A stretch of 64,000 bases of DNA from Spirochaetaceae bacterium (GTDB lineage: Bacteria; Spirochaetota; Spirochaetia; DSM-2461). A model generated the notes under the pieces. The model ran no database searches and was not told the DNA's origin. It saw only the letters and a list, made by a program, of their open reading frames with translations. The position numbers and the translations under genes were made by a program. Positions 1-64,000 of this stretch are shown piece after piece (within the stretch, counting starts at the first letter, position 1; each line of letters starts with the position of its first letter). The stretch lies in NCBI GenBank assembly GCA_051531975.1, contig JAOPTT010000005.1:224001-288000 (forward strand). Reading direction: 5' to 3'.

Positions 1-51
1 TTCTCTGTTCATTGAGGCATTAAAACGCTCTTTGATTGTCATCTCTTCCAT
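1..51 (-). CDS. 5' end of a gene running off the window (MEEMTIKERFNASMNRE...), possibly uroporphyrinogen decarboxylase/MtaA-like family
   Basis: ATG at 51 preceded by AAAGGA; the N-terminus resembles the MTxxERFxAxM start of URO-D-family proteins; only 17 codons visible. Confidence 0.4.
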   Translation of the reverse strand, partial: MEEMTIKERFNASMNRE

Positions 52-166
52 GTACTGTTTTCCTTTGAATTGTAATATGTATTTATTTTGATATTAAACA
101 TTATATACCAGTATTATTGATAAAACTTGGTATATATTATCTATTTGTTAGAATATAATACCTATT

Positions 167-1042
167 ATGCGAACTCTTGATATTTTAAAAAGTAGTAATA
201 AACAGCTGGAAAAGTTTGGTTTTTCAGTTTTGTCTCATCCTGATTATAACAATGTAATAAGAGATCCCCATTCTCTGGATGTTATTCTTTTCTCCTGGTT
301 TATTTCAGGTAAGGGTAAACATTACATTGCAGATAATAAATTTGATATTAATTCCGGTTCAATGGGAATTACGCCAATTGGAATTACCCATGATATCCAA
401 ACCGATGGTGATATGACTATAATCAATCTGTTTATTAATCCAAGGACATTTCCTCTGCCGATTCTAACCGATAAATTTATGAGTTATCTACAGATCCTTC
501 TTCCTTTTAGGCAGACTTTTGCAAGGCTCAGGGAAAATGTCATCCAGATCAATTGTTCTAATCCAGAAATCATTACCGAGTTACTTAAACAGATACTCCA
601 TGAGCAGGAGAGGGAACGTTATGGTAACATAGAGGTCTGTTATGAACTTTTAAAACTCCTATTTATGCAACTTATAAGGGAGATAGTTGAAAATGGGCAT
701 ATATCAATTAGTAAAGTTCAAGGCAGGTATAGTGAAAAAATAATGAAAGTTGTCTCTTATCTAGACTCCCATTATATGGATAAATATTCCCTAGAAAATC
801 TAGCCCATATCTTTGGTTTTTCTAAAACAGCACTATGCGCTAATTTTAAAAAAGGAACTGGAAAGACTATCTTTGAATATATTGTAATGAAGAGAATTGA
901 GAAATGTAGTCTATTACTTTGTACAACCACTAAAAGCATAACTGAAATTGCTTATGTGACCGGCTTTAATGATATCTCTTTTTTCAATAAGAAATTCAAA
1001 GAACTTACGAGAATGTCTCCCGGTGGATTTAGGAAGATATAA
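167..1042 (+). CDS. AraC-family transcriptional regulator
   Basis: N-terminal cupin-like region; C-terminal double HTH (SITEIAYVTGFNDISFFNKKFK). Confidence 0.9.
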   Translation: MRTLDILKSSNKQLEKFGFSVLSHPDYNNVIRDPHSLDVILFSWFISGKGKHYIADNKFDINSGSMGITPIGITHDIQTDGDMTIINLFINPRTFPLPILTDKFMSYLQILLPFRQTFARLRENVIQINCSNPEIITELLKQILHEQERERYGNIEVCYELLKLLFMQLIREIVENGHISISKVQGRYSEKIMKVVSYLDSHYMDKYSLENLAHIFGFSKTALCANFKKGTGKTIFEYIVMKRIEKCSLLLCTTTKSITEIAYVTGFNDISFFNKKFKELTRMSPGGFRKI

Positions 1043-1074
1043 CTTAATATCAACACAAAAATTGATTTAAATAA

Positions 1075-1145
1075 TTGACAACTAGTTTTTATATGCTATA
1101 TTAAATGTTATATCATTTCGAACATATGTTATATATGATATGTCA
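1075..1145 (+). promoter_or_regulatory. sigma70-type promoter with two TGATATATCA-like boxes
   Basis: TTGACA 1075-1080, TGnTATATT 1094-1102; boxes TGTTATATCA 1106-1115 and TGATATGTCA 1136-1145. Confidence 0.6.
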
Positions 1146-1165
1146 ACATTAAAAAGGGACGAGTT

Positions 1166-4100
1166 ATGTTATTTAATAGAGATTTTGCACCACAAGAGGG
1201 GCTGGTAAAAAATATAGAGAAACCATATAGGGATGAGATCTGTCTAAACGGACAGTGGCAGTTTAATCCGGTTGAAAATTCTGAGGATCCCAAAGATCCA
1301 ACTCTTCCATCAGAACGTGATTGGGATACTACTCCAATAAAAATTCCTTCACCATGGAATGTTAATGGATTCTCAAGAGGTGGTGGAGGAGATTTTAGAG
1401 CATATCCAACATACCCAGAAAAATGGAACAATATTAAGTCAGGTTGGCTTAAAAAAGTTATAACAGTACCACATGAGTGGGAAAAGTGTCGTACTATACT
1501 ACATTTTGAAGCTGTTGCCGGATATACACAGATTTTTATTAACAAAAAAAAGATTGGTGATCATTCTGATTCCTTCCTTCCTTTTTTCTTTGATATTACA
1601 GACCATGTAAAACCTGGGGAGCAGATTGAAATACTGCTTTGGGTAATCCATAGTAGTTTTCTCGATGAACCTGGAAAGTATGGATTTAAAAAGTATGTTG
1701 CAGGTTCTTTCTGGGGCAGTTTTATCGCTGGTATCTGGCAGGATGTATATCTTCAAAAAGTTCCTGAACTGCATATAACAGATACTTTTGTAAAACCATT
1801 TGTGAGTAGAGATAAACTTGAAATAGAAGTTACTATAAAAAACAACAGTGGAATTGAGAAGGAGCTTTTACTTGATGGTTCTATACACCCATGGATAAAT
1901 AAAGTAGAAAATTCAAATACCACTACACCTGAGATTAATTGGGATCTTGCAGATAGCGTACTCTCTCTAGATAATAAAAAACAGACTATCCCTGGAAATA
2001 GCGAAAAGACATTTATAATTGAAACAGAAGTTAAGGATCGGTTAAAATTATGGTCTCCTCAGAATCCAAATTTATACGGTTTAGTAATGTCTATAGATGG
2101 TGTCGATAAAAAATATACCCGTTTTGGTTGGAGAGAGTTTCTTATAAAGGGAAAAAAAATTCTACTAAACGGTGAGCATATTCAAATTAAAGGTGACTCA
2201 TGGCACTTTACCGGTGTACAGCAGATGAGCAGACGTTATGTTTACGGTTGGTACAAAATGTTAGCAGATTGTAATGCTAATGGAGTCCGTCTTCATGCCC
2301 AGGTATATCCAAGATTTTACCTGGAAATGGCAGATGAAATGGGAATGTGTGTATTAGATGAAACAGGTATCTGGTTCAGCGATAGTGGGCCTAAACTCGA
2401 CTCTGAAGAGTATTGGGACGCTGCCAGGTTTCAGGTAGAAGGACTTATTAAAAGAGATAGAAATTATCCTTCAGTATTTGGTTGGAGTGTTTGTAACGAA
2501 ACAATTGAAGTAGTTAGAATGGTTTTTCATGCACCAAGAAGCATCCTTCAAAAAAATGTAAAAGAGATAAACAGTTGGGTAAAGATAGCAAGAGAGTTGG
2601 ATGGTACAAGGGATTGGATCTCCGGTGATGGAGAGATTTTAGCCAAAACTGATCTGCCAACAGTTATTACACACTATACTGGTGGTTTCGAAAATACTCT
2701 TTTTTCAAACCTTGGGAAACCCTGGGGAGTAGGTGAGACTGGTAGAGGATATTATGGTACTCCAAAACAGGTTTCAAAATTTAATGGGGACCGATCATAC
2801 GAATCACAGTTAGGGAGAATGGAAGGGTTAGCAGCTGAAGCTTTTCAGATAATTAAAACACAACGAAACCAGAAAGCCTCTTATGCATCAGTTTTTAACC
2901 TGGCATGGTACAGTATAAAACCTCTTGGTTTGGGATTAAAAGATCCAAGTAGACTTCCTGAATTAACAGATGGTATATTTTTTAACGAGTATAAAGAGGG
3001 TAAACCGGGGTATCAACCGGAGAGATTAGGGCCTTATAGTTCAACATTTAACCCAGGATATGTGCCACAAAGACCTCTGTATGAAACTTGGCCACTTTTT
3101 GATGCTGTAAAAGAGGCTTTTTCTGATGATTATAAATCTAAGAAAAACATTTGGAAAGTTAAAAAGAACAACAGAGTTAAGATAGATAAATCGAGTAAAA
3201 AGAGTGAAGTTGTAATGTTATCAGCTGATTCAAAATCAGTTGTAAAAAAACATTTAGAGAGGTTTGCTCTACGGTTCGAAGATTTTAATCACACTAAAAA
3301 GCAGCTTATATTAATTGATGGAAAAAATCCTCCCAGTTTAAAAAGTATTGAAGTTACTAAACTTAGAAGTTCTATGGAGAGTGGAAGTACAGTTCTATTT
3401 TGGAATACAGACGAGAAGTCAAAAAAACTTATAGAGTTTCTAAGCAAAAAAAATATAGAGTTTTATAACCGTGATGCTACTAGTTATTTAATAAAAGAGG
3501 GACATGCAATAGTTAGAAACCAGAGACACAAGGATTTCTACTTCTCTGAGATTAGTTCAGATCCTGTATCTACTAAAAGTATAGGTGGTGAGTGGGTTAA
3601 AGATTCCTCCCTTATTTTAGAAGCTTGTAATACAGATTGGCAGAAGTGGAACTATCAGGGTGAAGAGGTTAAAACTGGAAAAGTATATCGTAGTGAACTT
3701 GAAGAAAAAAATCCTGGAAATGTAATTGTTAGGGAGAGTATTGGAGAGGGAGAGCTAATAGTTTCAACTCTAAATACATTTAAATTAGGTCACCTGGAAG
3801 CAGGTAAAATAAAAAATATTGTTAAGAGCTTAGGTGGAAAATTAAAAGGTCATACAGCCCATATTCCTAAAGCATTAAACAGAAGAAATATACTAAGAAA
3901 TGTATTGCTAAATGAATCTATAGAAAGTGATAGTACAACCGTAAAAGCTAATCTAAAAGGAAAGTTTAGAATAAGTGGTAGAGGGGATAAAACCCTAAGT
4001 TTTTGGTTCTTTAGTTCAAGATCCTTAACAGATCTACTTATTGAACCGGGAATCCCTGTTTTATCCATGGAGATTAATAGTGTTTCTAGACTAAAAGTAA

Positions 4101-4303
4101 GTGTAAATGATACAGCTATTGATCCTACTGGATACGATGGGGAATTAACTACATATTTAGGTTTTCCTCTTGAGAAAGGGTGGAATTTTATCTGCCTGGA
4201 GCTACCTGATTCCGACATAAATAGAGATTTTAAACTGACTTTTAAATGTACAAAAAGAAAATTTCTTAGAGAAATTAAGACATTAGTAGATAGGGAAGTT
4301 TAA
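1166..4303 (+). CDS. Glycoside hydrolase family 2 protein with C-terminal extension
   Basis: LNGQWQF start, LHFEAV, GIWQDVYL, WSPQNPNLY, RDRNYPSVFGWSVCNE acid/base motif. Confidence 0.88.
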   Translation: MLFNRDFAPQEGLVKNIEKPYRDEICLNGQWQFNPVENSEDPKDPTLPSERDWDTTPIKIPSPWNVNGFSRGGGGDFRAYPTYPEKWNNIKSGWLKKVITVPHEWEKCRTILHFEAVAGYTQIFINKKKIGDHSDSFLPFFFDITDHVKPGEQIEILLWVIHSSFLDEPGKYGFKKYVAGSFWGSFIAGIWQDVYLQKVPELHITDTFVKPFVSRDKLEIEVTIKNNSGIEKELLLDGSIHPWINKVENSNTTTPEINWDLADSVLSLDNKKQTIPGNSEKTFIIETEVKDRLKLWSPQNPNLYGLVMSIDGVDKKYTRFGWREFLIKGKKILLNGEHIQIKGDSWHFTGVQQMSRRYVYGWYKMLADCNANGVRLHAQVYPRFYLEMADEMGMCVLDETGIWFSDSGPKLDSEEYWDAARFQVEGLIKRDRNYPSVFGWSVCNETIEVVRMVFHAPRSILQKNVKEINSWVKIARELDGTRDWISGDGEILAKTDLPTVITHYTGGFENTLFSNLGKPWGVGETGRGYYGTPKQVSKFNGDRSYESQLGRMEGLAAEAFQIIKTQRNQKASYASVFNLAWYSIKPLGLGLKDPSRLPELTDGIFFNEYKEGKPGYQPERLGPYSSTFNPGYVPQRPLYETWPLFDAVKEAFSDDYKSKKNIWKVKKNNRVKIDKSSKKSEVVMLSADSKSVVKKHLERFALRFEDFNHTKKQLILIDGKNPPSLKSIEVTKLRSSMESGSTVLFWNTDEKSKKLIEFLSKKNIEFYNRDATSYLIKEGHAIVRNQRHKDFYFSEISSDPVSTKSIGGEWVKDSSLILEACNTDWQKWNYQGEEVKTGKVYRSELEEKNPGNVIVRESIGEGELIVSTLNTFKLGHLEAGKIKNIVKSLGGKLKGHTAHIPKALNRRNILRNVLLNESIESDSTTVKANLKGKFRISGRGDKTLSFWFFSSRSLTDLLIEPGIPVLSMEINSVSRLKVSVNDTAIDPTGYDGELTTYLGFPLEKGWNFICLELPDSDINRDFKLTFKCTKRKFLREIKTLVDREV

Positions 4304-4338
4304 ATATACACATTAAAAGATGTAAACTAGGGGATAAA

Positions 4339-5802
4339 GTGGATTTAACAGTAAAAAAAGAGTACAGGGATTTTACAATATTTTTAAATAGATATAAAAG
4401 AACTATGGGTTCTATTATTTTAGGCTTAGGTCTACTTTCTTGTACTAGTGGGGATCTGGAAACCGAAGTATTACAATCTAGACCAAATGTAGTTTTTATA
4501 ACTGCAGACGATTTGGGATGGAAGGATATTGGGTGTTATGGAAACCAGGATATTAGTACTCCTAACATTGATGCTTTAGCAGAGAACGGTACAATGTTTG
4601 AAAATGCGTTTGTTGCAGCCCCTAGTTGTTCCCCAAGTAGAGCATCCTTTATAACTGGACAATACCCACATACAAATGGTGTAACAGCTCTAACCCACAG
4701 ATTCCCTGATAAAGCACTTAAAAAAACGGCTATTACAATGCCTAAAGAGTTAGAAAATGCCGGTTATTCAACTGCCATAGATGGAAAGTGGCACCCTGCA
4801 GTTTTTACCCCTGTCAGATCTTTTGGTTACCAAAAAAGAATGACAGGCTTTGGTATTTTTGCATCCAGTTGGAAAATTCCTAATGCAAAAGATGCTGTAA
4901 GATTCATTAGAAAAAACAAAGAAAAACCATTTTATTTAGAGATGAATTTTATACAGAACCATAGAATTGACCACGGTAAGTTTTATTATTCAGAAGATTT
5001 CTTTGTTGATCCTAATTCTATAACAATACCAGAGCAGTATGCACTTCCCGATTGGCCTGAGATCAGAGAGGATCTTTCTAAATACTATAGCCAAACAATG
5101 GAGATGGATAAAATTATAGGTGATGTTGTAGATGAATTAGAAAGTTTAGGACTAAGAGAAAATACTATGATAATTTTTGTCAGTGATAATGGTCAGCCAT
5201 ATCCAGGTGCTAAAATGACCCTATACGATAGAGGAATTGCTGTACCATTAATAGTTAATTGGCCTGAGGTAGTTAAATCTGGTGCTGTAATAGACGATTT
5301 AATAAGTTCAATAGATATAATGCCCACAGTTTTAGAAGCTAGTGGATTAGAAATACCAGATACAATAGAGGGCATTTCTTTCTACCCTCAATTAATTGGG
5401 GATGAAGATAAAACAGAGAGAGATGCTGTATATAGTGAAATGAACTACCATGTTAAATATATTCCAGGACGTTCTGTTAGAACTAAAGAGTGGAAGTATA
5501 TTAAAAATTATTCGGATATAGCTTTTGGTTTAGATGAACTTGATACTACGGATTGGGCATATAGATTAGCAGAGGAACCAAATCAACCATGGACAAAACC
5601 AAGGGTTCAGGAGGAACTTTATTATTTAACTAATGATCCTAATGAACAAATAAACTTAATAGATAATCCTGAATATGCTGAGGATTTAGAAAGGTTGAAA
5701 AAGATGCTTCTTGATAATATGAATTTTACAAATGACCCATACTTAGATCAAGTTTTTACATACGATTATAATGAAGATGATTATATAAAGAAAGTTAAAT
5801 AG
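4339..5802 (+). CDS. Cys-type sulfatase (N-sulfoglucosamine sulfohydrolase-like), probable lipoprotein
   Basis: PNVVFITADDLG, CSPSRASFITG, GKWH, SDNG; lipobox-like LGLLSC; GTG start after GGGA. Confidence 0.88.
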   Translation: MDLTVKKEYRDFTIFLNRYKRTMGSIILGLGLLSCTSGDLETEVLQSRPNVVFITADDLGWKDIGCYGNQDISTPNIDALAENGTMFENAFVAAPSCSPSRASFITGQYPHTNGVTALTHRFPDKALKKTAITMPKELENAGYSTAIDGKWHPAVFTPVRSFGYQKRMTGFGIFASSWKIPNAKDAVRFIRKNKEKPFYLEMNFIQNHRIDHGKFYYSEDFFVDPNSITIPEQYALPDWPEIREDLSKYYSQTMEMDKIIGDVVDELESLGLRENTMIIFVSDNGQPYPGAKMTLYDRGIAVPLIVNWPEVVKSGAVIDDLISSIDIMPTVLEASGLEIPDTIEGISFYPQLIGDEDKTERDAVYSEMNYHVKYIPGRSVRTKEWKYIKNYSDIAFGLDELDTTDWAYRLAEEPNQPWTKPRVQEELYYLTNDPNEQINLIDNPEYAEDLERLKKMLLDNMNFTNDPYLDQVFTYDYNEDDYIKKVK

Positions 5803-5817
5803 TATGATGTATTGAAG

Positions 5818-6615
5818 TCACGATTTCCTGAAACCTGTAGGGGTTTGACCTGTAATGGACTTAAACTGTTTACTGAAGCTAAAAAGATCACTATAACCAA
5901 GCTCACTAGATATCTCACGTATAGTTAAACTAGATGTTTTAAGAAGTCTCATAGCTGTGTTTATACGATTTTTTATCATATATTCATGGGGTGTACTGTT
6001 TTTGTACTTCTTAAACAGTCTTATAAGATGTTCCTTTGAGTAGTGCTTATTAGTAGGAATTTGATCTATAGATCTATATTTCCCTGGATTAGCTTTTAAT
6101 ACATCGCATAGATCCATAATTAACTGCATACCTGGGTTATCCTTTTCAAAGGAATATTGATACCCTATCTCGCTAATAAGAGTTTTTAACCAGACCTTTT
6201 TTTCTTTCTGAGAAACCTTCTCTATCCTCTTAAAAATTGTCTGAAGCATATTAAGATTAACCGATTTACAATAAAAAGGAGCTAGTTCATCCTCTGATAA
6301 AGTTACTGTTCTATTCTCTTCTTCTATAAAAAAATCTATCCAGAAAAATGTAAGAGGATTTTTAGGATCATGAGTAGCATAATATGATGTTGTTGAGTTT
6401 AAAGGAAGAACATATACGTCCCCTCTATTCAGTAAAAAACTATTTTCTCCACACTTTAGTTTTCCTGTTCCAGAATCTACAATCCAGATAACATATTCAT
6501 CACTTCCGCTCCATGTAACTCTACTGTCCCAATACCAGTTTTGATGACATATGTGTTGAGATAATTGTTTTATTTCTAAATTAAACCTATTCTCAAAAAT
6601 ATCAACTTTTGACAT
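5818..6615 (-). CDS. AraC-family transcriptional regulator
   Basis: C-terminal TIREISSELGYSDLFSFSKQFK; start placed at ATG 6615 downstream of AGAGGA. Confidence 0.88.
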   Translation of the reverse strand: MSKVDIFENRFNLEIKQLSQHICHQNWYWDSRVTWSGSDEYVIWIVDSGTGKLKCGENSFLLNRGDVYVLPLNSTTSYYATHDPKNPLTFFWIDFFIEEENRTVTLSEDELAPFYCKSVNLNMLQTIFKRIEKVSQKEKKVWLKTLISEIGYQYSFEKDNPGMQLIMDLCDVLKANPGKYRSIDQIPTNKHYSKEHLIRLFKKYKNSTPHEYMIKNRINTAMRLLKTSSLTIREISSELGYSDLFSFSKQFKSITGQTPTGFRKS

Positions 6616-6757
6616 ATACATTCCTCTTTTTGACAAGTTACAAGCCAGTTGTTTAATAATAACAGGGTTCCAATAATTATTCTATATATCAATATTTGAC
6701 ATATGTTTGTTTTTCTTTAACATGGTCAGATCATAAAACCGGTAGTAATATTAAAAT

Positions 6758-7720
6758 ATGAATATAGTTAATAATAGACCTATAAAACTTCTGGCCTTGG
6801 ATATGGGTGGAACAAGAATAAAAATGGGATTGGTATCAAATGGTGAGGTTAAAGGCCTTAAAATTATACCTTCTCTATCCCATCTACCATTTAGCGAAAG
6901 ATTAGGTATGTTGAAGGATGATTTAATCCAGATATGTTCACAAGAATCCACTACCATGGAAGAACTTGACGGTTTGGCGATAGCATTTCCGGCAATTATT
7001 AATTATGAGAAAAATGAAATTATTGATAATTATGATAAATATCCAGGTTCTGCAGGGTTTGATCTAACCGGTTGGGCAAAAAGTGAGCTAGGTTTAAAAG
7101 TTGCTATAGATAATGATGCAAGGTGTGCCCTGTTAGGAGAGGTGAACTTTGGAGCAGGCAGAGGTAACAAAAGTTCAGTAATGCTTACATTAGGGACTGG
7201 AATAGGTTCTTCAGCTTATGTTAATGGTGAGATTATTAGGGGTAACAGTGGTTTAGGTGGTTGCCTAATGGGGCACCAGACTCTAAATATTTCAGGGGAC
7301 CTATGTTACTGCGGTAATATTGGTTGTGCAGAGCTGGAAACATCTATCAAAACGGTAGTCCAAAGAATTAAAAATAGTAGACACTTTGAAAATAGTCCAC
7401 TAAAAGATATTAGAGATATTGATTATGAGATCCTGTTTAATCTTTTTGAAAGTGGTGATTTATGTGCAACAAAAATTATTAATTATTCACTTAAAATATG
7501 GGGGGCTCTTGCTGTATCTATAATCCATAGCTTCGATCCAGCAATCCTGATTTTAGGAGGTGGAATTATGAATAGTGGTAAATTTATAATACCCTCAATT
7601 AAAGAGTATATAAACATACATTCACGGAATAATGACGAGAGTATCACTATCAAAGCTGCAGAACTTGGAGACAGGGCTGCACTACTTGGTTGTCAGGTGA
7701 TACTAGAAGGAAAATTATGA
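6758..7720 (+). CDS. ROK-family sugar kinase
   Basis: DMGGT, DNDARCALLGE, TLGTGIG, CYCGNIGCAE zinc motif. Confidence 0.9.
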   Translation: MNIVNNRPIKLLALDMGGTRIKMGLVSNGEVKGLKIIPSLSHLPFSERLGMLKDDLIQICSQESTTMEELDGLAIAFPAIINYEKNEIIDNYDKYPGSAGFDLTGWAKSELGLKVAIDNDARCALLGEVNFGAGRGNKSSVMLTLGTGIGSSAYVNGEIIRGNSGLGGCLMGHQTLNISGDLCYCGNIGCAELETSIKTVVQRIKNSRHFENSPLKDIRDIDYEILFNLFESGDLCATKIINYSLKIWGALAVSIIHSFDPAILILGGGIMNSGKFIIPSIKEYINIHSRNNDESITIKAAELGDRAALLGCQVILEGKL

Positions 7721-9498
7721 GAAAAATTAATTATGATCTATACCCGGAAGTAAAAATAGAAGGGTTCCAGTATGAAACAGAAGTTGGATATAAAAATATT
7801 TCACTGGGAATTAAAAATAAAGTTTCTACTATAGATAAGAAGATAATTACTATAGTTGTGGAAACATACCCTGGTGTCAACGAAGAGGAAATCTTAATTA
7901 ATGTTACTAAATATTTAAATCCTTCACTTGTAATTAAATCTAACGAAGCCAATCTTTCGTTTTCTGATGTAAATGATCTGATTAAAAGAGACTTGACTGA
8001 AGATAGAGTCCGTGGATTTATGAACAACTATAATATGGAAGAGTTCTTTGATAGTAAAAAACTTGATGAGTTGAAAAACAGAATCGATAAAGTAGATTCC
8101 GGTGTTGTTTTGATCTTAGGAACCGGAGCGTCACTTATTAAAAAAGCCGATATGCTGATTTATTGTGACCTATCTAGATGGGAGATTCAGCTTCGTTATA
8201 GAAGGGAAGAGATAGCTAACTGGTGTGCAGATAATTATGCTGAAGATTTTCTTACAATGTATAAAAGAGCATATTTTGTTGATTGGCGTGTAGCGGATAG
8301 ATTTAAACAGAAGTTATTTAAAGATATAGATTTTCTCATGGATACTAATAAAACAATGGAACCTAAAATGATCTCTGGGACTACCTATAAAAAAGCACTA
8401 GAAATTGCAACATCAAAACCTTTCAGAACTGTTCCATATTTTGATTCAGGTTTATGGGGTGGTCAGTGGATGAAAGAGACATGTGGATTGGATAAAGAGA
8501 GCCCTAACTACGCCTGGTGTTTTGATGGAGTCCCTGAAGAAAATAGTCTTTTGCTTAATTTTGGTGAGACAACTATAGAGATACCATCAATTAATCTTGT
8601 TCTATTCCAGAGTGAGAAGTTATTAGGTGAGAAAGTTATAAGTCGATTTGGAAAGGAATTTCCAATCCGTTTTGATTTCCTTGATACTATGGAAGGTGGT
8701 AATTTAAGCCTACAGGTTCACCCTACAACAGACTTTATTAAAAAACAGTATGGAATGTCTTATACCCAGGATGAGAGTTATTATATTCTTGATGCCCAAG
8801 ATGATGCCACAGTTTATCTTGGAACAAAAACCGGAGTAGATTCAAAACAGATGATTAAAGAGTTAAATGATGCCCAGGGTGGAGGGGAAGCATTTGATAC
8901 TGAGAAGTTCATAAATAAAATTCCTGCAAAAAAACATGATCACTTTCTGATTCCTGCAGGTACAGTTCACTGTTCAGGTAAAAATGCCATGGTTCTTGAA
9001 ATAAGTGCCACCCCTTATATTTTCACTTTTAAATTGTGGGATTGGGGACGTGTTGGTATGGATGGAAAACCAAGACCAATTCATATAGAAGAAGGTGCCC
9101 AAGTTATAAATTATAATTTTGACACAGAGGCTATTTATAAAAATCACGTTAATAATATAACAACAATTACTGAACATAGTGAGTGGAGAGAAGAGAGAAC
9201 TGGTCTACATGAACTTGAATTTATAGAGACAAGGCGGCACTGGTTCAGTGGAAAAGTTCCCCATAATACTAAAGGTACAGTTAATGTTCTAAACCTTATT
9301 CAGGGGGAAGAGGCAATTATAGAGAGCCCAACAGGGGCATTTGAACCATTTATTGTTCATTATGCAGAAACATTTATTATTCCAGCAAGTGTAGGAGAAT
9401 ATACTATTAGTCCTTATGGGGATGCTGCTGGTCGTGAATGTGCAACGATGAAAGCATATGTTAGAAATTCTGAAAACAGTGATTTAGGAGATAATTAA
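7717..9498 (+). CDS. Large class I mannose-6-phosphate isomerase-like (cupin) protein with extra N-terminal domain
   Basis: WGGQW, NLSLQVHP, QDESYY, IPAGTVHC, LEIS; ATGA overlap with the ROK stop at 7717-7720. Confidence 0.8.
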   Translation: MRKINYDLYPEVKIEGFQYETEVGYKNISLGIKNKVSTIDKKIITIVVETYPGVNEEEILINVTKYLNPSLVIKSNEANLSFSDVNDLIKRDLTEDRVRGFMNNYNMEEFFDSKKLDELKNRIDKVDSGVVLILGTGASLIKKADMLIYCDLSRWEIQLRYRREEIANWCADNYAEDFLTMYKRAYFVDWRVADRFKQKLFKDIDFLMDTNKTMEPKMISGTTYKKALEIATSKPFRTVPYFDSGLWGGQWMKETCGLDKESPNYAWCFDGVPEENSLLLNFGETTIEIPSINLVLFQSEKLLGEKVISRFGKEFPIRFDFLDTMEGGNLSLQVHPTTDFIKKQYGMSYTQDESYYILDAQDDATVYLGTKTGVDSKQMIKELNDAQGGGEAFDTEKFINKIPAKKHDHFLIPAGTVHCSGKNAMVLEISATPYIFTFKLWDWGRVGMDGKPRPIHIEEGAQVINYNFDTEAIYKNHVNNITTITEHSEWREERTGLHELEFIETRRHWFSGKVPHNTKGTVNVLNLIQGEEAIIESPTGAFEPFIVHYAETFIIPASVGEYTISPYGDAAGRECATMKAYVRNSENSDLGDN

Positions 9499-12026
9499 TG
9501 AAAGATTATGGATTAAAGAGAAAATGGAAAATACATCTAATACACCATACACACCTTGATATTGGCTATACCCATACACAGGATGCTGTACTAAAGTTAC
9601 AGTTTAAACATCTTGAAAAAGCTATGGACTTAATAGATGAAAATATAAACCGTCCCTTTGAATCTAGATTCAGATGGAATCCAGAAGCCACATGGGCTAT
9701 AGAAGAGTGGTTTGAGCAGGCTTCAGAAATTAATAAAAAGCGTTTTATCTCCATGGTTAAAGGTGGGTATATAGGACTGGATGCTATGTATGGAAGTCTG
9801 CTAACCGGTTTATGTCGTCCAGAAGAATTAATGGAAAATTTTGATAACAAACATAGCTTTGAAAAAATTACAGATGTCAAAATTGATTCTGCAATGATAA
9901 CAGATGTTCCGGGATGGAATTGGGGTCTCGTTACAGCTTTGGCAGAAAATGGTGTTAAATATCTCTCGTCAGGGCCTAACCATATGGATAGAATTGGGCA
10001 TATATTAAAAGATTTTGGAGATAAACCATTTTATTGGCTATCACCTTCCGGTAAAGAGAAAGTACTTCTTTTTGTTCATGGAAAAGGATATGCATGGTTC
10101 CATACCGGTCTAAATAGAACAAAAAATCTAAGAAATAAACTAACTCCTGGTAGAATGGCAAGATATCTTAAAAAACTTGAAAATTCTAACTACCCATATA
10201 ATACAATAATAATTAGGTATAACATTGGTTCGGATAACGGTCCTCCAGATGTTAACCTTAGTAAAATTGTAGAAGAGTGGAATAGCAGTATTACCCAGAT
10301 GAAACTTAATCTATCAACAACATCCAAGGCTATGGGTGATTTTGAGAATGATTATGCAGATGTACTACCCCAATTTCAAGGGGACATTACACCCTATTGG
10401 GAAGATGGTGCATATTCATCCTCTAGAGAGTCCGCTATAAATCGTGAGGCAGGGGAGAGATTAACCCAGGCTAATACTCTATCTGCTATGAATCAAAAAG
10501 CGGAAAGTAATAAAATACTTTTTCATAAAGCTTGGAACAATGTTATTTTATACAGTGAACATACTTGGGGAGCTCATAACTCAATAAGTAGACCTAATCA
10601 TCCATTTGCACTTAGTCAGTGGGCTTGGAAAAAGCAGAGAGCCTTAGATGCCTCTTCTATGTCAAAAGAACTTATAACAAGTAGCAGTAGTGGAACATTT
10701 GTATCACCTAGGTATTATAACGATATACTTGAAAATAAAGCCTCAGACTTAGTTCATGATGAGGTAACAGTTTATAATACCCAAAGTTGGTCTGTTTCTG
10801 GGATTGTTAAATTTAATAGTACCAAAGGTAATATTGTAGATGATTTGGGGAAGCCAGTTTTATCACAGAGATTAAACGATGGGACTATGGCTTTTATGAC
10901 AAAGGATATACCTTCTACAGGGAGTAGAAAGTATTTTATATCCCAGTTTGAAAATGGTTTAAGTGAATCAGACTGTTCTACTGATGGTTTTAATATTTGG
11001 AATGATAAGGTTAAATTGTCTGTAGATAAAAAAACTGGAACAATTAAAAGTATTCTTTTTGGAAACAAAGAGTTAATAAAGCAGAGTGAATTAGAGAAAT
11101 TTAATGATTATGTATTTGTAAAAACAAGGTTTATACGGTTTAGAAAAAAGAACAAAGAAAATAGAGATATTAAACTGTCAATTGTAGAAAAAGGGCCACT
11201 TATATCCACTATAAGAATTAGACAAAGTGGTTATAAAACAAATTCTATAATTACTGATATTACATTGATTGCAGGAAGTGAAAAAATATATATAAATAAC
11301 CTTCTTGATAGACCTGCAGCTAGAAGAAAAGAGGGTTTGCATTTTGAGTTTCCATTTAACCTACCTAATGGAAGAGTTAAATACGATACAACCTGGGGAT
11401 CCGCAGTTGTAGATAAGGATCAGCTAAAGGGAGCCAATAGAAATTTTATTACAGCTACAAGATGGTTTGATATCTCTGATTCAGAAACAGGTGTATCATG
11501 TGCTCTATTAGATGCACCCATGTTTAAATCAGGTTCGTTAATTAATGATCCTAGAAGATTTGGTAATCCTGTACGTAGCGGTTGGATAGAAGAGACTAAA
11601 TACAACGGAACTATTTACTCCTATGTTATGAATAACTACTGGCAGACTAATTATAAAGCTGATCAGGAGGGTAAAACTCTTTTTAGATATGTCTTTAGAC
11701 CCCATGGGAAATATAGTGAGGAAGAGACTTATAGATTTGCTATGGAAGAAGCCCAGCCTCTAATTGTTACTTCTAAGGGAATCAATACTAGGAGTAGCCT
11801 TATAACTTTAAGTGATAATAGGATTATAACAACTTCTATTAAACCAGAAGGGGACAACCTTGTTATTCGTCTGTTTAATATTTCAGAAGAGGAAGTTGAA
11901 ACAAATATTACTTCAAAAATTGATGGGATTTTAGCTGTATTAAGTCCTTTAAAGGATAATAATCTTAAAAATGGGAAGGTTAGTCTTTCCCCTAAAGAGA
12001 CAATATTGATAATATTAAAAAAATAA
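9498..12026 (+). CDS. GH38-family (alpha-mannosidase-like) glycoside hydrolase
   Basis: HHTHLDIGY metal motif, TDVPG putative nucleophile, YWEDG, YSEHTWG, MNNYWQTNY; TAATG overlap. Confidence 0.8.
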   Translation: MKDYGLKRKWKIHLIHHTHLDIGYTHTQDAVLKLQFKHLEKAMDLIDENINRPFESRFRWNPEATWAIEEWFEQASEINKKRFISMVKGGYIGLDAMYGSLLTGLCRPEELMENFDNKHSFEKITDVKIDSAMITDVPGWNWGLVTALAENGVKYLSSGPNHMDRIGHILKDFGDKPFYWLSPSGKEKVLLFVHGKGYAWFHTGLNRTKNLRNKLTPGRMARYLKKLENSNYPYNTIIIRYNIGSDNGPPDVNLSKIVEEWNSSITQMKLNLSTTSKAMGDFENDYADVLPQFQGDITPYWEDGAYSSSRESAINREAGERLTQANTLSAMNQKAESNKILFHKAWNNVILYSEHTWGAHNSISRPNHPFALSQWAWKKQRALDASSMSKELITSSSSGTFVSPRYYNDILENKASDLVHDEVTVYNTQSWSVSGIVKFNSTKGNIVDDLGKPVLSQRLNDGTMAFMTKDIPSTGSRKYFISQFENGLSESDCSTDGFNIWNDKVKLSVDKKTGTIKSILFGNKELIKQSELEKFNDYVFVKTRFIRFRKKNKENRDIKLSIVEKGPLISTIRIRQSGYKTNSIITDITLIAGSEKIYINNLLDRPAARRKEGLHFEFPFNLPNGRVKYDTTWGSAVVDKDQLKGANRNFITATRWFDISDSETGVSCALLDAPMFKSGSLINDPRRFGNPVRSGWIEETKYNGTIYSYVMNNYWQTNYKADQEGKTLFRYVFRPHGKYSEEETYRFAMEEAQPLIVTSKGINTRSSLITLSDNRIITTSIKPEGDNLVIRLFNISEEEVETNITSKIDGILAVLSPLKDNNLKNGKVSLSPKETILIILKK

Positions 12027-12058
12027 AAAACATTTCAAAGTAGTATTCTTTAATATAA

Positions 12059-12100
12059 ATGGATCAAATACAGCTAAGGTTAAAGCTGTAATTGATCCAT
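12059..12100 (+). terminator. Stem-loop downstream of the ROK-PMI-GH38 operon
   Basis: atggatcaaatacagct / agctgtaattgatccat, one mismatch; no clear U-tract. Confidence 0.5.
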
Positions 12101-12216
12101 ATCATACATCATTTCCTGTGTTACCTGTAATGTAACTAGGGGAGGAATAATTCACAAAATGTTACTGCTTGTTTATGTTATTTAGGATATGAGAATTACA
12201 ACGTTTAATAATTCAA

Positions 12217-12381
12217 TTATTTAACATTGAATACTAAATCATCTATAGGAAATGTCTCCTCACTAACATCTTTAGTAATGTTATCGGTAATCCATAATTT
12301 ATAATGAAACATACCCTCATATTCCCATTTAGTAATTTCAACTTCTTCTTTTCTAGATTTTATATAGACTAAACTTTTCAT
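12217..12381 (-). CDS. Small hypothetical protein, 54 aa (MKSLVYIKSRKEEVEITKWEYEG...)
   Basis: Read from the sequence (not in the ORF track); ATG preceded by AAAGGGA; open to TAA at 12217. Confidence 0.5.
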   Translation of the reverse strand: MKSLVYIKSRKEEVEITKWEYEGMFHYKLWITDNITKDVSEETFPIDDLVFNVK

Positions 12382-12511
12382 TTAAAAGTCCCTTTAATAA
12401 TTAGTATTCAAATTATTTTATTATAAACAAAATATTATTACGGTAACTTATGTTACAAAGCTACATATAATTCCTTTTTTTACCTTTTTAATATAAATAT
12501 AGAATATCAAT

Positions 12512-12549
12512 TAGTACTGCTTGACGTTAATAATGCCAAGCAGTACTAT
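12512..12549 (+). promoter_or_regulatory. higBA promoter inside an inverted-repeat operator
   Basis: tagtactgcttg 12512-12523 / caagcagtacta 12537-12548; TTGACG 12521-12526, 17 bp spacer, TACTAT 12544-12549. Confidence 0.75.
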
Positions 12550-12555
12550 TAAGTT

Positions 12556-12837
12556 ATGATATTTTTTTTCAAAAATAAAGATTCAGAAAAAATATGGAAC
12601 CAAATATATGTAAAGAAAATTCCTAAGGATGTTCAAAGAATAGGTCTTCGAAAATTATTTATCCTACACAGAGCTAAAAATATAAATGATTTAAAAGTTC
12701 CACCGGGTAATAAGTTAGAAAAGTTATCGGGAGACAGAAAGGATCAGTACAGCATCAGGATAAATGATCAATGGAGAATTTGTTTCATCTGGAATGAAGG
12801 AATAATAAATAATGTTGAAATTGTTGATTATCACTAA
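12556..12837 (+). CDS. higB: HigB (RelE-like) toxin
   Basis: [33 protein letters not shown]...VEIVDYH; toxin-first gene order. Confidence 0.92.
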
Positions 12838-12848
12838 GGGGAGATTAA

Positions 12849-13142
12849 ATGGAACTAATACCTAATATAACACCAGGAGAAATACTTTTAGAAGAATTTC
12901 TAAAACCAATGAAAATAAGTGCATATAGGTTATCTAAAGATACAATGATGCCAGCAACAAGAATTTCAGAAATTATTAAAGGTCGTAGAAAAGTTACAGC
13001 AGATACGGCCTTAAGGCTTGGTGCTTATTTTGGAAATAGTCCAGATTTTTGGTTAGGAATCCAAGATGAATTCGATCTAAGAAAAGAAAAAATAAAAATA
13101 GAAATGGAATTAAAAAAAATACCACATGCTGTTGCTACATAG
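12849..13142 (+). CDS. higA: HigA antitoxin (HTH-XRE)
   Basis: TPGEILLEEFLKP...RISEIIKGRRKVTADTALRL...FWLGIQ; strong RBS AAGGGGAG. Confidence 0.92.
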   Translation: MELIPNITPGEILLEEFLKPMKISAYRLSKDTMMPATRISEIIKGRRKVTADTALRLGAYFGNSPDFWLGIQDEFDLRKEKIKIEMELKKIPHAVAT

Positions 13143-13163
13143 ATATGAAAATCTTGTCCCGAT

Positions 13164-13274
13164 GTGTAACAAACTGTTGGAAAAGAAAAATTATCGATCA
13201 CAGTCTATGCAAATAAAATGCAAAGACTGCGCCAACCCTATGGGACAAATTTTCTTCTTAACAGGACGTTATTC
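13164..13274 (+). repeat. Degenerate attC-like imperfect palindrome (111 bp)
   Basis: GTGTAAC-aaa-CTGTT...AACAG-gac-GTTATTC ends with an inner hairpin cagtctatgca/tgcaaagactg, just after the higA stop. Confidence 0.45.
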
Positions 13275-13277
13275 CGA

Positions 13278-13339
13278 TTGAAAAATAATCAATTTAGGAC
13301 TATACTCCAGATAATGAGCTTTATTCTGGGAGTATAGTC
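13278..13339 (+). promoter_or_regulatory. Promoter and inverted repeat in front of the ATPase gene
   Basis: TTGAAA 13278-13283, 17 bp spacer, TATACT 13301-13306; gactatactcc 13298-13308 / ggagtatagtc 13329-13339. Confidence 0.55.
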
Positions 13340-14548
13340 ATGATTGATAATATTATTTCAACATATAAAAGGTTAATAAATTACACAAATTTTAACCACC
13401 ACAGATATATTTATGATAAATTTAACCTTAATAATAGGCTAACAGGTTTAATTGGACCCCGAGGAACTGGAAAAACAACATTATTATTACAATACATAAA
13501 AGAAAAATTATGTGTTGATGAGTGCATATATACATCATTAGATAACCTATACTTTACTCAAAACAATCTTATTGAATTTGTTAATGAACTTTATGAATTT
13601 CATGGAATTAGATACTTTTTCTTTGATGAAACACACAAATATCCTAACTGGAATCAAGAATTAAAAAATCTATATGACTCATATCCAGATATTAAAATTG
13701 TATTTTCAGGAAGTTCTAGTTTAGACCTTATAAAAGGTTCATATGACCTATCAAGACGTGGTGTTATATACAAAATAGGAGGAATGTCATTTAGAGAATA
13801 TTTACTATTTAATGATATAACTAATATTCCTCCAATAACTTTAAATGAGTTAATAGAAAATAAAAATCACTATGAAACTGAAATAGGCTCTATAAAAATG
13901 ATAATGGGACATTTTAGAAATTATTTAGGTAAAGGATATTATCCTTTTCTTTTAGAAGACTCAGAAAGCTATAATCATAAAATTCAAAGAATCATAGAAA
14001 AAACAATATATGAAGATATTGCTAATCACTACAAACTCAAAACAGAAAACTTAATTAATTTTAAAAGAATAATTTCATATATGGCAACTATACCTCCTGG
14101 AGAACTAAATATAAATAATATATCCAAGAATATTGGATTAGATAATAAAACTATTCAAAACTATTTAGAGATCTTACAAGAGACAGGATTGATAGAATTA
14201 ATTATAAAGAATAGATCAGGAAGCCAAATATTAAAGAAAACAGAGAAAATATTTTTAGATAATCCAGACTTATATAAATCAACAAGTAAAGAAATAGGGT
14301 TTGAAACACAAGTAGGCACTTTAAGAGAAATATTTTTTATTAAAATGATGCTAAATTCAGATAATAAAATTCATTATAGTGAGATTGGAGACTACACAGT
14401 AAATAATATTAACTATGAAATTGGTGGAAAGAATAAAGATTTAAAACAAATTAAGAATCATTTAGATAACTCATTCCTTGTAAAAGATGAAATATTAACT
14501 GGGAACAAATATGAAATACCACTATATTTATTGGGATTTTTATATTAG
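13340..14548 (+). CDS. AAA+ ATPase (AAA_14 + DUF4143-type)
   Basis: Walker A GPRGTGKT, Walker B FFFDETH, SGSSSL, wHTH-like segment, C-terminal EIGGKNK and IPLYLLGFLY. Confidence 0.85.
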   Translation: MIDNIISTYKRLINYTNFNHHRYIYDKFNLNNRLTGLIGPRGTGKTTLLLQYIKEKLCVDECIYTSLDNLYFTQNNLIEFVNELYEFHGIRYFFFDETHKYPNWNQELKNLYDSYPDIKIVFSGSSSLDLIKGSYDLSRRGVIYKIGGMSFREYLLFNDITNIPPITLNELIENKNHYETEIGSIKMIMGHFRNYLGKGYYPFLLEDSESYNHKIQRIIEKTIYEDIANHYKLKTENLINFKRIISYMATIPPGELNINNISKNIGLDNKTIQNYLEILQETGLIELIIKNRSGSQILKKTEKIFLDNPDLYKSTSKEIGFETQVGTLREIFFIKMMLNSDNKIHYSEIGDYTVNNINYEIGGKNKDLKQIKNHLDNSFLVKDEILTGNKYEIPLYLLGFLY

Positions 14549-14614
14549 TAATTACTACTAAAGTATAATGGATTTCAAATACAGTTAGAGCTATTATGTA
14601 TAAGAGGAATAAAT

Positions 14615-14716
14615 ATGAAATTTGTAGAATTACTTAATAAGACCAATTGGAATGACATAGAAGAATGTTTACTTAATAAATTATTGTTCCTCTTTTCTTA
14701 TTATACAGTGTTCTAA
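14615..14716 (+). pseudogene. Probable truncated gene 5' remnant (MKFVELLNKTNWNDIEECLL...)
   Basis: Strong RBS AAGAGGA and ATG, but the frame runs into the 3' end of the convergent GH2 and stops after 33 codons. Confidence 0.35.
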
Positions 14717-16494
14717 ACTCTTTATAAATTAACCTGTTTAACTCAGCAACTACATCTTCATCAATTTTAAGAACTTTTCTATCGTAGGTGTAAAAACCAT
14801 TTGATTCAATTTCGACATCAGAAAATTGGGTATAAACAGCTCCACCTAAACCATGCTTTAATAGTGGGATCAGCTGATCTTCTATTAGACTTCTATAGGC
14901 TGTTTCTAACTCTTCTTTACTCTTAAAGGATATATAAGAAAACTTCTTTTTCTCATCCCACATATTACCAATAGATTTAAGATTATACCCACCATATTCT
15001 GATATTAAGTAGACTCTCTGATCTCTCTTTTTTGGTTTTTGTAATTTCTTCGAATACTTATGTACAGAGTTAAAATCCCCAACACCTTGATCAAACCAAC
15101 CAGAAGCGTGGTCAACTATCCTGGTAGGATCATAATCTTCTACAATTGTATTAATTCTTTTAGCATCATACTGTCCCCAAGCTTCATTAAATGGGCACCA
15201 GACCAATATCGATGGATAGTTATGCAGGTGATCCATTAACTCTATTAACTCTCTTTCAAAATCCTCATTGGACTCGATACTATTTCGGCCAGCACTTTTT
15301 TTATATGGTTTGGAGGTATCCTTTATGTGGTAACCAAATAGGTAGTGTAATACATCCCCAACTGGTTCAACTCTGTTAGTTCCTCCAGACATCATATCCT
15401 GTATTACAATCAGTCCAATCCTGTCAGCATGGTAATACCATCGTCTAGGTTCTACCTTTATATGTTTACGGGTCATATTAAACCCTAGTGATTTTGTCTT
15501 ATTTAGATCGAAGAGTATAGCTTCCTCTGAAGGGGGAGTCATACCACTCTCAGGCCAATATCCCTGATCTAATGGTCCGTGTAAAAAGATAGGTATGTCA
15601 TTTAGATATATTGCCTTTGATGTTGTTATACCAGAACCAAGTTCAATTTTTCTCATTGCAAAATAGCTTTCAATACGATCCAGAACGTTATCATCTTCTA
15701 ATAATTCTAGGACTAAATTATATAAAAATGGTGAGTCAGGAGACCATAGTATCTGATTTGGAATTGGAATAAATTTTGTATTATTACATGGTACAATAGC
15801 TGAAGTTACTATTCTATTTTCATCAAAAACAGATACTCTAACAACTCCAGGAGTTTTTGTTTTCACATTTATTTTAAGTTGTGACTCATCAACATTGGGG
15901 GGTAAGTTTAATAGAATGAATATAATTATCTTTTGCTACAGGTTCCAACCAGACTGATTGCCATATTCCACTGGTTGCAGTATAAAAACAACCCTTTGGT
16001 TTTAGTGACTGTTTACCCCTCTGTTGCCAATGGGTATCTGTTGGGTCCCAAACACAGAGCTGGATTTCATTTTTATCAGTATTTAGGTATTTTGTTATAT
16101 CAAAACTAAAAGGGATATAACCACCCTGGTGTATTCCAACAGAGACATCATTAACATAACATTCACAATACCAGTCAACAGCTTCAAAGTTCAGTAAAAT
16201 GCTCTTACCTTGCCAATCTTCAGGAATGTTAAATATTTTCCTGTACCAGAGATTCTCATTGGGAAGAAGGGCTTTTTTTACACCTGAACTAGCACTTTCT
16301 ATTGCAAATGGAACAAGAATCTCTCCCGTATATAGATCTGGTATATATTGTTGATGCCCGGTTATAACATAGTCCCAAGGGCCATTTAAACTTTTCCATT
16401 CTGACCTAACTAGTTGTGGTCTTGGATATTCATTTAATGGGTCATTTAAATCTATGTTTTCTCCCCAAACAGTGCTTATATCTATATTTTTCAA
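14673..16494 (-). pseudogene. GH2 beta-galactosidase/glucuronidase-like gene split by a +1 frameshift (ORFs 15889-16494 and 14673-15866)
   Basis: N-part EYPRPQL, LNFEAVDW, SGIWQSVWLE; C-part LDQGYWP, RKHIKVE, WCPFNEAWGQ, ISEYGG; G6 run at 15897-15902, and G5 restores KLTPNVDESQLKINVKTK. Confidence 0.85.
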
Positions 16495-16532
16495 ATGGTA
16501 CCCCCTTTAAGTTTTTTTACTTAAAAATCATA

Positions 16533-19500
16533 TTAAAAGTCAAATTTATCTTTCAACTTATATGAGTTTTTAATAATACAATCCTCATTTGACTGTGTCA
16601 TTGAAACTATAAAAGCCTCTTTGTTAACTGGCAGTTGTATATACTTGGCATTTTTAGGAATAGATAACTTTGTAGAGTATAAATATCCATATTCATATGG
16701 TCTATCTTCACCATTTTTATGAGTATGGTTTGAATACCACTCTAAACGCTGCCTATTTATATATCCCGGATTTATTCCAGTACATTTTTTAAGCCAAGCG
16801 TAGTCACTTCTTAATTTAGGAAGATGTTTAGGCTGAGAAGACCACTCTCTTCTATCCCACTGTCCAACAAAGTCTGTTAAAGATGAAAATATTAGATCAT
16901 TACTCTCTATTTGTTCTGAATTCTCATCTAGCCAGACAATTGATTCAACTGATCTGCTATTTGCACCACCTAATATGGATAGAGTATTATACCCTTCAGA
17001 CAGGTTTAACTTCTGAGAATTACAGCTAAGGGCATTCAATTCTTTATTTTCTGCTATATAAAATGTTATATCTCCAGATTCAACTAAGCCAGAAATAGAT
17101 TCCCGAGGCAGTATTGATTCTGTGTTAACACCGTTTTCACTAAAAAGAGAGTGATTATATGGCAGTTTTAATGTTTGTTGAGGTATAATTTTTGTAGCAA
17201 CCTCACTTTCATATCTGATAAAGTAAGATTTGATACCATTAGCTGGAATTTCAACATCCAGACTATTTTTACTGAAACTTATCTGTTCCTGTTTCTCTTC
17301 TAAACCATTTACTGTATATACTTCATTTATATCCTGGTTAAATGAGAGAGTTCCAATATTAGCCGAACCACTTCTTTCGTATAAACGAACAATAATACCC
17401 TCTAAATCTTCAGCTCTTTTAATTGATAAAATACCAATGTGTTCTGATTTAAGTTTAAAAGGTTTTATTACACTCTCTTTTGAACTGTTTTCACTGTCCT
17501 GGACTATAAATGGTCTAGTAGGTGTATTAAAAGATTTAGCAATTACATCTGTGCCTTTCCAGTCACCACTATGTCCATGAATAGCGTATCGGATTGTATG
17601 TTCGCCATGATCATGGGTCCTCTGATCCCAAAAACCATTAATATAATGAATTGCAGGAGTATATAACAGTGTCATTCTAATTGTATCCGCCATAGGATGA
17701 TCGTAACCATATTTACAATCTTCAATTATGGATATTCCCCAATTCTTTTTAGAGTTCATATCTACCCAGTTTCTAGAAGGTACTTCGTACTGTTTTTTAT
17801 TGTTGATTCCTCTATTAATTCTGGATGTCTCCCAGTTATAGGTCATTTCTGAATCATCCATATTTCCAGTTAATGCGAGTTTCAGAGAACAACCTTTTTC
17901 GTGCCAATCTATTCTCTCTATAAATTCTACAGTGTTTGATTCTGCAGATAGAGATATCTCTTTAATAAACTTGGATTTACTTACAATTGTTGTTATCTCA
18001 ATAGTTGTTTTAATAGGTCCGTGCTCTAATACTTTTACAGAACCCCCGGATTCAATACGTTTAAAAGGCTTCTTTTTTCGGTCCTTCCAATCCATATTCC
18101 ATGCAGGGAATTGTAAAGGTCTCTCTTTTTGGAATTCATATGCCAAAGGTTTTTTTAGTAGCTCTTTGTTAATTGTCTTCTCGAAAATTGATTTCACTTT
18201 TCCGTTGTTCTCTATAACTACTTTATAGAAACTATTTTCAATAATATGTGAATTTGATTCTAACTTTAAAGTCACTAACTCTTTTGGTTTTTCACTATAT
18301 TTATCTATGGAAAACTTTGACCAGCTTAATGCTTCAAGCTTTGGGGCGAAAGTAACTATTGTTTGATTATTGTCATCTATTTTAAGTTGTCCAACATATT
18401 CATTGTTATCTATGTCTTTTATTAATACATACTTGTGGTTTAAATATTGTGTATCAGTGTGTAAAATAAACTCTACAGCATCTATTCTAGATTCACTATG
18501 AGGATTAAAAAGTAGAAGTTCACCACTACCTGATAAATTAGAAGCGATAGCTTTTGCACTGTCCTCTATAATAGAAGTCCATGTATTCAGCGCAATAACT
18601 TCATCGTTATGGGAGAACTCATAGGCTGTTGGTGTTGATGTTCCAGGAAGTATATCGTGCATTTGACTTGCAATTATTCTACTCCAACTTTTTTTAATTT
18701 TCTCTTTAGGGTAGGGTAGACCTGCATGGTATAGCGCTGTAACAGCTGCTAATTCAGCAATGTATGCAAGTTGCTCATTTTTTCTATTCCATCTCTTCAT
18801 TATTCCAGCAGAAGTTATAGTTCCTGCACTATGCTGAGTTAATAAAAAATCCCCTTGGTAGCTGTCCATTTTTGATCGTTCTACATCAGTTATATTATCA
18901 AAAAACTGTTCTGCAGAACCCTGTTTAACTGTTATGCCACCCTTTTTCTTAGCATAGTGTTTAATGCTAGACAGTGCTCTTTTAACTGAGCCTTCAGTAG
19001 GTGAACCACCAATATCTCCAACACCGTAGTATTGAAAAGATTTCCATATACCGGACTTTTTACCTAGTTTTTTTAACCTAGCTAATCTACCAGGATTAAG
19101 GAATATAGGTAAATCCATATGGGAGTCATATCTACATGGGTTTAATGCACTAACTACTTCGCTGCCGTCAGGACCTCTCCATTTTCCAATTTCAAATGGA
19201 ATTCCTACTGCAGAACCCCAGGTTAGTTTATTACTTGAAAATCCGTTTATTCCACAATGTGACATAACTGTCGGCATATTTTCAGGGAAACCAAAACAGT
19301 CTGGAATCATATAATCCCGGCTACTTTTACCAAATTCATCCTTTTGCCATCTATCACCATAAAGTATATTACGGATCATAGACTCTACAGATGGGACCAG
19401 AACGTCAGTTTCATCTAGACAAGTTCCAGCTAAGTGCCATCTTTCCTGATCTATATACTTTTTAGCTTCTTTAAACAGATCAGGGAAATAATCCCTCATC

Positions 19501-19682
19501 ATTTCGTATCTTAAAGCCCCTGTAAAGTTAAATTGGTGGTCAGGATATCTTTTAAAAAGGTTTATACTCTCTTCTAATGTCTTTTTCAGATACTTTTTAA
19601 TAGTAGTTGGATATTCCCATCTCCACTGTGTATCTAGGTGGGAATATGGTACTAAAAATATCTCTTTATAGGTGTCTTTCAT
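16533..19682 (-). CDS. GH38 alpha-mannosidase
   Basis: SHLDTQWRW, IPDCFG nucleophile, YGVGDIGG, QMHDILPGTS. Confidence 0.9.
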   Translation of the reverse strand: MKDTYKEIFLVPYSHLDTQWRWEYPTTIKKYLKKTLEESINLFKRYPDHQFNFTGALRYEMMRDYFPDLFKEAKKYIDQERWHLAGTCLDETDVLVPSVESMIRNILYGDRWQKDEFGKSSRDYMIPDCFGFPENMPTVMSHCGINGFSSNKLTWGSAVGIPFEIGKWRGPDGSEVVSALNPCRYDSHMDLPIFLNPGRLARLKKLGKKSGIWKSFQYYGVGDIGGSPTEGSVKRALSSIKHYAKKKGGITVKQGSAEQFFDNITDVERSKMDSYQGDFLLTQHSAGTITSAGIMKRWNRKNEQLAYIAELAAVTALYHAGLPYPKEKIKKSWSRIIASQMHDILPGTSTPTAYEFSHNDEVIALNTWTSIIEDSAKAIASNLSGSGELLLFNPHSESRIDAVEFILHTDTQYLNHKYVLIKDIDNNEYVGQLKIDDNNQTIVTFAPKLEALSWSKFSIDKYSEKPKELVTLKLESNSHIIENSFYKVVIENNGKVKSIFEKTINKELLKKPLAYEFQKERPLQFPAWNMDWKDRKKKPFKRIESGGSVKVLEHGPIKTTIEITTIVSKSKFIKEISLSAESNTVEFIERIDWHEKGCSLKLALTGNMDDSEMTYNWETSRINRGINNKKQYEVPSRNWVDMNSKKNWGISIIEDCKYGYDHPMADTIRMTLLYTPAIHYINGFWDQRTHDHGEHTIRYAIHGHSGDWKGTDVIAKSFNTPTRPFIVQDSENSSKESVIKPFKLKSEHIGILSIKRAEDLEGIIVRLYERSGSANIGTLSFNQDINEVYTVNGLEEKQEQISFSKNSLDVEIPANGIKSYFIRYESEVATKIIPQQTLKLPYNHSLFSENGVNTESILPRESISGLVESGDITFYIAENKELNALSCNSQKLNLSEGYNTLSILGGANSRSVESIVWLDENSEQIESNDLIFSSLTDFVGQWDRREWSSQPKHLPKLRSDYAWLKKCTGINPGYINRQRLEWYSNHTHKNGEDRPYEYGYLYSTKLSIPKNAKYIQLPVNKEAFIVSMTQSNEDCIIKNSYKLKDKFDF

Positions 19683-19692
19683 ATATATCCTT

Positions 19693-22626
19693 TTAATCTA
19701 AGTTTATTTTTAATGTTTTTACTTCAAATGCACTGAAGTTTAATGTTAATTCTGATTCTTTTGTTAATAGTTCCGGGTTATCTTCCACCATGTTAGTTTC
19801 ATAAATTCCATTTGTTGGTTTTTTTATAGTCAACTTACAGCTTTCTTCTAAACCATTTCTTTCATATAGTCGTAATATTAAATTATTAGAATCTTCACTC
19901 TCTTTAACTGTAGAGTAGGTGATACTGTTATTGGACAGTGTAAAAAGATTGTTAATTATGGTTTCTCCATCTTTATACACAGGTAACCAGCTGTTAAAAT
20001 TCATAGCTCTATTATCAACTTTAGCCTCTGTTACATTTCCATTATGAACATATAGACCATATTTGATCTCATGTTTACCTATGTCTCCACTTTTACATGG
20101 ATAATTTGTTGACTTAATTAGGTTTAGATCCAAAATACTGTTTTTTGTTTTAAAGCCGTATTTACTATCAGTTATTATAGAAGCTCCCCAATCTTTATTA
20201 CTCATATCAACCCAGTTATGCCCACAAGCTTCGTATTGAGCTCTCTCCTGTTTTGTATCATTTTTAGTTGATCTTGAAATATTACCAAATTGAATATCAA
20301 ACACAGCTTTATCAGTTTTTAGAGTAAGAGGGAATGATGTTCTTAACATTCGTCTTATATTTTGCCAGTCTACATCTAAAACAAAATCGATCTGTCTGCT
20401 ATCTGGTTTTAACCTAATTTTTTGAGTTAATCTGCTTTTACCATATTTATAATGTTGAACTATCTCTTGTACAGTTCCGTAATTAAACTCTTCACTTTTA
20501 ACTAACTTCATTTTATATGTTGGAAGGATTTTATAGAACTTAAAAATATCCCAGGCACTTGCGATATCTGTATATACTTTGAAAGAGTTCCCAGGAGCTC
20601 TTAAAACTTCTCTGTTAAACTCTTTATCGAAGATAGATTTTATTGAACCATCTCTTTTAAAGTTTACTTTGATAAAATTGTTTTCCATTACTCTTACAGA
20701 TTTTCTTAAAGATTTTTTATAAGCGACTTTATCAATAATGTTTGAGGAGAGTGGTGAGATTGTTAAACTCTGATATTCACTGTCTGAGTATCTATCAACA
20801 ACAGACTCTTCAGCTAGTGGATTATAAACTTTTATATCGTCTATATTTATTATATCCTTATCGTCTAATATTTTTGTTCCAAGCACAGTGGAAGTTATCT
20901 CTTCTAATCTTTTATCAAGGATCTCATACTTATATATACATTCATCATAAACTCTTTTAATAGAAGAACCAGGTAGTATGTCGTGGAACTGATATAACAA
21001 TACTTCCTGCCAAATCTCCCTTATCTCATTTTTATATATATTGTAACTATCCATTTGAATTAATAGGGTTTCCACAGTTTTTAATCTGTTTTCAAGTTTT
21101 CTGTTATAATATTTAACTCTACTTTGTGATGTATAAGTACCTCTATGTTTCTCTAGGTATAACTCACCAGCAAATGATGGAAATTTATCCTTAATATCCT
21201 TCAATTTATGAAAAAAGTCCCTGGAAGTTTCAATTTTAACCTTAGGCATTGGAGATGTTCCATTTAATCTTTTTATTCTCTCTAAGTGGCTTGCTGCAGG
21301 TCCTCCACCACCATTACCAACACCAAATAGACTAAGTGTTTTTTGTGATATAGCTTTTTCCTTATAATTTTCTTTTGATTTTAAAAGATATTTTACATTT
21401 GCAGGACTATTATATTCCCCTTCTGGAGGCATGTGTGAAAATACTGTAGAACCATCAATTCCTTCCCAGTTAAAAGTATGATGAGGAAATTTATTTGTAT
21501 CGTTCCAGGACAATTTTATTGTCATAAAATAGTCTAAACCAGATTTTTTAATAATTTGAGGCATATTTCCTGAATATCCAAAAACATCTGGTAGCCATAA
21601 TGAATTTACCTTTATATCAAACTCATCCTGGAAATATTTAACTCCATATAACATTTGACGAACCAGGGCCTCTTCTCCCGATACATTAGTATCTGCTTCT
21701 ACCCACATTCCACCTTGAACTTCCCATCTGCCTTCTTTTACTCTCTGTTTAACTTCTTCGTAAAGTGATGGGTGTTGTTCTTTAATCCATTTATATAGTT
21801 GAGGTTGACTGGCACCAAATTTATAATCTGGGTATTCATCCATTAATCTAAGTGCGTTGGCAAATGTTCTAGCACCTTTTCTATATGTCTCTCGAATTGG
21901 CCATAACCATGCCAGATCCAGATGGGCGTGACCTATAGAACTAATTTCATGATTATCTTTGCTTTTAGTTTTTAATAGATCCTGTGTAATACTTAGTGAA
22001 TCTTTGATCCAATTTGAATTAGATAATCTATTTATTTTATTCAGACCTTTGTTATATTTCTTATAAGCTGACTTATCCCTAGTCCTCGAAGCGTTTTTTA
22101 ATGGAACTAAAGATTTCAGATCATAATAAAGTGTTCTTGCATCAAGATCTCTTGTAACTATTTCTACAGTTTCGATACGGCCTTTTCTTTTTACTTTCCC
22201 AAAAAGGTCGTTCATACCAGCATCTAACCACAGATCAATATTTCCATCTGAAGATATAAAGTCATTAATAGGGAAGTATCTTTTTGCAGGAGATCCTAGG
22301 GAGCCTATAAAACCAAAAGTTGAACTTCCATTAGTGAATCCTTTAAGAGGTTTACCATTTGTATCAAATAGTAGGGCTTCACAGTTCATATCCAGTTTCA
22401 GATATAAAGTTTGTTCTGTTTTAACATTAACTTTTCCTGTTAAATGAAACCATCCACATGAAAATAGTCTTCCCCATGTATCACCAATTTTATACTCAGT
22501 ATAATTTAGTTGTTTACGTTCTAAAAATGGAACAGGTTCTTCTGTTATTGCTCCAGATATATTTAAATCTAATATTTTTGTATCAATTAATTGTTTTGCC
22601 CTGCTGATAATTTTTAAAAATTGCAT
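19693..22626 (-). CDS. GH38 alpha-mannosidase (cytosolic MngB/Man2C1-like)
   Basis: GHAHLDLAWLW, WLPDVFGYS, GELYLEKHRGTYTSQ, QFHDILPGSSI. Confidence 0.93.
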   Translation of the reverse strand: MQFLKIISRAKQLIDTKILDLNISGAITEEPVPFLERKQLNYTEYKIGDTWGRLFSCGWFHLTGKVNVKTEQTLYLKLDMNCEALLFDTNGKPLKGFTNGSSTFGFIGSLGSPAKRYFPINDFISSDGNIDLWLDAGMNDLFGKVKRKGRIETVEIVTRDLDARTLYYDLKSLVPLKNASRTRDKSAYKKYNKGLNKINRLSNSNWIKDSLSITQDLLKTKSKDNHEISSIGHAHLDLAWLWPIRETYRKGARTFANALRLMDEYPDYKFGASQPQLYKWIKEQHPSLYEEVKQRVKEGRWEVQGGMWVEADTNVSGEEALVRQMLYGVKYFQDEFDIKVNSLWLPDVFGYSGNMPQIIKKSGLDYFMTIKLSWNDTNKFPHHTFNWEGIDGSTVFSHMPPEGEYNSPANVKYLLKSKENYKEKAISQKTLSLFGVGNGGGGPAASHLERIKRLNGTSPMPKVKIETSRDFFHKLKDIKDKFPSFAGELYLEKHRGTYTSQSRVKYYNRKLENRLKTVETLLIQMDSYNIYKNEIREIWQEVLLYQFHDILPGSSIKRVYDECIYKYEILDKRLEEITSTVLGTKILDDKDIINIDDIKVYNPLAEESVVDRYSDSEYQSLTISPLSSNIIDKVAYKKSLRKSVRVMENNFIKVNFKRDGSIKSIFDKEFNREVLRAPGNSFKVYTDIASAWDIFKFYKILPTYKMKLVKSEEFNYGTVQEIVQHYKYGKSRLTQKIRLKPDSRQIDFVLDVDWQNIRRMLRTSFPLTLKTDKAVFDIQFGNISRSTKNDTKQERAQYEACGHNWVDMSNKDWGASIITDSKYGFKTKNSILDLNLIKSTNYPCKSGDIGKHEIKYGLYVHNGNVTEAKVDNRAMNFNSWLPVYKDGETIINNLFTLSNNSITYSTVKESEDSNNLILRLYERNGLEESCKLTIKKPTNGIYETNMVEDNPELLTKESELTLNFSAFEVKTLKINLD

Positions 22627-22644
22627 TAATAATCTCCAATGTTG

Positions 22645-22703
22645 TATGATATATCAAATAAGTCTTATTTGATATATCATATCATAACTAGTGGAGATGT
22701 CAA
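22645..22703 (-). promoter_or_regulatory. Promoter of the GH38-GH38-GH2 operon with tandem TGATATATCA operators in a 37-bp palindrome
   Basis: -35 TTGACA 22703-22698, -10 TATGAT 22681-22676; boxes 22647-22656 and 22670-22679. Confidence 0.75.
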
Positions 22704-22722
22704 TTGTAAAATTATATTACTT

Positions 22723-23868
22723 TTACTTTTTAGGTTTTCCTGTAGATTTTCTTATAAGAAGTTTAGCCTTAACAGTTTGTATATTAACTTCCATACCAGG
22801 GAATTGTATCTTTTTAAATAACTCTTCTGCAGCAAGATTTCCTATTTTGTAAACGGGTTGCTCTACAGTTGTTAAAGGTACAGGTAGATGGGACGAAAAT
22901 GGAAGGTTATCAAATCCTGTTATAGAGTAGTCTTCAGGGATCTTTATTCCTCTGCTAATAGCTGTTCTCATAATTACTTCAGCCATCTGGTCATTAACAG
23001 CAGTTATAGCTGTAGGCCTTTCAGAGGCTGGGATGGATTCGATAAAATCAATTATATAGTTACATTGTCTAACTTCAAGAGGCTCATCAGGGTGGTAATC
23101 TGATGGTACAGAGTTCAGATCCATATCTGTAAATAGGTGTTTCTTTTGAAGAGGTAAACCATGGCTAACATGGGCTTTGCAAAATCCGTTATATCTACTA
23201 AGTTCAGATGAGACATCGTAAACTGAAGTTCCTGCAAAAACTATTTTTGTATGTCCAAGCTCAATTAGATGGCTTGTTATTTCATAGGATCCCATTTCAT
23301 TATCTGCCCATACAAGAGGTGCATCGATACCATGGATTTTTTTATCCAATAAAACAAAAGGAAACTTATCTATTAATAAATTACTGTAAAGATCCATATT
23401 GTCACTATGTTCTACAGGATAAAGGATAATTCCATGTGATTGTTTTGCTACAAGATCCAAGATTATCTCTCTTTCTATTTTTGGATCATCCGAGGAGTTA
23501 TGAAAGGTTACAAGGTAGTTTTTTTTCTTGGCAACATCTTCAATACCTTTAAATATATCAAAAGAAAAATTCCCTTCAAATGGTAAAACTAGGGATATAA
23601 TCGATAATTTTGTGCCAGTTTCTATATTACTTTGTGAGGTTTTCCATATTTCTGAATCGTTAACATAGCTACCGCTACCTTTAATTCTTCTAATATAATT
23701 ACCTTGTTCAAGCTCCTTTAAAGCTCTAGTAACTGTAATTCTGCTAACATTAAAATTTTTAGATATTTCCATTTCAGTAGGTAGTCGATGATCTTTTTGG
23801 AATTCACCTGACTTTATTTTACTAAATATATCTTTATATATTATTACATATAGTGGTTCTTTACTCAT
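22723..23868 (-). CDS. GntR wHTH + LacI-type effector-binding regulator (AraR-like architecture)
   Basis: LPTEMEISKNFNVSRITVTRAL...GSGSYV; C-terminal IPEDYSITGFDN, PLTTVEQP, LLIRKST. Confidence 0.92.
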   Translation of the reverse strand: MSKEPLYVIIYKDIFSKIKSGEFQKDHRLPTEMEISKNFNVSRITVTRALKELEQGNYIRRIKGSGSYVNDSEIWKTSQSNIETGTKLSIISLVLPFEGNFSFDIFKGIEDVAKKKNYLVTFHNSSDDPKIEREIILDLVAKQSHGIILYPVEHSDNMDLYSNLLIDKFPFVLLDKKIHGIDAPLVWADNEMGSYEITSHLIELGHTKIVFAGTSVYDVSSELSRYNGFCKAHVSHGLPLQKKHLFTDMDLNSVPSDYHPDEPLEVRQCNYIIDFIESIPASERPTAITAVNDQMAEVIMRTAISRGIKIPEDYSITGFDNLPFSSHLPVPLTTVEQPVYKIGNLAAEELFKKIQFPGMEVNIQTVKAKLLIRKSTGKPKK

Positions 23869-23937
23869 ATTAGGATAATACCATATTAAATAATTAATGA
23901 CATCAAAATAAAAAAAATTACTTTAATTCTTGTATAT

Positions 23938-24051
23938 TGATATATCATAGGGTGTAAAATATCTGTTTTTTAACAAAATTGAGAATGTTTCATGCAGTGT
24001 TTCTAGCATGAAATATCTTGACAATAGAGTTTTTCATGATATGATATATCA
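23938..24051. promoter_or_regulatory. Divergent control region regulator/GH78 with two TGATATATCA boxes
   Basis: Boxes 23938-23947 and 24042-24051; TTGACA 24018-24023, TATGAT 24040-24045. Confidence 0.7.
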
Positions 24052-24099
24052 ATTAAAACCTTTTATGCTATGACAACTTGGATTAAATGAGGATAAGTA

Positions 24100-26424
24100 A
24101 TGATAAAAAGAAATTGTGATTTTACAAATGCTAAATGGATTGGGAAGAAGTATCACAGTATAAAACACAGTAGAAAAAAAGAGGAATCAATAATACATCA
24201 CTCAAACTCTATTCTAAGAAGGTTTTTTGATAAATCTCTTGGAAACCTAGGGTTTCAAAACCGTGAATTTGTAGAGGCTCCTTTTTTCAGAAAAGTGATA
24301 AATGTTAATAATATCAAATCAGCTAAGGTAAGCATTACAGGGTTAGGTTATTTTGAGTTATATATAAATGGTCAAAAAGTTGGAGACGATATTTTATCTC
24401 CACCTTTTAGCCAGTACGAGAAGACAACTTACTATCTCAGTTACGATATTAAGTCTTATCTTAAAGAGGGTGAAAATGTTTTTGGAGTAGTTCTTGGTAA
24501 TGGGATGTTTAATGTTCATCTAAATAATGCATGGAACTATGATACAACCCATTGGCGAAGTTTCCCTAAGTTTATATTAAGCGGTGTAATAGAAGCAGAT
24601 CGTAACATTAGTATCGTAAGTGATGATACCTGGAAAGTTACAACAGGTCCTATTATTAGTGATGATATATATGGGGGAGAAACCTACGATGCCCGTCTGG
24701 AACTATACGATTGGATGGATAGTTCAATAGATGATTCTAGTTGGGGTGATATAAAAATATATAGCTCTCCAACAGAGACATTAAAACCCTTGGATATGCC
24801 GCCTATGAAGATAATTAAGCAGATTAAACCTGTTAATTACTGGAAGATAGGTGATAAAAAGTGGGTATTTGATCTTGGTGTTAATACAACAGGATTTGTA
24901 CGGTTAAAATCTGCTGCAACTAAGGGAACTGAGGTGACCTTAACATATGCTGAAATGCTAAATGGAAAAGAACTGGATCGCAAAGCACTGCTTGAACATA
25001 CAGTAAAAAAAGACCATAAATACATACAAAAGGATAGGTATATATTTAAAGGTGAGGGTATGGAAGAGTGGCAACCCCGTTTTACCTACCACGGGTTCCA
25101 ATATGTAGAAGCCCATGGACTGGAAAGTGTAGATGAGTCTACTATTTTAGGCTTAGAAATACATACAGATCTAAAAGAAATTGGTGGTTTTAGCTGTTCT
25201 AATGAATTATTAAACAAGATATTTATAGCAGGAAATCAATCCAACTTAAACAATTTCCAAGGTCTACCTACAGATTGTCCTCATAGGGAGAAAAACGGTT
25301 GGACTGGGGATGTAAATCTATCAATCGATTATAATCTATTATGTTATGATTCTGAACATATCTTTAAAAAATGGTTAAATGATATTGCCGATAACCAGAA
25401 GAAAAATGGCCAGATTCCAGCAATTGCCCCTACAAGTGGTTGGGGATTTGATGGTTTTTCAGGACCAGCCTGGGACAGTGCTCTAATAATAATTCCTTGG
25501 CATATATTTCTTTATCGTGGTGATACAAAGTTCTTAGAATCTATGTATGAAACTATGAAAAAATATATGACATGGCAAACAGGTAAAGCAAAAAATGACA
25601 TTATAACCTATGGGCTTGGGGATTGGTGTTCACCTAACAGAGTTGCCCATAAACCAAAATGTCCTATTGCCATAACAAGTACCGGTTATCATTATGACTC
25701 AACAAAATTGATGGCAAAAATTGCAGAAGTTCTTGGCAGAAGTAAGGATGTTTTAAAGTATAAAGAACAAGCAGAAAGAATACATTCTGCATTTAATAAA
25801 AAGTTTGTAGACCGAGAAACTGGTTTTATAGAAGGTGACTGTCAGGCAAGCTATGCAGCAGCCCTATTTTTTGGTTTTATAAGTGACGATCTTACTCAAA
25901 AAGTTCTTGATAGGCTTATAGGACATGTTAAAGAGCAAAATTATCATCTTGATACTGGAATTCTAGGTACTAGATTTCTTTTAGATGTTTTAAGCCGGTA
26001 TGGTCGTGGGGATTTAGCATATAAAATCGCAACACAAACAGATTTTCCTAGTTGGGGACTTTGGATAGAGCAGGGTGCTACAACATTATGGGAGAACTGG
26101 AATGGAGAGCAATCTAGAAATCATAGAATGTTTGGAAGTATTAGTAGCTGGTTTCTTTGTAACTTAACAGGAATTCAGATGGATGATAAGTTCCCTGGTG
26201 GTAAAAAAGTTAATATCAGACCCGATTTTAATAACGATCTTACATGGGCAAAAGGATACACAGAAACTGATAGTGGGAAATTATCTGTTTACTGGCATCG
26301 AATTGAAAATAGGATCACTTTAAAAATAGATGCTCCCTCAGATGTTGATATTACAATCTACTTAGATAGTAGTTATGAATGTGAAATAGATTCAACATGC
26401 AAGTATGAGATTCTTTATATATAA
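24100..26424 (+). CDS. GH78 alpha-L-rhamnosidase family protein
   Basis: GLGYFELYING, GETYDAR, FTYHGFQYVE, PTDCPHREKNGWTGD, GATTLWENW, SRNHRMFG. Confidence 0.92.
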   Translation: MIKRNCDFTNAKWIGKKYHSIKHSRKKEESIIHHSNSILRRFFDKSLGNLGFQNREFVEAPFFRKVINVNNIKSAKVSITGLGYFELYINGQKVGDDILSPPFSQYEKTTYYLSYDIKSYLKEGENVFGVVLGNGMFNVHLNNAWNYDTTHWRSFPKFILSGVIEADRNISIVSDDTWKVTTGPIISDDIYGGETYDARLELYDWMDSSIDDSSWGDIKIYSSPTETLKPLDMPPMKIIKQIKPVNYWKIGDKKWVFDLGVNTTGFVRLKSAATKGTEVTLTYAEMLNGKELDRKALLEHTVKKDHKYIQKDRYIFKGEGMEEWQPRFTYHGFQYVEAHGLESVDESTILGLEIHTDLKEIGGFSCSNELLNKIFIAGNQSNLNNFQGLPTDCPHREKNGWTGDVNLSIDYNLLCYDSEHIFKKWLNDIADNQKKNGQIPAIAPTSGWGFDGFSGPAWDSALIIIPWHIFLYRGDTKFLESMYETMKKYMTWQTGKAKNDIITYGLGDWCSPNRVAHKPKCPIAITSTGYHYDSTKLMAKIAEVLGRSKDVLKYKEQAERIHSAFNKKFVDRETGFIEGDCQASYAAALFFGFISDDLTQKVLDRLIGHVKEQNYHLDTGILGTRFLLDVLSRYGRGDLAYKIATQTDFPSWGLWIEQGATTLWENWNGEQSRNHRMFGSISSWFLCNLTGIQMDDKFPGGKKVNIRPDFNNDLTWAKGYTETDSGKLSVYWHRIENRITLKIDAPSDVDITIYLDSSYECEIDSTCKYEILYI

Positions 26425-26435
26425 GCTAAAAGGAT

Positions 26436-27272
26436 CTATCTCATAAGCTTAGACAGTACTGAATCCGGTACATCAAAGTCACCATCGCCAATACCTATCT
26501 CTATCTCTGGTCTATTATCACCGTGATAGTCTGATCCACCTGATGGGATAAAATCATACAGATCTAGAAAGTAATCTACTTGTACCATATCCTCAGTTGT
26601 AAATGTTGGATAATAACGTTCCATTCCATCTAAGCCAATGTTTTTAAGCTCTAATAGTCGTTGTTTCATTTCACTAAACGTATACCCCTGAAACCCTATG
26701 TTTTTGTTGTAATGTGCGAGAAAAGATTTTCCATGGCCTGCTTTAATTATCTTTATTGCCAGTTCAGGGGATAATAATTCACCCGTTTGGTAAGGGATCT
26801 TGTCAAGATATCTGGTCCATGCTTTCGATATATTCTGAACCCGCTTAGTTGCAACCAGCCATTTAGCTACAGCTTGCCGATCTAACCATTTACCGGTTTT
26901 AAAGGGTAGGAGTTGATCCATTTCTAAATGAAGACCTATTATATTTAAAGATTCTATTGTAAAAAACAGTTGGTTTTGTCTCTTTTCTTTAAATGTATTA
27001 TATAAGAGTAAAAAGTCGGGGATTTGTACATCTAGATCCAAACCTAATATGTGCAATAGTCGACCATTACCATTATCAACTGAAAATTCGATTCCATGAA
27101 TAAATGATATACCTAGTTTCTTCGCTTCTCTATCCGCTTCTTCAAGTCCATCAATAGTATCATGGTCAGTTAAAGCTACAGCAGTTAAGTTTCTAGCTTT
27201 TGCCATTTGTATTATCTGGGAAGGAGTAGCTGTTCCATCAGTAATATTTGAATGAACATGTAAGTCAATCAT
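26436..27272 (-). CDS. PHP-domain metallophosphoesterase (YciV/TrpH-like)
   Basis: DLHVHSNITDG, ALTDHDT, LAHY, GGSDYHG; ATG 27272 after GGAG. Confidence 0.88.
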   Translation of the reverse strand: MIDLHVHSNITDGTATPSQIIQMAKARNLTAVALTDHDTIDGLEEADREAKKLGISFIHGIEFSVDNGNGRLLHILGLDLDVQIPDFLLLYNTFKEKRQNQLFFTIESLNIIGLHLEMDQLLPFKTGKWLDRQAVAKWLVATKRVQNISKAWTRYLDKIPYQTGELLSPELAIKIIKAGHGKSFLAHYNKNIGFQGYTFSEMKQRLLELKNIGLDGMERYYPTFTTEDMVQVDYFLDLYDFIPSGGSDYHGDNRPEIEIGIGDGDFDVPDSVLSKLMR

Positions 27273-27365
27273 ATTTATCTCCAATTATCTCTCTAGCAAA
27301 ATACTGTGTGATCACATAATATAAAATGAGCGGAGCAATTGTAGAAGTTTATTTAAAGGTATTTA

Positions 27366-27800
27366 TTATATAGTTTCAGAATCCCGGGTAAAAACATCCA
27401 ATTCACCTATATAATCCTTTGTCTGTAAAATGTTAAAAGCTTCTTCCTCGGTTTTTACATATTCCGGAACAACAAAAGATTTACTATCAGAAATATTATT
27501 AGTAAAACTCTCAATGAAATTGTTGGTCACAATTATTATTTGATCTGTACAACGGACCTTAATTTTTTCAGGATTTTCTTGGTCAGAAATAGCTACTGAT
27601 AAAACTTCAGGAGTTGCAAGTCCCCACTCTCTAAAATCAAGTACTTGAGCCCACTGTTTACCATTAAAAGATTTTGCAATTTCAAATATTCTTTTATTGT
27701 ACTGCTTATATGTATCTATATTTATAGCGCCAATGAATCTAACTAATATAATATTACCATGATATTCTATTTTGAAAGATCCGTGTTTATTAACTACCAT
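27366..27800 (-). CDS. Hypothetical protein (possible STAS/SpoIIAA-like fold)
   Basis: 144 aa; VRFIGAIN...QVLDFREWGLATPEV pattern. Confidence 0.5.
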   Translation of the reverse strand: MVVNKHGSFKIEYHGNIILVRFIGAINIDTYKQYNKRIFEIAKSFNGKQWAQVLDFREWGLATPEVLSVAISDQENPEKIKVRCTDQIIIVTNNFIESFTNNISDSKSFVVPEYVKTEEEAFNILQTKDYIGELDVFTRDSETI

Positions 27801-27924
27801 AAATAATAATATAACAATTTTTACAATTTTTACAAATGGGAATATATTAAATGTTAAAAATTTATACCTAAAAAAGTCCAGATTTAATATTTTTATACAA
27901 AACTAACAAAATTACAAATTAAAT

Positions 27925-27998
27925 TTGACTGATAAATTATAGGGTGTTACAATTTTATTTGTCGCTGAACGGCGTTCATTAGTATGATTGGTATTCAT
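27925..27998 (+). promoter_or_regulatory. Promoter and TetR-type operators of the tetR-sulfatase-GPH operon
   Basis: TTGACT 27925-27930, 17 bp spacer, TACAAT 27948-27953; TGAAC-GGC-GTTCA 27966-27978 and imperfect ATGATTGGTATTCAT 27984-27998. Confidence 0.6.
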
Positions 27999-28022
27999 TT
28001 TAAAACAATATATGGAGTTTGT

Positions 28023-28664
28023 ATGGATAAAGAAGAGAGAAAACAACTAGAAAAAGAACAAGCTGCAGAGAAAAGACGTATACAAATATTAAATGCCGGT
28101 AAAAAACTATTTTCAGAGAAAAGTCCTGGAGAGGTTACTATGGCAGCAATAGGACGTGAATGCGCTTTAAGTCCTGGTACCATTTATCTATATTATGTTT
28201 CAAAGGAAGATCTACTTTTTCACATTATGGCAGAGTTTTTATCAGGGGTTATTTTATTATATAAAATTGATGAACATCTTAGTGGTATCCAGGTTGTACA
28301 AAAACTTATAACAAGTTTAAAAGATGATTATATGATTAACCTTCCAATGAAAAATCTTGTTGCTCACTTTAATCTATATTATGAAAATGAGTACCCCGAT
28401 CTTCCAATCGTTAGTAAGTTCGAAAAAATAGCTAATGAAATAAATAATAATTTTGAAAATATAATCCAGAAAGGAATTGATGATCAGACTATTAGAGGCG
28501 ATATAAACCCAAGACTTTATGGCTGTCTAATTGGAAACCTTGCAGGTACATTTGGTAGTAGAACTGCACTTAGAAGGAAAATCCTGACTAAAAACCAGAA
28601 AATAGATCCCTTTGAGGAGTTTTGTTTAGCCTTAGATCTTATTTTAAATGCCTTAAAAAGTTAA
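28023..28664 (+). CDS. TetR/AcrR-family regulator
   Basis: ILNAGKKLF...VTMAAIGRECALSPGTIYLYYVSKEDL; ATG 28023 after GGAG. Confidence 0.9.
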   Translation: MDKEERKQLEKEQAAEKRRIQILNAGKKLFSEKSPGEVTMAAIGRECALSPGTIYLYYVSKEDLLFHIMAEFLSGVILLYKIDEHLSGIQVVQKLITSLKDDYMINLPMKNLVAHFNLYYENEYPDLPIVSKFEKIANEINNNFENIIQKGIDDQTIRGDINPRLYGCLIGNLAGTFGSRTALRRKILTKNQKIDPFEEFCLALDLILNALKS

Positions 28665-28724
28665 ATAATAAAGTCTGGTCGTATTCTTCGAATACTGCTC
28701 GACTATGCAACCAAGGAGAAATAT

Positions 28725-30257
28725 ATGACTGTTTTTTTTACAATTGTTGGAACTATAATAACTTTAATCTGTCTAGCTATTATAGTTTTATTTCGTTCTC
28801 TATCGGCTAAACGCAAAAAGTGGCAAAAAAAAGCTGATCCTCACTTGAAAGATCATCAGAGTTACCTTGATGCAATTAAGGCTGTAGATCCAGCTGAAAA
28901 AAAACAAGTTCCCAATGTCATTGTAATCCTTATGGACGATATGGGGTGGGGGGATATTTCCCACTTTGGTTCTAAGGCTATAAATACACCAAATATTGAC
29001 CGTTTGGCCAAGAAGGGAGCATCTATGATGAATGGATACTCATCCAGCCCTGTATGCAGCCCAAGTCGTTTTGGCCTATTAACTGGTCGTTATCCTTTTA
29101 GGGGTATGATTAATGGAGTATTTTTCCCAAGTATTAATCCTAATAAAACCGAAGTATTCGATATGGAATATGATGATGACGGAATCATTTCAGGAAAACC
29201 ACCTGGTAAAAACCCTTTAAAACCCTGGATGTTCTACCCATTAGCAAGAAGATCTATGAATGTGGATGGTATTCTACCCGATGAAATAACAATTGCTGAA
29301 GCTCTTAAGTCCAGAGGTTACCGTACCGGTATGTTTGGTAAGTGGCATTTAGGGGATAAATCCCCATATCTACCAAACGATAAGGGATTTGAATACTTTT
29401 ATGGTGCACACTATTCAAACGATATGGCACCTTATAAGCTATGGAGAAACAGTGAGATCGCTGAAGATGGGATTATAGATCAAAACAGATTAACCTCTAA
29501 ATTAACAGACGAAATTGTTAATTTTATAGATAAGAGTGAAGATGATCCATTTTTTGTCTATTACCCATCACCATGGCCACATCATCCCTTATCTGCAGGA
29601 GAAGATTTCCAGGGTAAAAGTAAAGGTGGTCTATATGGAGACTGTATTCAGGAAGTTGACTGGAGTGTTGGTCAAATAATTAAAAAACTTGAAGATACTG
29701 GAAAACTTGATAATACACTTATTTTATTTACCAGCGATAATGGTCCATGGCATCAGGGATCTCCAGGAATGCATAGAGGAAGAAAAGGAAACTCATTTGA
29801 CGGTGGACAGATTGTACCTATGTTGGCTCACTATCCAAAAGCCATACCCGAAGGGCTTGTTACAAATGAACATGTCATGAATATAGACTTTTTACCAACA
29901 ATAATGGGGCTTGCCGGTATAGAACTTCCAAAAGATCGAGTTATTGATGGTAGAGATATTATGCCGCTGTTAAAAAAAGAGACAGAAAAGAGCCCACATG
30001 ATGAGCTTTATTATATCTACAACATGGCTGCCCATGGTATTAGAACACAGGATCACTTTAAATACTTTGCAACTCAAAAAAGTGAAAATTCAACTTATAA
30101 ACAGATGAAGATACATCCATTCCTTTTTAATTTAAACATTGATCAAAATGAATCATATGATCAAAGAAAACATTTTCCGGATAAAACAAAGGTATTAAGG
30201 GATAGATTGTACAATTTTAATTGTGAGATTCAAGAGAATCCACGGGGCTGGAGGTAA
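28725..30257 (+). CDS. Cys-type arylsulfatase with N-terminal membrane anchor
   Basis: PNVIVILMDDMG, CSPSRFGLLTGRY, GKWHLG, SDNGPW; hydrophobic residues 3-23. Confidence 0.9.
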   Translation: MTVFFTIVGTIITLICLAIIVLFRSLSAKRKKWQKKADPHLKDHQSYLDAIKAVDPAEKKQVPNVIVILMDDMGWGDISHFGSKAINTPNIDRLAKKGASMMNGYSSSPVCSPSRFGLLTGRYPFRGMINGVFFPSINPNKTEVFDMEYDDDGIISGKPPGKNPLKPWMFYPLARRSMNVDGILPDEITIAEALKSRGYRTGMFGKWHLGDKSPYLPNDKGFEYFYGAHYSNDMAPYKLWRNSEIAEDGIIDQNRLTSKLTDEIVNFIDKSEDDPFFVYYPSPWPHHPLSAGEDFQGKSKGGLYGDCIQEVDWSVGQIIKKLEDTGKLDNTLILFTSDNGPWHQGSPGMHRGRKGNSFDGGQIVPMLAHYPKAIPEGLVTNEHVMNIDFLPTIMGLAGIELPKDRVIDGRDIMPLLKKETEKSPHDELYYIYNMAAHGIRTQDHFKYFATQKSENSTYKQMKIHPFLFNLNIDQNESYDQRKHFPDKTKVLRDRLYNFNCEIQENPRGWR

Positions 30258-30259
30258 AA

Positions 30260-31648
30260 ATGAATAATGATAAAAAAGATAATACAGTAAAAGGTTATAG
30301 AAGAGCATCAACAAGTGAAGTTGTTAGGTATGGTTTTGGAGGCATTGGCTCAAATATTCCATTTTTTCTAACACTGCAGTTTCTTATGTATTTTTTAACA
30401 GATCATTTTGGAATCAGTGCAGCAGCAGTTGGTGGGTTATTCCTCTTTTCGAGATTAATTGATGCTATTACAGATCCTCTTATGGGAATGTTGGCAGATA
30501 GAACCAAATCAAAAATCGGGAAATACAGACCTTATATAATATGGGGAGCTCCTGTTTTAGGGCTGTTAACTGTTATGTTATTCTGGACTCCAGATTTGAG
30601 TACAGCTGGGAAAATTGTCTACATATATATTATTTATATAATGTACTCTCTTGTTTCTACTGTTGTGAATATTCCCTACCACTCCCTGACTCCTATATTA
30701 TCCCAGGATCCTGATCAGCGTACAGTTATTGCAACCTTTAAACAGGTTCTTGGAATTGTAGGAATTATGTTTGTAAGTGTAGGTGCAATCCCAATAACAA
30801 AAGCACTGGGAGGAGGCAGCAAAGCATGGACAATTTTTGCAATTATTTCAGCTGTTTTACTTACCCTCTCGTTCTGGTTATGTGCAAGTGGTGCAAAAAA
30901 ACATGACAGGTTGGAGCACTATAAGAAAGAAAACTCAACTTCAGGTTTATCAATTAGAGAGCAGTTGAAACTTATTACTAAAAATAAAGCTCTGCTTATG
31001 TTGATGATCGCCTTTGGGACAGACATGATAGCATATGCTGCAGCTTCAGCAGTTAATATTTACTATTTTACGTATGCTGTAAAACGACCGGATTTAATTG
31101 CTTCCACTATGGGTATAGGTGTTGTTTTTTCAATATTAGTTTCTATTTTTATCCCTTTCTTAAGTAAAAGAGTCGGCAAAAAACCTCTGTTTCTAGCTGG
31201 TTCGGCAATATTGATGATACTCTCTTTCATTCTATTTTTTGTTCCATTTACATCTGTATCTGTTATATTCGTTCTCGCTGTTCTTACCATGGCTTTTGGA
31301 CCGTTAACAGGTGTTGTTGGTTGGTCTATGCTTGCCGATTGTGTTGAATATGGTGAATGGAAAACTGGGCTGGAGGGGGCTGGAACTGTATCGAGCCAAC
31401 TTACGTTTGTTAATAAACTAGGGATGGCACTAGGTGGATTTATCGGAGGAACATTAATTTCAATGTCAGGTTATATTCCTGGTGCCGATCAGGCTGAAAC
31501 GGTTCTGAAAACTATTGTTGGCATCAAGACACTTCTTCCTGTTGCAGGTTATATTGCCAGTCTTATTTCTATGTCTTTTTATCCTATAACAAAAGAATTT
31601 TATTCTAAAATGATAAGTGATAATGAGTTAAGACGGCAAAAGCAGTAG
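30260..31648 (+). CDS. GPH-family (glycoside-pentoside-hexuronide:cation) MFS symporter
   Basis: RLIDAITDPLMG, GKYRPY, NIPYHSL, ADCVEYGEWKTG. Confidence 0.9.
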   Translation: MNNDKKDNTVKGYRRASTSEVVRYGFGGIGSNIPFFLTLQFLMYFLTDHFGISAAAVGGLFLFSRLIDAITDPLMGMLADRTKSKIGKYRPYIIWGAPVLGLLTVMLFWTPDLSTAGKIVYIYIIYIMYSLVSTVVNIPYHSLTPILSQDPDQRTVIATFKQVLGIVGIMFVSVGAIPITKALGGGSKAWTIFAIISAVLLTLSFWLCASGAKKHDRLEHYKKENSTSGLSIREQLKLITKNKALLMLMIAFGTDMIAYAAASAVNIYYFTYAVKRPDLIASTMGIGVVFSILVSIFIPFLSKRVGKKPLFLAGSAILMILSFILFFVPFTSVSVIFVLAVLTMAFGPLTGVVGWSMLADCVEYGEWKTGLEGAGTVSSQLTFVNKLGMALGGFIGGTLISMSGYIPGADQAETVLKTIVGIKTLLPVAGYIASLISMSFYPITKEFYSKMISDNELRRQKQ

Positions 31649-31818
31649 TAATAAAATATAATCGGGATTATTAGATATAGTCCGGATTAAATAATTACAG
31701 GTGAGTTTAATATCGAATGTATCGTGCCAAAAAAAATATTATTTATTATATATTTAAGCATCTATTTTAATTTGATTTTAATGTTCTAAGGGCTTAAAAT
31801 TATAATAGGGGGCAAGTT

Positions 31819-32019
31819 ATGTTCGATAGTGTTTCAAATGATCCATTTGTTAAACCTGTATCAATTCCGGTATTTTTGAGTCTTTATGGTTTTAAAAAAG
31901 AGTCTAGTGTATTAGATCCAGTTAAACCTGAAAATCTTGAAGAAGATGTTAAGATTGAAGAAAATTATCTTGAATACCTTTTTCATTATAAAAATGATAT
32001 TAGTCATTTAGTGAATTAA
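31819..32019 (+). CDS. Small hypothetical protein
   Basis: 66 aa ORF with AGGGGG RBS. Confidence 0.4.
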   Translation: MFDSVSNDPFVKPVSIPVFLSLYGFKKESSVLDPVKPENLEEDVKIEENYLEYLFHYKNDISHLVN

Positions 32020-32209
32020 ATTGATAAGGTAATCTATTATTAATCTCCTTGATAAATCCAATGGAATGTGCCATCGAAATTTTTGACTGGTATAATCTTG
32101 GTTATACAGTAGTTCTATATTAAGTTGATATTAATTATTTGACTCCTAATTAGATGTAACATATTATTATAAATAATAATAAAATATATATAGGAAGTTA
32201 AAATATTGT

Positions 32210-33751
32210 ATGAAAATTGAGTATAAATCTATTGTCCTTTCATTTCTATTACCCATAATATTTATTCTCGTTATAATCACAACATCTATATTATTAGTAA
32301 ACTATCTCAAGGATATTCAAACTGAATCTATATCAACTATGTATCAGTGGGAGAAAATAACATCTTATGCTGCAGAGCGATATAGAATGGTTGGAATTAC
32401 GTCAGAAGAAACTTATGATGTACTGATAAGAGATTTTAATGAATCTATATATGGGCTCTCTGATGTTCTTCCTGAATGGATAATTGGGAAAAAAATAACA
32501 GACGAATTTGAAACATTTATTACATTTTGGGAATATATTAAAACTCTTATTTCTAGTAATGAGATTACTTATGAAGCATTATTAACAACTGAACTGGGGA
32601 TATATTTATTAGAAAACAGTATTTCCACTGCTATTAAAGATACATCTATGTCAAATATGGAAATTCATAGATATGGATATTTTCTCTACAGTCACTTAGA
32701 AGACAATTTCGATAAATTAATGAATTTTATAATATTTGAGTCCTATTTTGAAACTAGATTATTAGGCTATTCCAAGGCTATTGGCAGGATTGTTAACATT
32801 TTAATAATAATAACTCTTATACTTGCAACTTCTATTTCAATTATTGTATTGATTTCTGCTAAAAATTATATAGGAAATATCTTCCTTGAGCAAAAAAAGC
32901 AGGAGCTTGAACTAATAAACCATAAAAAGAACTTGGAAACCCTTGTGACCCAGCGTACTGATAAACTTCAGAATTCTTTGGATCAGCTGAAAGATACTCA
33001 AAAACAACTTGTAGAATCTGAAAAAATGTCCTCTTTGGGAAGTCTTGTTGCAGGAGTTTCCCATGAAATAAATACACCTGTGGGTATTGCTGTTACAGCT
33101 GCATCATATTTGGAAGATAAAACCCATGATTTTGATTCTCTGCTCGAATCAGATAAAATTTCTAGAAAATCTATTATTGATTTTATGAAGGTTGCAAAAG
33201 AGACCACTAAAATGATTTCATCTAATTTACAAAGAGCTGCCAGCCTAATAAATAGTTTTAAACAAGTGGCCGTAGATCAGTCCAGTGAAGAGATTAGAAA
33301 GTTTAATATTCATGCATATATAAAAGAAATCCTTATAAGTACTAATTCTAAGTTTAAACACACAAGTCATTCTGTTTCTGTTAAACAGAGTGAGGAATTT
33401 AGTGTTAAAACCTATCCTGGTGCATTAGCCCAGATACTTACTAATTTATTAATAAACTCATTAGTTCATGGTTTTGAGGAGATTGAAAATGGGAAAATTA
33501 TCATAGAGATAGAGAAGCTTGATGAGTCTGCTGTTATTCATTATAAAGACAGTGGAAAAGGTATCAGCCACGAGAATATAACAAAAATATTTGATCCTTT
33601 TTTTACTACAAAACGTGGTATGGGAGGAAGTGGTCTTGGAATGAATATCGCATATAATTTAGTTACACAAACATTAAATGGAAGTATTAATTGCACTAGT
33701 AAACTTGGAGAAGGAACAAAATTTACGATTAAATTTCCTCATAACAGTTAG
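32210..33751 (+). CDS. Membrane sensor histidine kinase
   Basis: Two TM segments, H-box SHEINTP, N-box, DSGKG, FFTTK, GSGLG. Confidence 0.9.
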   Translation: MKIEYKSIVLSFLLPIIFILVIITTSILLVNYLKDIQTESISTMYQWEKITSYAAERYRMVGITSEETYDVLIRDFNESIYGLSDVLPEWIIGKKITDEFETFITFWEYIKTLISSNEITYEALLTTELGIYLLENSISTAIKDTSMSNMEIHRYGYFLYSHLEDNFDKLMNFIIFESYFETRLLGYSKAIGRIVNILIIITLILATSISIIVLISAKNYIGNIFLEQKKQELELINHKKNLETLVTQRTDKLQNSLDQLKDTQKQLVESEKMSSLGSLVAGVSHEINTPVGIAVTAASYLEDKTHDFDSLLESDKISRKSIIDFMKVAKETTKMISSNLQRAASLINSFKQVAVDQSSEEIRKFNIHAYIKEILISTNSKFKHTSHSVSVKQSEEFSVKTYPGALAQILTNLLINSLVHGFEEIENGKIIIEIEKLDESAVIHYKDSGKGISHENITKIFDPFFTTKRGMGGSGLGMNIAYNLVTQTLNGSINCTSKLGEGTKFTIKFPHNS

Positions 33752-33806
33752 AAATAAACATCCTTTTACCATGTGGTAATTTGCATTTAAAAAAAGGGAG
33801 AACAAA

Positions 33807-35105
33807 ATGAAAAAGATTTTTACTTTATTTTTATTATTTTCACTGATTGGAATTAATTCACTTTTCGCAAAAACTCAGCAGGAAGAAGATTTAAATAAAA
33901 TTAAGCTTATTGTTCCTCATCTTGGTTACAATGATGACCAGATAACAACTGAAAAGGCAAGACCCGGAGGTTTAACACCTCATGATGACTACTATATAGC
34001 AGTTAGAAAATCAGTTGAAGAGAAATATCCTGATTACGATGTTGATTGGGTAGACTGGGGTTGGGGGGAAGTTCTCGACCTGAAGCAACGGGCATTGATT
34101 ACTGCGGGGGATGTTCCAGATATTCTTTCCGGTGGTGAATATATATTGAATTATGCAAAAGAAGGAATTCTTGAGCCTCTACCAATGGATATTGTAGAGT
34201 CTATGAACCCTACATTTTTAGGTTATGACAGTGATGGTCAAGCTGTGGCTGTAGCGCATAAATCCTCTATATTTATGCTCTTTTACAATAAAGACCTAAT
34301 GGTCAAAGCTGGACTTGATCCAGAGCAGCCTCCAAAGACATGGGCAGAATTTAAGTCTATGTCTGATGCTATTACTAAAGCTGGAAATGGTGAATTCTAT
34401 GGTGGTGGAATCCCAACTTTCCCCCATTATGGTGGTTCTTTACGGGCGACCCCTTTCTTTCGTCAGAAGGATACAGACTTTGCAACAGCAGATGGACAAT
34501 CTAATCTTTCTGACCCTGCACTAATGGAAACATTGGAGTTTATTCGGGTCATGAATAATAACTTTCCTCCAGGTCTTGGTAATAACTCAGATGAGGGGCC
34601 ACTTTGGAGCGCTTTTCAGAACACTCAGACTGTTGCTTTTGTAATCAATGGAACATGGCAGGCAAGTAGTTGTATCCGTAAAGGTATGAACTGGGGAGTT
34701 GCGGTACTTCCGGTAGCCCATGGTGGTATAAATGGAAACTGTCTTGTAGGTTCTGTATTTAATTCTGTGCCAAAGGCTGGAAAAAACAGAGAAGCTTCTT
34801 TTAACTTAATAAGAGAAGCTTTATCAGTAGAGAATCAGAAGATCATGCTTGAAGATACAAATGCTGTAGGACTAAATGAGATTATTAACGATCCTTCTTA
34901 TTATGATGATAATGCAACTCTAATATCTGTTATGGACGCTTTAAGAAATGGAGAGTATTCATCGATAGCTACTTTTGCTAAGAACAGCTCTGCAGTTTGG
35001 GAAATTGTTCATCAGAAAGTATTAGCGAGACTAACTATGACAAACGATCCTATCTCAGAAATTATTAAAGATGCGGAAAAGGAAATAACACCTCTTCTTA
35101 AATAG
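33807..35105 (+). CDS. Sugar ABC-transporter substrate-binding protein (no permease genes adjacent)
   Basis: Signal peptide; LFYNKDL...AGLDPEQPPKTW; INGTW. Confidence 0.85.
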   Translation: MKKIFTLFLLFSLIGINSLFAKTQQEEDLNKIKLIVPHLGYNDDQITTEKARPGGLTPHDDYYIAVRKSVEEKYPDYDVDWVDWGWGEVLDLKQRALITAGDVPDILSGGEYILNYAKEGILEPLPMDIVESMNPTFLGYDSDGQAVAVAHKSSIFMLFYNKDLMVKAGLDPEQPPKTWAEFKSMSDAITKAGNGEFYGGGIPTFPHYGGSLRATPFFRQKDTDFATADGQSNLSDPALMETLEFIRVMNNNFPPGLGNNSDEGPLWSAFQNTQTVAFVINGTWQASSCIRKGMNWGVAVLPVAHGGINGNCLVGSVFNSVPKAGKNREASFNLIREALSVENQKIMLEDTNAVGLNEIINDPSYYDDNATLISVMDALRNGEYSSIATFAKNSSAVWEIVHQKVLARLTMTNDPISEIIKDAEKEITPLLK

Positions 35106-35133
35106 TTTATTATCGGAAAGTAACATCAAAATG

Positions 35134-35172
35134 ACTGGTGTTTCCTTAAAAAGATGTAAAACACCAGTTTTT
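35134..35172. terminator. Intrinsic terminator between convergent genes
   Basis: actggtgttt / aaacaccagt followed by a T-run. Confidence 0.6.
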
Positions 35173-35189
35173 ATTTACTTTTAATATTT

Positions 35190-36044
35190 TTATACCATTA
35201 AGTCTTTTCGTTTTGGTACTCTTAAATAGTTGTATTTAGGGTAACCTAAGGTGAATATAATTCCAAGTTTCATACCTTTGTCTAATTTTAAAGATTTAGC
35301 AACCGCTTTATTTCCAGAAGCATAATCTGCATAACCTACAACACAAGATTCTAAGCCAAATGTTCTAGCTTCTAACATCACATGTGCTGCAGCTAATGCT
35401 GAGTCTGTTTTTCCAAAAGAACCGGCAGATTTTGGATATGAGATAACAACAACAACGGGAGCTTTAAAGAATATTCTATCTATTGTGCCTTTTATAGTGT
35501 CTGTTAATACCCTTTTAAATGGCTTTACATAACTCTTTTTTGCATAACCTTTTATACCAATTATAGGGGATATAAACCTAACAATAGGGTTATCTAGTTT
35601 AGAGAAAATATTATATAGGGCCGTTGCAACTTTCAAAGATGCTAGGGCTACTTCTGAACCTTGTAGGTATGTTAGTTTGTAATGCCTACTATTTGAAGCC
35701 GTTGCTGTATGAGCCGCTGTATTGGCTAACTCTTTAAGTATGGTATCGTTTATAATATCAGTTTTATAGTGTCTAACTGAACGTTTCTCTCTAATTAACG
35801 ATCTAATACTAATACTATCTACATTAATATCTTTTCTATCTTCTAAAAATTCGCCATCGCAAGTAATAATGTTCTCAGGACATATAGCTGCACAATGCCC
35901 ACACTCTATACACTCGTTTGGATCAATTCGGTAACTACTCTCTTCAATTAATATTGCACTTAGTGCTGGGCAAACTTTTTTACATAAGCCACATGCAGTA
36001 CATTTTTCTTGTTCAATTTTGTATAACATCCCAGAATAATACAA
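35190..36044 (-). CDS. Nitroreductase-family protein with N-terminal 2x[4Fe-4S] ferredoxin domain
   Basis: CTACGLCKKVCP, CIECGHCAAICP, KRSVRHY; alternative ATG start at 36029. Confidence 0.88.
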   Translation of the reverse strand: MYYSGMLYKIEQEKCTACGLCKKVCPALSAILIEESSYRIDPNECIECGHCAAICPENIITCDGEFLEDRKDINVDSISIRSLIREKRSVRHYKTDIINDTILKELANTAAHTATASNSRHYKLTYLQGSEVALASLKVATALYNIFSKLDNPIVRFISPIIGIKGYAKKSYVKPFKRVLTDTIKGTIDRIFFKAPVVVVISYPKSAGSFGKTDSALAAAHVMLEARTFGLESCVVGYADYASGNKAVAKSLKLDKGMKLGIIFTLGYPKYNYLRVPKRKDLMV

Positions 36045-36289
36045 AAATTGATTAGAAGAATCAAGATTTTAATAGCTTTTGATATATCAAATATACCCAT
36101 CATAATGCCTGTATACTATTAAAAATTACACTTAAGTAGTATATACAAATATCAGTTTTAAGGTGAAAATTATAATAAATAATATATAAGGCAGTTATGT
36201 TTCAATTCACACAGTATAATATTATAAAGATTCTTAACATAGGACGGATCTTTATACTTGCTAACAAGATTTTAAGGATTAAAAAGTAA

Positions 36290-36712
36290 AAAACAAAATT
36301 GAATTAATACAATATAGTGATAATATTGCAAAAGATATTGCGGAAATGTGGACTCAAAGTGTAAACGGGCGGAACGGAATTGTATGGGGAGAGAGTGAAA
36401 GTTCTGTAATAAAAAAGGAAAATAGCCCATCCCACCAAAATCTCACTTTAGCAAGGGTAGATGACCTTAATGGGTATAACGATAAAAATATAACCTTTGA
36501 TTTTTCTAAAAGTGTTGTTGTAATGGATGAAATCCAGATGTAGAGCCCAAACAAAATAGAGTTTACCCTAAAAGTAAAATATAAGAGATCAGTTCCAGTT
36601 TCTTATATTTGCCATAAAAATTACATTTGAAGCCGGCATTGGAAACTAGTCGGTTTTGATTAAGAAAAGTGAGAATTATGAGATACTATATGGTGACTTT
36701 CTAGAGGGTTGT
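36290..36712 (+). pseudogene. Degraded remnant, possibly of a large GNAT acetyltransferase gene
   Basis: KIELIQYSDNIAKDIAEMWTQS...NLTLA resembles GNAT N-termini; no start codon upstream of this segment, fragmented frames downstream. Confidence 0.4.
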
Positions 36713-36728
36713 TAATCGATTATTAGTT

Positions 36729-36762
36729 ACAGAGGATTATTACAGTAATAGTCCTCTGTTTT
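36729..36762 (+). terminator. Intrinsic terminator
   Basis: acagaggattattac / gtaatagtcctctgt plus TTT. Confidence 0.6.
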
Positions 36763-36826
36763 CATATCTAATATAGAGTTTATATATATATACAAGTATA
36801 ATTATTTATATTATTTAGGAGAGTTT

Positions 36827-37552
36827 ATGTTTTACAAATCTATTTCAGATGTTTATGATTTTATTTTCCCTCAAAATAAAAAACAGCTTATCTTTATTGA
36901 TGGTATTAAAAATATATCAAAGGATGAAGTTATACTGGATGTTGGCTGTGCTACAGGAAATTTATCAGAACTTCTTGGAGAGAGGGCAGATAATGTAACA
37001 GGTATTGATCTGGACAGTTCACTTCTTTCAAAAGCAAATGATAAACATAATAATAGTCATGTTAAATATAAACTCATTGATATGTTAAAAATTGATAATC
37101 ATTTTTTAAAATGCAGTTTTGATAGGGTTGTCTGCTTTGGGAATACTCTTGTTCATCTGAATAACCGTAATGACGTAAAAGTTTATCTTCAGAAAGTATT
37201 TAAGCTTTTAAAGAGTGATGGTTTACTTATTGTTCAAATAATAAATTATAATAGAGTTATTAAAGGGAATATTACTAGTTTACCAACAATTGATAATAAA
37301 AAAATATCTTTTATCAGGAATTATGAATATCATAATAATGGTGATTATGTGGATTTCAATACAAAATTGACAATAAAAACTAATAATCAAGTTATAGAGA
37401 ATAGTATTCCACTATTGGCTTTGACTGATTTTGAGTTAAGGGAATATCTGAAACTTGTAGGATTTAAAAATATTACATTTTATGGTGATTTAAATGGTGG
37501 GAAGTTGTCACAAGACTCAATTCCTCTTTTGTTTAGTTGTGTAAAGACTTAG
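36827..37552 (+). CDS. Class I SAM-dependent methyltransferase
   Basis: ILDVGCATG, GIDLD, VCFGNTLVHL. Confidence 0.88.
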   Translation: MFYKSISDVYDFIFPQNKKQLIFIDGIKNISKDEVILDVGCATGNLSELLGERADNVTGIDLDSSLLSKANDKHNNSHVKYKLIDMLKIDNHFLKCSFDRVVCFGNTLVHLNNRNDVKVYLQKVFKLLKSDGLLIVQIINYNRVIKGNITSLPTIDNKKISFIRNYEYHNNGDYVDFNTKLTIKTNNQVIENSIPLLALTDFELREYLKLVGFKNITFYGDLNGGKLSQDSIPLLFSCVKT

Positions 37553-37714
37553 CTATATTGCTAGTATTACACTGTTTTATCTATTTCTAATACCTAACAA
37601 TGGTTATCCATCATAGTATTACTTCAAAAAATCGAATAATAGATGATATAATTAAGAGAGTGTGGTGAATCAAGGTATTCATCAGAAATAAAAAGTTTAG
37701 ATAGAGGAGAAAAA

Positions 37715-38497
37715 ATGATAACTAGATATAAAAAATTTTTGATTTTTTACTTGATTTTAACTTTATTTCCATCAATTGGATTTGCAGAGGAAACCATCCG
37801 TATAGCTACTGGAGAATACCCTCCATTCTTGTCAGAAAATTTAAAACACAATGGAGTAGGGCTCCGTATCATTAGAGAAGCCTTTGAGATAGTTGGAGTA
37901 AAAGTTGAATATGGGTTTTTTCCATGGAAACGAAGTTACCAACTTGCCTTAGATGGAGATTGGGATGCCACAGCCACCTGGGCTGATAAGCCTGGACGTA
38001 CTGAAGATTTTTATTTTAGCGATCCGTTATATAAATCTTTTTCCGGCTTTTTTCACCTTAAAACTTACGATTTTGAATGGGAAACTCTGGATGATTTAAA
38101 AGACATACCTATGGGAGCTATTTTAGGGTACACTTATGATGAAGAATTTTTACAAGCGGATAAAGAGGGAAGCATAAATGTTGAATATGTTTCTACACAA
38201 AAAAAGAACTTTCAAAAACTGCTATGGGGACGAATTAAAATCTGTCGAGCGCATATCGATGTAGGATATGCAATACTTGCAAAAGACTTTTCAGAAGATG
38301 AAAGAGAATTGATAACTCATCATCCTCATACGTTCCCTAAAAATGATACTTTTCTAATCTTTTCTAAAAATATTGATAGAAACAAAGAGATGGTAAAATT
38401 GTTCAATGAAGGTTTAAAGCAGATGAAAGAAGATGGTAAGATTGAAGAATATTTCAAAGAGTCCCGTGCAGGTGAATATCTTTTACAGGAGAAATAG
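37715..38497 (+). CDS. Family 3 (polar amino-acid type) substrate-binding protein
   Basis: Signal peptide, TGEYPPF, FPWKR, FNEGLKQMKEDG. Confidence 0.85.
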   Translation: MITRYKKFLIFYLILTLFPSIGFAEETIRIATGEYPPFLSENLKHNGVGLRIIREAFEIVGVKVEYGFFPWKRSYQLALDGDWDATATWADKPGRTEDFYFSDPLYKSFSGFFHLKTYDFEWETLDDLKDIPMGAILGYTYDEEFLQADKEGSINVEYVSTQKKNFQKLLWGRIKICRAHIDVGYAILAKDFSEDERELITHHPHTFPKNDTFLIFSKNIDRNKEMVKLFNEGLKQMKEDGKIEEYFKESRAGEYLLQEK

Positions 38498-40377
38498 TGA
38501 TAATAGAAAAAGATAGTCATAACCGGTTAGCACGTCGCCTTCTTTTATATGTAGTGTTATGCAGTGTCGGTTTTACATTTCTGGTTGCCACAGTCCAACT
38601 GTTTGGGGAGTACAGTTCTGAAGTTGAATCTATTCACGATACTATGAGTTATATTGAGAACAGTTATGTCCCAAATATCGCATTGAGCATATACCTAGTA
38701 GAAGATGAATTAATAAAGGTACTCCTTGAAGGAGCTTTACATTTTAAGGAAATCCAATACTTGGAGATTCAAGAAAAGCGAGGTGGAGAGATAGTCACAA
38801 GATTTGCAGGAAAAGCGGATGCTGCAAGAGATATTGTCAAAGAGTATCAAATAAAATATCGTGGATCGTCAGGAGAAAATATTTCCTATGGTGTACTAAT
38901 CGTAGCAGCCAGTCTGGATGAAGTATATCAACGTCTCTGGAAAAAATCCTTAGACATATTGGTTACCACTGCAATGATAACGTTTTTTACTACCATGTGT
39001 GTATTCCTTTTAATCCAATTTATGATAACACGTCATCTTAAAACAATCTCTAAATACACACATACTCTTGACTTGGATAAAATTGGATTAAAATTAACAT
39101 TAAATCGTAAAGAATCTGTTGAAATAGATGAATTAAGTCAAGTTGTACATTCAATTAACACCATGCAGGAAAGATTGAAAAATGGCATCACTAAACGCAA
39201 ACAGGCCGAGGAAGAGAAGATTAACCTCCAAGACCAACTACAGCAATCCCGAAAAATGGACGCAATAGGTCAACTTGCCGGTGGAGTTGCCCATGACTTT
39301 AATAATATGCTCACTGGCATAATTGGTGCAGCTCAATTGCTTCAGAACCCAATACGAAACCTTGATGAAAAAGGATTGGCATATGTCGAGATGATTCTCG
39401 ATGCCTCAAATAGAGCCTCAGATTTAACCACAAAATTATTGGCTTTTGGACGAAAAGGTAAAATAATTTCTACCTCTATAGATATCCATACCATTGTTGA
39501 TGATACACTGGCACTTTTTAATAGATCCATCGATAAAAAAATAAGGATTTCAGCTTCTAAAAATGCAGAACAATCAACTGTAATTGGTGATAATACAGCC
39601 TTACAAAATTCATTGTTAAATTTGGGAATAAATGCCTCTCATGCAATGCCTGATGGTGGTGAGTTAACAATCGAGACAAGAAATATTATACTTAATAATA
39701 ATTATTGCAATTCAAGTCCTTTTGACATATCAGAGGGGAATTATATAGAAATTACAATTAGAGATACAGGTAACGGAATTACTCCTGATAATATAAATAA
39801 AATATTTGAACCATTTTTTACAACAAAAAAGCAAGGGGAAGGAACTGGGTTAGGATTAGCGTCTGTATATGGAACAATTCAAGATCATCACGGAGTAATA
39901 AATGTTTATAGTGAAATTGGGATAGGTACAGTATTTAATCTTTATTTACCTTGCTCAGATGATGTGGTTAAAAAAAATCCTATGGAAAAAATTGTATTAG
40001 AAGGTGCTGGTCAAGTTCTTCTCGTCGATGATGAAGAACTCGTTCGTATGACTGGTAAATATACCCTTGAAGAAATGGGCTACAAAGTTATCCTTGCTGA
40101 AAATGGACTAGAAGCAATCGATATATTTGAAAAGAATTTTCATGATATAGATCTTGTGATTTTGGATATGATAATGCCGAAAATGAACGGAACAGAAGCT
40201 TTTGAAAAAATGAAAAAAATTGATGAAAATTGCAAAATAATTATCTCTTCCGGTTTCACAAAAGATGAAAATTTGAATGAGTTGAGAAAAAAAGGTCTTA
40301 CCGGTTTTATTCAAAAGCCATTTCGAGATTATGAGTTGAGCAAATTGTTGTCTGAGATTTTAAAAATTAATAATTAA
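38497..40377 (+). CDS. Hybrid sensor kinase with C-terminal receiver domain
   Basis: TM-HAMP, AHDFNNML, GTGLGL, VLLVDDE, LDMIMP, KPF; overlaps the SBP stop by 1 nt. Confidence 0.92.
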   Translation: MIIEKDSHNRLARRLLLYVVLCSVGFTFLVATVQLFGEYSSEVESIHDTMSYIENSYVPNIALSIYLVEDELIKVLLEGALHFKEIQYLEIQEKRGGEIVTRFAGKADAARDIVKEYQIKYRGSSGENISYGVLIVAASLDEVYQRLWKKSLDILVTTAMITFFTTMCVFLLIQFMITRHLKTISKYTHTLDLDKIGLKLTLNRKESVEIDELSQVVHSINTMQERLKNGITKRKQAEEEKINLQDQLQQSRKMDAIGQLAGGVAHDFNNMLTGIIGAAQLLQNPIRNLDEKGLAYVEMILDASNRASDLTTKLLAFGRKGKIISTSIDIHTIVDDTLALFNRSIDKKIRISASKNAEQSTVIGDNTALQNSLLNLGINASHAMPDGGELTIETRNIILNNNYCNSSPFDISEGNYIEITIRDTGNGITPDNINKIFEPFFTTKKQGEGTGLGLASVYGTIQDHHGVINVYSEIGIGTVFNLYLPCSDDVVKKNPMEKIVLEGAGQVLLVDDEELVRMTGKYTLEEMGYKVILAENGLEAIDIFEKNFHDIDLVILDMIMPKMNGTEAFEKMKKIDENCKIIISSGFTKDENLNELRKKGLTGFIQKPFRDYELSKLLSEILKINN

Positions 40378-40527
40378 ATTCGAACACTAAAAAAGTATTT
40401 ACTAATGCTAAGAGTGATTCCAGAGTGTCTATAAGATAATTAATTCCTCTTCGTCCAGGACTTTCATTCAGAGGAATATGAATTCTATTGAATCTAAAAA
40501 AACAACACAGTCTCTAGGAGGACTTAC

Positions 40528-40977
40528 ATGAAGCTGAACATAAAAAAGAGCTTATACACAATTGAACCAATTATCCCTATATTGGGGGCATTATATTTAT
40601 TATAAGCCAATCTCTCCATATTCTGGGTCAATACCGATAAAGTCCACTTACCAGGCTTATGGGCAGTATTGACAACTATCCCAGTAATTCTGATTTTCTG
40701 CGTAGCAGCTCTTGCTCTCTTTTTTAGAATTAAGAGACCTGAAGACAACTCACAAAAATCAGTTTCTCCTCTATAGGCTTTACTTAATTTAGGACTAATA
40801 GCCTTTATTGTAATCACTTTTTTTGAAATGACCACTTTTGATACTTATCATCCTCTGTACGCTTCTGGAGCCTTTATTTACGGCAGCATGACCGGTCTTC
40901 TGCTCTTTTGTGCCAAGCTTTTAATCGACGCTCTTCGTATGGTGTTTACAAAGAAGACAGATGAACATTTTAAATGA
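40528..40977 (+). pseudogene. Membrane protein pseudogene with two in-frame stops
   Basis: AGGAGG RBS, ATG 40528; the frame stays hydrophobic and TM-like through TAA 40603 and TAG 40774 to TGA 40977. Confidence 0.6.
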
Positions 40978-41039
40978 TTTTATATACTAATAATCCTTTT
41001 CTATGGATTTCATCTGATTTGTGCCTTCGTGCAGCCTGG

Positions 41040-41828
41040 CTATGAATTTCGGCTCTTTACTGAGAGAACTACTTTGCTGTTGCAGTTATTTTCTGTCTTT
41101 TAGGTGCTATCTCAATATTTCAAGGTGGACTATTCACCCGTGAGCGTGCTGGAAATCCTGCTCATGAGCATAAATTACACTTGAAAGACAATCTAAAGTC
41201 AATATTTGGCAATGTACCACTACTTCTTGTTTTACTCTCTCTTCAGATGGTTATGATGATGTATTTTGCAAAATACAACCTACAAAATGAAGATCTTATG
41301 ACAGTTATTGCGGGTATAAGTCTAGTATCTATGGCTATAGGTTCAGGTCTTGTTCCCTGGCTTTCAAAATATATTTCTGGAAAGAGACTTGTTCTTTTAA
41401 GTGGATTTGTTCTATCCATATTAGGGACTGTTATGTACTTTGTCGGTTATCATAATATTCTTGTATTCTACATTTTTGCCTTTTTATGGGGTATATTCAT
41501 GGGATTCCCTGAAGTTATACGTACTACAATGATAGCAAACACAGTTGAATGGATGGAGAAAAAAACTGGTAAACGTTGCGATGCAACCATATTTTCGACT
41601 CTAACATTCATTGGAAAACTCATTGCAGGGTTGTTACTTGCATATGTTGGTTTTAAGGCAAATGTCGTACAATCACCTGCCGTACTGGATACCCTTTTTC
41701 AAACTATGACAATAATTCCTGGTATTGGATCACTGATTATGATAATACCTCTGTTCTTTTATAATATTGATGAAAAAACTCATCAGAAACTTGTAGAGGA
41801 ACTATCTAATAATTCGGAAGTTTCATAA
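41040..41828 (+). pseudogene. C-terminal remnant of a GPH-family MFS transporter
   Basis: ANTVEWMEKKTGKRCDA motif; the frame extends upstream of the TTG (YFAVAVIFCLLG...RERA) but the N-terminal half is missing. Confidence 0.7.
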
Positions 41829-41837
41829 TACTAAGCT

Positions 41838-41867
41838 GTACAGGCCCCAGTAATATGGGGCTTGTAC
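41838..41867. terminator. Stem-loop between convergent genes
   Basis: gtacaggcccca / tggggcttgtac. Confidence 0.55.
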
Positions 41868-41881
41868 TATTGGAATTAAAG

Positions 41882-43486
41882 TTATTTTTCCAACTCCTGG
41901 CCTAACTTTTTAAGATTAAGTACACTCTGCTCACCAACATCTTTTACAATTGAACTCTCTTCTTCAAGAATTAACATCTTCTCCTGTGTATGTCCAATAG
42001 ATTCCAAAACTAATTCTGATGATTTTAGCTGTTGTACCATTGAGTGAGATATCTGTTGGATTTGATCATTTACATCTCTTATTCCGCTTCTTACTTCAGA
42101 TGTAGATGAGACGGATTGTGCATTACCGTTATTAATATCCTGTGTACCTGCGGAAAGTTCTGTAACTCCCGATAAGATCTCATCCATACCGGATACAACA
42201 TTTTTAATCTCTTCCCTTATCTGGTGGAATGAGTTAGTCGCTGTGCTATTTATATCAGTAGCTGAATTAATTGCTTCACTAATCTTTTTTAACATATCAG
42301 AGATAGTTTTAACGTTATTACCTGAGTTTTCAGATAGTTTTCTTATCTCATCTGCAACAACTGCAAAACCTTTTCCTGCATCACCTGCATGGGCAGCTTC
42401 AATTGCAGCATTCATAGCCAAAAGGCTGGTCTGGGACGCAATATTACTAATAACACTATTTACTTCACCTAAAGATTGTATTAGACCTTGTAAGTTCTCC
42501 ATAGCAGAAGTGGATTCTGATAGTACTTCTTCTGCTCTTTCAGCATTAACCGATAATTTAGTTACAATTAACTTTCTATCCTCTGCGATCTTAGCGATAT
42601 TATTTATTGAACTTGCCATCTCTTCAATTGCTGCTGAAGTCTGTTCAATTACAACAGTTTGGGTTTCACTGGATTTAGATACAACTTCTGAACTCTCTGC
42701 TATAGATGAACTAGACTGTTGTAAGACTCCTGTAGATTCAGAAAGTATAGCAACCTCCTGTTTAATAGAGAGAATCATATCTTTAACTTCTGTAACAGCA
42801 CTTGACATTTTATTTGAAGATTCCATAAGCTCCTCTCCAGTATCAAAATCCCCTTGTAGTTTACCAACAATAGTATGTAAATGCTTTGTTCTTTCTAGGT
42901 TTAAAGAGCTCTCTTTTGATATTGATTCAACAAGATTACGCCCCCGTTTATTAGAACTAATAACAATTATTCCTGAAAAAATTATTAATATCATTGCAAT
43001 AATAGGGTCATCTATAGTTGGTGCTTTATCGTTTAGATTCGCAGGTAAAGCCCTAAAAAAGTGATTAAAGATTATGGCTAAAGATCCAAGAACCATGACT
43101 ATAGCTGGTTCTTTCGGTTTTTCAGTAACTAATAGAGTGATAACAAGGACAAACATCTGAAGAAAAGCGATGAAATATACATCTACATATGATGCTATAT
43201 TCATTGTTAAAATTAGCATTGAGCAAGCAATGGATAAAAAAGTTATAGTAATTGATCTTGCTACATTCATTTTATTCATCTTAACTAAAAAAGTTATGGA
43301 CAGGGTTAAAAAACTCATAATCACCATATATGTTGGGGTCTTTTCCCCTTCGATAATTACAGAAAGAAGAATGAAAATACCTGTTAGACCTAATAATATT
43401 GAAACTAATGAAAAGGCCTGAGTATATAATACGTTATCATCTTCTTTATACCCGCTTAAATAAAACTTATCTATAATCTTTCTCAT
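41882..43486 (-). CDS. Methyl-accepting chemotaxis protein with multi-TM N-terminus
   Basis: [38 protein letters not shown]; about 6 hydrophobic segments. Confidence 0.93.
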
Positions 43487-43542
43487 AATATAAAATTCTC
43501 CTTGTTAACTTAATAATAATCTTTATCTTTAATTTATAGTAT

Positions 43543-45714
43543 TTATTCAGATAAAAATCTATCTATAACTTGCTGACGATACTCTTTTGACAGAGAGGAA
43601 AAAAATGCTGAATATCCAGTTACCCTAATAACTAAGTCAGGGTGTTTTGAAGGATCTTCGTGAGCCTGCATCAATCTCTCTTTTGTAATACAATTTAAGT
43701 TTATTAATGTCCCACCCATATGGTTATGTGTTTTAATTAACGCCATTAAAGCCTCGATTCCACCTTCACTTTCAACTAGATTACTATCTATATCAAGGTG
43801 TAGTGGTGCGGAGTTCCCTAATCCTGGTTGTGTTTTAGCAACTGCTGTAGCTTTTAAGGATGGGGAAAAGGAGTTAATTCCTCTGGCAAAACCCGGGTCA
43901 GGGTCGTTTGAATGTGAAATAGGATCTTTATCAAATCGTCCATTTGGAGTTGCAGATAAACTTTTTCCGTAGGCATATACATCTCCATGGGAGAACATAC
44001 CGGGGATTATTCTTAACTGGTGTTTAGTTGTTGGGATTTTAGAATAATCCACAAAAAAATCACGTATTTTAAGTGCCCATTTTTCTGAGAGTGAGCCGGG
44101 AGACCCAAACCTGTCTATGTTTTTTAACATTAAACGTATATTCTCTTCATTTTCATAGTTTACATCTAATACATGGAGAAGTTTGTCCCAGGTTAGATTT
44201 TTTTCATTAACTACCCTTAACTCTATTGCAGCAAATGAGTCTGCAACAGTGGCAAGTGCAATACCATCGATACAGAAACTTATATTATCAACACCACCTT
44301 CCGCTACATTTAATCCACGTTCTATAGGACCGTGCATAAAGAGGTTTAAAACAATCTCAGGCTTATTTCTTGATATAACCTCATAGTGACAATCAAAACC
44401 ATCCTTTATTGAATCCAACATTATTTTTAAGTGATATGTAAACTTATCCCACAGAGTATCTAGATCTCTGGTTGTTAATGTTTTTAAATCACCTAGAGAT
44501 TCAACTAGAGCTGTTGCCATATTACATCTTGTTACATCCTGCATTGGATACTCAGTCCCTGGAAGAGCTGTCCAGTTACACCCAACTTTTGCTCTTAATC
44601 TAGCAGCCTGTATAGGAAATCCATTTTTTGAATAACCTTCTTCACACCCTATATTCAGTGAATAATCAACACCTGTTCCATCTGCAAGATTATATTCTAA
44701 ACTTCTGCGAAGTAATTCATCATCAACATCGTCATGCACTCTTAACGCAATGTTTACAGGTATTTTTATCTGGTGCATAGCTTCAAGGATTATATATGAC
44801 ATTTTACTTGTAACATCCCCTGAACCATCGGCCTTTAAACCTGCAATCTGGGAGTAGTGAGTATCATTAAAAAACAGACTTGATATATACCAGATAGCCA
44901 TATCATCTGTTAATATTCCATTTTTTATATCTCGATCGTAATATGGTTTTAATATTTCATCCAGCTGTGAAAGTGCTCCACCAGCAAAATAAGTCCTATC
45001 AAAAACTTGGAAATGTGCTAAAAACTGACACGATTCCCTAAGGGTTCTTGGAGGATTATCTATAAGCCATCTATTTATCTTGGCTATTTCTATATAATTA
45101 TTACGTTTAAAACTATCTTGCTCTGTCTCTGCAAGGTCTTCTGCGTAATTAGCATGATTCGTTATCCACTGCTTAATTCCCAGTAGTAGTAACTCTTCCC
45201 CATCATAAAATGAGGTATCGGTTGGATTGTTTTTGGCTCTATAATGTCTAACTTTATTAAGAAGGCCTGCCCAACCAAGTTCTAAACCTATATTCATATC
45301 AGGACCAAAGTGGTTCATAGCTCCAAATCCACTTTGCCAAATGTTGTATCTATTCCAAATCTTTTCCAGATGTAAAGGTCTGTCTTCAGGGATAATATCA
45401 ATTTTAACCCAGTTTTGAAGATAACCAACCCAGCATCCAGCTAGGGCACTATTTGCATTTATGTATTTTGGGGATTCATTGAGATATTTTCTAAAAGTTT
45501 CACCAATAGCTTTAGAACCATATATATAACCGTCTTTGTGATTTGGCTCTGCAGTAAAATTAAAATCCGGATGTAGAATAAATCCATGATCATCGACATC
45601 TATATATCCAAGTTTTTTAATTTTATCACTATTTATTGATATTTTATTTTTATGAAGTCCATTAATTAATTTTTTATATTTATCTGAAACTGTTATTTTC
45701 TCAAAATAGTTCAT
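43543..45714 (-). CDS. Glycyl radical enzyme (PFL superfamily), substrate unknown
   Basis: C-terminal HPDLVIRVTGYS (Gly700), ATPNGR, GIALATVADSFAAI, Cys loop VGCNW (Cys379). Confidence 0.9.
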   Translation of the reverse strand: MNYFEKITVSDKYKKLINGLHKNKISINSDKIKKLGYIDVDDHGFILHPDFNFTAEPNHKDGYIYGSKAIGETFRKYLNESPKYINANSALAGCWVGYLQNWVKIDIIPEDRPLHLEKIWNRYNIWQSGFGAMNHFGPDMNIGLELGWAGLLNKVRHYRAKNNPTDTSFYDGEELLLLGIKQWITNHANYAEDLAETEQDSFKRNNYIEIAKINRWLIDNPPRTLRESCQFLAHFQVFDRTYFAGGALSQLDEILKPYYDRDIKNGILTDDMAIWYISSLFFNDTHYSQIAGLKADGSGDVTSKMSYIILEAMHQIKIPVNIALRVHDDVDDELLRRSLEYNLADGTGVDYSLNIGCEEGYSKNGFPIQAARLRAKVGCNWTALPGTEYPMQDVTRCNMATALVESLGDLKTLTTRDLDTLWDKFTYHLKIMLDSIKDGFDCHYEVISRNKPEIVLNLFMHGPIERGLNVAEGGVDNISFCIDGIALATVADSFAAIELRVVNEKNLTWDKLLHVLDVNYENEENIRLMLKNIDRFGSPGSLSEKWALKIRDFFVDYSKIPTTKHQLRIIPGMFSHGDVYAYGKSLSATPNGRFDKDPISHSNDPDPGFARGINSFSPSLKATAVAKTQPGLGNSAPLHLDIDSNLVESEGGIEALMALIKTHNHMGGTLINLNCITKERLMQAHEDPSKHPDLVIRVTGYSAFFSSLSKEYRQQVIDRFLSE

Positions 45715-45723
45715 TTTATACTC

Positions 45724-46617
45724 CTATTTTATATTCAAACCACAAGCTTTAAGCTCAATTTTTGCTATTTCCACTTGTTCTTTTGTAGGTATTATAAACT
45801 TGTTATAATCCATTTCAAGCAGATTGTACTTATTTTCACCTAGTTTATGATAAGGAAGTATCTCTACACTTTTAATATTAAGAGGTTTTAATATATCTCC
45901 CATCTTCTTAAACTGATTTTCATTAACTCCAATAATAAGGGGGATTCTTATAATAATATCCTTATTATTCTCTGATAATTTTTTTAAGTTTTCCAATATT
46001 AAATAATTATCCACACCTGTATATTTTTTGTAGATATTTGTATCTGCAGCTTTAAGATCAAAAAGAAAAAGATCGGTAACATCCAAAATTCTTTCAAAAG
46101 AACTCCATGGGACATTTCCTGCAGTATCAATTGCGGTATGTATGTTCTCTTTTTTACAATCAGTTAAAATTGTCTCTAAAAACTCTATTTGAAGCATAGA
46201 CTCTCCACCGGAAAATGTTACACCACCATCTGAATTATTAAAATAATCCCTATCAGTTAGTATATTTTCTAAAACATTTTTTCGGTCTATATCTTTTCCC
46301 ACACCTACAATTGCTTCTGCAAAACAGTTCTGGGCACATTTAAAACATGCGGTACAGGAGTCTCTATCTATCTTATGAATGTTTTTATTATCCAACAGAT
46401 GAACACTGTTTTGACAAACATCAAAACAGTTATTACAAACGATACATTTATCAGGATAAAATTCTATATGATTTTTGTGTTTTATAGATTCAGGATTATG
46501 GCACCAGGAACATTTTAGGTTGCAACCTTTAAAAAAAACTACAGTCCTTATTCCTGGGCCATCATGAACAGAAAAACGTTGAATATCAAAGATTCTTGCG
46601 TTATTTATTTTTTTCAC
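45724..46617 (-). CDS. Glycyl-radical activating enzyme (radical SAM with ferredoxin insert)
   Basis: HDGPGIRTVVFFKGCNLKCSWCHNPES, CIVCNNC/CTACFKC, GGVTFSGGE, LPYHKLG; start overlaps the upstream gene. Confidence 0.93.
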   Translation of the reverse strand: MKKINNARIFDIQRFSVHDGPGIRTVVFFKGCNLKCSWCHNPESIKHKNHIEFYPDKCIVCNNCFDVCQNSVHLLDNKNIHKIDRDSCTACFKCAQNCFAEAIVGVGKDIDRKNVLENILTDRDYFNNSDGGVTFSGGESMLQIEFLETILTDCKKENIHTAIDTAGNVPWSSFERILDVTDLFLFDLKAADTNIYKKYTGVDNYLILENLKKLSENNKDIIIRIPLIIGVNENQFKKMGDILKPLNIKSVEILPYHKLGENKYNLLEMDYNKFIIPTKEQVEIAKIELKACGLNIK

Positions 46618-48976
46618 TTTCCAACCGCAGTTGTACTAGGACATCGGGACGTACACATACAAAATCCGGTCCTAAACTTTTCTGAACTTCCTGAAGTCTG
46701 TCCATTGACCAGTTCCAGTTAAGAACCCACGCTTCAATAAAATTCTCTCCACGTGTAGCAGCTTCACGGATTTCACCAGCCATATGTTCCACTCGTTCCT
46801 CTATAGGTAGAGAAGGAGCAAAAGAGGATGCTGAGCGACAGGCGACAACATCGTTTGGAGCTACCCTTGCACAAGCAGCACTAGGAGCACCTCCATAACC
46901 TGTAAAAATACCCTTTAGCTGACCTGTTGAGTGTTTTGCATATCTATCTTCCTCATCGTTTCCACCATTAATTAACCAGAGACAGGATGTATCAATCGAG
47001 CTCATTGCTTTCTCTGTCATTAAAGCATACTTTGTATATAGCTCTTCCCGCTGCTCTGGGTAGGCCATAAGATAAATTATAGGTTCTGTATATCCAACAC
47101 CAAGTCCACCAACAAGCAAGTCGTTTTCCGATGCTGTTCTAAGGTAATAATTAAGTACGGTCGGAGCCATCATAGCTGCAGATGGAGCAAATGACCAACC
47201 CATAGGAATTGAGCCTCGTTGTGTCTTATCCCACTGTAGTTCCCTAGTCTGGAGCATTAATGCCTCCCCAAGATTATCTCCATCGGACATTATATGTGTA
47301 TAATAAACTTTATCTGGATCCAGTTTAGGAACATTTGGTTTCTTGTGTTTATACCCTCCTGTTTCTACACCGGAGTGAATTGTCAGATTTGTTGCTTCAT
47401 GGGATGGGGTTAGTATTTTACCAAAAAAAGAACCAAGTAGAAGTCCAGGTTCTTCTAATACAGCATCAGCCATACGATCCCCACCTTCTGGAACATTTGG
47501 CATCCAGTCAAACCACCAGCCTATTATTGGAGTATTTGGTGGAGTTGAGGCCAATATACCTCGAAGAAGATTCTCTTCCGGTAAGGTTCTTGTCATTGGA
47601 AACCAGAAAGTAAATATTTTAAATGATACAAGGTAATCAGTTAACAGAAAGATTCCAGGATAACATGTCGCCAGTATATTATGATTCATTTTTGGGTAGA
47701 GTTCAGTGTATGCCCAGTGCATCATCTCGTACTGGGAGGACCACTTGCCTCTAACATCAAAAATAACTGGTAGATTTAATTTTTCATTCATCTGGGGGGT
47801 TACCGGTACAGCGTCCTCTATGGAACCGATCATCATAACTACATTGGTCTCATTTAGACTGTTTGCATATTTTTGTCCAATGTTATCCATGATTGAACCA
47901 TCGTAAATAACTGAACCGTTAATTTTATCCCTAAAAATATCCCATGTTTGAGACTGGGAAACCATTTTAGAGGTATAACCTTCAAAGTGCAGCTCTTCAA
48001 GCCACTCTCTATCCTGTCTGTCATACCTAGTATGAAGAAGGTATAAAGATGGTTTTTTCCGGTTTACAAGTCCCTGAAGTACCGAAAATGCAAACTCCTC
48101 CTGGGGTGTAGCACTACTTACATCAAGAATATAAAGTGTTTTGGCAGGTCTAGGTGATTGTGGCCATAAGTTTGGATAAGGTTTTATTCCAGTAACCGGT
48201 TCATAACCAACAGGTACATCTTGGAAAGGCTGAAAACTTCCAGTCTCATTAAGTCGGTATTCAAAAGAGTTTACCCAGGCTTTATCCCACTCTGTTGCAA
48301 ATGCATCATTTTTTAGACTTTCAAGGACAAGCCGGGTCTCTTCATCTTTTTTAGCAGAAGCGTATATCTCTAACAATGCAAAACGAGATAATATTCTACT
48401 AAGATTATCAGGACAATCCTCTATTAATTTGTTTAATTTCCAAGTAACATTATCTGGAGTATCTAAAATGTCTACTTGCCAACTAACATTCCATGGATCA
48501 TCTCCTGAGTGTATTTTTACTAATATAGTGTTTACTCCAGGTTTAAGGTGACATAGCATATAGTCGTATTGTAACCTTATACCAGGGTGGGGGATAGTTC
48601 TGTAAAGAGTTTGTTCTTCATTTATCCATGCTGCAACTATTGCTTCGGAACCTATAGTTATTTCCGCTATTTGTTCATATTTAACTTCAACTTCTAAATG
48701 TATGTAATAGACACTCCATGTCTCTCTATCATGATCCATTACAGAACCAGACTGCCACGGTGTAACTCCATTTTTCCCAGGATACTCTGAATTAGGATCG
48801 AAACCTTCTTCTGGTGGATAGGGTATAAATACTCCCTGATATCCGGCGTTCTCATATGGACCTGAAAAATGAAGACTTTTAGGTATTAATGTTGTCTTCT
48901 TTGGAAAACTTTTTTCAAGTAGAGTTTGCCATTTAGCCCTTGCAGTATTGTTAATATTATTAACTAATTGTTTCAT
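46601..48976 (-). CDS. GxGYxYP-family putative glycoside hydrolase with extra N-terminal domains
   Basis: LQGLVNR, SDGDN, RGSIPMGW, GLGVGYTEP (variant of the family motif); AGGAG RBS; no signal peptide. Confidence 0.75.
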   Translation of the reverse strand: MKQLVNNINNTARAKWQTLLEKSFPKKTTLIPKSLHFSGPYENAGYQGVFIPYPPEEGFDPNSEYPGKNGVTPWQSGSVMDHDRETWSVYYIHLEVEVKYEQIAEITIGSEAIVAAWINEEQTLYRTIPHPGIRLQYDYMLCHLKPGVNTILVKIHSGDDPWNVSWQVDILDTPDNVTWKLNKLIEDCPDNLSRILSRFALLEIYASAKKDEETRLVLESLKNDAFATEWDKAWVNSFEYRLNETGSFQPFQDVPVGYEPVTGIKPYPNLWPQSPRPAKTLYILDVSSATPQEEFAFSVLQGLVNRKKPSLYLLHTRYDRQDREWLEELHFEGYTSKMVSQSQTWDIFRDKINGSVIYDGSIMDNIGQKYANSLNETNVVMMIGSIEDAVPVTPQMNEKLNLPVIFDVRGKWSSQYEMMHWAYTELYPKMNHNILATCYPGIFLLTDYLVSFKIFTFWFPMTRTLPEENLLRGILASTPPNTPIIGWWFDWMPNVPEGGDRMADAVLEEPGLLLGSFFGKILTPSHEATNLTIHSGVETGGYKHKKPNVPKLDPDKVYYTHIMSDGDNLGEALMLQTRELQWDKTQRGSIPMGWSFAPSAAMMAPTVLNYYLRTASENDLLVGGLGVGYTEPIIYLMAYPEQREELYTKYALMTEKAMSSIDTSCLWLINGGNDEEDRYAKHSTGQLKGIFTGYGGAPSAACARVAPNDVVACRSASSFAPSLPIEERVEHMAGEIREAATRGENFIEAWVLNWNWSMDRLQEVQKSLGPDFVCVRPDVLVQLRLESEKNK

Positions 48977-49017
48977 TTAGTTCTCCTAAATATAAGTGTA
49001 TATATATAGATGTAATT

Positions 49018-49074
49018 TGTTATATCATTTGATTGCAATATGATATAACATATCATGGATACTGATAAAGTCAA
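49018..49074 (-). promoter_or_regulatory. Promoter of the GxGYxYP-AE-GRE operon with two TGATATATCA-like boxes
   Basis: -35 TTGACT 49074-49069, -10 TATGTT 49052-49047; boxes 49018-49027 and 49041-49050. Confidence 0.65.
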
Positions 49075-49229
49075 GAAAAAGAACTTTTTATTACATCTAT
49101 ATTATTTACAAATTATTATTGACAAACAGTATTGTTATTGTAATATTTTAGACGTAATAACTTGTATAATGAATCCAGATATTTGATATGTCATATTTAT
49201 TCATTATATATAAGGGAGAAAAGGTTTCC

Positions 49230-51356
49230 ATGGCAGATTATAAAAAAATGGCTAACGATATAATTTCAGATATGACAGTAAAAGAGAAGGTTTCACAGAT
49301 GGTTCATGGAGCCAGGGGAATCTCCAGACTGCAGATCCCTGCTTATAACTGGTGGAATGAGTGTTTACATGGTGTTGGTAGAGCTGGTATTGCAACTGTA
49401 TTTCCCCAGCCAATAGGTTTGGCTGCTATGTTTGATGATAATTTTTTAAAAGAGATCGCTGAAGTTATTTCCGATGAGGTTAGGGCTAAATATAATGAAG
49501 TTAATATTGTAGATAAAAAGATACAATCATCAAAATTATTAGGAAAATTACAAGCTCATAAATTATGGTACAGAGGATTAACATGCTGGAGTCCAAACAT
49601 CAATATATTTAGGGACCCAAGGTGGGGACGTGGACATGAAACTTTTGGTGAAGATCCATATCTAACCAGTAGGTTAGGAGTCGCATTTATTAAAGGTCTA
49701 CAAGGTGAAAATCCAGAGTTTCTGAAAGTTGTTGCAACACCAAAACATTTTGCTGTTCATAGTGGTCCTGAGTTTAACAGGCATAGTTTTAACTCTGTTG
49801 TAAATAAAAAAGATCTATACGAAACATATCTTCCGGCATTTAAAGCCTGTATTCAGGAGGGTAAAGCCGCATCTATAATGACAGCATATAACGCTTTTAA
49901 TGGGGAACCTTGTGCATCAAGCGAAGAACTCCTACAACATATTTTAAGGGATGAGTGGGGTTTTAATGGTTTTGTTGTATCAGATTGTGGAGCAATTCAA
50001 GATATCAGAAAACATCATAAAAAGACAAAAAGTAATACTGTAGCTGCATCAATGGCTGTAAATGCAGGTTGTGATCTAAACTGTGGAACAATGTATAATT
50101 TCTTAGCTAATGCTGTAAAAAAAGGACTTGTTACAGAAGACACCCTAGATATAAGTTTAACTAGACTTTTTGAAGCACGTATTAAACTAGGAATGTTATC
50201 TTCTAGAACAAAAAATCCATATGATGAAATTAAACCTGATGTTATAAACTGTAAAAAACATCGGGATCTTGCTTTAGAAGCTTCAAAAAAATCACTTGTT
50301 TTACTAAAAAATGATGGTATATTGCCATTAAAAAAAGAGATAAAAAAAATAGCGGTTATAGGTCCAAATGCAGATTCTAAATCCGTACTTTTAGGTAATT
50401 ATAGTGGTGATCCTTCATCTTTTTCTACTATATTAAGTGGAATAAAAAAATCATTTTATGGTGAAGTTCTTTATACTCAAGGTTGCCACTTAACTAAAAC
50501 AAATACTAAAGATTTTAAAAAGGTTATAGCCCTCGCAAAAGAAGCAGATGTCGTTATATTAGCGATTGGTCTAGCTCCTGAAATAGAAGGAGAAGAGGGG
50601 GATGCATTTAATTCAGATGCTGCCGGGGATAAACTTACAATAAAATTACCTGGACTTCAGGAGAACTTAATTAAAACCCTTAATAATGTAGGAACTCCTG
50701 TTGTAGCTACTGTTTTAGCTGGTAGTGCCCTTGATTTAAGAGTGCTTGAAAAAAACTCTTCTGCAATTATTCAAGCATGGTATCCGGGGCAGGATGGAGG
50801 GGAAGCAGTTGCAAAACTAATCTTTGGTGAATACTCTCCATCAGGTAGACTTCCTGTTACTTTTGTTGAATCAGATAGTGATCTACCAGATTTTGAAGAT
50901 TATTCAATGGTAGGAAGAACATACAGGTTTTTAAATAAACCCCCACTGTATCCATTTGGTTTTGGATTAAGTTATACCAACTTTGATTATGATAACCTGG
51001 TAACATCCTGGACTGGTAGTGAAGAGAACAAAAGTCTGAAAGTTAGTATTACAGTTAAAAATACAGGTAATATAGACTCAGATGAAATAGTACAATATTA
51101 CTATAAATTTCATGACAAAGATAATAACTCTGCAAATTTCCAGCTATGCAAGTTTAGTCGAATAACTTTAAAAGTTGGTGAAACTGTAACCTTAGAGACA
51201 AATATTCCTTTAGAAATGTTTAAAGGTATAGATAACAATGGGAAATCAGTACTAAGAAATGGGGATTACACTATATTTGTTGGAGGTTCCGGGCCTGATA
51301 AAAGAAGTGAACAGTTAGTTAAAAGAGAAGTGCTAAAATTGAGCTTTAAATTATAA
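49230..51356 (+). CDS. GH3 beta-xylosidase/beta-glucosidase
   Basis: WWNECLHGV, RDPRWGRGHETFGEDP, KHFAVH, VVSDCGA nucleophile, FN3-like C-terminus; ATG 49230 after AAGGGAG; TGATATGTCA box at 49184-49193. Confidence 0.93.
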   Translation: MADYKKMANDIISDMTVKEKVSQMVHGARGISRLQIPAYNWWNECLHGVGRAGIATVFPQPIGLAAMFDDNFLKEIAEVISDEVRAKYNEVNIVDKKIQSSKLLGKLQAHKLWYRGLTCWSPNINIFRDPRWGRGHETFGEDPYLTSRLGVAFIKGLQGENPEFLKVVATPKHFAVHSGPEFNRHSFNSVVNKKDLYETYLPAFKACIQEGKAASIMTAYNAFNGEPCASSEELLQHILRDEWGFNGFVVSDCGAIQDIRKHHKKTKSNTVAASMAVNAGCDLNCGTMYNFLANAVKKGLVTEDTLDISLTRLFEARIKLGMLSSRTKNPYDEIKPDVINCKKHRDLALEASKKSLVLLKNDGILPLKKEIKKIAVIGPNADSKSVLLGNYSGDPSSFSTILSGIKKSFYGEVLYTQGCHLTKTNTKDFKKVIALAKEADVVILAIGLAPEIEGEEGDAFNSDAAGDKLTIKLPGLQENLIKTLNNVGTPVVATVLAGSALDLRVLEKNSSAIIQAWYPGQDGGEAVAKLIFGEYSPSGRLPVTFVESDSDLPDFEDYSMVGRTYRFLNKPPLYPFGFGLSYTNFDYDNLVTSWTGSEENKSLKVSITVKNTGNIDSDEIVQYYYKFHDKDNNSANFQLCKFSRITLKVGETVTLETNIPLEMFKGIDNNGKSVLRNGDYTIFVGGSGPDKRSEQLVKREVLKLSFKL

Positions 51357-51449
51357 TAATATTAACCCAAATTATAGATCTTTTACTAATATTGTTATAT
51401 TGTACTTTCCTTTGTAAATAAAATAAAAATTATATTAGAGAGTTTGGTG

Positions 51450-52712
51450 ATGGATATATATTTTGGTATCGATTTTGGTACAACAAATACTGTTATTTCT
51501 ATAGCAGGTAAAAAAGATAAAATAATTGATAGTTTCTCGGTTCCTACAATACTTTACATTCCGATGGATGAGAAAGGAATTAATAAGGTTTATATAGGTG
51601 ATGATGCAGTTGAAAGATATAGGATTGAGGGTGATGGAAGATATATACACTCAATTAAAAGATCTTTAATTGATTCTAACTTTAAACATACTGTTATCAA
51701 TTCAGTTAAAGTCTCTCTTGAGAATTTAATAGCAATATTCCTAAAAGAACTTAAAGAGCAAATATACCAAAAATGGGGTATATATCCAGTAAAAATAGCT
51801 TTAGGAAGACCAGTAAAATTTTCTGTAGATGAAGAGCATAATATTCTTGCTAATAACAGACTGCTTGATGGTTTTAAGTTGGCAGGTTTTGATAAAATAT
51901 TACAACTTGAAGAACCCATAGCTGCAACTTATGGAATAGATTCTAATACTAAGATAGAACAAGAAAATGTTTTAGTAATTGATATAGGTGGTGGGACTAC
52001 TGACTTAACATCAATGTATATAAACAACTCAAAAGATGGTATATCAAAATTTGAAGTAATGGATTTAGATGGTATTGATATTGGTGGTGATAATTTTGAT
52101 GAAGATATAATGTTTAAGGTTATAGCTCCATCTCTAGGTTTAAATGAAACCTATAAAAACTATAATAAATCCTATGAATTACCTATACATATTTTTACGG
52201 ATATATGCAAATGGAATATTATTCATAGATTTAATAGAGTAAAATTTCACGAAGAAATTAAAGATTATTTATATGGTTCTAGTAATCCTAAAGCTATAAA
52301 GATGTTAAAAAAAGTTTATACAGAACGACTTTCATCATTAATTTTAAGTATTATAAAAGACGCTAAACATATGTTTACCAGTAATAAGGTAGCTAACATT
52401 GATCTTAGTAACAGTAACTTAGATATATCAACAACACTGTTAAGGGATAGTTTAACAAATATATTGGATAAAAGTTTAGTTAAGATATCAGATATCTTAA
52501 GTGACTTTATGTCAAGAAAAGACGATAAATTTGACAAAATTATAGTAACAGGTGGAAGTTCTAAATTACCTATAGTAAAAAAAATAATAATTGATCTATG
52601 CCATCCTATTTTAATGGAATTTGATGATAATTATTATAGTAGTATATCTAATGGATTGGCTCTTTATTGTAAGTATAGTTATGAGGATAACAGTAGTTTA
52701 AGCAATAAATAA
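51450..52712 (+). CDS. Hsp70-family protein (YegD-like, no peptide-binding domain)
   Basis: GIDFGTTNT, GRPVKF, EEPIAA, DIGGGTTD, GGDNFD, TGGSS. Confidence 0.85.
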   Translation: MDIYFGIDFGTTNTVISIAGKKDKIIDSFSVPTILYIPMDEKGINKVYIGDDAVERYRIEGDGRYIHSIKRSLIDSNFKHTVINSVKVSLENLIAIFLKELKEQIYQKWGIYPVKIALGRPVKFSVDEEHNILANNRLLDGFKLAGFDKILQLEEPIAATYGIDSNTKIEQENVLVIDIGGGTTDLTSMYINNSKDGISKFEVMDLDGIDIGGDNFDEDIMFKVIAPSLGLNETYKNYNKSYELPIHIFTDICKWNIIHRFNRVKFHEEIKDYLYGSSNPKAIKMLKKVYTERLSSLILSIIKDAKHMFTSNKVANIDLSNSNLDISTTLLRDSLTNILDKSLVKISDILSDFMSRKDDKFDKIIVTGGSSKLPIVKKIIIDLCHPILMEFDDNYYSSISNGLALYCKYSYEDNSSLSNK

Positions 52713-52910
52713 CTTATAATACTGATATACCATAAAAACTCCAACAAACAGGAATATGGATGCACTTCTTTTCATGTTTTGTATTTTTTTATCTTGTTCT
52801 ACTTGCTCATCTTCTGTGGAGTTTTTAATTATGCCTTTTACTTTTAAATATAGATATGTACTGTATACAAGTGGTATTAGTGCAACCACAATTGCTAAAA
52901 TTTGTTTCAT
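52698..52910 (-). CDS. Small two-TM membrane protein
   Basis: 70 aa, AAGGA RBS, two hydrophobic segments. Confidence 0.6.
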   Translation of the reverse strand: MKQILAIVVALIPLVYSTYLYLKVKGIIKNSTEDEQVEQDKKIQNMKRSASIFLFVGVFMVYQYYKLFIA

Positions 52911-53037
52911 TTAAGATCCTTAGTTGGTATTTTGATTTAATATACTATATTTTTTTTATTTTGACTAATATATGTATATTAGAAATTTGTAAAAGCAAGA
53001 ATAGAAACATATAATTAATATTAAAAGAGGTTATAAT

Positions 53038-54807
53038 ATGAATATTAGGAAATTATTTTTATTCAGTACTGTTGTTCTTTTTATGTTTAATTTTTTTTCG
53101 TGTACTAAAAAACCTCTAAATGTAGTTGAAGAAGAAAAACCACTATTGGAAATAACAAAAGAGATAACTTTCCCAATTTTTACACCTGAAGAAGAGACTT
53201 ATATCAAAAACTTAAAAATGAAAGACTATCTAAGTGTAGCATCATATATAAGTCCAGGAAGTTTTGAGGTGGATTCAGATGGAAGATTCTCTGGATTTCA
53301 GTATGACTTAACAATGGAGTTTGCAGATTTCCTAGATGTTAAAGTTGAAATACAAACAATTCTATTTTCTGACATATTCTCCATAGACGGGATTATCCCT
53401 GATGATTTAAAAACAGATCCATCTTATACATATGTTCCTGATATTTTTAAAACTACAGATCTTTGTACCGGTTTTTTAACAATTCTTCCTTGGAGATTGC
53501 AGATTATGGAAATGATTTCATATCTACCTGTAAGGCAGATGCTTATCAGTAGAGGAGATAATCCGATAAGACAGTTTTCCGATCTAAAGGGAAAAACCAT
53601 AGGATATGGCAGTGGAACCTCCTATGAAGATACTATGATTAAATTAAACGAAAAGCAAAATAACTCCTTTTCACTAGAGTCCTTTGCCTTCGAGGAAAAC
53701 CTACTTCATGAAGTTAGTGAAGGGAATATTGATGGCACAGTTATTGATCTACAATACCTACTTTTATCATTAAAAAATTATCCAAATCTTGTTGCAGAGC
53801 TACCAGCTGCTGACTCTGAATATGTTTCATGGGGTGTGCAAAAAGGAAATACTCTACTTGCAGGATTAGTTCAGAAGTTTTTAAAATATGCCCATGAGAC
53901 CGGTATTATAGAACGTCTGTTCAGGAAACAATATACAGTTGGACTAGAAGACTACTATTCTCTAATAGAATTTGATGGTGTTGAATTACATGACCTGGAT
54001 CTTACCGCATCTGAAACATTGTGGCTGGATGAGAAAAGGAAAACTGGGAAACTAACAATTGCAACTGTTAATTCAAAAGAAACATATATGGTTAAAGAAG
54101 ATGGAACAGTTATCGGTTTTGATTATAATTTAATCAATAATCTAACACAGATCCTAGGATTACAACTGGATATAAATCTCCAGGAAGATATCACAGGTTT
54201 CTTTGCAAAAGATGGGATATTTGATATCGATGTTACTACAGACCCCAGTATCATATACACTCCCGACTTGCTTAATGAAGTTGATATATATGTAGGACCA
54301 TTCTCTATTGTCCCCTGGCGGGAGAAATTAATGACAATGGTACCTATGATGCCTATGGGACAGGTTCTAGCCGGAAGAGTTGGGGAAGAGATATTTGATA
54401 TTACAGAACTTGATGGAAAAAGGCTCGCCGTACTGGCAGGTTCATATCAGGAAACATTAATTTTAGGATTAATGGATGAAAAAGATTTTACTGTTGAATT
54501 TTCCTATATGGATAGTACAGATGATCCACTGGAATTTGTTAAAGCTGGAAAAGCGGATTATTTATTAGATGGTGCCGTTTATGTGGCAAAAGGTATGAAC
54601 AGTCTTGAAGAGATAGTTGTTTCACCTGTAAAAATTGATCTTGTTACTATCGGTTGGGCAGTTCGTAAAGATAACTGGCGGCTAGTGACGATACTGGAAA
54701 AATACATTAATAAATCCTTAGGCAATGGTAGTTTTGGTCGACTCTGGAAAGAAAACAATGGTGTTGATTTTGAATATTATCTGAATCTTATTAAGGAAAA
54801 CAGATGA
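53038..54807 (+). CDS. Lipoprotein with two tandem family 3 substrate-binding domains
   Basis: Lipobox FFSC; internal repeat (GFQYDL/GFDYNL, TDPSYTYVPD/TDPSIIYTPD, ILPWR/IVPWR). Confidence 0.78.
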   Translation: MNIRKLFLFSTVVLFMFNFFSCTKKPLNVVEEEKPLLEITKEITFPIFTPEEETYIKNLKMKDYLSVASYISPGSFEVDSDGRFSGFQYDLTMEFADFLDVKVEIQTILFSDIFSIDGIIPDDLKTDPSYTYVPDIFKTTDLCTGFLTILPWRLQIMEMISYLPVRQMLISRGDNPIRQFSDLKGKTIGYGSGTSYEDTMIKLNEKQNNSFSLESFAFEENLLHEVSEGNIDGTVIDLQYLLLSLKNYPNLVAELPAADSEYVSWGVQKGNTLLAGLVQKFLKYAHETGIIERLFRKQYTVGLEDYYSLIEFDGVELHDLDLTASETLWLDEKRKTGKLTIATVNSKETYMVKEDGTVIGFDYNLINNLTQILGLQLDINLQEDITGFFAKDGIFDIDVTTDPSIIYTPDLLNEVDIYVGPFSIVPWREKLMTMVPMMPMGQVLAGRVGEEIFDITELDGKRLAVLAGSYQETLILGLMDEKDFTVEFSYMDSTDDPLEFVKAGKADYLLDGAVYVAKGMNSLEEIVVSPVKIDLVTIGWAVRKDNWRLVTILEKYINKSLGNGSFGRLWKENNGVDFEYYLNLIKENR

Positions 54808-56315
54808 AATTCAGATTAAAACTACAGATGGCAGTCCTTCCCTTTATCATTTTACCAATTATACTCGCTGGTTATATCTATTCAAGTATTGGCCGTGATA
54901 TGTTACGAGAAAGACAATCTGAAATACTTCAACTGCGGCTGGATTCATTATACCGTTTTGCAGAAGATGAATATACATCTCTTAAAGATCTTGGCTTAGC
55001 TAATAGCAATTTTTTTAATAATAAATCCTGGAAATCAGTTGAGCAGTTTGCGACTCAATTACAGGTTCCAGGAGACCCTTTATTTATTATCAGAGCAGAG
55101 GACAACCAATTTGATCTATCTGGAGAATCTGGTTTCAGAATAGAACAATCAGATCTCTTTGGTGACAATAAAGTACATTTTTATTATTACAGAACATACT
55201 CTGAATGGAATATGATTCTGATCTCTGCAACGGTGGAACAATCTATATATAAATCCATAGAAAACGCTACAAGATTATTTATCCTTTTCTCATTGGTCAA
55301 TCTTCTATTGTCTATTATTATTGTTTTTGTGATTTCCAATAGGATAACAAAACCAATGGAAAAACTCACTGTTTTGGCAAAAGAGATGGCAAATCACAAC
55401 CTATCGGTCAGGGCAGAAATTAGTAGCAACGATGAAATAGGTCTTTTATCTGAAAATTTTAATATCATGGTAGAAAGGCTAGAAGAGTCGACAAAATATC
55501 TTGAAGATAAAGTTGAAATTAGAACAAAAGAACTTCTCAATTCCTTAAATAAATTACAAGTTACACAAAAACAACTGGTTGAAGCTGAAAAGATGGCCTC
55601 TTTGGGATCTCTTGTTGCAGCAATATCACATGAGATAAACACTCCAATTGGAATTGGGATTACAGCTATATCCTATCTGGAAGGCTATTTAAAGAAAGTC
55701 CATAATCAATTTTTACAGGAGAGTTTGAAAAAATCTGATTTAGATATAATGTTTTTGAAATGTATGGAATCTTCAGTTATTGCTCTTAACAGCCTACAAA
55801 GGGCGGGACAACTTGTATCCACATTTAAAAAAGTGGCTGTGGATCAACACATTGAGGAAAAATCCCTTTTAAATATGAAAGAGCAAATGGAAAATGTATT
55901 ATTAACATTAAAGCCCAATCTAAATAAAACTAGGGTATCTGTCACCATAAAAGCTGATTCCCAATTGGAACTTTACAGTTATCCTGGAGCAATATGGCAG
56001 GTAACCTCTAACATTATTCTCAATGCCCTTGTTCACGCCTTTGAACCTGCGGACAAGGGATCTATAATTATTTCATTGAAAGAAATTGACTCAACAATAG
56101 AATTAAGTATTTCAGATAATGGTAAAGGGATTCCTGAATCTGAAATATCAAAAGTTTTTGATCCTTTTTATACGACAAAACGTCATAAAGGTGGGACTGG
56201 GCTTGGTCTGAATATTGTCTATAATATTGTCACACAACTGTTTAAAGGGACCATTAAATGTTCCAGTGTTGTTGGTGATGGGACAATCTTTACCATATCC
56301 TTCCCTATAGATTAA
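54804..56315 (+). CDS. HAMP-domain sensor histidine kinase
   Basis: Two TMs, DEIGLLSENFNIM, SHEINTP, DNGKG, GTGLG; ATGA overlap. Confidence 0.92.
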   Translation: MKFRLKLQMAVLPFIILPIILAGYIYSSIGRDMLRERQSEILQLRLDSLYRFAEDEYTSLKDLGLANSNFFNNKSWKSVEQFATQLQVPGDPLFIIRAEDNQFDLSGESGFRIEQSDLFGDNKVHFYYYRTYSEWNMILISATVEQSIYKSIENATRLFILFSLVNLLLSIIIVFVISNRITKPMEKLTVLAKEMANHNLSVRAEISSNDEIGLLSENFNIMVERLEESTKYLEDKVEIRTKELLNSLNKLQVTQKQLVEAEKMASLGSLVAAISHEINTPIGIGITAISYLEGYLKKVHNQFLQESLKKSDLDIMFLKCMESSVIALNSLQRAGQLVSTFKKVAVDQHIEEKSLLNMKEQMENVLLTLKPNLNKTRVSVTIKADSQLELYSYPGAIWQVTSNIILNALVHAFEPADKGSIIISLKEIDSTIELSISDNGKGIPESEISKVFDPFYTTKRHKGGTGLGLNIVYNIVTQLFKGTIKCSSVVGDGTIFTISFPID

Positions 56316-56332
56316 GCAGGTAAATTAATCCT

Positions 56333-57130
56333 TTATATTCTATCTTTATAAGCCTTGAAAAACAGATCTCCAGGGATCTTAGGACTTGTACCAACCGGAG
56401 TCTGCTTTAATATTGAAACTATAGATGAATCAAAGGTTATACTCTCTCTGATTATTTTAGCAGCTTCATCTGGATTTCTCGTTTCGATAGCTAAAATGAA
56501 TCTGTTTATGATTAAACTTTCTAGTTTAATCATCTGCTCTGTATCATCTTCTTCTTCTATATTCTCCGTTGATACATCTCTAAATTTACGAAGACTTACA
56601 AGCACATCACCTAATAAAATTATTAATTTATTATGAGTGCTTATAAAAATAGTACTCATAAATAGAGCAAATGCTAATTTAGTTTTATCAAAGTCATCAT
56701 TAACATGTTTTTCAAATAGATCCAGGTAGTTTTTTCCAGCTTCTTTAATATTTGTAATATCTTTCTCTGTTGCTTCTGTTGCTGAAATAGATATTATCTG
56801 AGGTAAAAATATAGATTCAAATTGTTCAACATCCCAGGCAGTCGCGTTATCCCGTCTTAAACTTGTAAGTAGTGCATCAGTAAAAGCCTCAGTTTGGGAA
56901 CTGGATACATACATTCCTTTACCATGTTTAATAACAATAAGACCCTGGCCTTTTAACATTCTTACTGCATCCCTAATAACAGCTCTACTAACTCCAAACT
57001 GCTTCTCGAGTTCAGGTTCAGTAGGTAGAGGACTTCCTGCATCTAGTTCTCCACTTAATATAGACTCTTTTATTGCTTTAAACACTTTTTCAGGCAGTGT
57101 TTCCCGTATCCCAATTTTTTCAAAACTCAT
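56333..57130 (-). CDS. FadR/GntR-family regulator
   Basis: LPTEPELEKQFGVSRAVIRDAV...HGKGMYV. Confidence 0.88.
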   Translation of the reverse strand: MSFEKIGIRETLPEKVFKAIKESILSGELDAGSPLPTEPELEKQFGVSRAVIRDAVRMLKGQGLIVIKHGKGMYVSSSQTEAFTDALLTSLRRDNATAWDVEQFESIFLPQIISISATEATEKDITNIKEAGKNYLDLFEKHVNDDFDKTKLAFALFMSTIFISTHNKLIILLGDVLVSLRKFRDVSTENIEEEDDTEQMIKLESLIINRFILAIETRNPDEAAKIIRESITFDSSIVSILKQTPVGTSPKIPGDLFFKAYKDRI

Positions 57131-58380
57131 TTCGATGTCCTTTTTTTACCCAAGGGTATTATTAAATATAATACTGCAGATATCATAATTATTATAGAAG
57201 CTACTATCCATGCAACTTTTATTGAGTATGTATGAGCTAGGTATCCATTAATAATCGATCCTGTAATGCCTCCTGCCTGCATAAAGAGTGATGAGAAAGA
57301 GAGCATCGTTGATCTTTTATCACTTGGTATTTCTTTATTAAACAGAGCACTTTCCGGGGAATTCTGCACACCATTAAACATAAAGAGTGTAATATAAAAA
57401 ATTGAAAATGGAATTATCCCATTCTGATACGCCAGGATGAAATATAGAATTCCCATTATTAATCTAGATGAAAAAAGAACCAAAACATAGTTATTTTTAA
57501 AAATACGACAGATTGGGTTTACTATTATATTTCCTAAACCCGCTGCAATAAAATAACCACATGTTAATAATCCAAATATCCATGTCCCAGTATCAGCACT
57601 TATAATACTTTTTACCTGTGGCTGCCATAGTTGTTCCAGTCCGGATATAGAGAAGCCCCATACAAATCCTGCTATTAATAGTATTAATATCACTTGGTGT
57701 TTAAGTCCATATTTTATGGATATTTCAATAACCTCAGGAATTTTTTTGAATCCGGCCATTATGGTATTATCTCTACCTTTAATTTTTTCCTCTTTTATTA
57801 AAATTGTAGTTAATAGATACTGAACTATTGCAGCTAATATCAAAGCTATGTAGTTTGATGAATATACACTGTCTAGAAATGTATTTTTTGTTAATACTCC
57901 AAGAGTCATGGGAAGATATCCACCCAGTAGAGATCCAATTCCTAGTGCAATAGGGATAAATACTCCAATTTTTGACATTTGTTTCTGCAGATTTACATCT
58001 GGGTCAATTTTATAAAACTCATCAATAAAGTAGGCATCCATAGTTCCTGAGGATAGGGCACGGGATGCTCCCTGAAATACAAAACATACTAATATCCCAT
58101 AAAATCCATTTGCAAGTATTAAAGCAATTGATCCAATTATCTGAAAAATAAGTGATATCTGATAGACCTTTTTTCGGCCTATAGTATCGGATAAACCTCC
58201 TGTTGGAAGCTCCAAAAGTGCTACAGTTCCACCATATACTGCAAACGCAATACCTACCTGTATTAATGTAAATCCTTTTTCAATTAAAAAAAGTGTCATT
58301 ACTGGAATAATTATACCAACAATGAACCAATGAAACCCCATATTTAAGCATGCTAGATTAGAAACTCGTTTAATAGTCAT
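57127..58380 (-). CDS. MFS transporter
   Basis: ELPTGGLSDTIGRK motif A, about 12 TMs, IPSDKRSTMLS; ATGA overlap with the regulator. Confidence 0.88.
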   Translation of the reverse strand: MTIKRVSNLACLNMGFHWFIVGIIIPVMTLFLIEKGFTLIQVGIAFAVYGGTVALLELPTGGLSDTIGRKKVYQISLIFQIIGSIALILANGFYGILVCFVFQGASRALSSGTMDAYFIDEFYKIDPDVNLQKQMSKIGVFIPIALGIGSLLGGYLPMTLGVLTKNTFLDSVYSSNYIALILAAIVQYLLTTILIKEEKIKGRDNTIMAGFKKIPEVIEISIKYGLKHQVILILLIAGFVWGFSISGLEQLWQPQVKSIISADTGTWIFGLLTCGYFIAAGLGNIIVNPICRIFKNNYVLVLFSSRLIMGILYFILAYQNGIIPFSIFYITLFMFNGVQNSPESALFNKEIPSDKRSTMLSFSSLFMQAGGITGSIINGYLAHTYSIKVAWIVASIIIMISAVLYLIIPLGKKRTSK

Positions 58381-58394
58381 AATATCTCCTTGTT

Positions 58395-58420
58395 ATGACA
58401 TCATCATGTCATCATATGAC
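58395..58420 (-). promoter_or_regulatory. Palindromic operator candidate for the MFS-FadR operon
   Basis: ATGACAT-CATC-ATGTCAT 58395-58412 overlapping GTCAT-CAT-ATGAC 58408-58420. Confidence 0.5.
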
Positions 58421-58538
58421 TAGAATAACACAGAATAACTTATACGTCAATTCTAGGTATCCCATTGCTTTCAAATAATTTGAATAAATCCATATATCTT
58501 TTATTTATCATAATTTGTAAATGTTATATAGTAATCAG

Positions 58539-58823
58539 ATGAAAAGGTTTCTTGGAATAATATTAATTATACCAATTCGCATATATAAATTACTTATATC
58601 ACCACTATTACCTCCTAGTTGTATCTATCATCCCTCGTGTTCTAGTTATTGTATCGAAGGTATAAAGACCCATGGCCCATTCAGAGGTTTCTTATATGGT
58701 TTATTAAGAATCTTAAGGTGTAGCCCTTTTTTTAAAGGTGGTTATGATCCTATATCTGAGCCAACTACTATAAAGAAACAATTTGGAAAATTCAGAGAAT
58801 TTCGGAGAAAAGAGAAAATATGA
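58539..58823 (+). CDS. yidD: Membrane protein insertion efficiency factor YidD
   Basis: YKLLISPLLPPSCIYHPSCSSY...RILRCSPFFKGGYDP. Confidence 0.9.
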   Translation: MKRFLGIILIIPIRIYKLLISPLLPPSCIYHPSCSSYCIEGIKTHGPFRGFLYGLLRILRCSPFFKGGYDPISEPTTIKKQFGKFREFRRKEKI

Positions 58824-59662
58824 AAAATATAACACGTGAAATTATATATAAATCACTTTACGATTCTGTCCTAAATGCAGGTGTAATATTACCAGATGAT
58901 GTAAACGATAAAATTATAGAATCTGCCAAAAGTGAAACAGGTCTATCTAAAACAGTGTTATCTAGTATTGTGGAGAATTTAGAGTGTGCAAAAAAAAATT
59001 GTCTGCCTATGTGCCAAGATACTGGAATGGTTTTACTATTTGTTGAGATAGGTAGAGAACTTAATTTAAGTGGTATTAACTTAGAAGAAGTTATTAATGC
59101 GGCTGTAGCTGATGCATATAAAGATGGATCATTTAGGAAATCTATTGTATTAGATCCATTAAATGGAAGAGTAAATAGCAAAACTAATCTTCCTGCAATT
59201 ATATATTATGACTTTATATCTGGAGATAAACTAAAGATCCAGGGAGTATTAAAAGGTTTTGGTTCCGAGAACTGTAGTAAAGTTTTTATGCTTAAACCAA
59301 CAGAAGGTAGATCTAAAGTAATAGAAGTCGTTCTTGAAACAATTAAAAGTGCAGGGGGATCACCATGTCCACCAACTGTATTAGGAATTGGAATTGGTGG
59401 AACAATGGATTATGCTGGAAAGCTATCAAAAAAAGCTCTTTTAAGAGAAATTGACGATGTTAACCCAGACCCATATTATAATGAGTTAGAAATAGAACTA
59501 CTTAGAAAAGTTAACGCATTAAATATTGGTCCTGGTGGATTAGGTGGAGGTGTTACATCTCTTGGAGTAAAAATTGAACACTATCCTACACATATCGCAG
59601 GTCTACCTGTAGCAATAAGTGTTAACTGTTGGGCAGATAGAAAAGTAAAGGTTGAATTATAA
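58820..59662 (+). CDS. Fe-S class I fumarate hydratase (tartrate dehydratase-like) alpha subunit
   Basis: PMCQDTG, KGFGSEN, GSPCPP, GPGGLGG, HIAGLPV, CWADR. Confidence 0.92.
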   Translation: MKNITREIIYKSLYDSVLNAGVILPDDVNDKIIESAKSETGLSKTVLSSIVENLECAKKNCLPMCQDTGMVLLFVEIGRELNLSGINLEEVINAAVADAYKDGSFRKSIVLDPLNGRVNSKTNLPAIIYYDFISGDKLKIQGVLKGFGSENCSKVFMLKPTEGRSKVIEVVLETIKSAGGSPCPPTVLGIGIGGTMDYAGKLSKKALLREIDDVNPDPYYNELEIELLRKVNALNIGPGGLGGGVTSLGVKIEHYPTHIAGLPVAISVNCWADRKVKVEL

Positions 59663-60183
59663 TGAAAAAGATTAAATTACCCCTAACAGATAATATAATT
59701 GAAGATCTTAAAATGGGGGATGAGGTTCTGCTATCTGGTTCTATTTTAGTTGGTAGAGATCAGGCACATAAAAGACTATGTGATCTATTACTAGAAAAAA
59801 AAGAACTACCTGTAAACCTAAAGGGACAAGTCATATATTACATGGGTCCATCTCCAGCTCCAGAGGGAGATATTATCGGGGCTTGTGGTCCAACCACTTC
59901 TTCAAGAATGGATGCATTTGCACCAACACTAATGGATATTGGGCTAAAAGGTATGATTGGAAAAGGTCCTAGATATGGGGATGTTGTTGAATCTATAGTT
60001 AAGAATAAAAGTATATATTTTTACTCATTTGGTGGATGTGGAGCACTTTATGCTGGAAAAGTGAAAAGTAGTACTGTTGTGGCATTTAATGAATTGGGAC
60101 CAGAAGCAATTAGAGAACTAATCGTTGAGGATTTTCCAGTAATTGTTGCAATAGATTCTAAGGGTAATAATATTTATAATTAA
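59662..60183 (+). CDS. Fe-S class I fumarate hydratase beta subunit
   Basis: GRDQAHKR, GPTTSSRMD, MIGKG, LGPEAI, DSKGN. Confidence 0.92.
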   Translation: MKKIKLPLTDNIIEDLKMGDEVLLSGSILVGRDQAHKRLCDLLLEKKELPVNLKGQVIYYMGPSPAPEGDIIGACGPTTSSRMDAFAPTLMDIGLKGMIGKGPRYGDVVESIVKNKSIYFYSFGGCGALYAGKVKSSTVVAFNELGPEAIRELIVEDFPVIVAIDSKGNNIYN

Positions 60184-60872
60184 GTATGAAAAACCTTATT
60201 TAAATCTACTCTTTTACTAAAAACAAAATGAATATATAGCAAAAACATTGCTATTGGAGTTAATGATGCAAAAGGGATTATGGACCATGTAATATGCATT
60301 TCCCCATATATAAAATTTTGTATTATTAAGTCTACAAAAACATTAAATATTGCAATCGCTATTAGTATATAACCTGCTAAATTAAAACCATGGGCACCAC
60401 TTTTTTTAGTTATTATAATTACAGTAAAGGATAAAACTGAGGCTGAAATACTAATTGGTAATGAGATCATTAGAAAGAAATTTTTAACAGGAATAAATAT
60501 ATCTAGAACAAATAACAGCGCCAAAGATAATAACAGAATTAAACCTATTTTAATAAGACCTTTTGTATATAGAGACACTGTGGTTATTAATGCCATTGTT
60601 ATAACAGTTGTTATGGGGTATATCGACCAATTTATACTTTTGTCTAAAAGAAGATCAATTGTTAAACATATTGATGAAACTAATACAGCAAAGAATATTG
60701 TACTTATATTAAAAATTTCAACCTTTATAGATTTTGGCAGGTCTAATTTTTTTTGCTCAGAATCAACAGAGTGGCTAAATGGGACTTTGTGGATATCTTG
60801 TTTAATTATATATGAACATAGTGGACAATTGTTGCTTTCTACTTCAACACCACATTGGGGACAGTACGGCAT
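60180..60872 (-). CDS. Membrane protein with N-terminal zinc ribbon (DUF6320-like)
   Basis: MPYCPQCGVE...CPLC followed by about 6 TMs. Confidence 0.7.
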   Translation of the reverse strand: MPYCPQCGVEVESNNCPLCSYIIKQDIHKVPFSHSVDSEQKKLDLPKSIKVEIFNISTIFFAVLVSSICLTIDLLLDKSINWSIYPITTVITMALITTVSLYTKGLIKIGLILLLSLALLFVLDIFIPVKNFFLMISLPISISASVLSFTVIIITKKSGAHGFNLAGYILIAIAIFNVFVDLIIQNFIYGEMHITWSIIPFASLTPIAMFLLYIHFVFSKRVDLNKVFHT

Positions 60873-60959
60873 ACCTAAATACTAGCACCATTTTTTTTAA
60901 TTATCTATAAATAAAAGAATTTCTTTGTAATATTTCTCATTAAATACAATAATCTATGT

Positions 60960-63356
60960 ATGAGTAAACAATTAAAGGTGTGTGTATTTGCTCCAGAAAT
61001 TCATGACACAATTTCTGGTGAGATAATTTCAGGCATATTAAATAGGTCAGTTACACTTTCAGTCGAGATAACTATCGTATCTGCAGGTAAGGCTGTAAAT
61101 CAAAAGGAAGATTTTAATAAAAGTAAACTTTATAAAGATGTTATAAAAAATTCTAACTTTGATGGAATTATAATTTTAACAGGAGCTTTTACTAGTGGTG
61201 AAATAACAAGTAAGGAGTTAGAGTCATTTCTTACATTTATACCTAAATCCCTTCCAGTTGTTTCCCTCTCGGTGAAACTAAATGGTTTTGTCTCCATCTT
61301 ATCTGATAATACCACTCCAATATTTAACATTGTTAATCATTTAATTAATGTTCATGATAAAAAAACTATTATGTTTATTAAAGGCCCTGAAGGTCAACCT
61401 GAAGCTGAAGATCGGTTTAAAGGTTATTGTTCCGCATTAAAAGAACATGACATTGAGATAGATGAACAATATATATTCAGAGGTGATTTTACTCCCCATA
61501 AAGGTGCTAATGCAGTTAAAGATCTATTAGAAATGGGTATAGCAATTCCTGAGGCTATAGTATGTGCCGACGACGATACTGCACTTGGTGTTTATGCCGA
61601 ACTTAAAAGAAATAAAATTGATTTTAGTAATGGTGGAATTGCTATTACAGGTTTTGATAATATGGGTTATACAAGGACTATGGACCCACGGTTAACAACT
61701 GTGGCACAATCTTTTACGACCCAGGGTATTATCGGGTTAAACACTCTAATTTCAGTTATTGGTGAAACAGAATTAAAAGATACATTTTATCAACCAAAAG
61801 TTTTATATAGAGAGAGTTGTGGTTGTACTCCACTGTTTCATACTGAAGAAAAGTATACTGACCTTAGTAACAAAGAGATAATATCAAGTCGTTTTGATGA
61901 TGTTAATATTGATGGGTTTGAGGATCATATAGATAGTATTGATCAGAATATAAATCAGTTTGTAATAGATGATACCCATAATTTTATACCAATTATTGAA
62001 GAGTATATTCGAATGTATAGATATAAAGGGTATAATCTAAAGATTTTATTAGAAGTTATACATCAGATATCAGGACGAGTAATACTAAAATTAGATAGAG
62101 ATCAGCTAATATATTATCTAAATCAGGTAGAACAAGTCACCGAGTTAATTGTTGAAGCCATAAATAATGAAAAATCTAGGGAGTTTAGGAATTTTAGTGA
62201 ACAGAGTTCGGAACTAGACTCAATATTAATGAATTTAGCAACTTGTATGTCCTATTCTGAGCTTAAAAGTAAATTAGATGGTAATTTTTTCTATTTAGGT
62301 ATTAAATCAATAAGTCTTAATTTTAATGGAAATATTTCTAGGGGTTTAGAAGTATTAGATGGAGTGGTTTTTGAAAAAGATGATTCATTAAATAGATCAA
62401 AAAAACAGTATTGTTCACTTTATCTACCGATATCATCTAAAAGTCACACTGGATACTGTAATCTAAGAATATTATTAAATAGCTTTCATATTGGTGAAGT
62501 TCTATCTTTTCAGATCTCTAGGGCTCTATATTTAATTGATCTATTTAATAGCTTAAATGATAAGATTCATGAAGTTGAATCTTCATATTCTGACTTAAGA
62601 AGTGCAAAAGATATGTTAACCCAGAGTGAACAGCTGGCAACATTAGGTGGTCTTGTTGCAGGTTTTACCCATGAAATTAGTACTCCTATAGGTGTAGGTG
62701 TAACAGCAACTTCTTATGCATCAGAGGAATTTAAATCTCTTAAGAAAGCATTTGTTAGTAACAAACTAAAAAAGTCAGATATGGGTGATTTTATAGAAAA
62801 TACAGAAAAAACATTAGATATAATAATGACTAATTTAAAAAGAACTTCAGCCTTAATTAATGGTTTTAAACAGATAGCAGTTGATCAAGCAAGTGAGGTT
62901 AAAAGAGAGTTTGAATTAAGTAGTTATATAAACGATGTTTTTAGCTCTTTATCACCTATGTTACATAAAGAGCGCTATAATATTATTGTGGATGTTCCAG
63001 GTGATATTGTTGTAAATAGCTATCCTGGAGCAGTCAGCCAGATAATTACAAATTTAGTACAAAATAGTATTAGACACGGTTTTGAAAACCAAGATACTGG
63101 GGAGATTCATCTTTTAGTAAAAAAAACTAAAAAGAACTTACTTGTAACTTATAGTGATACAGGTTGTGGTATTAATAAAGAGAACTTATCTAAAGTATTT
63201 GAGTCCTATTATTCTACTAAAATTGGTAAAGGGGGTAGTGGATTAGGTCTCTCTATTGTAAAACAGTTAGTAGAGGAAAAATTAGGTGGAACTATAGCTT
63301 GTGAAAGTATTGTAGGAAAGGGTACTAAGTTTATTTTAACTATAGCCTATCCATAA
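60960..63356 (+). CDS. Soluble histidine kinase with N-terminal LacI/PBP1-type sugar-binding domain
   Basis: AIVCADD, ITGFDN, LTTVAQ, YRESCGC; then THEISTP, DTGCG, GSGLG; no TM. Confidence 0.88.
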   Translation: MSKQLKVCVFAPEIHDTISGEIISGILNRSVTLSVEITIVSAGKAVNQKEDFNKSKLYKDVIKNSNFDGIIILTGAFTSGEITSKELESFLTFIPKSLPVVSLSVKLNGFVSILSDNTTPIFNIVNHLINVHDKKTIMFIKGPEGQPEAEDRFKGYCSALKEHDIEIDEQYIFRGDFTPHKGANAVKDLLEMGIAIPEAIVCADDDTALGVYAELKRNKIDFSNGGIAITGFDNMGYTRTMDPRLTTVAQSFTTQGIIGLNTLISVIGETELKDTFYQPKVLYRESCGCTPLFHTEEKYTDLSNKEIISSRFDDVNIDGFEDHIDSIDQNINQFVIDDTHNFIPIIEEYIRMYRYKGYNLKILLEVIHQISGRVILKLDRDQLIYYLNQVEQVTELIVEAINNEKSREFRNFSEQSSELDSILMNLATCMSYSELKSKLDGNFFYLGIKSISLNFNGNISRGLEVLDGVVFEKDDSLNRSKKQYCSLYLPISSKSHTGYCNLRILLNSFHIGEVLSFQISRALYLIDLFNSLNDKIHEVESSYSDLRSAKDMLTQSEQLATLGGLVAGFTHEISTPIGVGVTATSYASEEFKSLKKAFVSNKLKKSDMGDFIENTEKTLDIIMTNLKRTSALINGFKQIAVDQASEVKREFELSSYINDVFSSLSPMLHKERYNIIVDVPGDIVVNSYPGAVSQIITNLVQNSIRHGFENQDTGEIHLLVKKTKKNLLVTYSDTGCGINKENLSKVFESYYSTKIGKGGSGLGLSIVKQLVEEKLGGTIACESIVGKGTKFILTIAYP

Positions 63357-63747
63357 CCCCAAGCAGAGTTTTCCAAGGAAGTATTGCACAGCTTTTTCTT
63401 GCAGGGAAATCTCTTAATTCTGTAAATACTTCTAAAACCTGTTCTGCATTATCAAATATATAGGCCTCACCATCTAACATTGATAAGAAATTTTTAATAA
63501 TATCTCTTGGTTTATCTTTTTGGATAATAGTACTGCACATGATATCTGCAGAAGCCATACTAATTGCACATCCATTTCCTGTAAAACTAATATTGTCTAT
63601 TATACCGTCTGTTATATCTGTAAAAATGGTTATATTATCTCCACATGAGGGATTCACTCCATCCATAATGTTTGAAGCCTCTGGATTTTCAAATTTATGT
63701 ATAGGATTTCTGTAGTGTTTCATTAATGTCTCTTTATATAAACTCAT
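63340..63747 (-). CDS. sufU: SufU (NifU-like) Fe-S assembly sulfur-transfer protein
   Basis: LYKETLMKHY, NPSCGD, GCAISMAS, PARKSCAILPW. Confidence 0.9.
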   Translation of the reverse strand: MSLYKETLMKHYRNPIHKFENPEASNIMDGVNPSCGDNITIFTDITDGIIDNISFTGNGCAISMASADIMCSTIIQKDKPRDIIKNFLSMLDGEAYIFDNAEQVLEVFTELRDFPARKSCAILPWKTLLGVMDRL

Positions 63748-64000
63748 AGAAAAAACTCCTTAATCTCTTTAATTGTATTAATTAGAATATCAATTTCAGA
63801 TTTGTTATTATATATACCTAAAGATACTCTTATAACTCCTGATTCTGACAAATTTGTGAAAAAAGGTGATGCACATAAATTACCAGTTCTAAGAAGTATA
63901 TTATTATTATCAAAAAACTCAGATGCATCGTGGGGGTGTATCCCTTCAATATTAAAACTAATAATTGCTCCTGGTACAGAGTAGATTATAATACCAGTCT
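63744..64000 (-). CDS. sufS: Cysteine desulfurase SufS, 3' part (gene enters from beyond the window)
   Basis: Manual translation: IISFNIEGIHPHDASEFFD...LRTGNLCASP...IRVSLGIYN...; TGA overlaps the sufU ATG. Confidence 0.85.
   Translation of the reverse strand, partial: TGIIIYSVPGAIISFNIEGIHPHDASEFFDNNNILLRTGNLCASPFFTNLSESGVIRVSLGIYNNKSEIDILINTIKEIKEFFL

What the first reader, a model, noticed from the sequence alone, without database searches (positions are those of the whole stretch)
43543..48976. Candidate new pathway: GxGYxYP putative glycosidase + activating enzyme + atypical glycyl radical enzyme in one operon
Seen: three tightly packed minus-strand genes (17-bp overlap, then a 9-bp gap) behind one promoter, divergent from a GH3. 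Established: GREs need a cognate radical-SAM activase; GxGYxYP proteins are putative glycoside hydrolases known from glycan-utilisation loci (e.g. Bacteroides BT2193). There are no microcompartment shell, PTS, choline, hydroxyproline or sulfonate genes nearby to assign a known GRE class. Inference: a hydrolase releases a sugar or sugar derivative that is then processed by uncharacterised radical chemistry. I do not know of this gene trio being described.
Basis: partly seen in the sequence, partly recalled or inferred. Interest (0 to 1): 0.85.

Follow-up and report, generated by a model that had tools for sequence, protein, structure and literature searches.

The report
Unstudied radical enzyme in mannoside regulon
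This bacterium appears to control an oxygen-sensitive radical enzyme from a widespread, unstudied branch together with its alpha-mannosidases, which points to an unknown anaerobic step in breaking down mannose-containing sugars, although the neighbouring putative glycosidase is a local companion rather than a fixed partner.

Summary
The three genes are real and intact. The glycyl radical enzyme (GRE) keeps Cys379 and Gly700 but has G-C-N-W where eliminases and isomerases have CxE. It scores far below every curated GRE class cut-off and belongs to a separate, widespread clade. The scan noted this clade before on four other genomes. The proposed trio is not conserved: no GxGYxYP gene in 130 other GRE loci, and no close relative in 301 class-level genomes, 30 of which carry the GRE. 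New here: a palindromic box sits twice in the operon's promoter. Of 18 intergenic copies in the genome, 13 lie in one 130-kb region, before GH38, GH99, GH2, GH78, a second GxGYxYP and a GntR-LacI regulator. Other species place the GRE beside sugar ABC transporters (17 of 34 loci), that regulator type (8) and GH38 (6). An invariant Arg396 aligns with the pyruvate-binding Arg435 of PFL. Best reading: a radical lyase for an anionic sugar derivative from alpha-mannoside breakdown. Substrate, binding of the box and co-transcription are untested.

The parts
43543..45714 (-). Glycyl radical enzyme of the G-C-N-W clade (Cys379, Trp381, His135, Asp393, Arg396, Gly700)
45724..46617 (-). Cognate radical-SAM activase with CxxxCxxC and two ferredoxin-type motifs
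   Evidence: best matches of about 45-58% to activases beside close clade members against 36-42% to four other activases of this genome
46601..48976 (-). GxGYxYP-family putative glycosidase without a hydrophobic signal stretch, with an extra N-terminal all-beta domain; Asp565 and Asp567 of the proposed triad kept
49018..49027 (.). Palindromic box TGWTATAWCA, copy 1 of a pair 23 bp apart
49041..49050 (.). Palindromic box, copy 2; overlaps a candidate -10 hexamer of the minus-strand promoter (49074-49047)
49188..51356 (+). Divergent GH3, closest curated model xylan beta-xylosidase Xyl3A (806 bits, under its cut-off of 1250); shares the intergenic boxes
41882..43486 (-). Methyl-accepting chemotaxis protein, possible fourth gene of the unit
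   Evidence: not a recurring neighbour in other GRE loci
22723..23868 (-). GntR-LacI hybrid regulator, candidate binder of the box; same type as the regulator beside the GRE in 8 of 34 other loci
22647..22679 (.). Pair of boxes 23 bp apart before the GH38 genes
23938..24051 (.). Two boxes (23938 and 24042) between the regulator and the GH78 gene
19693..22626 (-). GH38 alpha-mannosidase, Ams1/Man38 type; 42% identical to the GH38 beside the GRE in L025
16533..19682 (-). Second GH38 of the same unit
24100..26424 (+). GH78-type (alpha-L-rhamnosidase family) gene behind the boxes at 23938 and 24042
1106..1115 (.). Single box before the GH2 gene 1166-4303
33807..35105 (+). Sugar-binding protein without adjacent permeases, 52-57% identical to binding proteins inside five other GRE loci; no box directly before it

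Best explanation
The GRE is an intact member of an uncharacterised branch (G-C-N-W Cys loop) that serves anaerobic catabolism of a sugar derivative released when alpha-mannose-containing glycans are taken apart in the cytoplasm. In this genome the operon is one unit of a regulon marked by the box TGWTATAWCA, probably bound by the GntR-LacI regulator. The GxGYxYP protein is one of several co-regulated glycosidases, placed before the activase only in this lineage as far as tested. Proposed chemistry (all inferred): the activase installs the radical on Gly700; Cys379 thiyl abstracts H from a CHOH carbon; Arg396 anchors a carboxylate, as Arg435 does in PFL; His135, at the place of the glycerol dehydratase acid His164, protonates the neighbouring leaving group (water or an O-substituent); Asp393 or another residue replaces the lost Glu as base; the product is a deoxy-keto sugar acid. 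Likeliest substrate class: an aldonic acid, possibly O-substituted, that ordinary mannonate-type dehydratases cannot take. Shown: genes, motifs, fold, clade, box statistics, neighbourhoods. Inferred: box binding, co-transcription, substrate, reaction. I give about 0.6 to the pathway-level reading and about 0.3 to this exact chemistry.
For: Fold of a complete GRE (pLDDT 86; best Z 32.5, rmsd 3.2 A over 677 residues, identity at most 21%). His135, Cys379, Trp381, Asp393, Arg396 and His576 invariant in 157 of 157 clade sequences; Lys replaces Arg396 in 13 of 13 distant members. Alignment to glycerol dehydratase gives H135=H164, W381=E435, D393=D447, and G246/A247 for H281/S282. Profile alignment puts R396 on PFL Arg435, which binds pyruvate (PMC13450708, section 5.3). 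Box: 13 of 18 intergenic copies in 2.6% of intergenic DNA, binomial p 2e-17, best of 760 palindromes, shuffle mean 0.22; the only two pairs at 23-bp spacing precede this operon and the GH38 genes. Other targets: GH99, MFS transporter plus second GxGYxYP, sulfatase, GH2, GH78. Other species: sugar ABC 17, glycosidase 15, GntR-LacI regulator 8, GH38 6, enolase-family dehydratase 6 of 34 loci; the two dehydratases tested are closest to mannonate dehydratase ManD (380 and 398 bits, cut-off 550). GxGYxYP genes lie in an alpha-mannan locus of B. thetaiotaomicron and near GH92/GH38/ROK in Caldithrix (PMC4071793).
Against: GH38 is beside the GRE in a minority of loci (6 of 34), from about four lineages; against 0 of 22 sister-clade loci the difference is weak (p 0.07, kin not independent). 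Many neighbourhoods hold other sugar genes or none, so the clade may cover several substrates. The box was found by looking at this promoter and the 130-kb region was drawn after seeing the sites. It is not conserved before the regulator in 8 other species' loci (two-mismatch hits only). One box lies before an unrelated nitroreductase (36080), and a LacI gene also has boxes upstream. The regulon includes non-mannosidase families (GH2, GH3, GH78). No aldolase, dehydrogenase or kinase for a product lies in the operon. Residue equivalences come from sequence profiles at about 25% identity, not from coordinates. Without the CxE glutamate, the usual eliminase base is missing.
Confidence: 0.55

Rival explanations
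1. One reading: the GxGYxYP protein releases the GRE's substrate in a dedicated three-gene pathway.
For: 17-bp overlap and 9-bp gap; the GxGYxYP protein lacks a signal stretch, unlike its paralogue; proposed catalytic aspartates kept; shared promoter boxes.
Against: 0 of 130 other GRE loci hold a GxGYxYP gene (profile and paralogue searches, control E 7e-29). 0 of 301 genomes match at E<=1e-30 where 30 hold the GRE (the same search rang in 83 of 201 genomes of another phylum). PF14323 in 1 of 5 GRE genomes, on another contig. G064 has both on different contigs. Caveat: the neighbourhoods of the roughly 90 close GxGYxYP relatives could not be fetched.
Confidence: 0.12
2. A C-C cleaving enzyme: a decarboxylase or formate-releasing lyase for a sugar acid (for example uronate to pentose plus CO2).
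For: Arg396 at the PFL Arg435 place; no CxE glutamate, which PFL also lacks; acid-sugar enzymes nearby in some loci.
Against: Only one Cys on the loop, whereas formate lyases need two (PMC13450708); His135 and Asp393 match hydroxyl-handling places of glycerol dehydratase; PFL model 43.5 bits against 994.
Confidence: 0.15
3. A sugar-phosphate isomerase working like PflD/YbiW, with Arg396 binding phosphate.
For: PflD is among the closest solved sequences (E 2e-56 with the profile) and shares the His/Gln-Asp place at 392-393; a ROK kinase lies in the window; yeast mannans carry phosphate (recalled).
Against: CxE, kept in all three isomerases, is absent; the tree separates the clade from YbiW and PflD; no PTS or FsaA-type aldolase among the neighbours scanned, and kinases are rare there.
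Confidence: 0.08
4. A mobile GRE-activase cassette for a common small metabolite of sugar fermentation; it lands in many sugar operons and the mannoside link is local.
For: Varied neighbourhoods; patchy spread: not found in 36 same-family genomes or 300 of the phylum; groups with Oscillospirales sequences.
Against: Recurrence of the same regulator type, GH38 and one binding-protein subfamily in several lineages; tight operator control here.
Confidence: 0.15

Closest known systems
B12-independent glycerol dehydratase (PDB 1R8W) and other GRE 1,2-eliminases
   Same: Ten-stranded barrel fold (Z 30.4), single-Cys loop, Gly loop, His164 and Asp447 places kept, activase with ferredoxin insert
   Different: Trp for the CxE glutamate; Arg for Phe450; Gly-Ala for His281-Ser282; about 18-20% structural identity; about 60 residues shorter
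PflD and YbiW, GRE isomerases of 1,5-anhydromannitol-6-P and 1,5-anhydroglucitol-6-P
   Same: Sugar-derived substrate context; among the best solved sequence matches
   Different: No CxE; separate clade; ABC transporters and glycosidases as neighbours instead of PTS and aldolase
Pyruvate formate-lyase
   Same: Arg at the Arg435 place; no glutamate on the Cys loop; databases label the relatives 'pyruvate-formate lyase'
   Different: One Cys, not two; 43.5 bits against a cut-off of 994; Z 24 only
GxGYxYP family (BT2193, PDB 3SGG) and its alpha-mannan contexts
   Same: Fold (E 2e-25), Asp-Gly-Asp motif, company of GH38/GH99/MFS/ROK genes
   Different: No signal stretch, about 270 extra N-terminal residues, placed before a GRE activase; the invariant Glu508 is one residue off the BT2193 Glu272 place

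Membership tests
Glycyl radical enzyme superfamily (PFL-like) | C-terminal Gly loop | tested here: met
   R697-V-T-G700-Y-S; PF01228 48.6 bits over 22.2
Glycyl radical enzyme superfamily (PFL-like) | Cys loop and ten-stranded barrel | tested here: met
   Cys379 aligns with C433 of glycerol dehydratase; predicted model Z 32.5, rmsd 3.2 A, 677 residues
Glycyl radical enzyme superfamily (PFL-like) | Cognate radical-SAM activase | tested here: met
   TIGR02494 336 over 174; activase within the locus in 25 of 34
Glycyl radical enzyme superfamily (PFL-like) | Glycyl radical formed and turnover | not testable with these tools
   needs EPR and assay
GRE 1,2-eliminases (GD, PD, CutC, HypD, IslA, HpsG) | CxE motif | tested here: not met
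   C-N-W in 120 of 120 homologues; motif defined in PMC13450708
GRE 1,2-eliminases (GD, PD, CutC, HypD, IslA, HpsG) | Curated model cut-offs | tested here: not met
   HypD 160/1100, CutC 130/1050, sulfopropanediol enzymes 172 and 135/1000, TIGR01774 181/678
GRE isomerases (YbiW, PflD, HplG) | CxE motif and grouping with YbiW/PflD | tested here: not met
   PRK09983 model 162/1109. HplG was not in the tree
Formate lyases (PFL, TdcE) | [quoted passage not shown] | tested here: not met
   G-C-N-W
GRE decarboxylases (HPAD, IAD) | Curated model cut-offs | tested here: not met
   103/1150 and 93/1100
GxGYxYP family | N-terminal repeats plus C-terminal barrel | tested here: met
   four Pfam domains over cut-off; fold match to 3SGG
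GxGYxYP family | Proposed triad Glu272, Asp331, Asp333 | tested here: inconclusive
   D565 and D567 invariant in 30 of 30; Glu509 aligns with Glu272 but Glu508 is the invariant one, in a low-confidence loop
GxGYxYP family | Glycosidase activity | not testable with these tools
   only predicted in PMC4071793

The most novel reading that the evidence does not exclude
The C-x-W clade is an additional GRE class that works without the CxE glutamate and performs new radical chemistry on sugar acids, such as removing an O-methyl or other O-substituent from a mannose-derived aldonate, or cutting its carbon chain. It would define an undescribed anaerobic route for modified mannose residues of fungal, algal or invertebrate glycans, carried by gut and sediment anaerobes, and this genome's regulon would name the inducing glycan.
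Probability: 0.3. Interest if true: 0.85.

Novelty: new variant of a known kind. Interest (0 to 1): 0.62.

Why it matters
The 2026 review (PMC13450708) says whole GRE clades lack validation and that substrate assignment is the gap. This clade is large (1143 hits at E<=1e-20, the best 119 at 59-71% identity), occurs in records titled human gut metagenome, and is labelled pyruvate formate-lyase in databases. A conserved Trp and Arg in the active site imply chemistry unlike the CxE enzymes. The operator-defined regulon narrows the screen from 'any sugar' to products of alpha-mannoside breakdown and offers a direct induction test. It also adds a third context linking GxGYxYP proteins to alpha-mannans.

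Tried and rejected
RNA: no RNA holder listed; the one run laid gave 8 short contigs, none on the three genes; no conclusion. Binding-protein search in 301 Oscillospirales genomes found nothing and had no positive control. GxGYxYP search in 3 same-genus genomes: none. Mannosylglycerate as substrate: the two GH38s score 118 and 80 bits against 1138 for mannosylglycerate hydrolase; rejected as unlikely. Microcompartment GRE: no shell genes. Promoter and terminator scans were at chance level. A recurring 757-aa neighbour (6 loci) has no Pfam, NCBIfam or PDB match; the Atlas gives only a GH42-like lead. Conserved operator in other species: not found. Literature: 'glycyl radical enzyme' + GxGYxYP 0 papers; GxGYxYP 2; a five-term network search 0; with mannosidase 5, one checked and irrelevant, four seen as listings only; GCNW/GCHW/CXW 0; led to the review and listings not read. 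Subscription papers and supplements were not seen; a network figure or supplement could hold this clade unnamed. Both trees are quick trees; the careful search did not finish. No complex prediction was sent.
Full report
Observation. The three minus-strand genes, the 17-bp overlap, the 9-bp gap and the divergent GH3 are as described. The activase passes TIGR02494 (336 against 174) and has CxxxCxxC plus two ferredoxin-type motifs. A chemoreceptor gene follows 56 bp after the GRE with no terminator-like site between. The genome has no shell family PF00936. An earlier AI note on this genome calls it a marine spirochaete; I did not test that.

The GRE. It has Cys379 in G-C-N-W and Gly700. All 12 NCBIfam GRE models that match score far under their cut-offs (best 181 of 678). 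A model from 26 aligned relatives has mean pLDDT 86 and matches solved GREs over nearly its whole length, best Z 32.5, rmsd 3.2 A, 677 residues, with no standout and at most 21% identity. The homologue search gave 1143 proteins at E<=1e-20 among 7998 scored; the best 119 are 59-71% identical and 120 of 120 listed keep G-C-N-W. A quick tree of 53 rows puts 46 C-x-W sequences on one long branch (support 100), apart from E. coli YbiW, PflD and PflB and three CxE enzymes of this genome; other characterised GREs were not in the tree. The clade splits into a G-C-N-W group (31 rows, with the window) and a mostly G-C-H-W sister group. The window's enzyme groups with Oscillospirales sequences, and a clade with the two Spirochaetota sequences is rejected (p-AU 4e-94; the group was chosen after seeing the first tree). 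It was not found at E<=1e-100 in 36 same-family genomes or 300 of the phylum. Acquisition by transfer is an inference.

Active site. By profile alignment to glycerol dehydratase: H135=H164, C379=C433, W381=E435, D393=D447, R396=F450, G246/A247=H281/S282. The review PMC13450708 (read: abstract, sections 4.3, 5 and 7, and passages) gives E435 as base and H164 as acid, says that the eliminases and isomerases it describes keep CxE, and has no occurrence of 'CXW'. Substrate roles of D447 and H281 are recalled. Against PFL, R396 aligns with Arg435 (436 counting Met), which binds pyruvate. H135, C379, W381, D393, R396 and H576 are invariant in 157 of 157 clade sequences; 13 of 13 distant members have Lys at 396. 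A kept positive charge there suggests an anionic substrate (inference).

Is the trio conserved? I gathered 130 other loci: 12 genome contigs, 80 metagenome contigs (the best 80 of 291), 38 from whole-genome searches. Many are redundant gut copies or short. A profile of 30 close GxGYxYP relatives and the genome's own paralogue found nothing in their six frames at E<=1; the control scored 7e-29. In 301 genomes of one class, 30 had the GRE clade at E<=1e-100 (8 of them at E<1e-200) and none matched the GxGYxYP protein at E<=1e-30. That threshold would miss distant family members such as the paralogue (2.5e-22); the search did ring in 83 of 201 genomes of another phylum. PF14323 was in 1 of 5 GRE genomes, on another contig. 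The reverse test is missing: about 90 close GxGYxYP relatives exist, but I could not fetch their DNA.

What is conserved. With a home-made gene caller and Pfam (not every distant singleton neighbour was scanned), 50 loci remained after removing copies over 88% identical, 34 with at least 8 kb of flank. Of the 34: activase 25, sugar ABC genes 17, a glycosidase 15 (this count includes sialidase-like BNR proteins and the 757-aa protein with only a GH42-like lead), GntR-LacI regulator 8, GH38 6, enolase-family dehydratase 6 (labels for five loci entered by hand). None of 26 sister-clade loci had GH38 or that regulator; Fisher p 0.07 and 0.017 on the 22 long ones, overstated by kinship. Two dehydratases tested are closest to ManD but under its cut-off. 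The window holds the same kinds of parts, scattered: GH38 at 19693-22626 (42% to the GH38 in L025, though two other GH38s of the genome score alike), the regulator at 22723-23868, and a binding protein at 33807-35105 that is 52-57% identical to those in five GRE loci.

The regulon. The promoter region has a 14-bp inverted repeat built of two copies of the palindrome TGWTATAWCA, 23 bp apart. The genome has 154 exact copies and only five pairs within 120 bp, all on this contig; the two pairs at 23 bp are here and before the GH38 genes. Of 18 intergenic copies, 13 fall in C5:160-290 kb, 2.6% of intergenic DNA (p 2e-17; best of 760 palindromes, the next three being variants of it; shuffle mean 0.22, maximum 3). 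Motif and region were chosen after looking, but the margin survives that. Sites precede a GH99 gene, an MFS transporter followed by the second GxGYxYP gene, a sulfatase and a LacI gene, GH2, the GH38 pair, the regulator and GH78, a nitroreductase, and this operon with GH3. PMC4071793 (read: parts 1 and 2 of 6) places GxGYxYP genes in an alpha-mannan locus of B. thetaiotaomicron and near GH92, GH38, MFS and ROK genes in Caldithrix. So both the GxGYxYP family and the GRE clade point, separately, to alpha-mannosides. Against this: the box is not conserved beside the regulator in 8 other loci, binding is untested, and the regulon has non-mannosidase members.

How it most likely works. Glycosidases of the regulon dismantle an alpha-mannose-rich glycan; a resulting sugar, perhaps oxidised to its acid, reaches the GRE, which removes water or an O-substituent by thiyl H-abstraction with His135 as acid and Arg396 as anchor. 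No product-handling enzyme lies in the operon, and the base is unidentified.

Novelty. My nine paper searches found no description of this clade or of the trio (listed under Tried and rejected); supplements and subscription papers were not seen. The scan noted the clade on four other genomes and this same stretch once before (report withheld). What this report adds is the negative test of the GxGYxYP partnership, the Arg435 equivalence, and the operator-defined alpha-mannoside regulon. Verdict: a new variant of a known kind, interest 0.62.

Noticed in passing
G000:C5:171400-177433 (L112:8401-14434): Second unit of the same regulon: sulfatase, MFS transporter, a 529-aa GxGYxYP paralogue with a signal-like N-terminus, and a GH99 gene, with five boxes between C5:172568 and 177528.
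   Followed up: partly
window 14673-16494: GH2 gene in two ORFs in different frames (15889-16494 and 14673-15866), behind the GH38 pair; looks frameshifted and shortened.
   Followed up: partly
window 41181-41828: C-terminal half only of a glycoside-cation symporter (GPH family); the N-terminal half was not found just upstream.
   Followed up: partly
window 49188-49232: The GH3 probably starts at the second Met (49230), which has a purine-rich ribosome site; a one-mismatch box at 49184 would then lie in its leader.
   Followed up: partly
G000:C7:151795-154059 (L113): Another odd GRE in this genome with a G-C-Q-W loop, on a long branch next to the clade, beside URO-D-like genes and a fucose-isomerase-like gene.
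   Followed up: partly
G000:C3:206343-223088: GH38 genes with a ManD-like dehydratase, SDRs, a GntR-LacI regulator and ABC genes: resembles the GRE neighbourhoods of L080/L094/L081 but no GRE matched there.
   Followed up: no
L026:6649-8922 and L070:4884-6704: Two recurring neighbours without Pfam match: a 757-aa protein (6 loci, GH42-like lead) and a 606-aa binding-protein-like one (4 loci).
   Followed up: partly
L099-L111, L121-L133: Sister clade (mostly G-C-H-W, Lys at 396, Trp at 576 in the 13 aligned) often sits among several Gfo/Idh/MocA dehydrogenases, suggesting another substrate.
   Followed up: partly
window 7690-12026: A 602-aa ORF with no Pfam or NCBIfam match, between a ROK kinase and a third, divergent GH38.
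   Followed up: no
window 36080-36089: A perfect box before a ferredoxin-nitroreductase gene (35190-36044); its role in the regulon is unexplained.
   Followed up: no
L011, L012: The GRE gene is frameshifted in these two genome contigs.
   Followed up: no
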